The translations under genes and the position numbers were made by a program. This document shows, piece after piece, positions 1 to 64,000 of a stretch of DNA of 64,000 nucleotides. Every line of letters begins with the position of its first letter. The stretch's first letter is position 1. Origin of the DNA: Octopus vulgaris (lineage: Eukaryota); assembly GCA_951406725.2 (NCBI GenBank), contig OX597817.1, positions 6,014,001 to 6,078,000 on the forward strand, read 5' to 3'. The notes below the pieces were generated by a model. That model made no database searches, was not told where the DNA came from, and saw only the letters and a list, made by a program, of their open reading frames with translations.

Positions 1-10
1 TATATATATA

Positions 11-215
11 GTTAATTCAAATAAGAAAGCACAAAAAAACACAACAACGCGAGGACGTGGAACAAATATAGTATTATTGGACGCTCAGGAAAGAAGGAAA
101 GAAGGAGGGTTTAACGTTTCGAGCGGAGCTCTTCGTCGGAAACATAGGAGAAGGAAAGATCCAGAGAAGGGAAGAGAGGGGGAAAAATCGCCAACAGTAC
201 ACACGCGGTCACATT
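11..215 (-). mobile_element. Short Penelope-like (PLE) terminal repeat fragment with hammerhead-like fold
   Basis: Near-identical to 17718-17900 and related to 18131-18335 and 13645-13800. Abuts (TA)n. The minus strand at 109-143 reads gttt-CCGACGA-a-gagc/gctc-GAAA-CG-UU-aaac. The PLE assignment is inferred from this fold and context. Confidence 0.55.
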
Positions 216-927
216 TTGAATGTATATACATATAGATAGATAGACAGATTGATAGATGAATAGATAGACAGATAGAGAGATTGACAGATTGACAGAAAGA
301 TAGGTAGACATTAGAATACGATTGCCTACGTATATGCGGCAACCATGGAGTTGCTAGATACCTTAAATACCTCAAGTAGCCCACTTGTAAGGTGACATCA
401 CGAACTTTGAAAAGAAAGAAAATGTGGATGCAATATGCTCGGGGATGTGATTGGAATGAGGAAAAGTATCCGGCCGAAGAAAAGAATGTCAAAATGGAGA
501 CGTAGAAACTGTCATCTGATATGCCGGACTCTGCCGAAGAGTCCAACACGTCAGCATGAAGGAAAGACGTAAAACGACGTGGGCATTGATGAAGATGACA
601 AGGATGATAATGATGAGGATGATGATGATGATAATGGTGATGATGACGATGATGATGAAGTGGAAAGAGAAGTATTAGGAATTGGTGGGTAATACATAAT
701 GTCTACGCGCATGCGCGCACATACACGTTCACCCCCCCCACACACACGTATATGAATATAGATATATTTGTTAAAAATGTACTTATCTATTGATTCACTT
801 ATGGTCAGTCACCTAACTTCCTTCATATTGAAAGCCCAGTACCCAGGCGTCCTACACGTAGATGAATCCTGAACTGAATGCGTACATATACATATATACA
901 CAAATACATGCCTACATATGTATATAT

Positions 928-1240
928 ATCACCGTGATCACCGTGACCGACCAGGCCATCAGATTATGTTACACATCGCAGGTCACAATGCGCTTCGCAT
1001 TGTTTTAGCTTTCAAATGACGCCACCCCGCTGGCTAAGCGAGCAGGCCAACAGAAGAAAGAGTGAGAGAAAGTTGTGGCGAAAGAGTACAGCAGGGATCG
1101 CCACCACCCCCTGCCGGAGCCTCGTGGAGCTTTAGGTGTTTTCGCTCAATAAACACTCACAACGCCCGGTCTGGGAATCGAAACCGCGATCCTACGACCG
1201 CTAGTCCGCTGCCCTAACCACTAGGCCATTGCGCCTTCAC
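928..1240 (-). mobile_element. tRNA-derived SINE
   Basis: The minus-strand head has A box TGGCCTAGTGG and B box GGTTTCGATTCC. The first ~180 nt are shared with 22550-22927. The 3' end is (cacggtgat)2, and atgtatatatat occurs on both flanks. Confidence 0.85.
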
Positions 1241-1279
1241 ATGTATATATATATAAAGCAAAATGTAACAAGAAAACCA

Positions 1280-1770
1280 AGGCTGTGTGGAATTTATATG
1301 ACATTCATAAAGAGAAAGGCAGTCTTACAGCTGTTTCTGGGATATTAGGATAAATCTATTCATCAGAGACGATATGAGAGAGTCAACTAGAGGGAAATAG
1401 TAGAGTTCAATATAAGGAGATACTTTGGAAAAGGATGGATATAAGAAGTATTAAGGGAAATAAGAGAACAAAAATAAAAGTAAAAACATATGTAGAATGT
1501 TATGGTTGCAGTACCACTTTCCTTGTGTAATACAATGCAGTTGTAATATCCTACATTCATTTTTATTTTTAGTTTTATTCTTATAGTTCCCTTAATACTT
1601 CCTATATCCATCCTCTTCCAAAATAACTCCTTATATTGAACTCTACTATTTTCCCCTCGTTAACTTTCTCATATCGTCTCTGATGAATAGATTTATCCTA
1701 ATATCCCAGAAACGGCTGTAAGAGACTACCTATCTCTTTATAAATGTGCCATAAATTCCACACCGCCTTG
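1280..1770. mobile_element. Foldback element, probably PLE-derived; ~140-bp inverted arms, each with a hammerhead-like motif
   Basis: 1280-1420 is the reverse complement of ~1620-1770. The arms contain gtct-CTGATGA...GAAAcagctgTA-agac. Confidence 0.65.
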
Positions 1771-2009
1771 GCTTTGTTGTTTCCTTTTATTTAACATATA
1801 CATGCTCACCCAAAACCCGCATTAGACTCCTCACTCGTATTATTATCGAACCGAGTGTCTAACTACGGTTCTCCCGTGGTATATATATATATATATATAT
1901 ATAGCCTTACCTGTCATCTTGGGTCTTCTAAATACCAATACCTCTCATATCATTACGCGCGCGCGCACACACACACACATACACACAAACACACACATAT
2001 AAATATGTA

Positions 2010-2058
<49 letters not shown>

Positions 2059-2629
2059 ATGTAAATATATATATATGTGTGTGTGTATATGCGAATGTAT
2101 ATACAGGCATGTATGTCTGTCTACAAAATACTATTTAGTATGTTAGCACACACACACACACAGACAGACATACAAAAATACACATACAAACATGAATGTG
2201 CGTGTGTGTTTATAGACCTCGTGTTTATATGATTTCGTGGGAACATTTGGAGATGCTTGTGCTTTATCTGAGCATACGCGTGCGATTTCTTTTGTATGCA
2301 CTGCATGCAATAAATATATGTCTTAATCTAATGATTTATTATTGAATCTTAGAAACATTATTGAAAAATAGGATCTCCTGTAGCGATTCTTTGTTAAATC
2401 ATCACACCAGGGACCAATAATTTCCTCGTTGAATTCAGTAGAAAAGCTAACATCTGTACGAAAACTAATGAGATTATCGTCAGTTTATACATAACTAAGA
2501 TTATAGTGAAAATCTGTTTCAATTTTACTATACAATTCATGTCTATGTAAAAGGAAATCTGTGATGAACAGACGCTATTCAAAAATTGTCAAGAATTGCC
2601 AATGTGCAGACTTCGTTGAATTGTTATTG

Positions 2630-2636
2630 GTGATGG

Positions 2637-2689
<53 letters not shown>

Positions 2690-2690
2690 T
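2630..2690. repeat. (GAT)n microsatellite
   Basis: Read directly from the sequence. Confidence 0.95.
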
Positions 2691-2703
2691 CAATAATAAC
2701 AAT

Positions 2704-2970
2704 GACAGAACGGTAAAGGTCATGCCTATAATAAATGTTACTATGGGAACAGTAAATAAAGATACAGACAAGTGGTTGAAGGAGATTGAAGTAGAAATGC
2801 CCGTTGGAGCTCCTGCAGAAAGTTTGTCTCTTAGGGACAGCAAAGATTATCAGGAGAGTTCTAAGGACTTGAAAGACTGCCGAAAAGTTGCAGATACTTA
2901 AGGTTACAGGTAGTAACCTGCTAACCACTTAATTCCTACAAGGAATGAGACAGAGCCGGAGCGAAATCAA
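2704..2970 (+). pseudogene. 3' fragment of an R4/Dong-like (REL-endonuclease) non-LTR retrotransposon
   Basis: Translates, with a frameshift, to VKVMPIINVTMGTVNK...ELLQKVCLLGTAKIIRRVLRT*, the typical C-terminus of this group. Followed by (TAA)n at ~2970-3045. Confidence 0.7.
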
Positions 2971-2989
2971 AATAATATTAATATTAATG

Positions 2990-3047
<58 letters not shown>

Positions 3048-3171
3048 ATGAACTAGTGAGTTTATTTTAATGGCCTACCAACGTATACTATCAGTTTCTT
3101 TGCCCTAGGAGTCGGGAAGACACTCGGGAAGAAATGGAAGCAAATTTGAAAGAAGAAGAAAAAAAGATAAC

Positions 3172-3219
<48 letters not shown>

Positions 3220-3709
3220 TGGACGGTCGTTATATCACAGTAGCTCACATACACGGTGTGCTAAAAAACAGACTTATGTGGACGAAGGAAGAGTAAGATA
3301 CATTTATTGAATGTCATGAAAGGGAAAAGCTGGAAAGAAGTCGCGGAGTAGACCGACGTCCCTTGAAATTATGGATGGAAAAGGACCTGTGTCCAATGCC
3401 AGAAAATAAGTGAGAGTGGCTGGGAAGAAGGGTTACTTAACTGAAGTAGAAATATATCGGGTTTGTGAAAGACCCTGCGGATGGGCTACAAAGGATGCTC
3501 GGAGTTTAAAACAGAGAGGTAGGATTTGAAAGCAGAGAGAAGAGTAGACAGGGGGAACAGGGAAATGGTGATGGGGCTGTTGAGGATTAGGAACAGGAAC
3601 GTTATACAGTGAACCCTGATACAGTGGTGGGTGCACATGCAGGGGAAATGAACCAACAAGATAATGAATTGTTTGTAATTCAGAGATGTCCCACCGAGTT
3701 GATACCAGT

Positions 3710-4150
3710 GGTAATTTTATGATTCAGTGCGTCCATGAGATAACAAATAGGAAGCCAGACATAGTCTTAATTGAGAAAGAAAGTAAACTATGCTGGACCA
3801 TAGATATAGCATGCCCAGCTGACAACAGGTTATGTGATAAGAAAGAAAAGAAAAGTCGATAGGTATGACAGGTTAGCTTGGGAGGTAAAGCAGTTGTGGT
3901 CGATGAAAAAGGTGGTAGTGGTACCAATAATTGTCGGAGCCTTGGGAATAGTGAATAAAAATCTAGAGAAGTACATGGAACAAATAGGGGCAGCAATAAG
4001 GGTGGAGCACTTGCAGAAAACAGCACTGCTTGGAACCGCTCGAATACTCCGGAAAGTGCTCGAAAAATAAGATGTGTTACCTTAGATCACTGGTAGTGAA
4101 CAGTTGACAACGTATACATCTCCAGCGTTAGGAGCTGTGCAAAGACAATG
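3710..4150 (+). pseudogene. 5'-truncated R4/Dong-like non-LTR retrotransposon, restriction-like endonuclease domain
   Basis: Reads NRKPDIVLIEK...IDIACPAD, then (frameshift, ORF 3834-4070) KVDRY...VVVVPIIVGALG...LQKTALLGTARILRKVLEK*. This is a PD-(D/E)xK REL signature. Ends in (TAC)n(TAA)n. Confidence 0.85.
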
Positions 4151-4240
<90 letters not shown>

Positions 4241-4241
<1 letters not shown>

Positions 4242-5450
4242 TTATTCTTTTATTGGCCACAAGGGCTCACATAAAATAATATTAAAGTACATGCAACAAC
4301 ATAAAAGACAAAAACGGGACAATACGATGGGTTTTCCGCGTGTAAACAGGATAAGTAACAATTGAACAATTTGAAACTCGCAATAGGGGAGGCGTATAAA
4401 TGTCCTTGTGGAAAACCCCACAAAATCCACGGGTGCCTTATCAATAGGACAACAACCCTTTTCCTTTAGTTCTTTCACAAGTGCACACCCAGAATTGGTC
4501 CTTTTACACTGGCCATTCGTCCAGCATTCACCCACCTTTCAACAAACTTGCTATAAGGCAACATTTCCCACTACACCTTCAAGGCAATCTTCACTGTGAT
4601 AACCGGATCCGTCTTACACGCGACGGCAGGTGTTCGACATAAACCCACAGGACAGCAATACTCGCACACTGGACTACGGCGTTGAGAACGGTTTCGATGT
4701 TCTGAGCGCCCCTCGGGCAGGCCCGGCTAACGGCACTTCCGTGCCTCTAAAGTTTATCCCGAACAGGCAGCGCCCCTCGGTAGCACTGCCAGGCAAGGAA
4801 TTTCTGGAAGTTATCCATAGGCTCAGATCGGAAAGTTCTCTGGAATAGACCAGCTAGTCGATCCTCATCGACGCCCAGAGTTTCCCCGAGAACGTCGTCG
4901 CCCTTGCCCTCTATAGAACGCTAGAGTGGAACTACCACCGACCGCATTGTCCGCCTGGCGGAAAGCTAAGAGTGCTTGACGGCACTCGAGCTGACAAGTG
5001 CCCCTTCTCTGTCTATACCTAATCCGGGTTTGCGGCCCAGTGAAAGAGACGAGCTGTGGAAAAGTGTGCCTGACAAACGGTGACCACACCTGCTCACAGT
5101 CAATGAAATGCTAGAGATGCCGAAACCTCATCGCATGTCTGTACACTAGCAGCCACGACATGCCCAGCCCTACATTCAGCAGCTGTTGACAGCAGATGGA
5201 ACACCTGACCAGCGGAACGCGCCCCTTCCACAGCAAACAGGACAAGGGTCGACACTCAAGAGATAATAGATGAAGGATGCGATGTACGCATTCGCCACCT
5301 CTGCCCGACCTTTCAGGGACAGCTTCCTCTCGGCCCATTTCTGTGTGAGATTTGCCACCCTGCTCGTCAATTCGTTCCAATTTTTCTCCATAAGTACAAC
5401 TGAGACAATACAAATCACGGAATACACCAACTATCACAGGAAGTACTCGT
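4241..5450 (-). pseudogene. Degraded 3' part of a Tx1/L1-clade LINE ORF2
   Basis: The minus strand gives WAERKLSLKGRAEVANAYIASFIYY (ORF 5176-5430), then IETVLNAVVQCASIAVLWVYVEHL (decayed Zn-knuckle). The 3' end is aaagaataaa next to a microsatellite. Confidence 0.75.
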
Positions 5451-6236
5451 AACAAAATTTCACGTATACCGTATCCGTTTCTGCAGACATTTGTATCGCG
5501 TCGGCATTAATATTCTACTCCTCAGTATTAGTAGCAGTCGAAATCATTTAGAAAGTTGTTCATAGTCCCACATTACTCGAGACTCTGAGGGTTTGACGTG
5601 AAAGAATCTCTGCAGATGTGCCTGGTTATCATGGGTCAAGTCACACCGAGACCCTCTAGTGGTGGTACTTTCCAAATGAAGCAAAAAAGATAAGCTATAA
5701 TCAGGTGAGATATTTCCTGAGAAAAGATAAGGTAGTTATGCGGTAGAACATTACTGAAGTGATATAAACGTTAGTTACATCGAGCCATCCTTTCGGAGAA
5801 GGCTTCTTCACAGTCCATGTACAACTCGCCACTCAACTAGTGATCTCTTTCTAATCTTCATCCTAGTGAAATACTGGTTAAAACAATACTCCAAGAATTA
5901 AAAGCGGATTCCCTGTCCAACGACAAATTCCTCCGCTCCTAATAAACTTGTCTTTCCAGGTACCGCGTCTCAAACCTGCCGAATTGTGATGGTTATTGCA
6001 CATTCACGTAATCTCCTGATATTCCTCCAGAATGCTGCTGTCTATCTCATTTTCTGATGTGTCCGACGTTATGATAATGACCAATGCAAACACGGCTGTC
6101 ATTTAACCCTTTTCTAGTGGAATGCCTCTGACCATTTCTAACTTAAACAACAAAGACATACTGAAGAAATATTCTTGGACAACAGAGTATGAGGAGTAAA
6201 ATATTATATATATATATATATATATTATATTATATC

Positions 6237-6421
6237 AAATTAGAGATAAAACCACTATTAGGCAAATCAAACAGTGAAAATCATAAGCCAATACATAGAA
6301 AAAAATTAATTTAAAAAAATATAAAAAATATAAAATATAAAATTCCAAATTAAAATATTTAAATTAAAGTTAAAATTTTAAAAATTATTTAAATATTTTA
6401 AACTTATAAATTTTAAATATG

Positions 6422-6482
<61 letters not shown>

Positions 6483-7883
6483 TATTATTTTTTTAGTATT
6501 ATTATTTTATTATTTTATTTTATTTATTTATTTATTTTTTTATATATTTAGATTTAAGATCTTTGAATTTTAATATATTATAAGTCTTATGGTGTAATGA
6601 TATTGTTTTTTATGTAAATATCGTTGTTTATGTAATGATCTAATTATCGTAATTTTTCTTTATAATTATTAGATATTAACTTTAAGTTTATTCGTAAGAA
6701 TTTACTTAGCGATAGATATGTTGTTTGATAGCAAGTATACGAGTTGTTTGTAGTTAGGTTTATGTATATACATGTATTAATAACATTAATTGTAGTTTTA
6801 AATTTCTTATAATTATTATTTTAACTTATCTATTGTCTTTTTAAATTGATATTTGCTAGATTTATTATTCCCATTGATAAATATATTTATAGTATTTATT
6901 TGATACTATATATAACTACGAATTGATTATTTCTTTAAGTATTTTAAATATAAGATTTCTGAAAGTTATTATTTAGCAAACGAGATATAAAGATAGTTAA
7001 TTTGATATAGCGTTCGTTTAAGATTGTTTGTTTGTTTTTTGAAATTAGCTATTTCATCTTTAAATATGAAAAATTAATTTATTAGGTCTTTATTATATGT
7101 GCATATATATATTTATAGAGATTATTTTAGATCTTAATTATAATATTTATATACATTTATATATTTTCATTGATAATTTATATATTATTTGAATTTTATA
7201 TTTTTAATAATATAATAGTTTTTTGTAAAATATTTATGTAATTAGATATTGACTATTACTGATATTAGATTATTGGTGGGTTTCTTACCTTAAAAATTAA
7301 TACTTAAAAATTAAAATTAATATTTAACATTATAATTGATGTTTTGATTTAATCATAATCGTTAAGTTTCTAGTTTGATAATAGAGTTTTTTATAAGTAA
7401 AATTATTATATTATTTATTTCTTAAAAATATTGTTTAAATATTTCTGATTACCTATTAAAATATTACAATTAACCTGAAGATTGACTGTAACCATAATTC
7501 GAATTATTAATTGTATTTAAATTATTGTTATTCGAATTGGTTACGGGCATGAAACGATTGTAGTGTTTTTACTATTTATCTTATATTAAACTTTTAATAC
7601 TTTTTGATAGTTATATAATTTACAAAAAAAAAAATAAAAAAATAATAAAAAAATATATATAATAAAATAATAATAAATATATATATATATATTTAAAATT
7701 TATAAGTTTAAATTATTTAAATAATTTTTTAAATTTAAACTTTAATTTAAATATTTTAATTTGGAATTTTATATTTTATATTTTTTATATTTATATTTTA
7801 TATTTTTTAAATTAATTTTTTTCTATGTATTGGCTTATGATTTTCACTGTTTGATTTGCCTAATAGTGGTTTTATCTCTAATT
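6237..7883. mobile_element. Extremely AT-rich element with ~185-bp inverted termini in (TA)n; probable decayed Penelope-like element
   Basis: 6237-6420 is the reverse complement of ~7688-7883. The interior has no intact ORF. The motif atttttccctgtaagttt at ~7933 recurs at ~20294. Confidence 0.5.
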
Positions 7884-7977
7884 TAATATTATATATATTT
7901 ATACTATAAAATTGGATTTAATCCTAAATCTAATTTTTCCCTGTAAGTTTAGATTTACTCCCTAATATTATTATTAT

Positions 7978-8074
<97 letters not shown>

Positions 8075-11000
8075 ATTTATTCTGACTACTGAACAGTTCT
8101 TGCTATACATTGTAACGCTCTAGTCACTGAAGACAGGCTAAAACCAACTGCTATTACAGTAGATACCAGGAAGCAATGATTGACTCTGTCGTATTATTTA
8201 GACTGAACTCAAGAGATACGAGCGCCACTGAAGCCAGGTACAGTACTGAGATTTAGTGCTAGCAGTTGTTTCTTCTGTAGCCACGTTTTCTTGTCTTCAA
8301 CTCTTGTGAACTGGAGAGAGGGATTTGGAGTTATCCGGCTCGCTTCTGTTAATGTGGAAGTTTCAATTGTTGATTCGTGAGTTTTACTTTCTGTCGCCCA
8401 AAAAACCATGATATGTTATCACTTGTCGTCTTTTAAAATATCGCTGCAGAAGGCCTGCTGTCACATGTTTAAGAGCTGGTCATTTGCTTTGGGTGTTCAG
8501 CTCAGATCCCTTTATAGAGCACAATTCTGTCATTATTTCGTGGTCTAGCGACGTCATGAGGGCTTGTGTGACAATGATGATCCCAACCGACCGCATATCG
8601 CCAAATGTTTCATGAACGAACACAGACCATTCACTCTTATTTGTCATGTAGCTGATCACTAAACCGGAAACAACATCGTGTCTGATAAACTTGATAGTGG
8701 CTCTTCTGTTCCTTCTTCCCAAATCTTGCAAAATTTGCTTATGGACAGGTGTTTTGCATTTTACTTGGGCGTGAATTTTCGCCCCGTCCTCTGATATACC
8801 GAGGAAAAATACGATGTCTTATGTCCTCTACTTTCCAATCAAGGATATCTCACTTAAAATATATGCTAAAATTCTCTGCAACTCTTATTTGCATGGGATA
8901 ATATAACTCGGTGTTTTCTTCATAAGGCAGTGATAATTTAATGTTTTCCTGTTACAGGCCTCTAGAATTGACTGTAGGAAGCTGAACCTTGTTCTATCTA
9001 CAAAGTGTACCAGAATCTGACGTCTTTCAGTGAGTTATTCTACATTGAGTATCTTTGTGTTCGAAATAACGCTTGAAATGATAATTTTTCGCTGTCCGAT
9101 TTTACACCTGAAGCAATTTGTACAAACGTTCTGCAATGTCGCTGTTGACAAGATTTCTGCAGTATGTTGTTATAATGTCTGTGTTTACTTTTAGTTAATG
9201 TTTCTTATTAATATTTTGCATTACAAATAAAATACATTGTTTTTCCTTTTTGTTCTCTGTGTATGGAATATATTATTTCGCACATTTTTTGTGTTTTTAT
9301 GTTGCAACGATACAAAAATACATAGCCAACTTTTCTGTCAATGATGTTATAAGGAAAGATAAACTTTGTCCAAGACACAATATTTATCTTTCTTTTTATC
9401 AAACCACATGAGGAGAGACTTCATACTATAGGAAGTTATCTGTTTGTATAACGTTGTGTGAAATTAAGAGTGAATACGGCAGCTGCACAGATGGTGGTAT
9501 GGAAATTAGAATAAAAGACATCAAGTAAAGATATAAGGAAAGATTATATTTAAATCCATTTGTAATTGAAACTAGAATGAAGACACGACAAATATTTAGG
9601 CTCACCTGCTCACACAGGAGTAAGAACTCACGAGATAGTTTGGATCATTTCACCATTCATCGTATTGTGTTCTGGAACACCAATAAGAACTCTTTAATAG
9701 TTTCTGGTTTGGGTGGATCAGGAAACAATGTATTCCGATTCACCATCTTGTATTTTCTTAAAATTAATAGTTTATCTTACGCTTGCTTATAATTAATGTC
9801 TCCTTCTAAACACTTTTCCTTGATTTCAGTGTCAAACTCTTGTCATCACTATATAAAATTATTGCTTCTATGCTATCTCGGTACGAGGCTAGAACCGAAC
9901 GTAGAGATGAGATGCACTATAGCGCTTTTGATGGATTAAATGGATGAATTGAATTCAGATGAATTGAGGAGAGACGCCAGTTGTTTTTGGACTTTATCAA
10001 AAGTTTTGAATCGATACAAGTGTAACGGAACACTAATGAAGCTAAATTTGTAACGAAAATATTCAATGGCGTAACACATAACGAGTAGGTTGTCTGTTAG
10101 GAAATCACATAATTCAAGGCATCTCTCGGTCACCTAGAAAACGACGTGTACTAACATCTTGATGAACTTGACCAAAATCTTAGGCTCCGTATGTGACAAA
10201 AATAAGGGCCGGAAATTGGCAAGCACAGATAACAATATTCACAATCGACTACCAACTACTGTAGACGTTTCCTGGTGATGTGTTTTCTGTTCCAAGTATC
10301 TCAATAAGATCTGTGGTGTTAGAAATTAGTGTAAAGCTGGAATGGAATGCTCTAACGTTGTTAGATTGTAGATACTTAATGCCAGAAATATTTTCAGTAA
10401 AATATATCACTTATTCGTAGTAGCCGGTAAACCGAAGTAATCCGGAAAAAAGTATCTTCATAAACGCCCACAGTGAATTTGAATTTATAATTCCCAAGCA
10501 TACAAGGCGACGTCTTATCCACTTGACTACGTATTTACTCATTCTAAAGAAAAACACATTTGTTTTTTTGCTGTGTTGGAATTAAATCAGTTTCTCTGAT
10601 AATGATCGTAGATCTATTTGTAGCAAAAGAAGTCGACAGCGAAAGTGCAGCATGGTTTACATTAGTATATAACGGAATGGTGGCTGAAATATGTGCAGCT
10701 GTTAAGTCTATTTAATGTCCTCCTGTTTGGCAAACATTCGAATTTAAATCTGTAAAGCGAAATAAGGACAGGATTAAGTAGCACAAGAATACTTATAATA
10801 TAAATAAGGAAAAAATAAAAGTCGATCGAGAAGAGAAAGAACAAAGATAAGCATGAAAAGAAGAGAGACGAAAAATAAGAAAGAAAATAAGAATGAACTG
10901 GGCGAGAGAAGACGAAAGATTCGAAGACAGAAAATTAGGATAAAGAAAAGTTGAAGATAGCCTGTAACTGCATTAGCTTCAAAACCACTAATTTTGATTT

Positions 11001-11727
11001 GAATGGACAAAGTTCCTTCCAGTGTGTCGCAATCAACCAACCACTCTCGCTATTTATGTTATTCTAAAATAACATTATCACCTATCAAAGGACAATAACG
11101 TGCGAAGAGAAACTCAGACTTGAACACGAGAGACATTAATAACATTTACTTAGTATCTTTGATTGCAATCAATACAGAAAGTATATAGTTTCAAATGTTT
11201 ATAGCTACAGTTTTCTTCCTAATACAGATCTGATCAATGAGAACGAGCCAATGAGGGATTCTTTATGAGGTCCTTTTACCTGCTAGAAACAGCAACCACA
11301 TCCTTTCAATTCACATCCGACCGTTTAAAAATGACTGTATTAGATAATGCAGAACACAGTTTAAACAATGAACAGGACTGACATCGTTGGAACGCTTTTT
11401 ATGATATACAAATTTATTAGTGCTGATTTGGTTGGCTGTACCCCCCACCATTGCCCTAATAAATGAAACGTGCTAATGTTAGAAATGCAGTGCATTCGCT
11501 ATTTGCTCCGACTCTTTATGACCTGTGTTCAAATCCCGTCAAAACCAACTTGCCCTTTCATACTAAAGGGGATCATAGAATAAAATACTAATCAAACATT
11601 AGATTTGTTTTATTGACTAATCCCTCACGGTAAATGTTTGGACCAATGACTATATTAGAAAAACATGTTAAAGGGATTGAGTGAATGTCAAGAACACAGC
11701 AGGACTCAGGATTAAGAGTATTTAGTT

Positions 11728-11895
11728 GTAGGAGTGGCTGTGTGGTAAGTAGCTTGCTTACCAACCACATGGTTCCGGGTTCAGTCCCATTGCGTGGCAC
11801 CTTGGGCAAGTGTTTTCTGCTATAGCCTCGGGCCGACCAAAGTCTTGTCAGTAGATTTGGTAGACGGAAATTGAAAGAAGCCCCTCGTATATACG

Positions 11896-11930
<35 letters not shown>

Positions 11931-12149
11931 GTGTGTATGTTTGTGTGTCTGTGTTTGTTCCCCCCCCCCCAACATCGCTTGACAACAGATGCTGGTGTGT
12001 TTCCGTCCCTGTAACTTAGCGGTTCAGCAAAAGATACCGATACAATAAGTACTAGGCTTACGAAGAATAAGTCCCGGGGTCGATTTGCTCGACTAAAGGC
12101 GGTACTCCTGCATGGCCACAGTCAAATGATTGAAACAAGTAAAATAGTA
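11728..12149 (+). mobile_element. tRNA-derived SINE with internal (TA)/(TG) tract
   Basis: A box TGGCTGTGTGG and B box GGTTCAGTCCC, followed by a ccttgggcaag body. The tail gaaacaagtaaaa is also found at ~57030-57215 and ~17910-18095. Confidence 0.85.
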
Positions 12150-12342
12150 TATGTGCATGTATTTATGTCCTTTGAAGATATTTGTTCAAATTCGACTGAG
12201 TCAGTATTCTGTTTCCTCTAGTCAGTCGATAAAAAAGGTATCAGATAATGTACTTTATATGCTCATTTCGTTCCAGCTTTGCCTTGTCACCGTTGTGGTC
12301 GTTATCATCTTTGACGTAACTATTTATGTAATATTTTTAATG

Positions 12343-12558
12343 CGGTGAGCTGGCAGAACCGTTCAAACTCAGGACGAAATACTCAGCGGGATTTCGCCCG
12401 TCGTTACGTTCTGTGTTCAAATTCCGCCTGATGTCAACTTTGCCTTTCATCCTTTCGAGGTCAATAAATTACGTACCAGTCGCATAATGGGGTACATCTA
12501 ATCAACTATCCCCACCCCCAAAATTTTAAACATTGTGCCCGTAGTGGAAAGGATTATT
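12343..12558 (+). mobile_element. SINE of the ggcgagctggcagaa / gttcaaattccgcc family
   Basis: B-box-like gttcaaattcc and body ctttgcctttcatcctttcg, shared with 15966-16367, 24222-24410 and 59060-59290. Confidence 0.8.
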
Positions 12559-12638
12559 TTTGTAATATTTTTACTGTCAAAAGTTACCGCAACGTATGAC
12601 AATGTAGAGAAAGGAGGCAAAAAAAGTTAGGATTGTAC

Positions 12639-12678
<40 letters not shown>

Positions 12679-12735
12679 CGGAGATGTACTCGCATAGCAA
12701 GTAATTTGATCTGAGATCGTGTGCTGAAACGAAAA

Positions 12736-13044
12736 CAATTGCAGCGTGGGAGGTGTTTATAAGCCATTTAAGAAACACACAAAAGCCGTTCGATTCACTC
12801 CAACATTTAAGTTTAATTTGTCAAAATATTTTCGTCGCTAAAATCCGCGACCTGTTCACTGACAAAGTCCGTGCTGCATCTAAGAAAGTAAAAATTACTT
12901 TCTTAGATGCAGCACAACTTTGTCAGTGAACAGGTCGCGGATTTTAGCGACAAAATATTTTGACAAATTAAACTTAAATGTTGGAGTGAATCGAACGGCT
13001 TTTGTGTGTTTCTTAAATGGCTTATAAACTCCCACGCTACAATT
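12736..13044. mobile_element. Foldback element in (TA)n with ~130-bp inverted arms
   Basis: 12736-12868 is the reverse complement of 12917-13044. The arms carry a hammerhead-topology motif. Confidence 0.7.
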
Positions 13045-13045
13045 G

Positions 13046-13084
<39 letters not shown>

Positions 13085-13610
13085 TGTGCAACTAAGTATG
13101 TACGAGTGTGTGTGTGTGTGTGTGTGTGTGTAGTTATCTATACCTACATGCATGTCACAAGGCTCTCTGACTCGCTCGATACATATGCATCGCAAAGAAC
13201 TATTTCTACCCGGTAACTAGCTTGTTATTTTTTGTGTTATGCTGTAATTTAACATCACAGCGTATCTATTTACGTTCAGAGCCGACCCGGTTATAATCTT
13301 CATTTGTTTAACAAAGTAGAACCGTGTATTCAAAACTACATGTGCAAATGTGTCATGTATGTTTTCAGTGAGATCGGATATGAGGAAGATTTGGCAACTA
13401 TTTCCCGCAAGTTACCGGTCACACAGGGTTTGTCTCATTGAGTATATAGTTATATTGCTTGATAAGTTATGTTTGAAATATGAGCAATCTTGTGATTTTT
13501 TTTTCTTTTTGGTGTGCATGTTGTATTTACTTTTGTGCTTTGACTTAATTTTTTTGTTATCCTATGACGCGTTGTCAGAGATTTTCGATAGCACTATGGT
13601 TGGAATTTAC

Positions 13611-13641
<31 letters not shown>

Positions 13642-15079
13642 AACAAAAGACGAACATAGGTGTATAAACAGCAAACAGGTGTATTAGTTTAACGCTCGGG
13701 GAGGTGAGAAAGTCTTTTAGGTTTCGAGCCTACAATCTGCAACAGAAAGGAACATAAACAGAGGGAGAATAAAAAAAAAAGCTTTAGTGTTTAGCGATCG
13801 ATCAAGCAATATCATCGATACTGCATATTACAAATTCATTGAGGTAAATTGGACATTGACCTTATATTGTCTTTCCTTACTGCATGCATATGCTAATTAC
13901 GGTTTTTGACGAGTGCAGTATTATGTATGTAACACTAACTATACTAAAGGTTTTCGTTTTTGCTTTTGTTTGTTTGGATATCGCGATTCAGAACTCCATT
14001 GATATGATTTTTAACAAAATTGTTAATATTTAGTTAATATATCATCACCACTTTACAAGAATGATGAAACGTCTTCTTACTTGATGAGGTCTAATAAGGC
14101 CAAAACATCCAGGAGTCTCTCACCTAATTGCCGAAATTATTGAGATAATACGTTTATGTATTGCGATATTTCGGGATGGTAATTTTTTCTTGCCTTATAA
14201 ACACACGTACTATAAATTCTTTCTTCTCTTGTCTCCTCCTCTTCTATTTAGTGGACTAAGCACAACAGGAGGAGACACGTGAGATGGAGAATCGCTGAAG
14301 AGGTCACAGTATGTGTGACGAAATATTTCAAGACTATGGACAAAAAATGAACAGTAATAAACAAGTGAAGAACGGATAGACAGTACATGCGTTTATTTGG
14401 CAAAAAAAGAAAAAAAATGAACATTCCGAAATGTAACAACATTGAAATGATATTTATTGTTTTAGTAAATGTCATTCCCTTACTCTACCTCAATTCCTAA
14501 TTAGACTCTTAACGCATACTGCATTAAATATGTCAACACAACAAACTTAACAAGAATCAATAGAGTACATCTTGTGAATGGAAATACGCCAACGGTCTTT
14601 GTTTATATTAGTTTAGGCTAAAACGTGATCAGCACCTAGATTAACCTAATTTCGGTCGTATCCTTGAGCGTGTAATCTCATCACGCCGAAATCAACTTGT
14701 TAGAGTGCTTTCGTATTCATGTCTTTACGTTTTAGAAATACTTTGTCACGTTCACAATGCGGTGCAGCTTTCATAAATGTAGATTGCGGAGAATTAAATA
14801 TCACACTACACAGCATATGATATATTTTATTTTGTGTTTGTGAGTACATTCAATTTAACTGTCGAATTATTATTGCTTGAATTTTATGTTAATGAAAGCA
14901 CGTGTTTAGGAATCTGGGAAAAAACAAAAGCAATATCCATTCTCCTTAGAAGACATTGTGTAGCAAAATATGCGATTACTGTCATATAAAATCAAAACTA
15001 CAATAGAGCTGTTGCTGAGCTCTTGCTCTCATTAAGTTTGGCTTGAACTATAAACTACTTTTATGATAACATCGAATAG

Positions 15080-15360
15080 GTTCACTCTTCGGTCATGAAG
15101 GATGCACCTAGAAAGTTACCTTCTGAGGCACAAGCCCGGGCAAGGTTGTCTATGGAAGACTACCAGTCGACTATGGGAAAGCAAAGGCCGATACAACTTG
15201 GTATCAGTGACGTCGTACCTTATTTCTACAAGTGAGTAAAATGGAGTAACGCGAAATAAAGTCTTGCTCGAGAACACAACAAACAGCACCGTCTGGGAAT
15301 CGAAATCTCTACCTTATGACTGTGAGTCTATCACTCTAACTACAGGGCTATGCGCCATCA
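15080..15360 (-). mobile_element. Diverged tRNA-derived SINE
   Basis: Minus-strand head ggcgcatagccctgtagttagag...ttcgattcccagac. Body related to the head of 55215-55507. Confidence 0.65.
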
Positions 15361-15438
15361 CGCACACATACATACACAAACACAGATACACACATGTATA
15401 TATATACATATATATATATACATGTATTTCTATATTTA

Positions 15439-15528
<90 letters not shown>

Positions 15529-15792
15529 ACATTTTATAAATAAGTTCTTTTAAATAATTTTATTGTACTTTATAGTAGGTATCAAAATGCTTATATTATA
15601 TTATTATATTGGATTAAACTTTCTATGTGTATTCCAGACAATAAGGTTGTCCTGAAATAAGAGTTGCGGTTCCATTGGTAAAATACCGAATTTGTAATGC
15701 TATTATAGATGATACTGTTTACATTGCATTAGTAAAGTGTAAAATAGTAAATGTCCTGATAACCTGGAATAAGTATTATTCCCAAAGTTTTG

Positions 15793-15849
<57 letters not shown>

Positions 15850-15965
15850 GTGTCTCGGACAGTAAATGCATCTCCAAAGTAATGCTAAGATTTATAAGTA
15901 AACGGTTAACTGCACAAAAAAGGTTAATTGTAGCGAACACTTATATGCATATTGATAGTAACAGC

Positions 15966-16367
15966 ATAATTCTTTTCTACTGTAGACAGAAGGCCCGAAA
16001 TTTTGGGGGGTACCCCCAATCAATTAGATCGACCCCAGTACGGAACTGATACTTAATTTATCGACCCCGGAATGATGAAAAGCAAAGTCGACATCACCGG
16101 AATTTGAACGCAGAACGTAAAGACAGACGAACTACCTATTTCTTTACTACCCACAAAGGGCTAAACACAGAGAGGACAAACAAGGACAGACAAACGGATT
16201 AAGTCGATTATATCGACCCCAGTGCGTAACTGGTGCTTATTTGATCGACCCCGAAAGGATGAAAAGCAAAGTCGACCTCGGCGGAATTTGAACTCAGAAC
16301 GTAGCGGCAGACGAAATACCGCTAGGCATTTCGCCCGGCGCGCTAACATTTCTGTCGGCTCACCGCC
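15966..16367 (-). mobile_element. Dimeric or nested SINE pair of the ggcgagctggcagaa family
   Basis: Two tandem bodies (15966-16135 and 16137-16367) with one head. Flanking direct repeat atagtaacag at 15955-15964 and 16370-16379. Confidence 0.8.
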
Positions 16368-17523
16368 TTATAGTAACAGTGTAGTTACAAAAAATAAAAA
16401 AAAGATTATAAAGTTCGCAGTCATATAACACTGCTTGTAGAATTAACCACTATCCCCCTAAACGTATTTTAATGTTGACTACTTCCATTTCTACCCTTGC
16501 CTATTTTTAAGGTTCACGACACAGTTAAGAATAAAATACACTTACAGACACACATACAAACACACATACAGCCACAAATATATACATACGCACATGTAAA
16601 CGAATTCAGGAGTGTATTCTGTGAGTGAGTGTTTGTGCGGTGTTCTGTTGGATTAACTAAAAATAAAAAGATTAAGAAATGTCCTTCAAAATAATACGAA
16701 AAGCATAACAGAAAACAATAAAACAGTACAATGCAATAAGCTTTTTCATTACATAATCGGAATATGGAAGTTGAAGCCTAGGTCGATTGGCTTTTAGACG
16801 CAGTTGATGTCCAACTGGAAGTTTCAAAGATTGATACCGGAATGAATAAGAACTATTATAATAGGAATGACTGGAGCACCTATAAAGCATTTAAGGATTG
16901 TATGAAGATAGAAGAGATATATTGTGATCAAATGATTCTGCGTAAGTGGCACGCAGATTGTTAGTTCAAGAAAGCAGAGGTTAAATATGTTTTGAATGCG
17001 TTGCTGATGAAAAAAAAAATAGAAGAAAATTTAACCGGATAAAATAAAAATTGACCGGGTAAAATACATAGCAAATAACCGGATAAAATATTCCAGATAA
17101 AATATTCCAGATAGTTGATTTTATGCAATCTAGACGTTTTGTGTGCATAGCAGAAAATCTAATGAAGACGTATGAGCCGTGATCTATTGTAATGTGGCCA
17201 GAATGTTAGCTTCGTCGAGCGCCGGCGATGATTTAATTTTGTTGCGGAATCATTATGGATTTATACCCACGCTATTCATAACACGTGGTAGAGGATCATA
17301 AGAATACAAATAGCCAGTCTTCTTAGAATATATATATAATGTGAAACGAAATTAGTATTAGAATCTGAATAAAATCAAAATTGATATGGTGCAGGGTCTG
17401 ACCTATTGCTCTCATTAACATAGGGCTTAAACAGCAATAAATTCGCTATTTAGAACACAATGATATATGTATGTACATATAACTATCTATGTATATATTT
17501 AGATGTATATATGTGTGTACACC

Positions 17524-17567
<44 letters not shown>

Positions 17568-17669
17568 CGAGTGAGTGGAAAAACGAAAGAAGGGCACTCA
17601 ACAAATTTATTGAGAGTTACATGTAACCATCAAAACAGTTTGATTCGTTGGTAGTCTTGAATATCATGC

Positions 17670-17717
<48 letters not shown>

Positions 17718-17718
<1 letters not shown>

Positions 17719-17900
17719 GTTAATCCAAACAAGAAAACACAAAAACAAAACACAGCAACGCGAGGACGTGGAACAAATAAAGTATTATTGGACGCTCAGG
17801 AAAGAAGGGAAGAAGGAAGGTTTAACGTTTCGAGCGGAGCTCTTAGTCGGAAACATAGGAGAAGGAAAGATCCAGAAGGGAAGACAGAGGAAAAAAATCG
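17718..17900 (-). mobile_element. Second copy of the 11-215 PLE-like repeat
   Basis: Near-identical sequence (gcgaggacgtggaacaaat...cgagcggagctc...), abutting (TA)n. Confidence 0.6.
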
Positions 17901-18130
17901 TGTGACTTGTTTATCCCCCAGTTAGCTTGTTTAAACCCTCATAGCTAGCGCGGTTTGGCAACGAAAGCCAACGGAGTAAGTGCTAGGTTTCAGAAAATAA
18001 GTACCGGAGTCGATTTATTGGACTAAATCTCTAAAGGCTGAGGGTCAGTATGGCTGCGGTACAATGATTGAAAATGGTAGGAGATAAAAGCAAAAGATAT
18101 ATATGTATATAAATATATATATATATATAT

Positions 18131-18331
18131 AACGGGAAGCTTTATGAAAATAAACAAAAGACGAAGGCAGGTGGAAAACAAACGAACAATTGTATTAGTA
18201 TGGCGCTCAGGAAATATAAATAAAACAAGTCTTTAACGTTTCGAGCCTACGCTCTTCAACAGAAAGATACACAGAGAGAGAAAAACACAGAAAGAAGGAG
18301 AGAAAAAAAATGCGTGCAGTAGCTAACGAAT

Positions 18332-18335
<4 letters not shown>
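18131..18335 (-). mobile_element. Related PLE-like terminal repeat between (TA)n tracts
   Basis: Minus strand 18231-18266 reads cttt-CTGTTGA-a-gagc/gctc-GAAA-CG-UU-aaag. Confidence 0.55.
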
Positions 18336-18377
<42 letters not shown>

Positions 18378-19930
18378 TGTGTGTGTGTATGTATATACTC
18401 ATACATACTATTTTGTCCATTATATATAATTATATATATATATACTTACGTACTCATTCTTACATTTATATATATATATTTATATGTCATATCTTTATAT
18501 ATGTCATAGAGACACACACATAATAGTGTATACATCATACAGAGACACACGTATAAACGTATATATATTATACACAGGTACAGACATAAACTTGCATGCC
18601 TACGTTTCTATATACCTACATGTATCAATGCACACGTACCTACTATATATACTATAACGATCCATAATAAGTTTATGTATGAACTTCTCTGCTTTAAGAT
18701 CTGAAATGAATGATCGTCTCTACTCTGATGGCTGAGAATCGTCCCATCCAATGTTATTTGCCTCCATATGGCTGCGTACTGTGACGAAGTAAATCTACCA
18801 ACAACGCCGAGACCCTAGAAACAGCTGCTGGACTTATAACACCTTTCTTCACCCCCTTCAATTTTCTCTGCCGTTTGCACTCCGTGTAAGTTGGACCTAT
18901 TAATATAAATATCTATACATTTATACTTAAAAACTAATCATCTGAAAGTATCCACCTTTTGATTTCTCTTGTTTTACATGTATACACATATACATATTTT
19001 GTATTTCAGATACAAACTAATAAAATTGGTATATCTAATATATTTGATGTATCAAATTTGTTTATTCGCATAATTGCCTCTATACCCGCTCAACTTGATC
19101 CCTCTCATAGCCTTATAGCCTTTCTTTACTATGTGGAAGGAGCCCTGTAAAGACATTGGAGTCTAATCTTCAATCTTTTGAAAACTACTAGTTGCCTTCT
19201 ATAGAGAAAATATCTGGATCTCATCTGTGAACAACACACACGCACACGCACATACACACACATAGATATATATACGGTTAGTAGAGTTAGAGGTTGGTTG
19301 AAATAACCGTCTAAGGGATAAAAGTATCCGTTATACTACCGGTATAATTACATATGTTAACCCTGGACATTTATATGTATGCATATTATGCTCATAGGTT
19401 ACAAGTAATAACAAAGATAAACATGAGATTATCGGGATTCAAATTTAAAGCAAACAGAAAATAGGGAAATATTGATCAACGACAATTACTTCAAATGTTA
19501 TATAGCAATACCATATAAGATTGAAAGCAGAAACTACTGCTGCTACCACTAGTGGCAACGACAATCACAACTGGTTGAAGAGTCGCTGCATCTGCTAGTA
19601 TGAGACAGCAACTATCAGAAGAATATCAGTTACCAACAACATCTGAGTTTTGTTAGTAACTATATAAAATTCCAGAACTGATATAAAATATTAATTCAAT
19701 TAGGTATATTTCAATTTCATTTTGTCTTCCATTACCGTAAGACTAAATCGTGTTTCAAATGATTGAAACTAGCAGCATATTTTAATAAGAATGCAAGTAT
19801 TACCTGTCGTTGATTTATGATAAAGTTCTGCGAGTATTTCCTTCTTTTCAGGTTTATATATATATAAATATAAAGATATATATAGAAATATATTTATATA
19901 TATATATCTTTTTATATATATATATATATT

Positions 19931-20077
19931 TAAATTATTAGAGAGTTATCCACTATGTGGATAACTCTAGTGCTAAAAATAGCTCCGAAGCAACCACAGA
20001 AGAACAGTTTCCAACTAGAATCAGTTTCCAATTAGCACTAGAGTTATCCACATAGTGGATAACTCTCTAATAATTTA
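19931..20077. repeat. Perfect 46-bp inverted repeat whose arms are themselves palindromic
   Basis: 19931-19976 is the reverse complement of 20032-20077. Each arm contains agagttatccac-nnn-gtggataactct. Confidence 0.85.
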
Positions 20078-20188
20078 TGTATAAATTTGTATTTTCTCCG
20101 TAGTTTTTTGTGCTAAGCCACTTGGTGTTAAATTAATGGTATTATTAAATTAATACCGATTTTTCACCCTCATTTATAATTATATATA

Positions 20189-20273
<85 letters not shown>

Positions 20274-20334
20274 TATATATATATATATATATGATTTTTC
20301 CCTGTAAGTTTGGATTTATTCCTAATATTTATTA

Positions 20335-20384
<50 letters not shown>

Positions 20385-21359
20385 TACGTACATATACATA
20401 CACACACATGCACTCACTCACACACAGGCATGCACACTCATATACTTTTGCCGCAAGCACTAATATCAATAACAACACGAACACCAAAATCAATTGAGCA
20501 ATCCATTGAGTTATTGCTTCGTAGATACTTTCAAGAGGAAACTTTTACAGATACTGGGGGAAAAAATATATGGGAATTACTTCAACTTAACACCGGATAA
20601 CTTATTTAAACATGTTCAGTAAATGGTGACAGGGAAGAAAATGAAATAAACAGTATAAAATATATAAAAAAACGTAAAAGTTAACTGAATGTAAAATGCC
20701 TACAATAAAAGCAATTGTAACAGCGACGAAAACGTATGGCTATGACAAATGCAATAACTTTTACCGGCGTTACGATCAATTAACAATATAAAAGACAACA
20801 TTGAAAATAAACACAAAACTGAAAATATTCCCTTAATATGTATGACAGAATCTTACAGATTAATAAAAAAAAAAGAAGAAGAAATAAGCGAAGAAATGAA
20901 AAACGAATATATAAATAAATACAAATTTGTCGATATATACCGCACAGTAAAAGATCGCTAAGCATAAAGTGATTTAGAAATTTCGAAAGATATCGAGAGA
21001 GTAAGAAACACAGAACACTAACGATATGACTAAATTTGTGAAAGACATACTATATCGGGAAACGTTATCTGAGGCCAACTTCAACGAAATTGATACTGGC
21101 TTGGAATATTAAACACAAAGGAAAAATAACTTAGTAAACTACTCTCAACAGAAATTGCAATAACATATCATATTTCATATGGTAGCGTTTGTTTTAATGA
21201 ACCACCTTGGTTTGTAAAATAATTGTTGTTTGCTTTGCTCTCATACCACCATGTATCTGCCCCGCTCACTTAATATATGCCTTTCTATATGTTTCTTTGT
21301 GGGTATCATTGTATATACATACACATTTACTTAACTCTCTAATGTATCTCTCTCTCTCT

Positions 21360-21395
<36 letters not shown>

Positions 21396-22549
21396 CATAC
21401 ATTGGCATAGGATGATTGTGGTAAGCAATCACAGCTGTAGGATTTGAAGACAAGAGGATGATAACTTCGAATATGGAACGAAATGGTTATCCTACAGTAG
21501 AGAAGAAGTTATCTGAAATATCAGAATGAGCAAAGAAAGCAGACTTACGGTGGTGGTTCATGATATATATATATATATATATGTTAGACAGAAGGTAGAA
21601 TTTTCAGAACATTTATAATGAAATAGTCTTACAGCTGTTTATGGGGTATTATGGATATCCCTTCATCAGAGACGGTGTGAGAAAGTATTTGAGTTCGAAT
21701 TATTATGGAAAGGGAAGACATAGGGAATATAGAGGGAAATAAGAGAATGAAAGTAGAAATAATATATATAGAGATATTTTAGTTGCGGTTCCATCATTCG
21801 AGGGAAATGGTATATAGAAGCGGTAAAAAGGTTCCTGTACATGGTACGTAAGTTCCAATAGCAGTTCATGTTTAGTCCTTTCAAAGTATGGAGCCGTGGA
21901 CTCAGTGTTTCTCGATCGAAAGGCTTTTGTGGTGAGAATGAAAATTTGAGAATGTAATTTTGTGGATAGATGGGGGAGGAGAGATGTGTATTATTGGAAA
22001 GAAGAGATAGGTTAAATTTAAAACAGGAAGAGAAAATGAGAGGAAGAAAGAGAGAAATAACAAAAAAAAATGAAAAAAGGGAGAGGGGAAAAAACAAAAT
22101 ATGCAAAGAGAGAAAAAGGTGAAGAAAGGTTGAAAGAAGTGAGAGAAGGAGTGCTAATTGGTGGTCAAGATAATGTGATAGGAGGATGGGAGAGGTGTGG
22201 AGGAGGGATAAGAAGAGATGAGAAGGTAAGGAGTGAAAGAATGTGAGATATGTGAGTAGGGGTGATATGACAGAGCTGCATTAAGGGATGGATAGAGAAT
22301 CGGTAGAGAAAAGTAATGGGTTGTGTGATTAAGATTTGAAGTGAAGGGAAGAATACAAGGATGTCAAATTACTATAAATTGAAGTACGTGAGGTTAGTGA
22401 TAGGTAGGAATCAGAGAGAAGGAAAGAAGGCATAATGACATACGTAGGCATGCACTCACATACATATGTGCGAATATGTATATATGCATATACACAAACA
22501 CACACATACATACAGACATATAGATACACATGCATGTATACATGTATAT

Positions 22550-22927
22550 GTGGAGGCGCAATGGCCCAGTAGTTAGGGCAGCGGACTCGCGGTCATAGGA
22601 TCGCGGTTTCGATTCCCAGACCGGGCGTTGTGAGTGTTTATTGAGCGAAAACACCTAAAGCTCCACGAGGCTCCGGCAGGGGATGGTGGTGATCTCTGCT
22701 TTCACCACAACTTTCTCTCACTTTTTCTTCCTGTTTCTGTTGTACCTGTATTTCAAAGGGCCGGCCTTGTCACTCTCTGTGTCACGCTGAATATCCCCGA
22801 GAACTACGTTAAAGGTACACGTGTCTGTGGAGTGCTCAGCCACTTACACGTTAATTTCACGAGCAGGCTGTTCCGTTGATTCGGATCAACCGGAACCCTC
22901 GTCGTCGTAACCGACGGAGTGCTTCCA
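22550..22927 (+). mobile_element. Full-length tRNA-derived SINE with target-site duplication
   Basis: A and B boxes as in 928-1240 but with a different 3' half. TSD acatgtatat at 22540-22549 and 22927-22936. Confidence 0.9.
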
Positions 22928-23479
22928 CATGTATATATGTGTTTCAAAAACACAGACATTGTTAAGCAACAAAAAAGTTAGTGCTTAGGATTTCTTCACA
23001 ATTGTAGTGATATTAAGAGGTTACATAAGAGAAAATAAATTGAGAGGCAGCAAAAAAACATGGTAATCCACTACAGCTGTTTCAGGAATTCGATGACAAA
23101 TTGATGCAGTAATGTGTATTTTACGTACGTTGGTTCACATTTTTATTCTTAATATCCACATTATAAATATATAAATATGAAAGAAACCTGTTTAAGCTAT
23201 AATCAGGATGCTACCTGATACCTTTATCGTAAGGAAATGCATATGCTCTCTCTCACTCTCTTTCTCACCCCTTACACACATACATATACATATATTCATA
23301 ATTTAGCTATGAAGATTCATAAGGATCAATCGACATGTAATTTATTATGACTGCATGAATTAAATACTACTGAAACAGCTGTGGTAAATTTAAAAGCCAT
23401 TTCTGTTTAATTTATATATACAATATATATATATTTATTTATATATTTATATATATATGCATATATATCTTTATATATA

Positions 23480-23551
<72 letters not shown>

Positions 23552-23596
23552 CATGTTTGTATATATATTCATGTATGCTTCTATCTATCTATCCAC

Positions 23597-23646
<50 letters not shown>

Positions 23647-23647
23647 C

Positions 23648-23734
<87 letters not shown>

Positions 23735-24221
23735 TGCACAAAATATATACGTATATATATATACATGTGTGTGTGTGTGAACGAGAGAGAGAGAGAGAGA
23801 GAGAAAGCGAGTATTCTAAGTTTGAAAGTGCAAGGCTTAGTTGGTAGAGCGTCAAGGGGACAGATACTTATCCATGGGCGAATGCTCGTCTTCTGGGAAC
23901 AACAACAACGAATGGACTTGTGCAATCCGATAGTTATTCGCGACTAAAAGTAGTCTCTACTCATTCATATATACATATACATATGTGTTGTACGTGCGTG
24001 CGCACGCGCGTATGCGCATGTTTCTGTGTGTCTGTGAGTGTGCGCGCATGTATGTATAGAGAAGGTTATGGTTCAAGGTGTGTCCTACTAAATCTTTGAG
24101 GAGTCGCAGTTGCCTTTCGAGATAACAATTTCTAGTCGCTCAATGGATCGATATAATAGACTTACCCCTTTTCTGAAATTAGCGGCCTTATACCAAAATT
24201 TGAAGCCATTAATAATAATCC

Positions 24222-24410
24222 ATTGTACTATAGGCAGAAGGCCTGAAATTTGAGGGAGGAGATAATCGACTACATCGACGCTTGTGCTCCACTGGTACTT
24301 ATTTTATCGATCCTGAGGAGATGAAAGGCAAAGTCACTCTCGACGAGATTTGATCTAATGTCACAAAGCATTTTCCTCGGCATACAAACGGTTCTGCTAG
24401 TTTGCCGCCT
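24222..24410 (-). mobile_element. Diverged SINE of the ggcgagctggcagaa family
   Basis: Contains gatgaaaggcaaagtc, and ends in ttctgctagtttgccgcct, the reverse complement of the family head. Confidence 0.7.
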
Positions 24411-24840
24411 TGAATAATAATAATAATAATAATATTTATATTCGTAATATGTTCCCTCCAGTGTTATGGATCAAATATAACATAGAATTAAATTTTATTT
24501 GCTTGAATATATACATGTGTAAGCTCTCCATCTGTCTCTTTATATGTGTGTGTGTGTTTGCGTGTAAATGTGTGTATGTATGTATAAAATTGGAATATTA
24601 GTTGTGGAAGTATTCCATTGTGATTTAATTAATAAGATAATATAATATTACGAGCAACACTTAAATTTCGTTTTTTTTTTATTGTAAATATATTCTGTGA
24701 ATTTTGCAACAATGGAGACGACAGCGTACAAAAGTTTGTCTAATATATATGATTTCCATTCATAGATTCAAATTTTGTATAAAAGGATATGCATGAAGTT
24801 CTAAATACTGGTTGTATATCAATGAATTTATTTTTCACTA

Positions 24841-24924
<84 letters not shown>

Positions 24925-24992
24925 GTTATAGACAAGGAATTATCAATCCGGGTAAAATACTTCGTGAGCTCTCCGTTTGCACACCAGGCTAA

Positions 24993-25049
24993 CAATATTA
25001 TAATAATAGAAATAATAATAATAATAATAATGATAATAATATTAATAAA

Positions 25050-25083
<34 letters not shown>

Positions 25084-25110
25084 TTAATAATAATAATAAG
25101 AAGAAGAATG

Positions 25111-25150
<40 letters not shown>

Positions 25151-25166
25151 GAATAATAATAATAAT

Positions 25167-25198
<32 letters not shown>

Positions 25199-25223
25199 AC
25201 AACAACAACAATAACAATAAAAA
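24993..25223. repeat. Degenerate (AAT)n/(AAC)n tract at the left edge of the satellite
   Basis: Read directly from the sequence. Confidence 0.9.
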
Positions 25224-25610
25224 TAAACATTCTCCTCAAACATTTTCATCATACATTTTCATCAAACATTTTCACCAAACATTTTCATCAAACATTATCA
25301 TCAAACATTTTCATGAAACATTTTTCATCAAACATTTTCATCAAACATTTTCATCATACATTTTCATTATAGATTTTCATCAAACATTTTCATCAAACAT
25401 TTTCATCAAACATTTTCATCATAAATTTCTGTGTATATATATATATAAATTTTCACCGAAAATTTTACCCAAAAATTTTTCGAAAATTTTCATCGTAAAT
25501 TTTACCCAAAAATTTTTCGAAAATTTTACAAATATTTTTCGAAAATTTTTGCCCAAAATTTTGCCCAAAAATTTTTCGAAAATTTTACCCAAAACTTTTC
25601 ATCAACAATT

Positions 25611-25716
25611 TGTGTGTGTGCCCGCGCGCGTATATATGAGTGTATGTGTCCGATTATGTGAATCTTAAAGGCCAGCTAAGGAGAATCATGTGTAACCAAC
25701 CATGAAGAACAAATCA
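25611..25716 (+). repeat. Cassette 2, first of six copies (others 26943-27107, 30281-30386, 31543-31709, 34206-34314, 35380-35545)
   Basis: (TG)n-cccgcgcgc...gaatcttaaaggccagctaaggagaatcat(at)gtgtaaccaaccatgaagaacaaatca, occurring once per subunit in alternating A and B variants. Confidence 0.9.
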
Positions 25717-26336
25717 GAAAAATTTTACCCAAAAATTTTCCTAAAATTTTCACCAAAAATTTTACCCAAAATTTTCACCGAAAATTTTACCCAAATATTT
25801 TTTGAAACTTTTTGCCGAAAATTTTACCCAAAAATTTTTCGAAAATTTTCATCAAAAATTTTCCCCCAATATGTGATGGTCATCAAACATTTTCATCTAA
25901 CATTTTCATCACACATTTTAATCAAACATTTTCATCAAAAATTTAATCAAACATTTTCATCAAACATTTTTCATCAAACATTTATCATCAAACATTTTCA
26001 TCAAACATTATCATCGAACATTTTCATAAAACATTTATCTGCAAACATATATCATCAAACATTTATCATCAAACATTTATATGATATATGTTTATATATC
26101 ATCAAACATTTTTCATCAAATATTTTCCTCAAACATTTATTATCAAACATTTAGCATCAAACATTTTCATCAAACATTTTCATCAAACATTTATTATCAA
26201 ACATTTATCATCAAACATTTTCATCAAACATTTTCATCAAACATTTTCAAACATTTTCATCAAACATTTTCAAACATTTTCATCATAAATTTCTGTGTAT
26301 ATATAGCGTGAATTCTGGTTTACTACTACAGTCAAG

Positions 26337-26464
26337 ATGCCTCACCATCCACGATACACCAGATTCTGCTTTACACTTAACAACTATGACGATGTCGACG
26401 TTTATAGACGTTTGATGATAAATGTTTGCATATGCCGCATATTCGTTATATGGTTTTTCAAAAA
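26337..26464 (+). pseudogene. rep: CRESS-DNA-virus-like Rep N-terminal fragment, type B (frameshifted)
   Basis: MPHHPRYTRFCFTLNNYDDVDVYR, then an 18-nt inverted Sat1 insert, then HMPHIRYMVFQK in a shifted frame. Confidence 0.65.
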
Positions 26465-29400
26465 TTTTACCCGAAAATTTTACCCAAAAATTTTTTGAAA
26501 ATTTTTACCGAAAATTTTACCCAAACATTTTTCGAAAATTCTCACCGAAAATTTTACCCAAAAATATTTCGAAAATTCTCACCGAAAATTTAACCCAAAA
26601 ATTTTTCGAAAATTTTCACAAAAAATTTTTCGAAAATTTTCACCGAATATATTTCGAAAATTTTCACCGAATATTTTCCCCAAAAATTTTTCGAAAATTT
26701 TCACCGAATATTTTAGCAAAAAATTTTTCGAAAATTTTCACCGAAAATTTTCCCCAAAAATTTTTTGAAAATTTTCACTAAAAATTTTTCGAAAATTTTC
26801 CCCAAAAATTTTTCGAAAATTTTACCCAAAAATTTTTCGAAAATTATCACCGAAAATTTTACCCAAAAGTTTTTCGAAAATTTTCACCGAAAATTTTACA
26901 CAAATATTTTTCGAAAATTTTTACCAAAAATTTTCCCCCAATATGTGAGCGTGTGTAGATTTTATATATGTGTATGTATGTGAATGTATATATGTGTGTG
27001 TGTGTGTGCCCGCGCGCGCATATATGCGTGTATGTGTCCGAGTGTTGAATCTTAAAGGCCAGCTAAGGAGAATCATATGTGTAACCAACCATGAAGAACA
27101 AATCACAGAAAAATTTTACCCAAAAATTTTCTTAAAATTTTCACCGAAAATTTTACCCGAATATTTTTCGAAACTTTTTGCCGAAAATTTTGCCCAAAAA
27201 TTTTTCGAAAATTTTACCCAGAAATTTTCACCAACAATTTTTCGAAAATTTTCACCGAATATTTTCACCAAAAACTTTCCCCGAATATGTGATGGTCATC
27301 AAACATTTTCATCTAACATTTTCATCAAACATTTATCATCAAACATTTATCATCAAACATTTTCATCAAATGTTTGATGAAAATGTTTGAGGAAAATATT
27401 TGATGAAAAATGTTTGATGATATATGTTTGAAGATAAATGTTTTATGAAATGTTCGATGATAATCATCGAACATTTTCATAAAACATTTATCTTCAAGCA
27501 TTTATCATCAGACATTTATCATCAAACATTTTCATCAAACATTTATTATGAAACAATTTCATCAAACATTTACATCAAGCATTTTTAATCAAATATTTTC
27601 ATCAAACATTTTCATCAAACATTTATCATCAAACATTTTCATCAAACATTTTCATTTAACATCTTCATCAAACATTTTCATCAGACATTATCATCTCACA
27701 TTTTCATCAAACAGTATCATCGAACATATTCATAAAACATTTATCTTCAAACATTTATCATCAAACATTTATCATCAAACATTTTCATCAAACATTTTTA
27801 TCATGAAACATTTTCATCAAACATTTTCATCAAACATTTATCATCAAACATTCTCCTCAAATATTTTCATCAAAAAATTTCCATCAAACATTTATCATCA
27901 AACATTTTCATCTAACATCTTTATCAAACATTTTCATCAAACATTTTCATCTAACATCTTCATCAAACATTTTCATCAGACATTATCATCGAACATATTC
28001 ATAAAACATTTATCTTCAAACATTTATGATCAAACATTTTCATCTAACATTTTCATCAAACATTTTAATCAAACATTTTAATCAAACAATTTCATCAAAC
28101 ATTTTCATCTAACATTTTTTATCAAACATTTTCATCAAACACTTTCATCAAACATTTTCATCAAACATTTTTCATCATATATTTATCATCAAACATTTTC
28201 ATCAAACATTTTCATCAAACATTTATTATCAAACATTTATCATCAAACATTTTCATCAAACATTTAGCATGAATCATTTTCATCAAATATTTTTCATTAA
28301 ACATTTTCATCAAACAATTATCATCAAACATTTTCATCAGACATTATCATCTCACATTTTCATGAAACATTACCATCAAACAGTATCATCGAACATATTC
28401 ATAAAACATTTATCTTCAAACATTTATCATCAAACATTTATCATCAAACATCTTCATCAAACATTTTTATCATGAAACATTTTCATCAAACATTTTCATC
28501 AAACATTTATCATCAAACATTCTCCTCAAATATTTTCATCAAAAAATTTCCATCAAACAGTATCATCGAACATATTCATAAAACATTTTTTATCAAACAC
28601 TTTCATCAAACATTTATTATCAAACATTTTCATCAAACATTTATCATCAAACATTTTCATCAAACATTTATTATCAAACATTTTCATCAAACATTTATCA
28701 TCAAACATTTTCATCAAACATTTTCATCAAACATTTTTCATGAAACATTTATCATCAAACATTTTTCATCAAACATTTATCATCAAATATTTTCATCAAA
28801 CACTTTCATCAAACATTTTCATCAAACATTTTTCATCATATATTTATCATCAAACATTTTCATCAAACGTTTTCATCAAACATTTATCATGAAACATTTT
28901 CATCAAATATGTTAAATCATCAAACATTTTCATCAAACATTTTCACCAAACTTTTCATCAAACATTTTCATCAAACATTTTCATCAAACATTTTCATCAA
29001 ACATTTTCATCAAACATTTTCATTTAACATCTTCATCAAACATTTTCATCAAACATTTTCATCAAACATTTTCATCAAATATGTTTCATTAAACATTTAT
29101 CACCAAACATTTTCATCAAACATTTTCACCAAACATTTTCATCAAACATTTTCATGAAACATTTTCATCAAATATTTTTCATTAAACATTTTCATCAAAC
29201 AATTATCATCAAACAATTATCATCAAACATTTTCATCAGACATTATCATCTCAGATTTTCATGAAACATTACCATCAAACAGTATCATCGAACATATTCA
29301 TAAAACATTTATCTTCAAACATTTATCAAACATTTATCATCAAACATTTATCATCAAACATTCTCCTCAAATATTTTCATCAAAAAATTTCCATCAAACA

Positions 29401-29781
29401 TTTATCATCAAACATTTTCATCAAACATTTTCATCAAACATTTTTCATCAAACATTTATCATCAAACATTTTCATCAAACACTTTCATCAAACATTTTCA
29501 TCAAACATTTTTCATCATATATTTATCATCAAACATTTTCATCAAACGTTTTCATCAAACATTTATCATGAAACATTTTCATCAAATATGTTTCATTAAA
29601 CATTTATCATCAAACATTTTCACCAAACGTTTTCATCAAACATTTTCATCAAACATTTTCATCAAACATTTTTCATCAAACATTTTCATCAAACATTTTC
29701 ATCAAACATTTTCATCAAACATTTTCATCATAAATTTCTCTGTATATATAGAGTGAATTCTGGTTTACTACTACAGTTAAG

Positions 29782-29895
29782 ATGCCTCACCATCCACGAT
29801 ACACCAGATTCTGCTTTACACTTAACAACTATGACGATGTCGACGTTTATAGACTTCAGCATATGCAGCATATTCTTTATATGGTTTTTCAAAAA
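29782..29895 (+). pseudogene. rep: CRESS-DNA-virus-like Rep N-terminal fragment, type A (38 intact codons)
   Basis: MPHHPRYTRFCFTLNNYDDVDVYRLQHMQHILYMVFQK. It has RCR motif I (xFTLNN) near the start Met and a YxVFQx strand at the usual spacing. It runs into Sat2 before motif II. Confidence 0.72.
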
Positions 29896-30999
29896 TTTTA
29901 CCCGAAAATTTTACCCAAAAATTTTTTTGGAAATTTTCACCGAAATTTTACACCAAAAATTCTTCGAAATTTTCACCGAAAATTTTACCCAAAAATTTTT
30001 TCGAAAATTTTTCCCGAAAATTTTACCCAAAAATTTTTCGAAAATTCTCACCGAAAATTTTACCCAAAAATTTTTCGAAAATTCTCACCGAAAATTTTCA
30101 CCAAAAATTTTTCGAAAATTTTCACCGAAAATTTTACCTAAAAATTTTTCGAAAATTTTCATCGTAAATTTTACCCAAAAATTTTTCGAAAATTTTACAC
30201 AAATATTTTTCGAAAATTTTTGCCCAAAATTTTGCCCAAAAATTTTTCGAAAATTTTACCCAAAACTTTTCATCAACAATTAGTGTGTGTGCCCGCGCGC
30301 GTATATATGAGTGTATGTGTCCGATTATGTGAATCTTAAAGGCCAGCTAAGGAGAATCATGTGTAACCAACCATGAAGAACAAATCAGAAAAATTTTACC
30401 CAAAAATTTTCCTAAAATTTTCACCAAAAATTTTACCCAAAATTTTCACCGAAAATTTTACCCAAATATTTTTTGAAACTTTTTGCCGAAAATTTTACCC
30501 AAAATTTTTCGAAAATTTTCATCAAAAATTTTCCCCCAATATGTGATGGTCATCAAACATTTTCATCTAACATTTTCATCACACATTTTAATCAAACATT
30601 TTCATCAAAAATTTAATCAAACATTTTCATCAAACATTTTTCATCAAACATTTATCATCAAACATTTTCATCAAACATTATCATCGAACATTTTCATAAA
30701 ACATTTATCTTCAAATATTTTCATGAAACATTTATCTTCAAACATATATCATCAAACATTTTTCATCAAATAATTTCCTCAAACATTTATTATCAAACAT
30801 TTTCATCAAACATTTATCATCAAACATTTTCATCAAACATTTTCATCAAACATTTATTATCAAACATTTATCATCAAACATTTTCATCAAACATTTTCAT
30901 CAAACATTTTCAAACATTTTCATCAAACATTTTCAAACATTTTCATCATAAATTTCTGTGTATATATAGCGTGAATTCTGGTTTACTACTACAGTCAAG

Positions 31000-31127
31000 A
31001 TGCCTCACCATCCACGATACACAAGATTCTGCTTTACACTTAACAACTATGACGATGTCGACGTTTATAGACGTTTGATGATAAATGTTTGCATATGCCG
31101 CATATTCGTTATATGGTTTTTCAAAAA
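31000..31127 (+). pseudogene. rep: Rep N-terminal fragment, type B
   Basis: ORF 31000 (motif I) plus ORF 31089 (HMPHIRYMVFQK). Confidence 0.65.
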
Positions 31128-33720
31128 TTTTACCCGAAAATTTTTCGAAAATTCTCACCGAAAATTTTACTCAAAAATTTTTCGAAAATTCAAACCGAAA
31201 ATTTTACCCAAAAGTTTTTCGAAAATTTTCACAAAAAATTTTTCGAAAATTTTCACCGAATATTTTCCCCAAAAATTTTTCAAAAATTTTCACCGAAAAT
31301 TTTCACCGAATATTTTAGCAAAAAATTTTTCGAAAATTTTCACCGAAAATTTTACCCAAAAATTTTTCGAAAATTTTCACTAAAAATTTTTCGAAAATTT
31401 TCCCCAAAAATTTTTCGAAAATTTTACCCAAAAATTTTTCAAAAATTTTCACCGAAACTTTTACCCAAAAGTTTTTCGAAAATTTTCACCGAAAATTTTA
31501 CACAAATATTTTTCGAAAATTTTTACCAAAAATTTTCCCCCAATATGTGAGCGTGTGTAGATTTTATATATGTGTATGTATGTGAATGTATATATGTGTG
31601 TGTGTGTGTGCCCGCGCGCGCATATATGCGTGTATGTGTCCGAGTGTTGAATCTTAAAGGCCATCTAAGGAGAATCATATGTGTAACCAACCATGAAGAA
31701 CAAATCACAGAAAAATTTTACCCAAAAATTTTCTTAAAATTTTCACCGAAAATTTTACCCAGAAATTTTCACCAACAATTTTTCGAAAATTTTCACCGAA
31801 TATTTTCACCAAAAATTTTCCCCCAATATGTGATGGTCATCAAAAATTTTCATCTAACATTTTCATCATACATTTTAATCAAACATTTTCATCAAAAATT
31901 TAATCAAACATTTTCATCAAACATTTTCATCAAACATTTTTCATCAAACATTTTCATCAAACATTTATCATCAAACATTTATCATCAAACATTTTCATCA
32001 AATGTTTGAGGAAAATATTTGAGGAAAATATTTGATGAAAAATGTTTGATATATGTTTGAAGATAAATGTTTTATGAAATGTTCGATGATAATCATCGAA
32101 CATTTTCATAAAACATTTATCTTCAAGCATTTTTCATCAAATATTTTCCTCAAACATTTTCATCAAGCATTTATTATCAAATATTTTCATCAAACATTTA
32201 CATCAAATATTTTCATCAAACATTTTCATCAGACATTATCATCTCACATTTTCATCAATCAGTATCATCGAACATATTCATAAAACATTTATCTTCAAAC
32301 ATTTATCATCAAACATTTATCATCACACATCTTCATCAAACATTTTTATCATGAAACATTTTCATCAAACATTTTCATCAAACATTTATCATCAAACATT
32401 CTCCTGAAATATTTTCATGAAACATTTCCATCAAACAGTATCATCGAACATATTCATAAAACATTTTTTATCAAACACTTTCATCAAACATTTATTATCA
32501 AACATTTTCATCAAACATTTTCATCAAACATTTTCATCAAACTTTTATCATCAAGCATTTTCCTCAAACGTTTTCATCAAACATTTTCATGAAACATTTT
32601 CATGAAATATTTTTCATTAAACATTTTCATCAAACAATTATCATCAAACATTTTCATCAGACGTTATCATCTCAGATTTTCATGAAACATTACCATCAAA
32701 CAGTATCATCGAACATATTCATAAAACATTTATCTTCAAACATTTATCCTCAAACATTTATCATCAAACATTTTCATCAAACATTTTTATCATGAAACAT
32801 TTTCATCAAACATTTTCATCAAACATTTATCATCAAACATTCTCCTCAAATATTTTCATCAAAAAATTTCCATCAAACATTTTTCATCAAACATTTTCAT
32901 CAAACATTTTTCATCAAACATTTATCATCAAACATTTTCATCAAATACTTTCATCAAACATTTTCATCAAACATTTTTCATCATATATTTATCATCAAAC
33001 ATTTTCATCAAACGTTTTCATCAAACATTTATCATGAAACATTTTCATCAAATATTTTTCATTAAACATTTTCATCGAACAATTATCATCAAACATTTTC
33101 ATCAGACATTATCATTTCACATTTTCATGAAACATTACCATCAAACAGTATCATCGAACATGTTCATATAACATTTATCTTCAGACATTTATCATCAAAC
33201 ATTTTCATCTAACATTTATCATGAAACATTTTCATCTAACATTTTCATCAAACGTTTTCATCAAACATTTTTATCATGAAACATTTTCATCAAACATTTT
33301 CATCAAACATTTATCATCAAACATTTATCATGAAACATTTTCATCAAACATTTTCATCAAACATTTATCATCAAACATTTATCATGAAACATTTTCATCA
33401 AACATTTTTATCATGAAACATTTTCATCAAACATTTTCATCAAACATTTATCATCAAACATTCTCCTCAAATATTTTCATCAAAAAATTTCCATCAAACA
33501 TTTATCATCAAACATTTTCATCAAACATTTCATCAAACATTTTTCATCAAACATTTATCATCAAACATTTTCATCAAATACTTTCATCAAACATTTTCAT
33601 CAAACATTTTTCATCATATATTTATCATCAAACATTTTCATCAAACATTTTCATCAAACATTTTCATCATAAATTTCTCTGTATATATAGAGTGAATTCT
33701 GGTTTACTACTACATTTAAG

Positions 33721-33834
33721 ATGCCTCACCATCCACGATACACCAGATTCTGCTTTACACTTAACAACTATGACGATGTCGACGTTTATAGACTTCAGCA
33801 TATGCAGCATATTCTTTATATGGTTTTTCAAAAA
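33721..33834 (+). pseudogene. rep: Rep N-terminal fragment, type A
   Basis: Same 38 aa as 29782-29895. Confidence 0.72.
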
Positions 33835-34957
33835 TTTTACCCGAAAATTTTACCCAAAAATTTTTTGGAAATTTTCACCGAAAATTTACACCAAAAATTC
33901 TTCGAAATTTTCAACGAAAATTTTACCCAAAACTTTTTCGAAAATTTTTCCCGAAAATTTTACCCAAAAATTTTTCCAAAATTCTCACCGAAAATTTTCA
34001 CCAAAAATTTTTCGAAAATTTTCCCTAAAAATTTTTCGAAAACTTTTACCGAAAATTTTACCCAAAAATTTATCGAAAATTTTCATCGTAAATTTTACCC
34101 AAAAATTTTTCGAAAATTTTACACAAATATTTTTCGAAAATTTTTGCCCAAAATTTTGCCCAAAAATTTTTCGAAAATTTTACCCAAAACTTTTCATCAA
34201 CAATTTGTGTGTGTGCTTGCGCGCGTATATATGAGTGTATGTGTCCGATTATGTGAATCTTAAAGGCCAGCTAAGGAGAATCATATGTGTAACCAACCAT
34301 GAAGAACAAATCACAAAAATTTTACCCAAAAATTTTCCTAAAATTTTCACCAAAAATTTTACCCAAAATTTTCACCGAAAATTTTACCCAAATATTTTTT
34401 GAAACTTTTTGCCGAAAATTTTACCCAAAAATTTTTCGAAAATTTTCATCAAAAATTTTCACCCAATATGTGATGGTCATCAAACATTTTCATCTAACAT
34501 TTTCATCACACATTTTAATCAAACATTTTCATCAAACATTTTTCATCAAACATTTATCATCAAACATTTTCATCAAACATTATCATCGAACATTTTCATA
34601 AAACATTTATCTTCAAACATTTATCATCAAACATTTATCTTCAAACATATATCATCAAACATTTTTCATCAAATATTTTCCTCAAACATTTATTATCAAA
34701 CATTTATCATCAAACATTTTTCATCAAATATTTTCCTCAAACATTTATTATCAAACATTTATCATCAAACATTTTCATCAAACATTTTCATCAAACATTT
34801 ATTATCAAACATTTATCATCAAACATTTTCATCAAACATTTTCATCAAACATTTTCATCAAACATTTTCAAACATTTTCATCAAACATTTTCAAACATTT
34901 TCATCATAAATTTCTGTGTATATATAGCGTGAATTCTGGTTTACTACTACAGTCAAG

Positions 34958-35085
34958 ATGCCTCACCATCCACGATACACAAGATTCTGCTTTACACTTA
35001 ACAACTATGACGATGTCGACGTTTATAGACGTTTGATGATAAATGTTTGCATATGCCGCATATTCGTTATATGGTTTTTCAAAAA
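34958..35085 (+). pseudogene. rep: Rep N-terminal fragment, type B
   Basis: ORF 34958 (motif I) plus ORF 35047 (HMPHIRYMVFQK). Confidence 0.65.
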
Positions 35086-36750
35086 TTTTACCCGAAAATT
35101 TTTCAAAAATTCTCACCGAAAATTTTACTCAAAAATTTTTCGAAAATTCTCACCGAAAATTTTACCCAAAAATTTTTAGAAAATTTTCACAAAAAATTTT
35201 CCGAAAATTTTCACCGAATATATTTCGAAAATTTTCACCGAATATTTTCCCCCAAAATTTTTCGAAAATTTTCACTGAAAATTTTCACCGAATATTTTAG
35301 CAAAAAATTTTTCGAAAATTTTCACCGAAAATTTTACACAAATATTTTTCGAAAATTTTTACCAAAAATTTTCCCCTAATATGTGAGCGTGTGTAGATTT
35401 TATATATGTGTATGTATGTGAATGTATATATGTGTGTGTGTGTGTGCCCGCGCGCGCATATATGCGTGTATGTGTCCAAGTGTTGAATCTTAAAGGCCAG
35501 CTAAGGAGAATCATATGTGTAACCAACCATGAAGAACAAATCACAGAAAAATTTTACCCATAAATTTTCTTAAAATTTTCACCGAAAATTTTACCCGAAT
35601 ATTTTTCGAAACTTTTTGCCGAAAATTTTGCCTAAAAATTTTTCGAAAATTTTACCCAGAAATTATCACCAACAATTTTCGAAAATTTTCACCGAATATT
35701 TTCACCAAAAACTTTCCCCCAATATGTGATGGTCATCAAACATTTTCATCTAACATTTTCATCATACATTTTTCATCAAACATTTTAATCAAACATTTAT
35801 CATCAAACATTTATCATCAAACATTTTCATCAAATGTTTGATGAAAATATTTGAGGAAAATATTTGATGAAAAATGTTTGATATATGTTTGAAGATAAAT
35901 GTTTTATGAAATGTTCGATGATAATCATCGAACATTTTCATAAAACATTTATCTTCAAGCATTTATCATCAGACATTTATCATCAAACATTTTCATCAAA
36001 CATTTATTATGAAACAATTTCATCAAACATTCACATCAAGCATTTTTCATCAAATATTTTCCTCAAACATTTTCATCAAACATTTATTATCAAATATTTT
36101 CATCAAACATTTTCATCAAATATTTTCATCAAACATTTTCATCAGACATTATCATCTCACATTTTCATGAAACAGTATCATCGAACATATTCATAAAACA
36201 TTTATTTTCAAACATTAATCATCAAACATTTATCATCAAACATTTTCATCAAACATTTTTATCATGAAACATTTTCATCAAACATTTTCATCAAACATTT
36301 ATCATCAAACATTCTCCTCAAATATTTTCATCAAAAAATTTCCATCAAACATTTATCATCAAACATTTTCATCTAACATCTTTATCAAACATTTTCATCA
36401 AACATTTTCATCTAACATCTTCATCAAACATTTATCTTCAAACATTTATCATCAAACATTTATCATCAAACATTTTTATCATGAAACATTTTCATCAAAC
36501 ATTTTCATCAAACATTTATCATCAAACATTCTCCTTAAATATTTTCATAAAATAATTTCCATCAAACAGTATCATCGAACATATTCATAAAAAATTTTTT
36601 ATCAAACACTTTCATCAAACATTTATTATCAAACATTCTCATCAAACATTTTTCATCAAACATTTATCATCAAACATTTTCATCAAACATTTTCATCAAA
36701 CATTTACCATCAAACATTTTCATCAATTTCTTTCATCAAACATTTTCATC

Positions 36751-36850
36751 NNNNNNNNNNNNNNNNNNNNNNNNNNNNNNNNNNNNNNNNNNNNNNNNNN
36801 NNNNNNNNNNNNNNNNNNNNNNNNNNNNNNNNNNNNNNNNNNNNNNNNNN
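36751..36850. other. Assembly gap (100 N)
   Basis: Run of 100 n characters; the true gap size is unknown. Confidence 1.
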
Positions 36851-39800
36851 TAAACATTTATCATCAAATATTTTCACCAAACGTTTTCATCAAACATTTT
36901 CATCAAACATTTTCATCAAACTTTTATCATCAAGCATTTTCCTCAAACGTTTTCATCAAACATTTTCATGAAACATTTTCATCAAATATTTTTCATCAAA
37001 CATTTTCATCAAACATTTTCATCAAACATTTTCATCAAACATTTTTATCATGAAACATTTTCCTCAAACATTTTCATCATATTTATCATCAAACATTCTC
37101 CTCAAATATTTTCATTAAACATTTTCATCAAACAATTATCATCAAACATTTTCATCAGACATTATCATCTCAGATTTTCATGAAACATTACCACCAAACA
37201 GTATCATCGAACATATTCATAAAACATTTATCTTCAAACATTTATCCTCAAACATTTATCATCAAACATTTTCATCAAACTTTTTTATCATGAAACATTT
37301 TCATCAAACATTTTCATCAAACATTTATCATCAAACATTCTCCTCAAATATTTTCATCAAAAAATTTCCATCAAACATTTATAATCAAACATTTTCATCA
37401 AACATTTTCATCAAACATTTTCATCAAATACTTTCATCAAACATTTTCATCAAACATTTTTCATCATATATTTATCATCAAACATTTTCATCAAAAGTTT
37501 TCATCAAACATTTATCATGAAACATTTTCATCAAATATTTTTCATTAAACATTTTCATCGAACAATTATCATTTCATCAGACATTATCATCTCACATTTT
37601 CATGAAACATTACCATCAAACAGTATCATCGAACATGTTCATATAACATTTATCTTCAGACATTTATCATCAAACATTTTCATCTAACATTTATCATGAA
37701 ACATTTTCATCTAACATTTTCATCAAACGTTTTCATCAAACATTTTTATCATGAAACATTTTCATCAAACATTTATCATCAAACATTCTCCTCAAATATT
37801 TTCATCAAACAAATTTCATCAAACATTTTCATCAAACATTTATCATCAAACATTTTCATCAAACATTTTCATCAAACATTTTTTATCAAACATTTATCAT
37901 CAAACATTTTTATCAAACACTTTCATCAAACATTTTCATCAAACATTTTTCATCATATATTTATCATCAAACATTTTCATCAAACGTTTTCATCAAACAT
38001 TTATCATGAAACATTTTCATCAAACATGTTTCATTTATCATCAAACATTTTCACCAATACGTTTTCATCAAACATTTTCATCAAACATTTTCATCAAACT
38101 TTTATCATCAAACATTTTCATCAAACATTTTTATCAAACATTTTTCATGAAACATTTTCATCAAATATTTTTCATGAAAATCATTTTCATCAAACATTTT
38201 CATCAAACATTTTTATCATGAAACATTTTCATCAAACATTTTTCATCAAACATTTTCATCAAACATTTTCATCAAACATTTTTTATCAAACACTTTTACA
38301 TCAAACATTTATTATCAAACATTTTTCCATCAAACATTTATCATCAAACATTTCATCAACATTTTCATCAGACAATTTTTCATCAAACATTTTCATCAAA
38401 CATTTTCATCAAACATTTCATCAAACATTTTCATCAAACATTTTCATCATATTTTATGAACATTTTCATCAAAACATTTTTCATCAAACATTTTCATCAA
38501 ACATTTTCATCAAACATTTTCATCAACATTTTCAAAACATTTTCATCAACATTTTTCATCAAACATTTATCATGAAATATTTTCACCAAACATTTTCATC
38601 AAACATTTTCATCAAACATTTTTCATCAAACATTTTTATCATCAAGCATTTTCATCAAACATTTTTCACATTTTCATCAGACAAACATTTTCATCAAACA
38701 TTTTCATCAAATATTTTTCATCAAACATTTTCATCAAACATTTTCATCAAACATTTTCATCAAACATTTTTATCATGAAACATTTTCATCAAACATTTTC
38801 ATCGAACATTTATCATCAAACATTCTCCTCAAACATTTTCATCAAACATTTTCATCAAACAATTATCATCAAACATTTTCATCAGACATTATCATCTCAA
38901 ACATTTTCATGAAACATTTTCATCAAACATTTTCATCAAACATATTTTTCATAAAACATTTATCTTCAACATTTATCATCAAACATTTATCATCAAACAT
39001 TTCCATCAAACATTTTTCATCAAACATTTATCATCAAACATTTTTCATCAAACATTTATCATCAAACATTCTCCTCATATATTTTAATAAAAAATTTCCA
39101 TCAAACATTTATAATCAAACATTTTCATCAAACATTTTCATCAAACATTTTTAAACTTTTATCATCAAGCATTTTCATCAAACATTTTCATCAAACATTT
39201 TCATCAAACATTTTTCATCATATATTTATCATCAAACATTTTCATCAAAAGTTTTCATCAAACATTTATCATCAAACATTTTCATCAAATATTTTTCATT
39301 AAACATTTTCATCGAACAATTATCATCAAACATTTTCAAACATTATCATCTCAAACATGAAACATTACCATCAAACAGTATCATCGAACATGTTCATGTA
39401 ACATTTATCAAGACATTTATCATCAAACATTTTCATCTAACATTTATCATGAAACATTTTCATCAAACATTTTCATCAAACGTTTTCATCAAACATTTTT
39501 ATCATGAAACATTTTCATCAAACATTTATCATCAAACATTCTCCTCAAATATTTTCATCAAAAAATTTCCATCAAACATTTATCATCAAACATTTTCATC
39601 AAACATTTTCATCAAACATTTTCATCAAACATTTATCATCAAACATTTTCATCAAACACTTTCATCAAACATTTTCATCAAACATTTTTCATCATATATT
39701 TATCATCAAACATTTTCATCAAACGTTTTCATCAAACATTTATCATGAAACATTTCATCAAACATTTTCATCAACAATTTCATCGACATTTTCATGAAAC

Positions 39801-42800
39801 ATTTTCATCAAACATTTTTCATCAAACATTTTTATCAAACATTCATCAAACATTTTCATCAAACATTTTCATCAAACATTTTCATCATTTTTATCAAACA
39901 TTTTCATCAAACATTTTCATCAAACATTTTCATCAAACATTTTCATCAAACATTTTCATGAAACATTTTCATCAAACATTTTTCATCAAACATTTTATCA
40001 TGAAACATTTTCATCAAACATTTTCATCAAACATTTATCATCAAACATTCTCCTCAAATATTTTCATTAAACATTTTCATCAAATAATCATCATCAAACA
40101 TTTTCATCAGACATTACCATCTCAGATTTTCATGAAACATTACTATCAAACAGTATCATCGAACATATTCATAAAACATTTATCTTCAAACATTAATCCT
40201 CAAACATTTATCAAACATTTTCATCGAACATTTTTATCATGAAACATTTTCATCAAACATTTTCATCAAACATTTATCATCAAACATTCTCTTCAAATAT
40301 TTTCATCAAAAAATTTCCATCAAACATTTATCATCAAACATTTTTCATCAAGACATTTATCATCAAACATTTTCATCAAATCATTTTCATCAAACATTTT
40401 CATCAAACATTTCATCAAACATTTTCATCAACATTTTCATCAACATTTTAATCAAACATTTTCATCAAGCATTTTCTGAAAACATTTTCATCAAACATTT
40501 TCATCAAACATTTTCATCAAACATTTTCATCAAACATTTTCCATCAAACATTTTCATCAAACATTTTCATGAAAAATTTTCATCAAACATTTTTCATTAA
40601 ACATTTTCATCAAACATTTATCATCAAAAATTTTCATCAAACATTTTCATCAGACATTTTCATCATCTTAACATTTTCATCAAACATTTTTCCATCAAAC
40701 ATTTTCATCAAACATTTTCATCAAACATTTTTCATCAAACATTTTCATCAAACATTTTCATCAAACATTTTCATCAAACATTTTTATCATGAAACATTTT
40801 CATCAAACATTTTCATCAAACATTTTCATCAAACATTTTCAAAACATTTTTATCAAACATTTTCATCAAACATTTATCATCAAACATTTTCATCAAACAT
40901 TTTCATCAAACATTTTCATCAAACATTTTCATCAAACATTTTTCATCAAACATTTTCATCATCATCAACATTTCATCAAACATTTTCATCAAACATTTTC
41001 ATCAAACATTTTCATCAAATATTTATCATCAAACATTTTCATCAAACATTTCATCAAACATTTATCATGAAACATTTTCATCAAATTTTTTTCATTAAAC
41101 ATTTATCATCAAATATTTTCACCAAACGTTTTCATCAAACATTTTCATCAAAGATTTTTCATCATATATTTATCATCAAGCATTTTCCTCAAACGTTTTC
41201 ATCAAACATTTTCATCAAACATTTTCATCAAACATTTTCATCAAACATTTTCATCAAACATTTTTCATCAAACATTTTCATCAAACATTTTTATCATCAA
41301 ACATTTTCATCAAACATTTTCATCGAACATTTATCATCAAACATTCTCCCCAAATATTTTCATTAAACATTTTCATCAAACAATTATCATCAAACATTTT
41401 CATCAAACATTTCATCTCATTTTCATGAAACATTACCATCAAACAGTTTCATCGAACATATTCATAAAACATTTATCTTCAAACATTTATCCTCAAACAT
41501 TTATCATCAAACATTTTCATCAAACTTTTTTATCATGAAACATTTTCATCAAACATTTTCATCAAACATTTATCATCAAACATTCTCCTCAAATATTTTC
41601 ATCAAAAAATTTCCATCAAACATTTATCATCAAACATTTTCATCAAACATTTTCATCAAACATTTTTCATCAAACATTTATCATCAAACATTTTCATCAA
41701 ATACTTTCATCAAACATTTTCATCAAACATTTTCATCATATATTTATCATCAAACATTTTCATCAAACATTTTTCATCAAACATTTATCATGAAACATTG
41801 TTCATCAAACATTTTCATCATTTTCAAACATTCATCAAATATTTTCATTAAACATTTTCATCAAACATTTTCATCAAACATTTTCATCAAACATTTTCAT
41901 CAAACATTTTCATGAAACATTTTCATCAAACATTTTCATCAAACATTTTCATCAGACAATTTCATCATTTTCATCAAACAATTTCATCACACATTTATCA
42001 TCAAACATTTTCACCAAATCAAATATTTTCGTTTTTCATCAAACATTTTCATCAAACATTTTCATCAAACATTTTATCAAACATTTTCATCAAACGTTTT
42101 CATCAAACATTTTCATGAAACATTTTCATCAAATATTTTTCATCAAACATTTTCATCAAACATTTTCATCAAACATTTTCATCAAACATTTTTATCATGA
42201 AACATTTTCATCAAACATTTTCATCATCAAACATTTATCATCAAACATTTTCATCAAATATTTCAGACATATTTACCAAACATTTTCATCAAACAATTAT
42301 CATCAAACATTTTCATCAAACATTTCATCATCAAACATTTTCATCAAACATTTTCATCAAACATTTTCATCAAACATTTTCATAAAACATTTTCAAACAT
42401 TTATCATCAAACATTTATCATCAAACATTTTCATCAAACATTTTTATCATGAAACATTTTCATCAAACATTTTCATCAAACATTTTCATCAAACATTCAT
42501 CATGAAACATCAAATATTTTCATCAAAAAAATTTTCCATCAAACATTTATAATCAAACATTTTCATCAAACATTTTCATCAAACATTTTCATCAAAAATT
42601 TATCATCAAACATTTTCATCAAATACTTTCATCAAACATTTTCATCAAACATTTTTCATCATATATTTATCATCAAACATTTTCATCAAAAGTTTTCATC
42701 AAACATTTATCATGAAACATTTTCATCAAATATTTTTCATTAAACATTTTCATCGAACAATTATCATCAAACATTTTCATCAGACATTATCATCTCACAT

Positions 42801-45800
42801 TTTCATGAAACATTACCATCAAACAGTATCATCGAACATGTTCATATAACATTTATCTTCAAACATTTATCATCAAACATTTTCATCTAACATTTATCAT
42901 CAAACATTTTCATCTAACATTTTCATCAAACATTTTCATCAAACATTTTTATCATGAACATTTTCATCAAACATTTTCATCATCAAACATTTCTCCTCAA
43001 ATATTTTCATCAAACATTTCCATCAAACATTTATCATCAAACATTTTCATCAAACATTTTCATCAAACATTTTTTCATCAAACATTTATCATCAAACATT
43101 TTCATCAAACACTTTCATCAAACATTTTCATCAAACATTTTTCATCATATATTTATCATCAAACATTTTCATCAAACGTTTTCATCAAACATTTATCATG
43201 AAACATTTTCATCAAATATGTTTCATTTATCATCAAATATTTTCACCAAACGTTTTCATCAAACATTTTCATCAAAGATTTTTCATCATATATTTATCAT
43301 CAAGCATTTTCCTCAAACGTTTTCATCAAACATTTTCATGAAACATTTTCATCAAATATTTTTCATCAAACATTTTCATCAAACATTTTCATCAAACATT
43401 TTTATCATGAAACATTTTCATCAAACATTTTCATCAAACATTTATCATCAAACATTCTCCTCAAATATTTTCATTAAACATTTTCATCAAACAATTATCA
43501 TCAAACATTTTCATCAGACATTTTCATCAAACAGATTTTCATCAAACATTTTCATCAAACATTTTCATCGAACATTTTCATCAAACATTTATCATCAAAC
43601 ATTTTCATCAAACATTTTCATCAAACATTTTCATCAAACATTTTTATCATGAAACATTTTCATCAAACATTTTCATCAAACATTTATCATCAAACATTCT
43701 CTTCAAATATTTTCATCAAAAAATTTCCATCAAACATTTATCATCAAACATTTTTCATCAAACATTTATCATCAAACATTTTCATCAAACATTTTCATCA
43801 AATATGTTTCATTAAACATTTATCACCAAACATTTTCATCAAACATTTTCATCAACAACGTTTTCATCAAACATTTTCATCAAACATTTTTTCATCAAAC
43901 ATTTTTCATCAGACAAACATCATCAAAATATTTTCATTTTCATCAAACTCAAATATTTCAGAAATTTTCATCAAACGTATTTTCATCAGACATTTTCAGG
44001 AATTTTCAAAACATTTATCATGACAAACATTTTCTGTCAAACATTTCATCAAACATTTTCATCAGAAATTTTCATCAAAATGACATTTTTTTTGTATTTT
44101 TCATTTCATCAAAAATTTTCATTTTCTCATCAAACATTTTCCTCATTAAACATTTTCATCAAACAATTTTCATCAAATAATTATCATCAAACATTTTCAT
44201 CAGACATTATCATCTTAGATTTTCATGAAACATTACCATCAAACATTATCATCAAACATTTTTCATCAAACATTTATCGTAACATTTTCAAACATTTTCA
44301 TCAAACATTTTCATCAAACATTTTCATCAGACATTTTCATCAAACATTTTCATCAACATTTTTATTTTACTATCAAACATTTTCATCAAACATTTTCATC
44401 AAACATTATCAAATATTTTCAAACATATTCACAATATTTTCAAACATTTTCATCAAACATTTTTCATCAAACATTTATCATCAAACATTTTCATCAAACA
44501 TTTATCATCAAACATTTTCATCAAACATTTTCATCAAACATTTTTTCATCAAACATTTATCATCAAACATTTTCATCAAATATTTTAATTAAGCATGTTC
44601 ATCTAAAATTTTCATAAATATTTTCATCAAACATTTTCATCAAACAAATTCATCAAATATTTATCATCAAACATTTTCATCAAACGTTTTCATCAAACAT
44701 TTATCATGAAACATTTTCATCAAATTTTTTTCATTAAACATTTATCATCAAACATTTTCACCAAACGTTTTCATCAAACATTTTCATCAAACATTTTCAT
44801 CAAACTTTTATCATCAAGCATTTTCCTCAAACGTTTTCATCAAACATTTTCATGAAACATTTTCATCAAATATTTTCATCAAACATTTTCATCAAACATT
44901 TTCATCAAACATTTTCATCAAACATTTTTATCATGAAACATTTTCATCAAACATTTTCATCGAACATTTATCATCAAACATTCTCCTCAAATATTTTCAT
45001 TAAACATTTTCATCAAACATTTATCATCAAACATTTTCATCAAATTATTTTCTCAAATATTTTCATCAAACATTACCATCAAACAAATTTCATCAAACAT
45101 TTTCATCAAACATTTTCATCAAACATTTATCATCAAACATTTATCATTTTCAAAAACATTTTCATCAAACATTTTTTATCATGAAACATTTTCATCAAAC
45201 ATTTTCATCAAACATTTATCATCAAACATTCTCTTCAAATATTTTCATCAAAAAAATTTCCATCAAACATTTATCATCAAACATTTTCATCAAACATTTT
45301 CATCAAACATTTTTTCATCAAACATTTATCATCAAACATTTTCATCAAATACTTTCATCAAACATTTTCATCAAACATTTTTCATCATATATTTATCATC
45401 AAACATTTTCATCAAACGTTTTCATCAAACATTTTCATGAAACATTTTCATCAAATATTTTTCATCAAACATTTTCATCAAACAATTTTCATCAAACATT
45501 TTCATCAACATTATCATCTCACATTTTCATCAAATTACATCAAACATTATCATCAAACATTTCATATAACATTTATCATCAAACATTTATCATCAAACAT
45601 TTTCATCAAACATTTTCATCAAACATTTTCATCAAACATTTTCATCAAACATTTTCATCAAACATTTTTATCATGAAACATTTTCATCAAACATTTATCA
45701 TCAAACATTTTCATCAAATATTTTCATCAAACATTTCCATCAAACATTTATCATCAAACATTTTCATCAAACATTTTCATCAAACATTTTTTATCAAACA

Positions 45801-48800
45801 TTTATCATCAAACATTTTTATCAAACACTTTCATCAAACATTTTTCACATATTTATCATCAAACATTTTCATCAAACGTTTTTATCAAACATTTATCATG
45901 AAACATTTTCATCAAATATTTTCATCAAACATTTTTATCATTTTTCATCACATTTTCATCAAACATTTTCATCATGATAATTTCATCAAACATTTTCATC
46001 AAACATTTTCATCAAATATTTTCATGAAACATTTTCATCAAACAATTTTCATCAAACATTTTTATCAAACATTATCATCAACCATTTCATCAATCATTTT
46101 CATCAAACATTTTCATCAAACATTTTCATCAAACATTTTCATCAAACATTTTCATCAAACATTTCCATCAAACAATTTCATCAAACATTTCTATCAAACA
46201 TTTTCATCAAACATTTCCATCAAACATTTATCAAACAAATTCAATATTCATCAAACATTTCTCATTATTTTCATCTGACATTTTCATCAAACATTTTCAA
46301 ATATTTTCATTTTCGAAACATTTTCAACATTTTAATCAATCATCAAACATTAAAACATTTTCATCAAAAATTTTCATCAAATATTTATCAAATATTTTCA
46401 TCAGAACATTTTCATCAAACATTTTCATCAACATTTATCATCAAACATTTTCATCAAATATTTTAATCATTATCCAAATTCATCAAACATTTTCATCAAA
46501 CATTTTCATCAAACATTTTCATCAAACATTTTGTATCAGGACATTTTCATCAAACATTTTCAAATATTTTCATCAAACATTCTCTCTCAAACAATTTCAT
46601 CAAACATTTTTCATCAAACATTTTCATCAAACATTTTCATCAAACATTTTCATCAAACATTTTCATCAAACACCATTTCATCAAACATTTTCATCAAACA
46701 TTTTCATCAAACATTTTCATCAGACATTTTCATCAAACATTTTCATCAAACATTTTCATCAAACATTTAACATCAAACATTTTCATCAAACATTAATCAT
46801 CAAACATTTTCATCAAACATTTTCAAACATGAATCATGAAACATTACTCCTCAAGCTAAACATTTTTATCAAACATTTATCATCAAACATTTTCATCAAA
46901 ATTTTCATCAAACATTTTTCATCAAACATTTTCATCAAACTTTATCATGGTAAAGCATTTTCATCAAAATTTTCATCAAATATTTTCATCAAACATTTTC
47001 ATCAAACATTTTCATTAAACATTTTCATCAAACATTTTCATCAAACATTTATCATCAAACATTTTCATCAAACATTTATCATCTGTAGATTTTCATCAAA
47101 CATTTTCATCAACATTTCATGACATCATCGACATTTTCATCAAACATTTTCATCAAACATTTATCATCAAACATTTTCATCAAACATTTTCATCAAACAT
47201 TTTTATCATGAAACATTTTCATCAAACATTTTCATCAAACATTTATCATCAAACATTTTCATCAAACATTTTCATCAAACATTTTCATCAAACATTTTCA
47301 TCAAACATTTCATCAAACATTTTCATCAAACATTTTCATCAAACATTTTCATCAAACATTTTCATCAAACATTTTCATCAATATTTTCATCAAACATTTT
47401 CATCAAACAATTTCATCAAACATTTTCATCAAACATTTTCATCAAACATTTTCATCCCTGAACATTTTTCATCAAACATTTTCAATCAAATATTTTCATC
47501 AAACATTTTCATCAAATATTTTCATCAAACATTTTTATCATCAATGCATTTTCATCAAACATTTTCACAATACATTTCATCAAAATTTTCATCAACATTT
47601 TCATCAAATATTTTCATCAAACATTTCATCAAACATTTTCATCAAACATTTTCATCAAACATTTTTATCCCATCAAACATTTTCATCAAACATTTTCATC
47701 AAACATTTTCATCAAACATTTTCATCAAACACTTTCATCAAACATTTTCATCAAACATTTTTCATCATATATTTATCATCAAACATTTTCATCAAACATG
47801 TTTCATCAAACATTAATCATCAAACATTTTCATCAAATATTTTCATTAAACATTTTCATCAAACATTTTCATCAAACATTTTCATCAAACATTTCATCAA
47901 AGATTTTTTCATCATATTTTAATCCAGCATTTTCATCAAACATTTTCATCAAATATTTTTCATCAAACATTTTCATCAAATATTTTCATCAAACATTTTC
48001 ATCAAACATTTTCATCAAACATTTTCATCAAACATTTTTATCAAACATTTTTCATCAAACATTTTCATCAACATTTTCATCAAACATTCTCCTCAAATAT
48101 TTTCATCAAACATTTTCATCAAACATTTATCATCAAACATTTTCATCAGACAACCCTATCATCAAACAGATTTCAAAACATTTTCATCAAACATTTTCAT
48201 CAAACATTTTCATCAAAACATTTATCATCAAACATTTATCATCAAACATTTTCATCAAACATTTTCATCAAACATTTTCATCAAACATTTTCATCAAACA
48301 TTTTCATCAAACATTTATCATCAAACATTTTCATCAAATATTTTCATCAAACATTTTCATCAAACATTTTCATCAAACATTTTCATCAAACATTTTCATC
48401 AAACATTTTCATCAAACATTTATCATCAAACATTTATCATCAAATATTTTTCATCAAACATTTTCATCAAACATTTTCATCAAAATTTCCATCAAACATT
48501 TTCATCAAACATATTCATCAAACATTTATCATGAAACATTTTCATCAAATATTTTTCATCGAACATTTTCATCAAACATTTTCATCAAACAATTATCATC
48601 AAACATTATCATCTCACATTTTCATGAAACATTTTCATCAAACATTTTCAAGACAATTTTCATCAAACATATTTCATCAGAACCTGAATTTCACTCAAAC
48701 ATTTAATCAAACAGTTTCATCAAACATTTTCAAATAATTTCATGAAACATTCTCCTCTAACAATTTCATCAAACATTTTTGGCATCAAACATTTATCATC

Positions 48801-49734
48801 GTTATCATAACATATTTTCATCAAACATTTTCATCAAACATTTTCATCAAGCATTTTTCATCAAACATTTTTATCAAACATTGTCATCATGAATATTTTC
48901 ATCAATCATTTTCATCAAACATTTTCATCAAACATTTTCATCAAACATTTTTATCATCAAATATTTTCATCAAACATTTTCATCAAACATTTTTATCAAG
49001 ACATTTTCATCAAACATTTTCATCAAACATTTTCATCAAACATTTTCATCAAACATTTTCATCAAACATTTATCATCAAACATTTTCATCAAACATTTTC
49101 ATCAAACATTTTCATCATATATTTATCATCAAACCATTTTCATCAAACATTTTCATCAAACATTTATCATCAAACATTTTCATCAAACATTTCCATCAAA
49201 CATTTATCATCATCATTGTCATTTCAAACATTTTCATCCAGACATTTTCATCAAACATTTTCATCAAACTATTTATCATCAAATGATTTTCCTCAAACGT
49301 TTTCATCAAACATTTACATCAAACATTTTCATCAAATATTTTCAACAGACATCATTGAAACATTTTATCATCAAACATTTTCATCAAACATTTTTCATCA
49401 TCAAACATTTTCATCAAACATTTTCATCAAACATTTATCATCAAACATTCTCCTCAAATATTTTCATCAAACATTTTTATCAAACAATTTCATCAAACAT
49501 TTTCATCAAACATTTTTCATCGTTATTTTACTCATCATATTTCATCAAACATTTTCATCAGTATTTTTATCATTTACATTTATCATAGAAATTTCATCAA
49601 ATGATATTCATGAAACATTTTCGTCAAACATTTATCAAACATTTTCATCCTCAAACATTTATCATCAAACATTTTCATCAAACATTTTTATCATGAAACA
49701 TTTTCATCAAACATTTTTCATCAAACATTTATCA

Positions 49735-51970
49735 TGTTCTTTTTGTTTTTCTTACTGTTTTCCAATTTATCCCTTCATCCAGACGAGTTAATGCATTATC
49801 TAAGTGTGACCAAGTGAAAAAAACAACAAAAAAACACGCCCGTTTCGATATAAATTCAAACATTTTCATCAAACATTAAATTATTGGTATTCATATTGGC
49901 ATTCTCATCAAACATTTTCATCAAATTCTCAATATTTTTTATTCTTTTTATTCTTTTACTTGTTTCAGACATTTGACTGCAACCATGCTCATGAGATAGA
50001 TTTCCGATGAAGTAATTGCAAATTAATACATTTTCATCAAACATTTTCATCAAACATTTATCATCAAATAGGACTTGCTTACTCCATTCTCTTTCGTATA
50101 GTATATATATATATACATTTGTTACTCTGAGTTTCTCGTTGCCGTTCATCAGACAGTTTTTGCTAGAATGGAACTGTATCATCGAACATCAATTCAATAT
50201 ATGTACTCTTACAAACGCTACACCTTTAAAAAGAAATGGACTTGTTTGATTGGCCCTTTAGAAAAAACGGTCAATCTTCGAGCGATAAACAAAAAGGTCA
50301 AAGATATATGTATATATATATAAAAAACTTATAAAAATTATATATAAAAACTTATAAAAATTATAAAATCCGAGGAAAAAACCATTGTAATACTAGGCGA
50401 ACTGGCAGAAACGTTAGCACGCCGGGCGAAATGCGTAGCCGTGTTTCATCTGCAGTTACGTTCTGGGTTCAAATTCCGCCAGAAGTCGACTTTGCCTTTC
50501 ATCCTTTCGGGGTCGATAAATTAAGTACCAGTTCACTGGGGTCGATGTAATCGACTTAATCCGTTTGGCTGTGTCCTTGTTTGTCCTCTCTGTGTTTAGC
50601 CCTTGTAGGTAGTAAAGAAATATATATGTAATACTATCCCATGATAACTCTTGCCTAGTTAGCATGACTTCATCCTATTTTGGTGATTACACTATTTTAC
50701 TATCTATGATGTTCTACCCTACTGATCATATTATATATACTTATAGTGATTTTATGTATTAAGTCTCATTTCGACTAAATTATATACCCCCTAGAAACTA
50801 TAAAATCATACACACAATAGCAACTGTAACATTAAAACGTATAAAATCGCATCGGTTTGAATACCTTTAACTGCCCTCACTACGTCCATACCTGTTAACC
50901 CCTGTTTTCGAGTTATCTTTCTTCACTACCTCAGCGTTTAATCCCATGTCTCTTTAAATGCAGCTGATATGTATTTCTTATCATTTTCTATAAATTCTTG
51001 TTATTTTGTTTTCTTATTTTGATACCCTTACCCATTAACCTTTTATCCCTTATAAATTTTTATTTTTCTTGTTATCCTCAAACATTTTCATCACATTTTC
51101 ATCAAACATTTTTATCATGAAACATTTTCATCAAACATTTTCATCAAACAAAATCTATGCGAGATTGTTACATTATATCCATATAAACGTATGAATATTT
51201 GTTCATCAAACATTTATTATCAAACATTTCCATCAAACATTTATCATCAAACATTGTATGTGTATATGTGCATGAGTGCGCATATATAAATACGTGTGTA
51301 TCTATACACATCTTTATTTTTCTGATTAATGGTTTAAAATTAATATATAGATGGCATGCTTATCTTACCACTTATTCCATGAATAAATGCCCTGAGTAGT
51401 CTTTATAAAAAACACCTAATAAGTACATATGATTATTAAACTGATTCTATGTAATCTTTCTTTTTAATGTTTATAATTGATATATACACGCATTTTACCT
51501 ATTTTGGTTATGAAATTTTGAAAATCTTTTCATCAAACGTTTTTTCATCAAACTAATATTGTTTATAAACAATCACCCATAGAGCCCCAAAATACAATTA
51601 ACGTTTTCATCAAACATTTTCATCAAACATAGCCTCTTGCCCCTTTAACTGGTAATTAACATTTTCATGAACTTTATATCCAATTGACTACACCAAATGT
51701 CTTCTCTCCTTCCCGAGGAAAAGGGGTACATATGACAATATTTATGGCCATACCTAGCCAGGAGCTGTCAACTCACTTTTGTCCTTACATTTTCATCAAA
51801 CATTTTCATCAAACATTTTCATTGTTGGAAGTGTAGTCTATTCTTAGCTACAATCTCTCGCATCAAACATTTTCATCGAACATTTATCATCAAACATTCT
51901 CCTCAAATGCATGCATGTGTGTATGCATACATACATATATATATACACACACACATACACACACATACAT

Positions 51971-52040
<70 letters not shown>

Positions 52041-52770
52041 ATACATACAGGGAGTACTGAAGATATCCTGGCTTTTATGTCACGAAAGACCTAGTTGAAG
52101 GATCACTCCAATAAGAGTGTGAATCTGAAAGGGAAATATGTTGCATAAAATCATAATTAACTAATTGTCTTGTATTTGCATTTATCATCAAACATTTATC
52201 AGACTACGCAAAGTGCAAAAAAGATAGATTTTCATCAAACATTTTCATCAAACATTTATCACATTTTCATCAAACATTTTCATCAAACATTTTCATCAAA
52301 CATTTTCATCAAACATTTATATCAATTCAATATATGTACTCTTACAAACGCTACACCTTTAAAAAGAAATGGACTTGTTTGATTGGCCCTTTAGAAAAAA
52401 CGGTCAATCTTCGAGCGATAAACAAAAAGGTCAAAGATATATGTATATATATATAAAAAACTTATAAAAATTATATATAAAAACTTATAAAAATTATAAA
52501 ATCCGAGGAAAAAACCATTGTAATACTAGGCGAACTGGCAGAAACGTTAGCACGCCGGGCGAAATGCGTAGCCGTGTTTCATCTGCAGTTACGTTCTGGG
52601 TTCAAATTCCGCCAGAAGTCGACTTTGCCTTTCATCCTTTCGGGGTCGATAAATTAAGTACCAGTTCACTGGGGTCGATGTAATCGACTTAATCCGTTTG
52701 GCTGTGTCCTTGTTTGTCCTCTCTGTGTTTAGCCCTTGTAGGTAGTAAAGAAATATATATGTAATACTAA
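49735..52770 (+). other. Fragmented duplicate of 58247-62330 interleaved with Sat1, including SINE copies at ~50396-50620 and ~52529-52760
   Basis: Collinear, near-identical patches whose missing parts are replaced by Sat1. The segment ~58853-59300 appears twice within it. Confidence 0.85.
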
Positions 52771-53617
52771 CATTTTCATCAAACGTTTTCCTCAAACATT
52801 TATCATGAAACATTTTCATCAAATATTTTTCATTAAACATTTTCATCGAACAATTATCATCAAACATTTTCATCAGACATTATCATCTCACATTTTCATG
52901 AAACATTACCATCAAACAGTATCATCGAACATGTTCATATAACATTTATCTTCAGACATTTATCATCAAACATTTTCATCTAACATTTATCATGAAACAT
53001 TTTCATCTAACATTTTCATCAAACGTTTTCATCAAACATTTTTATCATGAAACATTTTCATCAAACATTTATCATCAAACATTCTCCTCAAATATTTTCA
53101 TCAAAAAATTTCCATCAAACATTTATCATCAAACATTTTCATCAAACATTTTCATCAAACATTTTTCATCAAACATTTATCATCAAACATTTTCATCAAA
53201 CACTTTCATCAAACATTTTCATCAAACATTTTTCATCATATATTTATCATCAAACATTTTCATCAAACGATTTCATCAAACATTTATCATGAAACATTTT
53301 CATCAAATATGTTTCATTAAACATTTATCATCAAACATTTTCACCAAACGTTTTCATCAAACATTTTCATCAAACATTTTCATCAAACTTTTATCATCAA
53401 GCATTTTCCTCAAACGTTTTCATCAAACATTTTCATGAAACATTTTCATCAAATATTCTTCATCAAACATTTTCATCAAACAATCAAACTTATTTTCATC
53501 AAACATTTTCATCAAACATTTTCATCAAACATTTTCATCAAATATTTTCATTTCATCAAATTCATTTTCATCAAATTTATTTTCATCAAACATTTTCATC
53601 AAATATTTTCATCAAAC

Positions 53618-53620
<3 letters not shown>

Positions 53621-53715
<95 letters not shown>

Positions 53716-53762
53716 TATTATCATTATCATTATTATTAATATTATTATTATTATTATTAATA

Positions 53763-53808
<46 letters not shown>

Positions 53809-53894
53809 CATCATCATTATCATTATCCTTATAATAACATTGTCATTATCATTATTATTATGATTTGTATTATTATTATTTTTATTATTATTAT
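53621..53894. repeat. (ATT)n tract at the right edge of the satellite
   Basis: Read directly from the sequence. Confidence 0.95.
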
Positions 53895-53987
53895 CAGTAA
53901 AGAAAGCCACGTATTTTTATTGCAGTATCCGAGGTTATAATTCATGTGTTTGTGCTCAAGTCAATCTGGTTTTTACACAGAGTTATA

Positions 53988-54340
53988 TACAAGGTACGAA
54001 TAATGGTCATTACATATTTTTCCTTTATTGGAGTAAATGTGGCTTACAGCTGTTTCCAGTAATCATTATAGGTTCGTTATTGATCGAACTTATCTTAGTT
54101 GGTCTTTGTTCAGTTGAACCACTTAAAGAAAATTAATGCTATTTTCGTTAATGCTGTGTCTATAGAATTTGACGAAAATAGTATTAATTTTTTCTTTAGG
54201 TCGTTCAACTTTACTCAGCTGAACCAGCTGGGAAATCTCATATCAGTAATGAACTTATAATGATTACTGGAAACAACTGTAAGCCAAATTTACTCCAATA
54301 AAGGGAAATATGTAAACACCAATATATTAATATCTTGTAT
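53988..54340. mobile_element. Foldback element with ~95-bp inverted arms
   Basis: 53988-54084 is the reverse complement of 54242-54340. The arms end in a GAAAcagctgTA-like motif. Confidence 0.65.
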
Positions 54341-55004
54341 ATTCATATAGGGAGAGAGAGAGAAAGAGAGAGATTGGAGAGAAAGAGTAAGAGAGAGGAA
54401 AATGAATTCACATTTAAAATCAAACAACAATATTGCAGCGAACAGTAATGAATATGAAATGCCACCCATTAAGCAGTCATAACCTTGGCCTGCAAGGTGA
54501 TTGGTTCGTTAGACAGAGTAAGATGGTCGGTCGCTTTTCAGTGGATAAATATGTTAGAAGTGGCGGGGAAGGTTACATAGAGAATATTGCAGGCTGCTCT
54601 TGTAAATGCTTGATTGATATATTTGTTTCTCTGTTTTACATCATTGATAAAAGATTACAGGATGAGACGGAATGAGAGAGGAATTACAAAACTCATTGGA
54701 TAGATTTCCATGCTTGATAGATGCCTAGACGTGTACGTAATGCATTTATTCAGAATGAATGTATAGCTGTATGTGAATGTGAGTTAGAAATGATGAAGTG
54801 TGCTTTGGCTTCATGCAAAGAGATATGATATAGTACAGATGGGTTGTGTGTCGTGGCGGTGTATATCATTATAAATCTTTAATATGTGATCATGTTAGCA
54901 GCCGTCTGATTTTATGTCCAAATGTATAAATCAAATACGCCTTTAAACAATAGATACACACAGGCGGCTAAATACATTTACAATCTTCTCTCTCTCACTC
55001 TCTC

Positions 55005-55104
<100 letters not shown>

Positions 55105-55214
55105 GTGTGTGTGTGTGTGTGTGTGTCTGTCGGTGTGTGTGTTTGTGTTTCTGTGCGTGTGCATGTGTCTGTCTATACATACACACATAGTGATAGATGC
55201 TGACACATTCTCTG

Positions 55215-55507
55215 ACACTCCGTCGCCTACGACGCGGAGAGTTCCAGATGAACCGATCAACGGAACAGCATGTGCATGAAATGTAATGTGCAAGTCGCTA
55301 AGCACTACACAAGCAGGCGTACCCTAAACGTAGTTCTCAGCAAGATTCAATCTGACACAGAATGTGACAAGGCTTGCCTTTTAATTAGAGGTACAACTCA
55401 TTTTTGCCAGCTTAGTGAACTGGAGCAACGTGAAATAAAGTACCTTGGTCAAGGACACAACGAGCTACTTGAAATCGAACTCACAACCTTAGGATCGTAA
55501 GCCGAAT
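55215..55507 (-). mobile_element. SINE sharing its 3' half with 22550-22927
   Basis: cactccgtcg...gatcaacggaacagc...gtgacaaggc is the reverse complement of the 22760-22927 tail; the head is different. Confidence 0.75.
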
Positions 55508-56088
55508 AGGTTGCTTAGTAGTTCACACGCCTACATACGCATTAAATATATATATATATATATATACATTTATAGTATAGAAATATACAAATACATACAT
55601 ATAGGTATGTATATATATATATATATATATTATATTGAGGGTACTAAAATTCTTAGTAGTAATGCATTGCGAATAAGCCCACCATTTTCATAGATATGTA
55701 AAGATAAACATTCGTACATGCTACGACGAATTCTACGGTTGGCTATCGAGCTTGTAATGTTATGTTTTTCTCTTATATTTCTTGAGTTTGTTGCACTGAT
55801 GAACATGAAATGCATATTCTGCATTAAATGCGAAATCACATGTGATATGTAACTGAATTCTTTTTTAAAATGATGTGTTTTGAAGTTTTGCATTCGGTAA
55901 AATTTTGTTTATTTTTAGTAGTTTTGACCGCATTGGTCCCTCTTAGCGTGTTGGTATCTACGAATAGTAGTACCCTCAATATAATATAAATGAATATTTT
56001 CAAAGAGGAAGAATTTACGAATTTTTCTCTTACGAGGTTTTTCACGCTGACCACTGATAATTTCTTTTAAAGATGTTATCCTCAATTG

Positions 56089-56144
<56 letters not shown>

Positions 56145-56186
56145 TTACATTTATAGTATAGAAATATACAAATACATATATATAGG

Positions 56187-56240
<54 letters not shown>

Positions 56241-56243
<3 letters not shown>

Positions 56244-56789
56244 TAAATAATTAGGGTTTAGCAAAGATCTGCTTTACCACATACCGAAGTTTAGAAATAG
56301 CAGCCAAAAAAAACGTTAGCTATTTCTTCTACTTTAAAAAGGGACTCCCAGAAAAACCAAAATACTTGAAAACAATCCACATAGGCAGAGAGGAAGATGT
56401 AAAAAAAAAAAATCAATATCTGATCACCTATGGACGCGCGTTTCGGAATTAGGTTGGAATGAAGAATATAAAATTATACTTTACCAACCGTTTTCCCCTT
56501 CAGCATAGGACCCCATCAACAATTAAATATTGAAATAATAAATTCGAAGGTACTGGAATAATTGAACATATCTCTCCACCTAATGGTATCAGACAATTAA
56601 TATTCAGTGTTAGTACCGCCGAATTCAAAACATGAATGAGGTTCAAATACCCTCCCCTGCCCGTCCTCGTGTGTCTACAAGTGTGTCTACTTTTTAAAAT
56701 AGAAGAAATAGCTAACGTTTTTTGGCTGCTATTTCTAAACTTCGGTATGTGGTAAAGCAAATCTTTGCTAAACCCTAATTATTTAGTAT
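56241..56789. mobile_element. Foldback element next to (TA)n with ~100-bp inverted arms, enclosing a hammerhead; probably PLE-derived
   Basis: 56241-56340 is the reverse complement of 56690-56789. Confidence 0.7.
56427..56509 (-). ncRNA. Type I hammerhead ribozyme (A9G core variant)
   Basis: Minus strand: stem I cctatg/catagg; core CUGAAGG; stem II ggaa..ggttgg/ccaacc..ttcc; GAAA; palindromic stem III cgcgcg; GUC cleavage triplet. Confidence 0.75.
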
Positions 56790-56895
56790 TACTTAAGTTT
56801 ACCATGAAATAGTCCTTTTTTCATGCCGAATTATACTTGGTGAAATTATTGATTACTTCTTAATTAATTAATTCTACCCTTTGTTATTATATGTA

Positions 56896-56937
<42 letters not shown>

Positions 56938-57029
56938 CAGCCCATCGTATAGACACACACACGCATACACATGTGCATATATATATGTATGTATGTATAT
57001 ATCCATATGTTTGTTGCCGTGTTTCTACC

Positions 57030-57215
57030 CCAATAACCTCTTGACAACTGGTGTTGGTGTGTTTGCCTCCCTGCAACTTAGTTGTTCAGCCTAAGAGTCT
57101 GATTGAATAAGTACTGCTTAAAAAATTTCATGAAATCAATTTGCTCGACCAAAACTCTTCAAGGCGGTGCTCCAGTATGGTTGCAGTGAAATGACTGAAA
57201 CAAGTAAAAGAATAA
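57030..57215 (+). mobile_element. 3' half of a SINE of the 11728 family
   Basis: Contains cttgacaactggtgttggtgtgttt...aaggcggtgctccagtatgg...gaaacaagtaaaagaataaaag. Confidence 0.75.
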
Positions 57216-58710
57216 AAGAACAAAAAATATATACATATGTGTATATATATACATATGTGTATATACACGCGCACATACATACACACATACATGGTTGGCC
57301 AGAAGTCACCCAACAATAAATCAAAATTCCATAAATACTATCCGTAATTCTGTATTGGCTCGAATGGAAAAATGTGTCGCTCAAGTAGGACTTCTGTTTA
57401 AACAAATTTCATGATGTCTCATATTTAGATGCTTTTCTTAAATTCATTCAGTTGTTAATCATTAATAAGTATTGAAATTAAATGATTCTGATTTATCGTC
57501 AGGTAATATTTGGCTAACCCTATATTCGTTTAATTTGCCCAGTAGCTTAATGCTTTTAGCTTAAGTCCCTGGTCCAACCAGTTTCGAGCAGTATCGGGGA
57601 TAAGAGGGCGAAACTACGCGGACATTCCGGACTCCGACTGAAGAGGTAATTGGCTGAGAATGATCCGTATATCTTGTTTTGTCTTGTTTCCGTTCTCCTA
57701 CTATGGTCCTTTTTTCCGAATGTTCTGTTTTGACGGTTTCTTTCTATTTGCTGTGTGTTTTTTCTGTTCTACCTTTAATATATATATATATATATATAAC
57801 ACTACATACATAGTGTGTGCGTGTCTGAGTGTGTGTGTATGTACACTCGGGGCGTCGTCAACCTTGTTGTTTACGAAATTCACATACAGTATCATATATG
57901 ACTTTGCGCGCCGAAGTCTATTTACTTTACTTTGTCTGTTTGGTAAATAGGATATGTCAACAGACATCATTGACATTTATATCTTTTTCGTCTGTCTATA
58001 TCTGCACACGTGGATGCATGTGTACGTGTGGGCGCTGGGTTCTGTGGTAAATGACATCTTAATCGTGTGGTGCCGTTATCTGGCTTACTCTTATATTTCA
58101 CTACCATAGAACCACAGTTGGAGTCTGCATTTACTTTTCTAGATGGAAGATAAAAGATATTCCCTGAGAGAGCTAAAAACCTTTAAAGAACTATTATAAA
58201 GTATATTTTGAGACATATAATCTGAACATGACACTAATTTATTATATTGTTCTTTTTGTTTTTCCTACTGTTTTTCCAATTTATCCCTTCATCCAGACGA
58301 GTTAATGCAAACCAGAGATTGTTCTGTTGCATTTGCTTGTAATATTATAAGTGTGACCAAGTGAAAAAAACAACAAAAAAACACGCCCGTTTCGATATAA
58401 ATTATTATAAATTATTGGTATTCATATTGGCATTCGTATTGATATTAATATATCTCCTATAAATTATTGATATTGATATATCTACTGCAAATAACATCTA
58501 CTTTTGATTCTGGGGTGTCGAATTTCGATTTGAGGCAAAGATACATTAAGATTTAATAGTTTCAAATGCTTTCTCAATATTTTTTATTCTTTTATTCTTT
58601 TACTTGTTTCAGACATTTGACTGCAACCATGCTCATGAGATAGATTTCCGATGAAGTAATTGCAAATTAATGTAATAGTAGGACTTGCTTACTCCATTCT
58701 CTTTCGTATA

Positions 58711-58758
<48 letters not shown>

Positions 58759-59059
58759 TTTATTTTAAGCAGCAGAAAATTCAACAAAATCTGTTACTCT
58801 GAGTTTCTCGTTGCCGTTCATCAGACAGTTTTTGCTAGAATGGAACTGATATATCAATTCAATATATACTCTTACAAACGCTACACCTTTAAAAAGAAAT
58901 GGACTTGTTTGATTGGCCCTTTAGAAAAAACGGTCAATCTTCGAGCGATAAACAAAAAGGTCAAAGATATATGTATATATATATAAAAAACTTATAAAAA
59001 TTATATATAAAAAACTTATAAAAATTATAAAATCCGAGGAAAAAACCATTGTAATACTA

Positions 59060-59290
59060 GGCGAACTGGCAGAAACGTTAGCACGCCGGGCGAAATGCGT
59101 AGCCGTGTTTCATCTGCAGTTACGTTCTGGGTTCAAATTCCGCCGAAGTCGACTTTGCCTTTCATCCTTTCGGGGTCGATAAATTAAGTACCAGTTCACT
59201 GGGGTCGATGTAATCGACTTAATCCGTTTGGCTGTGTCCTTGTTTGTCCTCTCTGTGTTTAGCCCCTTGTGGGTAGTAAAGAAATATATA
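59060..59290 (+). mobile_element. Young SINE with 10-bp TSD
   Basis: TSD tgtaatacta at 59050-59059 and 59291-59300. B-box-like gggttcaaattcc. Confidence 0.9.
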
Positions 59291-60540
59291 TGTAATACTA
59301 TCCCATGATAACTCTTGCCTAGTTAGCATGACTTCATCCTATTTTGGTGATTACACTATTTTACTATCTATGATGTTCTACCCTACTGATCATATTATAT
59401 ATACTTATAGTGATTTTATGTAGTAAGTCTCATTTCGACTAAATTATATACCCCCTAGAAACTATAAAATCATACACACAATAGCAACTGTAACATTAAA
59501 ACGTATAAAATCGCATCGGTTTGAATACCTTTAACTGCCCTCACTACGTCCATACCTGTTAACCCCTGTTTTCGAGTTATCTTTCTTCACTACCTCAGCG
59601 TTTAATCCCATGTCTCTTTAAATGCAGCTGATATGTATTTCTTATCATTTTCTATAAATTCTTGTTATTTTGTTTTCTTATTTTGATACCCTTACCCATT
59701 AACCTTTTATCCCTTATAAATTTGTATTTTTCTTGTTCTTAAATAGATATTTTCAGTTACTGAAATCTATGCGAGATTGTTACATTATATCCATATAAAC
59801 GTATGAATATTTGTGTATGTGTATATGTGCATGAGTGCGCATATATAAATACGTGTGTATCTATACACATCTTTATTTTTCTGATTAATGGTTTAAAATT
59901 AATATATAGATGGCATGCTTATCTTACCACTTATTCCATGAATAAATGCCCTGAGTAGTCTTTATAAAAAACACCTAATAAGTAATTAATTAAGTACATG
60001 AATGATTATTAAACTGATTCTATGTAATCTTTCTTTTTTAATGTTTATAATTGATATATACACGCATTTTACCTATTTTGGTTATGAAATTTTGAAAATC
60101 TTAAATTTTATTCTTTATACAACATAATAATATTGTTTATAAACAATCACCCATAGAGCCCCAAAATACAATTTCCTCTGTAATAATATCTTAGGTTTCG
60201 TAGCCTCTTGCCCCTTTAACTGGTAATTAACTTCTTGATTTAAAGTCATCCCGAGTCCGCATCTTTTTATAGACAGTTACTTTATATCCAATTGACTACA
60301 CCAAATGTCTTCTCTCCTTCCCGAGGAAAAGGGGTACATATGACAATATTTATGGCCATACCTAGCCAGGAGCTGTCAACTCACTTTTGTCCTTTATTCA
60401 TAATAGACAGTCTTATAGTCTTAGATTTAGTAGTTGATAAAAAGGTAAATGAATTAGAAATGAATTACAATACTTTACATTACTATACCCCAATAGGTTT
60501 CATACGATTGTTGGAAGTGTAGTCTATTCTTAGCTACAAT

Positions 60541-61541
60541 CTCTCGCACCTGCGTGCGAAGACCAAAATCAGAAACGTCCTGATCAAGGAGATGCTATTT
60601 GCTGATGATGCCGCTCTGGTATCACACACAGAAGAAGCCCTCCAAAGGCTCATTAACTGTTTTGAGCAAGCATGTAACGACTTTGACTTAGCTATCAGCC
60701 TTAAGAAAACCAACATCATAGGTCAGGCTACATCAGACATCCCAAACATACATATTGGAGACCACAGATTACAAGAGGTGGAGAAGTTTACCTATCTTGG
60801 CTCTACCGTCACCTACAACCTATCCCTTGACGCTGAGCTCAATATACGCATTGGCAAGCCAGCTGCTGCGATGGCCCAACTCTCCAAACGGGCTTGGGAC
60901 AACAATAAGCTGACCAAGATCACGAAAATGAAGATCTACCAGGCATGTGTACTTAGCACTCTACCGTATGCAAGTGAGACTTGGACGCTATACACACGCC
61001 AAGAGCGTCGCCTAAACATCTTTCACCTGCGCTGCCTCCGGAAAATTCTTCGCATCAAATGGCAGAATCATATCCCCAACAAAGATGTCCTCAGGCAAGC
61101 AGGAATACCAAGCATGTTTGCACTCCTCACACAAAGACGTATGAGATGGCTTGGGCATGTTAGCCGTATGAAAGATGGCAGAATCCCCAAGGACATACTC
61201 TACGGAGAGCTTGCTAGGGGTACTAGGTCTGTGGGTAGACCGATCTTACGTTACAAGGATGTTTGTAAAAGGGACATGAAGGCCTGCAACATCAATATTA
61301 GCAGTTGGGAGGCAGTTGCCGGCAACCGTGGAGACTGGCGACGTACCGTAAAAGAGGGAATACAAAGGAGTGACAGAGAGAGAGAGAGGAGAAATGGAAA
61401 GACAAGAAAATACGTCAACAAGAAACTATGGCATTACATCCAGCCAGGAACAGTCTTCGCTACATTTGCGGTACCTGCCAGAGGGAGTGTTTGTCCAGGA
61501 TAGGACTACACAGCCACAGCAGGAAATGTATCAGGACATGA
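60541..61541 (+). pseudogene. RTE reverse transcriptase, C-terminal half
   Basis: LRAKTKIRNVLIKEMLFADD...FTYLGS...RWLGHVSRM..GRIPKDILYGEL (ORF 60592-61503). After a frameshift in an (AG)n run near 61375-61391 it continues YICGTCQRECLSRIGLHSHSRKC*. Confidence 0.93.
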
Positions 61542-61617
61542 AATGTAAAAGCCGGACTAGACTACTTTATGCGCAACTCCATTGTCTCCCGAGACAAAAA
61601 GGATGCCAACAACAACA
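60541..61617 (+). mobile_element. 5'-truncated RTE-clade LINE with 20-bp TSD and (CAA)n tail
   Basis: TSD agtctattcttagctacaat at 60521-60540 and 61618-61637. The element ends gccaacaacaaca. Confidence 0.95.
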
Positions 61618-61938
61618 AGTCTATTCTTAGCTACAATAGCGACAACATGACTTTCTTCCATCTTCTTGCTCCTTTAAAATATTTGAGAAAAATTATATCA
61701 ATATGTCCAACTAGTTAAAAATATATTTCTTTATTTGTTCATCTGAAGATGGCACAACATTTAAATTGATGTAATGATTGAATTATTCAGTTAAATGGAG
61801 CCGCTTGGAACGGCGATACTGTGTCACTACTTGATATCCTGTTGCTCATTTTGATTTTATCCCTCTTACTTCGAGCCATGCGGATAATACCGGACTGAGT
61901 TGGTGTTTCAACCGAAGTGCCTAATTCAAGTGAATTTG

Positions 61939-61992
<54 letters not shown>

Positions 61993-62116
61993 CTGTCTAT
62001 ATATAGATGGACGGATGTGCGTATCTATGTAGGCAAAAATGCAAGCGTGCATGCATGTGTGTATGCATACATACATATATATATACACACACACATACAC
62101 ACACATACATACACAC

Positions 62117-62184
<68 letters not shown>

Positions 62185-62460
62185 ATACATACAGGGAGTA
62201 CTGAAGATATCCTGGCTTTAGGATGTCACGAAAGACCTAGTTGAAGGATCACTCCAATAAGAGTGTGAATCTGAAAGGGAAATATGTTGCATAAAATCAT
62301 AATTAACTAATTGTCTTGTATTTGCATTTACCGAAGGTCAAGAATTTTCCTCACCCACCCCGTACATGTATGTATGTATGTATGTATGTATCTAGTCATG
62401 CATGTATACATGTATGTATGGATGCATGTCTCTTAAATTTTTTAATTATTATAAATCTTC

Positions 62461-63700
62461 CACTGAGGAGGGAGCCGGTTTCCAGCAAAGACACAAGCTC
62501 CCATCTTTGAGATGTAGTTAAGAGAGAACAATTCACATTTGAAACTTGACAAATGTCTTGCATATTTTTAATGTTCCACTCACAGAATGGACTTGTACGA
62601 ATTAGCCGGACAGTTTCTTTTACTGATAAGCCCAGTTGATCCAGATTCTCCTGTAAGCACTTACTAACAATACCTAGTGCTCCAATTATTATTAGTATGA
62701 ATATGGATTGATAGTCTGGATATAGAAGCTGGGGGTTTCGAAGCAGTTGTCCATAGATATCCTCTTTTTCTTTGATTTTCATACAGATATTTATATCTTC
62801 TGGGCAGCTAATCTCTATGATGGTACATACCTTTGTCCCTCTGTCCCAAACAACAATATCCGGTCTGTCATGCTTACATTTTCCAACAGTATTCCTTGAG
62901 TTGGTGTTTATGAATGTATTCCATAACAGGGATTTTCTAAGTTTATTTCAAGACAGTCTTTCTTGCAGATGGCATCGTAAATTGTTTCAGTAACAACATC
63001 GTGCCGCATAGGGAAATAGTGCTTTACGCGACGTTTTAGGGCAGCTGCTAATCGCATACGTAATGTCTTCCACAGAACATGACATAGCCTACACATGCGG
63101 TTGCTCCTTGGGATTACATGGGCGTCACTGTCTCTCTTGTTCACCAGTTATTTTGTTCCTGGATTGCAATCGCATAGCCTTCAAAGTGTGATGTGATATA
63201 GTGGTCTATAGAGAGGCTGCACTTTGTGTCAATTCTGCTATCTTCTTCATGCTTCCGGGCAGCATACACATGCATGGTCTGTTTTTGTATGCTGAGTGCT
63301 TTCCATCCAGGTCTTCTCTGAGCTAACAGAGGCCAGCTGTTTTGAGGTTGTATAACTCATCAGGAAGAAAGTGTTTCTTGAGGAAATGTTGCTCACTTCA
63401 CTTTTCAGCACTGCATTGATGTATTTATTTTTATTGCTGTTGTTTAGTAGGTGCTGCCTGAGTGATATCAAACATTATTCGAAAGCTATCTGCACTTCTT
63501 AGGTAGAACTTGTAAACATCACTGTTTCTGTGGAAGTTCCCGGTTGTCAGAATTTTGCGGGCTTTGATATCTATGGAGTGGATTTCCTCTACAAACCAAT
63601 GAAGTATCCCAAATGTTGGGAGCAGCATTGGTACTGTAAATGTATTGTGGGATATTATTTTGTTATGCATGTTTTTTCAGTTCAGATATGCGTTTAGGTT
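62461..63700 (-). pseudogene. Degraded R4/Dong-like non-LTR retrotransposon (post-RT region, CCHC finger, REL endonuclease)
   Basis: Minus-strand fragments NKIISHNTFTVPMLLPTFGILHW; CRLCH..EDITYAISSCP..MRHDVV; HDRPDIVVWD..IEISCPED..KEKEDIY..IIIGALG. Confidence 0.85.
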
Positions 63701-64000
63701 TTATTTCGTCAGGTTCCACGGTTGGTTTCAAAGTTGTAAAAAATTCAGCTTTTGTTTTTGTATTTTGCACAAGCATGCACTCCTTAAATTTTAAAGAAAT
63801 CTTGCAATTATTTTCTTGTTATTGATGCAAACTTTTGTACGTGTAATATTTTGTATAAAAGTATGGGGTAACATATTTGTTTAGACAGTGGAAGTGGTGT
63901 CATAATAAAAAAAAAATGTTTTCATTTAGTTACTATATATCTTCATTTACATGCAGATATCAAGAAAGCAACTGAGAACAGAACAACTTGTTTCGTGATT

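What the first reader, a model, noticed from the sequence alone, without database searches (positions are those of the whole stretch)
25224..36750. Ordered A/B dimeric higher-order repeat: Sat1 - Rep cassette - Sat2 - cassette 2 - Sat2 - aatatgtgatggt - Sat1
Seen: six subunits alternate A,B,A,B,A,B with a fixed module order. ATG spacings are A to B 1218 and 1237; B to A 3445 and 2721; B to B 4663 and 3958; A to A 3939. Diagnostic differences persist (cagttaag/catttaag vs cagtcaag before the ATG, Q/P and L/R codons, long vs short cassette 2). Inference: an ancestral monomer duplicated, diverged, and the dimer was then amplified. The unique cassettes mark the switches between the two satellites, which suggests a composite element rather than a random satellite.
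Basis: partly seen in the sequence, partly recalled or inferred. Interest (0 to 1): 0.7.

Follow-up and report, generated by a model that had tools for sequence, protein, structure and literature searches.

The report
Satellite repeat carrying a viral fragment
This is a stretch of animal repetitive DNA in which a short, dead piece of a small DNA virus's replication gene was caught between two satellite repeats and then copied along with them as an alternating two-part unit; it is probably a harmless fossil, not a working element.

Summary
The A/B higher-order repeat is real. Six units alternate and split A versus B at 100/100 support. All ATG spacings match. Corrections: only five units carry the Rep cassette (unit 1 has a 27-nt stub); cassette 2 lies inside Sat2 and marks no switch; the right end is a 100-N assembly gap, so copy number is unknown. 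The cassette is the first 36 codons of a CRESS-DNA-virus-type Rep. It is 62% identical to P0003 (E 1.4e-7), a Pfam Viral_Rep above cut-off. It holds motif I only and stops about 10 residues before motif II. B copies are frameshifted by an inverted Sat1 piece. No origin hairpin was found. Best reading: a dead endogenous viral fragment captured in a 13-bp satellite, duplicated, diverged about 4-6%, then amplified passively as a dimer by unequal exchange. It resembles tandem geminivirus fossils in Nicotiana and composite satellite repeats in nematodes. A Rep-driven rolling-circle element is not excluded but is poorly supported. A region further right (49.7-52.8 kb) looks like an assembly chimera. 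Host taxon (octopus-like) is my recall, untested.

The parts
25000..25223 (+). (AAT)n microsatellite abutting the left end of the array
25224..25420 (+). Sat1 (13-bp monomer), first block
25421..25447 (+). Unit 1: stub of the cassette-1 leader only; no Rep codons
25448..25602 (+). Unit 1: A-type tail of Sat2 block a (1 mismatch in 153 to each A unit)
25603..25716 (+). Unit 1: short (A) cassette 2
25717..25880 (+). Unit 1: Sat2 block b plus 13-nt junction (25868-25880)
25881..26284 (+). Short Sat1 block (follows A, precedes B)
26285..26458 (+). Unit 2 (B) cassette 1: leader plus Rep 5' fragment, ATG 26337; frameshifted by an inverted Sat1 piece at 26410-26427
26459..26939 (+). Unit 2 Sat2 block a (12/13/37-bp palindrome-rich repeat)
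26940..27105 (+). Unit 2 long (B) cassette 2; begins with the same 9 nt as the junction; 5' half is host-like (TG)n/(CG)n sequence; no protein family found
27106..27296 (+). Unit 2 Sat2 block b plus junction (27284-27296)
27297..29729 (+). Long Sat1 block (follows B) with internal variant order and an inverted segment at 27368-27463 forming fold-back hairpins
29730..29889 (+). Unit 3 (A) cassette 1: leader plus 36 Rep-like codons, ATG 29782; NANTANTAC-type 9-mer at 29766 without a stable stem
29890..30550 (+). Unit 3 Sat2a (to 30273), short cassette 2 (30274-30387), Sat2b, junction (30538-30550)
30551..30947 (+). Short Sat1 block
30948..31837 (+). Unit 4 (B): cassette 1 30948-31121 (ATG 31000, inverted Sat1 piece 31073-31090), Sat2a, long cassette 2 31542-31707, Sat2b, junction 31825-31837
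31838..33668 (+). Long Sat1 block with inverted segment at about 32000-32093
33669..34477 (+). Unit 5 (A): cassette 1 33669-33828 (ATG 33721), Sat2a, short cassette 2 34198-34313, Sat2b, junction 34465-34477
34478..34905 (+). Short Sat1 block
34906..35733 (+). Unit 6 (B): cassette 1 34906-35079 (ATG 34958, inverted Sat1 piece 35031-35048), Sat2a, long cassette 2 35378-35543, Sat2b, junction 35721-35733
35734..36750 (+). Long Sat1 block with inverted segment 35832-35924, cut off by the gap
36751..36850 (.). 100-N assembly gap
36851..49735 (+). Cassette-free Sat1 array related to the long Sat1 blocks
49758..52769 (+). Near-exact collinear copy of pieces of 58272-62330 interleaved with Sat1; probable assembly chimera
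52769..53621 (+). Last Sat1 block, followed by (TTA)n at 53620-53894

Best explanation
It is a passively amplified composite satellite higher-order repeat that carries a dead endogenous viral fragment. Step 1 (homology shown, capture inferred): the 5' end of a CRESS-DNA-virus-type rep gene, about 52 nt of leader plus 36 codons, became joined to a 13-bp satellite (Sat1) and a probably related palindrome-rich satellite (Sat2). A second short unique piece (cassette 2), partly host-like, sits inside Sat2. Step 2 (shown by sequence): this monomer duplicated, and the copies diverged about 4-6% in the cassettes. B gained an inverted Sat1 piece inside the Rep fragment and an inversion in the Sat1 block that follows it; template switching is the inferred cause. 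Step 3 (block duplication shown, mechanism inferred): the A+B dimer was multiplied at least three times by unequal exchange or break-induced copying, while slippage and unequal exchange changed the Sat1 and Sat2 block lengths by whole monomers. It makes no working Rep and does nothing active; the cassettes ride along as markers.
For: Rep homology: Viral_Rep PF02407 is the only family of 24736 hit by the 36-aa A peptide, at profile positions 2-28 (E 0.16, below cut-off). phmmer finds P0002 (74%, E 9.6e-10) and P0003 (62%, E 1.4e-7) among 4 hits in 1.84 billion proteins. P0003 is Viral_Rep at 38.3 bits versus cut-off 26 and matches solved circovirus-type Rep structures, best 2hw0 at E 2.7e-6. 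The peptide also aligns to the N-termini of two more distant Viral_Rep proteins, P0005 and P0006, above 5000 of 5000 shuffles each. Dead: it ends at P0005 residue 37 while motif II is at 48; there is no motif II-like or Walker A pattern in the three + frames; 3 of 5 copies are frameshifted. Dimer: tree 100/100. The three blocks spanning the A-to-B junction differ by 23/1549, 32/1496 and 31/1427. Inverted Sat1 follows 3 of 3 B units and 0 of 3 A units. Many indels between same-type copies are of 13, 24-25, 50 or 61 nt, the satellite periods. Relationships conflict along the array: one cassette-1 site joins units 4+6, while one cassette-2-to-junction site and the long Sat1 blocks join 2+6 (2.2% versus 4.9-5.0%). 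This is what unequal exchange gives. No excess conservation of the coding part: P 0.10-0.24 for the longest run without an A/B difference.
Against: The direct Pfam hit of the cassette is below the family cut-off, so the assignment leans on P0002 and P0003, which are unnamed and themselves look frame-disrupted. The other two phmmer hits (P0001, P0004) are repetitive proteins unrelated to Rep, so the search does yield spurious hits. The only NANTANTAC-type 9-mer in 25224-36750 lies 16 nt before each Rep ATG (5 of 5 copies), where a viral origin would be, which a purely passive story does not need. Codons 1-24 show no A/B difference. Alignments inside satellite are ambiguous, so the mosaic signal is soft. 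Only three dimers are seen, and the assembly nearby is unreliable.
Confidence: 0.72

Rival explanations
1. A non-autonomous rolling-circle element: the leader keeps a degenerate viral origin that a Rep supplied in trans (from a virus or an intact endogenous copy) nicks, and rolling-circle copying made the head-to-tail units, as suggested for geminivirus-related DNA or Helitron-like carriers of satellites.
For: The 9-mer of the recalled pattern NANTANTAC sits 16 nt upstream of all 5 Rep ATGs and nowhere else in the region; in B copies a 3-bp stem closes an 11-nt loop around it. The units are head-to-tail. Tandem truncated rep plus origin arrays are known in Nicotiana (PMC5014472 passages), and mollusc satellites occur inside Helitron-superfamily elements (PMC5139131 abstract).
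Against: The leader folds no better than shuffles on either strand (z +0.5 to +1.6; 141-195 of 200 shuffles fold as well). The 9-mer is a simple triplet repeat; by my rough estimate the chance of one in the leader is about 0.07. CTRR sites behind hairpins are scattered inside Sat2 and recur at no unit end (18 sites listed). Unit lengths vary by whole satellite monomers. There are no cassette copies outside 25224-36750 in the window.
Confidence: 0.1
2. The order and copy number are partly an assembly product: real A and B units exist, but the assembler or polisher collapsed or stitched them.
For: The array ends in a 100-N gap. The region 49758-52769 consists of near-exact collinear pieces of 58272-62330 with Sat1 threaded between them (34 exact runs, summed 2498 nt with some overlap), typical of consensus or polishing error. 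Microsatellites abut both ends of the array.
Against: The pre-gap part shows no such mosaic. Each unit has private substitutions and whole-monomer indels, same-type blocks differ by 1.5-2.2%, and junctions recur base for base 5-6 times. Collapse would make copies identical, not distinct.
Confidence: 0.1
3. A co-opted antiviral memory locus: the viral fragment is kept and amplified because the array, with its fold-back inversions, yields small RNAs against the virus family.
For: Strong hairpins at the Sat1 inversions (z -12.4, 0 of 200 shuffles). Tandem endogenous geminiviral repeats in yam give siRNAs (PMC5014472 passages). The first 24 codons show no A/B difference.
Against: The hairpins are made of satellite, not viral sequence. 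The viral part is under 10% of the array. The conserved run is not significant (P 0.10-0.24). No expression data are available.
Confidence: 0.05
4. The cassette is not viral and the Rep likeness is chance.
For: The direct Pfam E is only 0.16, and there is no PDB hit at E up to 10 for the 36-aa peptide.
Against: 62-74% identity from the first Met to two library proteins, one a Viral_Rep above cut-off, and above-shuffle alignment to two more distant Reps.
Confidence: 0.03

Closest known systems
Geminivirus-related DNA (GRD3/GRD5/GRD53) of Nicotiana and EGV1 of Dioscorea (PMC5014472, passages read)
   Same: Endogenous, truncated, degenerate rep fragments of a circular ssDNA virus, clustered as direct repeats in a host chromosome.
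   Different: GRD units carry a v-ori-like sequence and geminiviral rep; here the fragment is 36 codons of a PF02407-type rep, no origin hairpin was found, most of each unit is satellite, and units form an A/B dimer in an animal-like genome.
Endogenous circoviral / CRESS-DNA elements of animals, including bivalves and gastropods (PMC6069186, passages; PMC3198968, passages)
   Same: Rep-derived, truncated fossils in non-coding host DNA.
   Different: The passages seen list 1-4 sequences per mollusc species; the words octopus, cephalopod and tandem do not occur in the main text of PMC6069186, and tandem does not occur in that of PMC3198968. Here the fossil is a repeated module of a satellite.
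Complex higher-order repeats built of different satellite DNAs in Meloidogyne (PMC3694981, abstract); alpha-satellite dimeric HORs (recalled)
   Same: A larger repeat made of diverged subunits and more than one satellite, with fixed short motifs at junctions, next to simple arrays of the same satellite.
   Different: Monomers here are 13 bp and about 37 bp, with virus-derived and unique spacers; no centromere link was tested.
Helitron/Helentron-associated satellites of molluscs (PMC5139131, abstract) and Replitrons (PMC10288648, abstract and opening of the introduction)
   Same: Rolling-circle-related sequence combined with short tandem arrays.
   Different: No RepHel or Replitron transposase, no recurring Helitron-type end was found, and the peptide matches CRESS-virus Viral_Rep.

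Membership tests
Endogenous CRESS-DNA (PF02407 Rep) viral element | Sequence homology to CRESS Rep | tested here: met
   direct Pfam hit below cut-off; clear through P0003, P0005, P0006
Endogenous CRESS-DNA (PF02407 Rep) viral element | Embedded in host chromosomal DNA | tested here: inconclusive
   Contiguous on the left with microsatellite- and retroelement-rich DNA, and Sat1 is inserted in the cassette; no reads to confirm the join
Endogenous CRESS-DNA (PF02407 Rep) viral element | Placement in a named virus family by phylogeny | not testable with these tools
   36 residues are too few; no close full-length relative was found
Functional CRESS Rep / autonomous replicon | RCR motif I | tested here: met
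   Matches profile positions 2-28 of PF02407
Functional CRESS Rep / autonomous replicon | Motif II (HUH), motif III (catalytic Tyr) and SF3 helicase | tested here: not met
   The fragment ends about 10 residues before motif II; no motif II-like or Walker A pattern in + frames; cassette 2 has no family hit
Functional CRESS Rep / autonomous replicon | Origin stem-loop with nonanucleotide | tested here: inconclusive
   Pattern-matching 9-mer 16 nt before the ATG in 5 of 5 copies, but no stable stem; the pattern is recalled
GRD-type tandem viral fossil | Direct repeats of truncated rep | tested here: met
   5 head-to-tail copies
GRD-type tandem viral fossil | Geminiviral rep and v-ori hairpin in each unit | tested here: not met
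   Rep type is PF02407, and no hairpin
Satellite higher-order repeat | Same-position subunits more alike than neighbours | tested here: met
   Cassette-2 core A/B 4-7 of about 105 versus 0-2 within type; tree 100/100
Satellite higher-order repeat | Long array of many HOR copies | tested here: inconclusive
   Only about three dimers before a gap
Satellite higher-order repeat | Centromeric location / CENP-A binding | not testable with these tools
   No chromatin or cytogenetic data
Non-autonomous Helitron/Helentron | 3' hairpin plus CTRR end recurring at a unit boundary | tested here: not met
   18 CTRR sites behind hairpins, all within or at the edge of Sat2, none a recurring unit end; the rule is partly recalled and partly
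Non-autonomous Helitron/Helentron | Dispersed copies with conserved termini | not testable with these tools
   No eukaryotic genome collection; none elsewhere in the window
Replitron | Y1 Rep transposase with oligomerisation domain; short terminal direct repeats | tested here: not met
   No such ORF in the region; terminal repeats were not tested separately

The most novel reading that the evidence does not exclude
The unit is a virus-derived, non-autonomous rolling-circle element of an animal (probably cephalopod) genome. It keeps a degenerate CRESS origin and rep leader, is nicked in trans by a related Rep, and carries and amplifies host satellites as head-to-tail A/B units, which would make a ssDNA virus origin a driver of satellite-array growth.
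Probability: 0.07. Interest if true: 0.75.

Novelty: new variant of a known kind. Interest (0 to 1): 0.32.

Why it matters
As a fossil it shows a CRESS-type virus lineage in this animal's germ line. If the host is a cephalopod, as I recall from its repeat landscape but did not test, my searches found no earlier report of that. It also gives unique markers that record how a satellite array grew: monomer duplication, template-switch inversions, then dimer amplification. The markers make a hard-to-assemble array easy to probe by FISH or long reads. It would matter much more if a Rep in trans were shown to amplify the array, linking ssDNA virus origins to satellite expansion.

Tried and rejected
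Cassette 2 as the Rep helicase or C-terminus: no Pfam family for 4 of 4 translations scanned (and one), no PDB hit at E up to 10, ESM Atlas best score 0.80, which is chance level. Not supported; its 5' half matches host (TG)n/(CG)n sequence elsewhere in the window. Origin hairpin at the leader: not better than shuffles. Purifying selection on the coding part: not significant. Structured RNA or tRNA: 0 Rfam hits at gathering score and 0 tRNAs in the window. Close full-length Rep: none by the word-indexed searches (lengths 99-315, no candidate, 0 of 18 candidates, 4 of 12 candidates, all 167 aa or shorter); these are weak negatives. Prokaryotic source or contamination: 0 of 115 pattern matches in GTDB genomes encode a relative of P0003. 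P0001 and P0004 were dropped as repetitive chance hits. The long ORFs across the satellites are stop-poor frames of the repeats, not genes (inference). Sat2 as a derivative of Sat1: modest support only, 24 of 1000 shuffled-monomer arrays score as high. PMC6011040 was checked by passages and is irrelevant. Sources and names of the relatives' clusters could not be looked up. No supplements were read; lists of endogenous elements in supplements of PMC6069186 or PMC3198968 could hold cephalopod entries.
Full report
Setting. The window is AT-rich DNA full of (AT)n, (AAT)n and (TATC)n microsatellites. It holds a reverse-transcriptase ORF at 60592-61503 (RVT_1, E 2e-6) and a repeated SINE-like sequence (16137-16354 matches 50406-50622 at 89%). 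Rfam and ARAGORN found nothing. It is an animal genome by inference; my recall of this repeat landscape says octopus, but no call tests that.

Observation. The region 25224-36750 has the module order Sat1 - cassette 1 - Sat2a - cassette 2 - Sat2b - 13-nt junction. Sat1 is a 13-bp satellite; Sat2 is a palindrome-rich 12/13/37-bp repeat. Rep-like ATGs occur five times: 26337, 29782, 31000, 33721 and 34958. Cassette 2 and the junction occur six times. Unit 1 has only a 27-nt stub of the cassette-1 leader joined to an A-type Sat2a tail, so there are six units but five Rep cassettes. Cassette 2 sits between two Sat2 blocks and marks no switch. No cassette or Sat2 copy occurs outside 25224-36750 in the window at up to 4 mismatches in 24 nt.

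A versus B. In cassette 1, 8 of 10 variable gap-free columns split A from B; three belong to the edge of the B insertion. In cassette 2 to junction, 24 of 36 do. The cassette-2 core differs at 4-7 of about 105 sites between types (3 pairs) and 0-2 within types (5 pairs). An ML tree of the six units on the shared cassette-2-to-junction part gives A|B 100/100. Alternation alone is weak evidence (2 of 20 orderings). The dimer is shown by blocks: the three stretches from A cassette 2 through the whole following B unit differ by 23/1549, 32/1496 and 31/1427, and in the two pairs tested 93-94% of a block is covered by exact 20-mers of the next. The Sat1 block after A is always short (397-428 nt); the block after B is long (2433, 1831, and at least 1017 nt) and holds an inverted segment of about 95 nt in 3 of 3 cases. 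The inversion best matches forward sequence in the short blocks for two of the three copies, and it forms fold-back hairpins (z -12.4), the pattern expected of template switching (inference). Dimer length varies from 3.9 to 4.7 kb with satellite content.

The Rep cassette. The 36-codon A peptide hits only Viral_Rep (PF02407) among 24736 Pfam families, at profile positions 2-28, E 0.16, below the cut-off; it has no PDB hit at E up to 10. A full phmmer scan of 1.84 billion representatives gave 4 hits. Two are repetitive and unrelated; two align from the first Met: P0002 (74%) and P0003 (62%). P0003 is Viral_Rep at 38.3 bits against a cut-off of 26 and matches six solved Rep sequences at E 2.7e-6 to 3e-4 among 8 listed. 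Both relatives lack an in-frame motif II, so they look frame-disrupted, as fossils or as sequence errors. The peptide also aligns to P0005 and P0006, more distant Viral_Rep proteins, above all 5000 shuffles each; it ends at P0005 residue 37, while motif II lies at 48. So the cassette holds motif I only. The three + frames of the region have no motif II-like or Walker A pattern; a loose motif III pattern hits 5 times in + frames and 24 times in - frames and is uninformative. In the three B copies the frame is broken after codon 24 by an 18-nt piece whose reverse complement occurs 114 times in Sat1; the satellite has thus invaded the cassette, which argues that they have evolved together. No close full-length Rep was found (weak negatives), nor a relative in GTDB genomes (0 of 115 pattern matches).

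Origin of replication. The only match in the region to the recalled CRESS nonamer pattern NANTANTAC lies 16 nt before each of the five ATGs. It is a simple triplet repeat, and the leader folds no better than shuffles on either strand in A or B (z +0.5 to +1.6). This is inconclusive: a decayed origin is possible, a working one is unsupported. A scan for Helitron-type CTRR ends behind hairpins listed 18 sites, all within or at the edge of Sat2 and none at a recurring unit end.

Cassette 2 and Sat2. Cassette 2 gives no family, structure or atlas lead, and its 5' half resembles host microsatellite-like DNA in the flanks. The long B form starts with the same 9 nt as the junction, so both Sat2 blocks of B end alike, which hints at an older internal duplication. 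Sat2 aligns to a Sat1 array better than all but 24 of 1000 shuffled-monomer arrays, modest support for common descent.

Context and reliability. The array is cut at 36750 by a 100-N gap, so the number of dimers is a minimum. Beyond it, Sat1 runs without cassettes to about 49735. Of the non-canonical 30-mers of the long blocks after units 2 and 4, 55% and 62% recur there, against 18-26% for the short blocks and 31% for the cut block after unit 6; the spacers and the plain array are one family, and the direction of descent is unknown. From 49758 to 52769 the sequence is a collinear, near-exact copy of pieces of 58272-62330 with Sat1 threaded between them (34 exact runs), most simply a consensus or polishing chimera. 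PMC5139131 (abstract) describes fragmented monomers alternating with anonymous DNA at real mollusc satellite edges, so a biological cause is not excluded, but the near identity to a sequence 8.5 kb away favours artefact. The pre-gap A/B part shows no such mosaic and has private variants, so I take it as real pending reads.

Mechanism. Shown: Rep homology and truncation, A/B clustering, block duplication of the dimer, length change by satellite monomers, Sat1 inversions. Inferred: capture of the viral 5' end by non-homologous repair or template switching, and dimer amplification by unequal exchange or break-induced copying; conflicting affinities among units 2, 4 and 6 fit this. I put passive amplification at 0.72, Rep-driven rolling-circle copying at 0.10, partly artefactual order at 0.10, small-RNA memory at 0.05 and chance likeness at 0.03. 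The lack of A/B differences in codons 1-24 is not significant (P 0.10-0.24).

Comparison with known systems. Tandem arrays of truncated rep with origin-like sequence are known in Nicotiana and yam (PMC5014472, passages). CRESS-type fossils are known in bivalves and gastropods (PMC6069186, passages) and broadly in eukaryotes (PMC3198968, passages). Higher-order repeats made of different satellites with fixed junction motifs are known in Meloidogyne (PMC3694981, abstract). Replitrons and Helitrons need transposase features absent here (PMC10288648, abstract and opening of the introduction). Nine literature searches (listings only, except the papers named) showed no report of a CRESS rep fragment as a module of a satellite higher-order repeat, nor of cephalopod CRESS fossils. 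The library lacks most subscription papers, and no supplements were read.

Verdict. Real, correctly described in the main, with three corrections. It is an endogenous CRESS-Rep fragment inside a composite dimeric satellite repeat: a new variant of known kinds, most likely inert. Interest 0.32.

Noticed in passing
window 49758-52769 versus 58272-62330: Collinear near-exact copy of downstream unique DNA with Sat1 pieces threaded in, part of it twice (50188 and 52321 share 449 exact nt); probably an assembly or polishing chimera, a warning for other findings in this scaffold.
   Followed up: yes
window 36851-49735: 12.9-kb cassette-free Sat1 array with recurring variant runs; it becomes less regular towards 46-49 kb (unique 20-mer share up to 0.46-0.51 per kb).
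   Followed up: partly
window 25000-25223 and 53620-53894: The whole satellite array is flanked directly by (AAT)n on the left and (TTA)n on the right, in opposite orientation; this may be real or a mis-join through microsatellites.
   Followed up: no
window 60592-61503: 303-aa ORF with the C-terminal part of a reverse transcriptase (RVT_1, E 2e-6); a LINE remnant, RTE-like by recall.
   Followed up: partly
window 16137-16354, 50406-50622, 52539-52755, about 59070-59290; also about 22550-22890: SINE-like repeats (the first matches the chimera copies at 89%); they resemble octopus tRNA-derived SINEs by recall only.
   Followed up: no
proteins P0002, P0003: Two unnamed close relatives of the cassette extend further into Rep but lack an in-frame motif II, suggesting a wider family of decayed copies of the same virus lineage.
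   Followed up: partly
window 26940, 31542, 35378: The long cassette 2 starts with the same 9 nt as the Sat2-to-Sat1 junction, hinting at an older internal duplication of the monomer.
   Followed up: partly
protein P0001: 2848-aa protein of about 59-aa tandem repeats that scored against the cassette through 40 weak stretches; treated as a chance hit.
   Followed up: no

What the first reader, a model, noticed from the sequence alone, without database searches (positions are those of the whole stretch)
26285..35085. Five copies of a CRESS-DNA virus Rep N-terminus built into a satellite higher-order repeat
Seen: a ~165-180 bp non-satellite cassette recurs with ATG at 26337, 29782, 31000, 33721 and 34958. 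A sixth copy at 25421-25446 is deleted down to its leader. Type A encodes MPHHPRYTRFCFTLNNYDDVDVYRLQHMQHILYMVFQK and then runs into Sat2. Established: circovirus/nanovirus-like HUH Reps begin with basic residues, then motif I (W/F)xFTLNN, an acidic helix and a YxV(F/Y)(Q/G)xE strand just before motif II (xHxQG). Inference: an endogenised ssDNA-virus (or Rep-encoding element) fragment became part of a satellite unit and was amplified with it. Rolling-circle replication may even have seeded the array. The fragment lacks motifs II/III and the helicase, so it cannot be an active Rep.
Basis: partly seen in the sequence, partly recalled or inferred. Interest (0 to 1): 0.9.

Follow-up and report, generated by a model that had tools for sequence, protein, structure and literature searches.

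The report
Virus gene fragment riding octopus satellite
A short, broken piece of the replication gene of a small circular-DNA virus sits inside a satellite repeat of this octopus genome in about 230 scattered copies, likely captured once and then copied passively with the satellite rather than by any viral activity.

Summary
Confirmed and larger than reported. The five window copies (plus a leader-only sixth) are a TATA-like leader and the first 35 codons of a CRESS-DNA virus Rep. The peptide alone is weak against Pfam Viral_Rep (E 0.017), but is 63% identical to a complete Rep endonuclease domain elsewhere in the same genome (Viral_Rep E 5e-23). The genome also holds a more-than-unit-length CRESS integration (origin hairpin, broken Rep, capsid-like gene) and other Rep and capsid relics, whose helicases form one octopus-associated clade. 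The cassette is not local: 232 hits at 34 sites on 13 contigs, 202 ending at one breakpoint fused to the 37-bp satellite Sat2. Copies drift neutrally (pN/pS 0.88), whereas divergence from the other Rep is mostly synonymous. Sat1 and the ~4-kb higher-order repeat are specific to this window. The satellite occurs at many Rep-free sites, the cassette has no nick site, and the arrays have no fixed ends, so 'rolling circle seeded the array' is unsupported. Best reading: a dead viral passenger spread by satellite turnover. Closest precedent: geminivirus-related DNA repeats in tobacco. I found no report for cephalopods.

The parts
25420..25446 (+). Sixth copy, leader only (TA run), joined directly to Sat2
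26290..26455 (+). Viral cassette, type B: TATA-like leader, ATG 26337, Rep codons 1-35 interrupted by an inverted Sat1 patch at 26410-26427
29735..29886 (+). Viral cassette, type A: leader, ATG 29782, Rep codons 1-35 with motif I (FTLNN), fused to Sat2
30953..31118 (+). Viral cassette, type B (ATG 31000; inverted Sat1 patch from 31073)
33674..33825 (+). Viral cassette, type A (ATG 33721)
34911..35076 (+). Viral cassette, type B (ATG 34958; inverted Sat1 patch from 35031)
26456..26936 (+). Sat2 block (37-bp unit and 24/25-bp variants) directly after the cassette; like blocks at 29887-30271, 31119-31540, 33826-34197, 35077-35375 and shorter ones after each spacer
26941..27107 (+). Spacer taken from another dispersed host repeat (184 candidates genome-wide); long form also at 31543-31710 and 35379-35546, short form at about 25603-25716, 30274-30388, 34198-34313
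25225..49735 (+). Sat1 array (13/14-bp unit) that hosts the Sat2-cassette units in its first 10.5 kb; assembly gap at 36751-36850; short inverted tracts at about 27368-27450, 32000-32090, 35832-35920
25420..36750 (+). Local higher-order repeat: three units of [type A cassette-Sat2-spacer-Sat2-short Sat1]-[type B cassette-Sat2-spacer-Sat2-long Sat1], period about 3.9-4.7 kb

Best explanation
The cassette is a non-coding relic of a CRESS-DNA virus Rep gene (leader plus 35 codons) fused at one fixed point to the host satellite Sat2 and present in about 230 copies at 34 sites, likely captured once from an integrated virus and then likely spread passively by the satellite's own turnover. Steps: (1) shown: viruses of one octopus-associated CRESS lineage entered the germ line several times (L021, L099, L190, L200-L203). 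(2) Inferred: Sat2, which pastes short patches into unrelated DNA, landed in or beside one such integration, cutting Rep at codon 35-36 and leaving leader plus 5' Rep between satellite blocks. (3) Shown: that unit was multiplied in tandem and dispersed with Sat2 and the 32-bp repeat, decaying neutrally. (4) Inferred: dispersal was by recombination-type processes (extrachromosomal circles or repair-templated copying), since there are no fixed ends or target-site duplications. (5) Shown for this window: a Sat2-cassette piece joined a Sat1 array, took up an inverted Sat1 patch and a piece of another repeat, and was recently re-duplicated as a ~4-kb higher-order unit. It makes no functional Rep.
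For: 63% aa and 70% nt identity to the full HUH domain at L021; among 598 sequences the 36-aa peptide scored best against L021, P0156, P0006 and then a free CRESS contig L119 (the L099 row was out of frame there and scored 90). Against L021: dN 0.27, dS 1.9, differences 0.32/0.14/0.47 by codon position; among 102 gap-free copies: 0.107/0.102/0.108, pN/pS 0.88, 27 with stops, and 23 of 28 gapped copies frameshifted. 202 of 232 hits end at nt 105-108, and Sat2 follows in the same orientation in 180 of 186 oriented cases; Sat2-like DNA lies within 40 nt in 101 of 102. Only 2 of the 19 sites in the first 100 listed matches (of 266) of the 32-bp repeat carry the cassette; the other 17, all fetched, have Sat2 but no Rep or leader. 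L228 shows a Sat2 patch pasted into the spacer repeat with the same junction as in this window. End words shared across arrays average 4.55 letters against 4.66 for mismatched pairs. Logan contigs of four organism labels cover all 27 bins, and listed pieces bridge the Rep-Sat2 joint in X2, X5 and X6.
Against: The direct parent integration was not found: no copy continues past codon 36, and searches for the downstream part of the domain returned only L021 and L099. The order 'satellite first, virus captured' rests on the satellite's wider spread; loss of the cassette from most arrays is not excluded. Within-array identity (0.921) barely exceeds between-array identity (0.901), so the timing of dispersal is unresolved. 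The dispersal mechanism is inferred only from the absence of transposon hallmarks. No listed contig piece (32 of 5,644 shown) bridges the Sat1-leader joint of this window, and X3's listed pieces do not bridge the Rep-Sat2 joint by the tool's 31-letter rule.
Confidence: 0.8

Rival explanations
1. Virus-assisted spread: a defective virus-host minicircle (partial origin, leader, 5' Rep, satellite DNA) was copied in trans by the Rep of an infecting virus, and its concatemers integrated at many sites.
For: The leader of other copies resembles one arm of the origin hairpin and the GCT-type repeats beside it at L201 (3 of 1000 shuffles reach the score for the L004 leader). Virus-host minicircles are documented for a geminivirus (PMC6293997, abstract). 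Repeated germ-line entry of this lineage is shown.
Against: The same test gave 82/1000 (L007 leader) and 70/1000 (window leader), and nothing against L099 or L021. No nonanucleotide hairpin in any cassette array; the one other stem-flanked match lies inside palindromic Sat2. Leaders do not fold better than shuffles. Rep-free Sat2 arrays are dispersed just as widely.
Confidence: 0.08
2. The leader-Rep-Sat2-32-bp modules are the inside of a non-autonomous rolling-circle transposon (Helitron/Helentron- or Replitron-like) that carries tandem repeats, as in oysters.
For: Short dispersed arrays (median block 2.1 kb) recall Helitron-borne satellites of Crassostrea gigas (PMC8268682, passages). Modules keep a fixed order and orientation.
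Against: Arrays start and end in any module at variable positions, with no shared terminal box and no target-site duplication. The Rep piece groups with viral Reps that have a helicase and capsid in the same genome, not with transposases. End calls were automated and approximate.
Confidence: 0.07
3. The array grew out of the viral sequence itself: Sat2 arose by tandem amplification of Rep sequence at the breakpoint, later losing the cassette at most sites.
For: The first Sat2 letters loosely align with L021 just after codon 35.
Against: That score is reached by 5% of shuffles, 17% of windows of viral contigs and 24% of windows of the octopus relics. Sat2 subunits resemble Sat1 (10 of 13 letters), pointing to a host satellite family. 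None of 16 viral-relic loci has Sat1, Sat2 or the 32-bp repeat nearby.
Confidence: 0.04
4. Chance peptide in low-complexity DNA, or an assembly artefact.
For: Pfam score of the peptide alone is below the cut-off; an assembly gap lies close by.
Against: E 4e-18 to L021 with codon-structured divergence; 77 exact 21-mers genome-wide against 0 for the reversed control; present in independent runs.
Confidence: 0.01

Closest known systems
Geminivirus-related DNA (GRD3/GRD5/GRD53) of Nicotiana
   Same: Degenerate, truncated rep plus intergenic DNA of a circular ssDNA virus, in multiple direct repeats, evolving neutrally, with purifying selection between separate integrations (PMC5014472, passages; the original GRD papers were not read).
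   Different: GRD keeps an origin-like sequence and is clustered on one or two chromosomes; here the host is an animal, the virus is not a geminivirus, the nick site is absent, the piece is fused to a host satellite and dispersed to 34 sites on 13 contigs.
Endogenous circoviral/CRESS elements of invertebrates
   Same: Rep-derived relics of uncharacterised CRESS lineages, reported in bivalves and gastropods (PMC6069186, passages); usually under 10 copies, about 60 in salmon louse and Varroa (PMC3198968, passages).
   Different: About 230 copies from one capture, multiplied by a satellite; cephalopod host (0 mentions of octopus or cephalopod in the main text of PMC6069186); capsid-like relics and origins are also present here, while that study found no new cap-derived elements.
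Dispersed short satellite arrays carried by Helitrons (Crassostrea gigas)
   Same: Short arrays scattered over many chromosomes in a mollusc (PMC8268682, passages).
   Different: No conserved terminal boxes were found here; the captured spacer is viral.
Replitrons
   Same: Eukaryotic repeats with an HUH Rep related to CRESS Reps (PMC10288648, passages).
   Different: Replitrons encode a whole transposase and have short terminal direct repeats; this cassette has only motif I and no defined ends.

Membership tests
Endogenous element derived from a CRESS-DNA virus Rep | Homology to the Rep HUH domain (motif I region) | tested here: met
   Viral_Rep E 0.017 alone; 63% identity to L021, Viral_Rep E 5e-23; L021 matches solved circovirus-type replicase chains, best E 1.8e-14
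Endogenous element derived from a CRESS-DNA virus Rep | Integrated in host chromosomes and drifting neutrally | tested here: met
   34 sites with host flanks; pN/pS 0.88, stops and frameshifts
Endogenous element derived from a CRESS-DNA virus Rep | Source is a virus (origin hairpin, helicase, capsid in relatives) rather than a transposon | tested here: met
   L099: hairpin with TAGTATTAC (z -4.6), Rep 5' end 89 bp downstream, helicase frame and an opposite-strand Arg-rich ORF. The capsid call rests on position and composition; it has no Pfam match
Functional CRESS Rep / autonomous replicon | Motifs II and III and SF3 helicase | tested here: not met
   No cassette copy extends past codon 36
Functional CRESS Rep / autonomous replicon | Origin hairpin with nonanucleotide | tested here: not met
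   None at any cassette; leaders fold no better than shuffles
Circoviridae (or any named CRESS family) | Rep phylogeny with named reference members | tested here: inconclusive
   Quick helicase tree (53 rows) gives an octopus clade, SH-aLRT 98, but holds only two named viral rows, one on a very long branch
GRD-like tandem viral repeat | Truncated rep in multiple direct repeats | tested here: met
GRD-like tandem viral repeat | Origin-like sequence in each unit | tested here: inconclusive
   Resemblance to one hairpin arm at L201 reaches 3/1000, 70/1000 and 82/1000 shuffles for three leaders; no nonanucleotide
Non-autonomous Helitron/Helentron or Replitron | Conserved termini, terminal hairpin or direct repeats, precise target site | tested here: not met
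   Ends of 38 non-edge blocks fall in any module; shared end words equal the null
Non-autonomous Helitron/Helentron or Replitron | Autonomous partner sharing the ends | not tested
   No search for RepHel or Replitron transposases was run
Satellite higher-order repeat | Multi-module unit repeated at higher identity than its parts | tested here: met
   Unit halves 95-98% identical; window cassettes 0.976 mean identity against 0.90 family-wide. Local to this window
piRNA-producing antiviral EVE | Transcription and small RNAs | not testable with these tools
   Only assembled contigs could be laid

The most novel reading that the evidence does not exclude
A satellite-borne viral promoter-plus-Rep fragment is an octopus antiviral memory or a virus-mobilised repeat: the 230 copies are transcribed into small RNAs against a still-circulating octopus CRESS virus, or were spread in trans by that virus's Rep acting on a half-origin, making infection a driver of satellite dispersal in an animal genome.
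Probability: 0.12. Interest if true: 0.88.

Novelty: new variant of a known kind. Interest (0 to 1): 0.58.

Why it matters
It is a clear case of a non-retroviral virus fragment reaching high copy number in an animal genome by hitch-hiking on a host satellite, with a single datable breakpoint that can serve as a lineage tag for how short satellite arrays jump between chromosomes. It also points to an apparently undescribed CRESS-DNA virus lineage that has repeatedly infected octopus germ lines (Rep, capsid-like and origin relics; a relative labelled Octopus bimaculoides), which assigns a host to otherwise host-less marine CRESS sequences and offers fossil calibration points.

Tried and rejected
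Pfam RNA_helicase (PF00910) search of the genome: 0 matches of 24 candidates; the helicase relics were found only with the genome's own frame as query, so that blank was a sensitivity limit. Sat2 arising from Rep sequence: not supported. Translated match of the 32-bp repeat or Sat2 to the viral relics: none at E 1. L021 as a naturally helicase-free Rep: rejected, it is a ~410-bp piece that replaced ~39 bp of a Merlin-like transposase copy and a relative (P0034) continues past its end. Flanking inverted repeats around the whole window array: only common repeats. Full-length close relative in databases: none above about 52% identity in the HUH domain among longer proteins or 50% in 80 viral contigs. 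Summed contig depths are not used as copy numbers. The careful tree did not finish; the quick tree is reported. Earlier scan findings: none. PMC40128 was not held. Literature searches that found no report of cephalopod CRESS elements or of a CRESS fragment in an animal satellite: (listings and abstracts' starts only); supplements of the screening papers were not examined and could list octopus hits.
Full report
OBSERVATION. The window holds a Sat1 array (13/14-bp unit, 25225-49735) with Sat2 blocks (37-bp unit) in its first 10.5 kb. Five cassette copies have ATG at 26337, 29782, 31000, 33721 and 34958; a sixth at 25420-25446 is leader only. Type A (161 bp) reads 35 viral codons and then Sat2; type B (175 bp) has an 18-nt inverted Sat1 patch after codon 24 that shifts the frame. 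Cassettes, Sat2, a spacer and Sat1 form a unit of about 3.9-4.7 kb in three copies whose halves are 95-98% identical. A 100-N gap at 36751-36850 follows.

IS IT A REP? The 38-aa peptide hits one Pfam family, Viral_Rep, at E 0.017, under the cut-off. A search of the genome with that family found one strong locus, L021 (1 match of 3 candidates, E 1.3e-19): a 104-aa frame with motifs I, II and III (motif names from my own knowledge), Viral_Rep E 5e-23, matching 8 solved replicase sequences and 8,588 library proteins. The window peptide is 24/38 identical to it (E 4e-18) and the DNA 70% identical. Over 102 gap-free copies the differences from L021 are 0.32/0.14/0.47 per site at codon positions 1/2/3 (dN 0.27, dS 1.9), the mark of divergence under purifying selection, while among copies they are 0.107/0.102/0.108 (pN/pS 0.88), with 27 stop-bearing copies, and 23 frameshifts among 28 gapped copies. 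So the two descend from different functional Reps and the cassette has drifted since.

IS THE SOURCE A VIRUS? A scan for origin hairpins in the fetched stretches found one at L099, 89 bp upstream of another Rep start (fold z -4.6). L099 is a 2.3-kb integration with a ~170-bp terminal direct repeat, a Rep broken by a large internal loss, a helicase frame and an opposite-strand Arg-rich ORF; that ORF has no Pfam match, so 'capsid-like' rests on position and composition. Its Rep start is 14/22 identical to the cassette, and database protein P0034 links the L021-type domain to the L099-type middle region. With these frames as queries the genome gave 10 helicase matches of 14 candidates and 6 capsid-like matches of 13; none of 16 such loci has Sat1, Sat2 or the 32-bp repeat nearby. 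Database proteins identical to two of these frames are labelled Octopus vulgaris and a relative Octopus bimaculoides. In a quick tree of 53 helicase rows (the named rows plus the 45 best of 167 eligible) the octopus rows and one unnamed protein form a clade with SH-aLRT 98; named references are too few to assign a family. L021 is a separate ~410-bp capture that replaced ~39 bp of a Merlin-like transposase.

GENOME-WIDE ANATOMY. DNA and protein searches showed the cassette on many contigs. In 41 fetched stretches plus the window there are 232 hits in 40 sources, which I count as 34 sites on 13 contigs. An exact 21-mer occurs 77 times genome-wide (control 0); 75 lay in the first 40 stretches plus the window and the other 2 in L217, so the census of the assembly is nearly complete. 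202 hits end at nt 105-108 of the frame, and Sat2 follows in the same orientation in 180 of 186 oriented cases. No copy runs on into motifs II/III, and the downstream half of the closest database relative finds only L021. Elsewhere the unit is a ~100-bp leader, the Rep piece, variable Sat2 and often a 32-bp repeat. Sat1 appears in only 2 of the other 41 stretches, apart from the arrays. Mean identity is 0.921 within and 0.901 between arrays; the window copies are 0.976 alike (137 copies), so the local unit is young relative to the family.

WHICH CAME FIRST? The 32-bp repeat has 266 exact 30-mers; of the 19 sites in the first 100 listed, 2 are cassette sites. The other 17 were fetched: all carry Sat2, none carries Rep or leader. 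The window's other spacer is a piece of a separate dispersed repeat (40 matches scored of 184 candidates), and at L228 a Sat2 patch is pasted into that repeat with the same junction as in the window. Sat2 thus captures neighbours of any kind. Array ends (38 non-edge blocks) fall in any module, and words shared by the two ends average 4.55 letters against 4.66 for mismatched pairs: no fixed termini, no target-site duplication. No cassette has a nonanucleotide hairpin. Two ideas favouring a viral driving role were tested: Sat2 as amplified Rep sequence (5-24% of controls score as well) and the leader as a half-origin (3, 70 and 82 of 1000 shuffles for three leaders against L201; nothing against L099 or L021). 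The first is unsupported, the second is a weak lead.

INDEPENDENT DATA. 20 of 24 listed runs, from 10 studies and five organism labels, hold part of the stretch. Four runs (labels A-D) were laid: all cover all 27 bins, and listed contig pieces bridge the Rep-Sat2 joint by at least 31 letters each side in X2, X5 and X6, not in X3; none of the 32 pieces shown (of 5,644) bridges this window's Sat1-leader joint. The cassette-Sat2 fusion is therefore real and shared across labels; whether the labels are distinct species is not known to me.

MECHANISM. Shown: repeated germ-line entry of one CRESS lineage; one fixed Rep-Sat2 breakpoint; tandem and dispersed multiplication; neutral decay; recent local re-duplication with Sat1. 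Inferred: capture by a Sat2 patch at an integrated virus, and dispersal by recombination-type routes such as extrachromosomal circles or repair-templated copying (general satellite biology from my own knowledge; one search gave a search listing only). Confidence 0.8 overall, lower for the dispersal route.

KNOWN SYSTEMS. It works like the GRD repeats of Nicotiana (truncated rep, direct repeats, neutral drift; PMC5014472, passages) but lacks their origin, is fused to a host satellite and is dispersed. It belongs with invertebrate endogenous CRESS elements (PMC6069186 and PMC3198968, passages) but at several times their usual copy number. It fails the terminal-feature tests for Helitron-borne satellites (PMC8268682, passages) and Replitrons (PMC10288648, passages). 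Searches returned no paper on cephalopod CRESS elements or on such a fragment in an animal satellite; the library lacks most subscription journals and I did not see the supplements of the screening papers. Automated annotation already names one helicase frame as a replication-associated protein.

VERDICT. Real, viral in origin, non-functional, a passenger rather than the seed of the satellite. New variant of a known kind; interest 0.58, raised by the single traceable breakpoint and by the octopus CRESS lineage it exposes.

Noticed in passing
L099:4805-7125 (G000:C15 about 38111800-38114120): More-than-unit-length CRESS integration: ~170-bp terminal direct repeat (90% identical) each with an origin hairpin, a Rep frame broken by a large internal loss that includes motif II, and an opposite-strand Arg-rich capsid-like ORF.
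   Followed up: partly
L021:1383-1794 (G000:C14 about 64337730-64338140): Leader plus whole Rep HUH domain (104 aa, motifs I-III) inserted in a Merlin/IS1595-like transposase copy, replacing about 39 bp; the host copy is 98% identical to a neighbour 4 kb away, so the capture looks recent.
   Followed up: yes
L190/L204 (C11), L201 (C12), L200 and L202 (C31), L203 (C6), L191-L198: Further relics: 10 Rep-helicase matches and 6 capsid-like matches. At L201 the capsid-like gene is on the nonanucleotide strand, at L099 Rep is, so two genome arrangements are represented.
   Followed up: partly
P0352/P0253, P0255, P0006/P0156, P0034: Database relatives of the same lineage: one labelled Octopus bimaculoides, others unnamed Logan proteins; P0006/P0156 are closest to the cassette's first 25 residues and lose the frame after about residue 33.
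   Followed up: partly
P0256, P0260, P0353-P0355: Related Reps on long ENA contigs (99-508 kb), possibly endogenous elements of another host.
   Followed up: no
L207-L224 and most cassette arrays: A 32-bp G+C-richer tandem repeat accompanies Sat2 genome-wide (266 exact 30-mers) but is absent from this window.
   Followed up: partly
L228:1140-1440: A Sat2 patch replaces the left part of a dispersed host repeat, with the same junction as the window's long spacer: a second capture by the same satellite.
   Followed up: partly
window 49735-53621: Patchwork of short Sat1 patches between unrelated 50-600-bp segments, including a duplicated ~580-bp segment (about 50190-50770 and 52320-52770) with a SINE-like part.
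   Followed up: no
window 25000-25226 and 53620-53894: The Sat1 region is bracketed by (AAT)n and (ATT)n microsatellites in inverted orientation; no other shared flank was found.
   Followed up: partly
L007 and L009/L087: A MITE-like element with long (~130-bp) inverted arms sits directly upstream of the cassette leader at the same point at two loci.
   Followed up: no
L119 (viral contig, 2253 bases): Free CRESS contig whose Rep start scores highest among viral contigs against the cassette peptide; helicase of the same general type but distant.
   Followed up: partly
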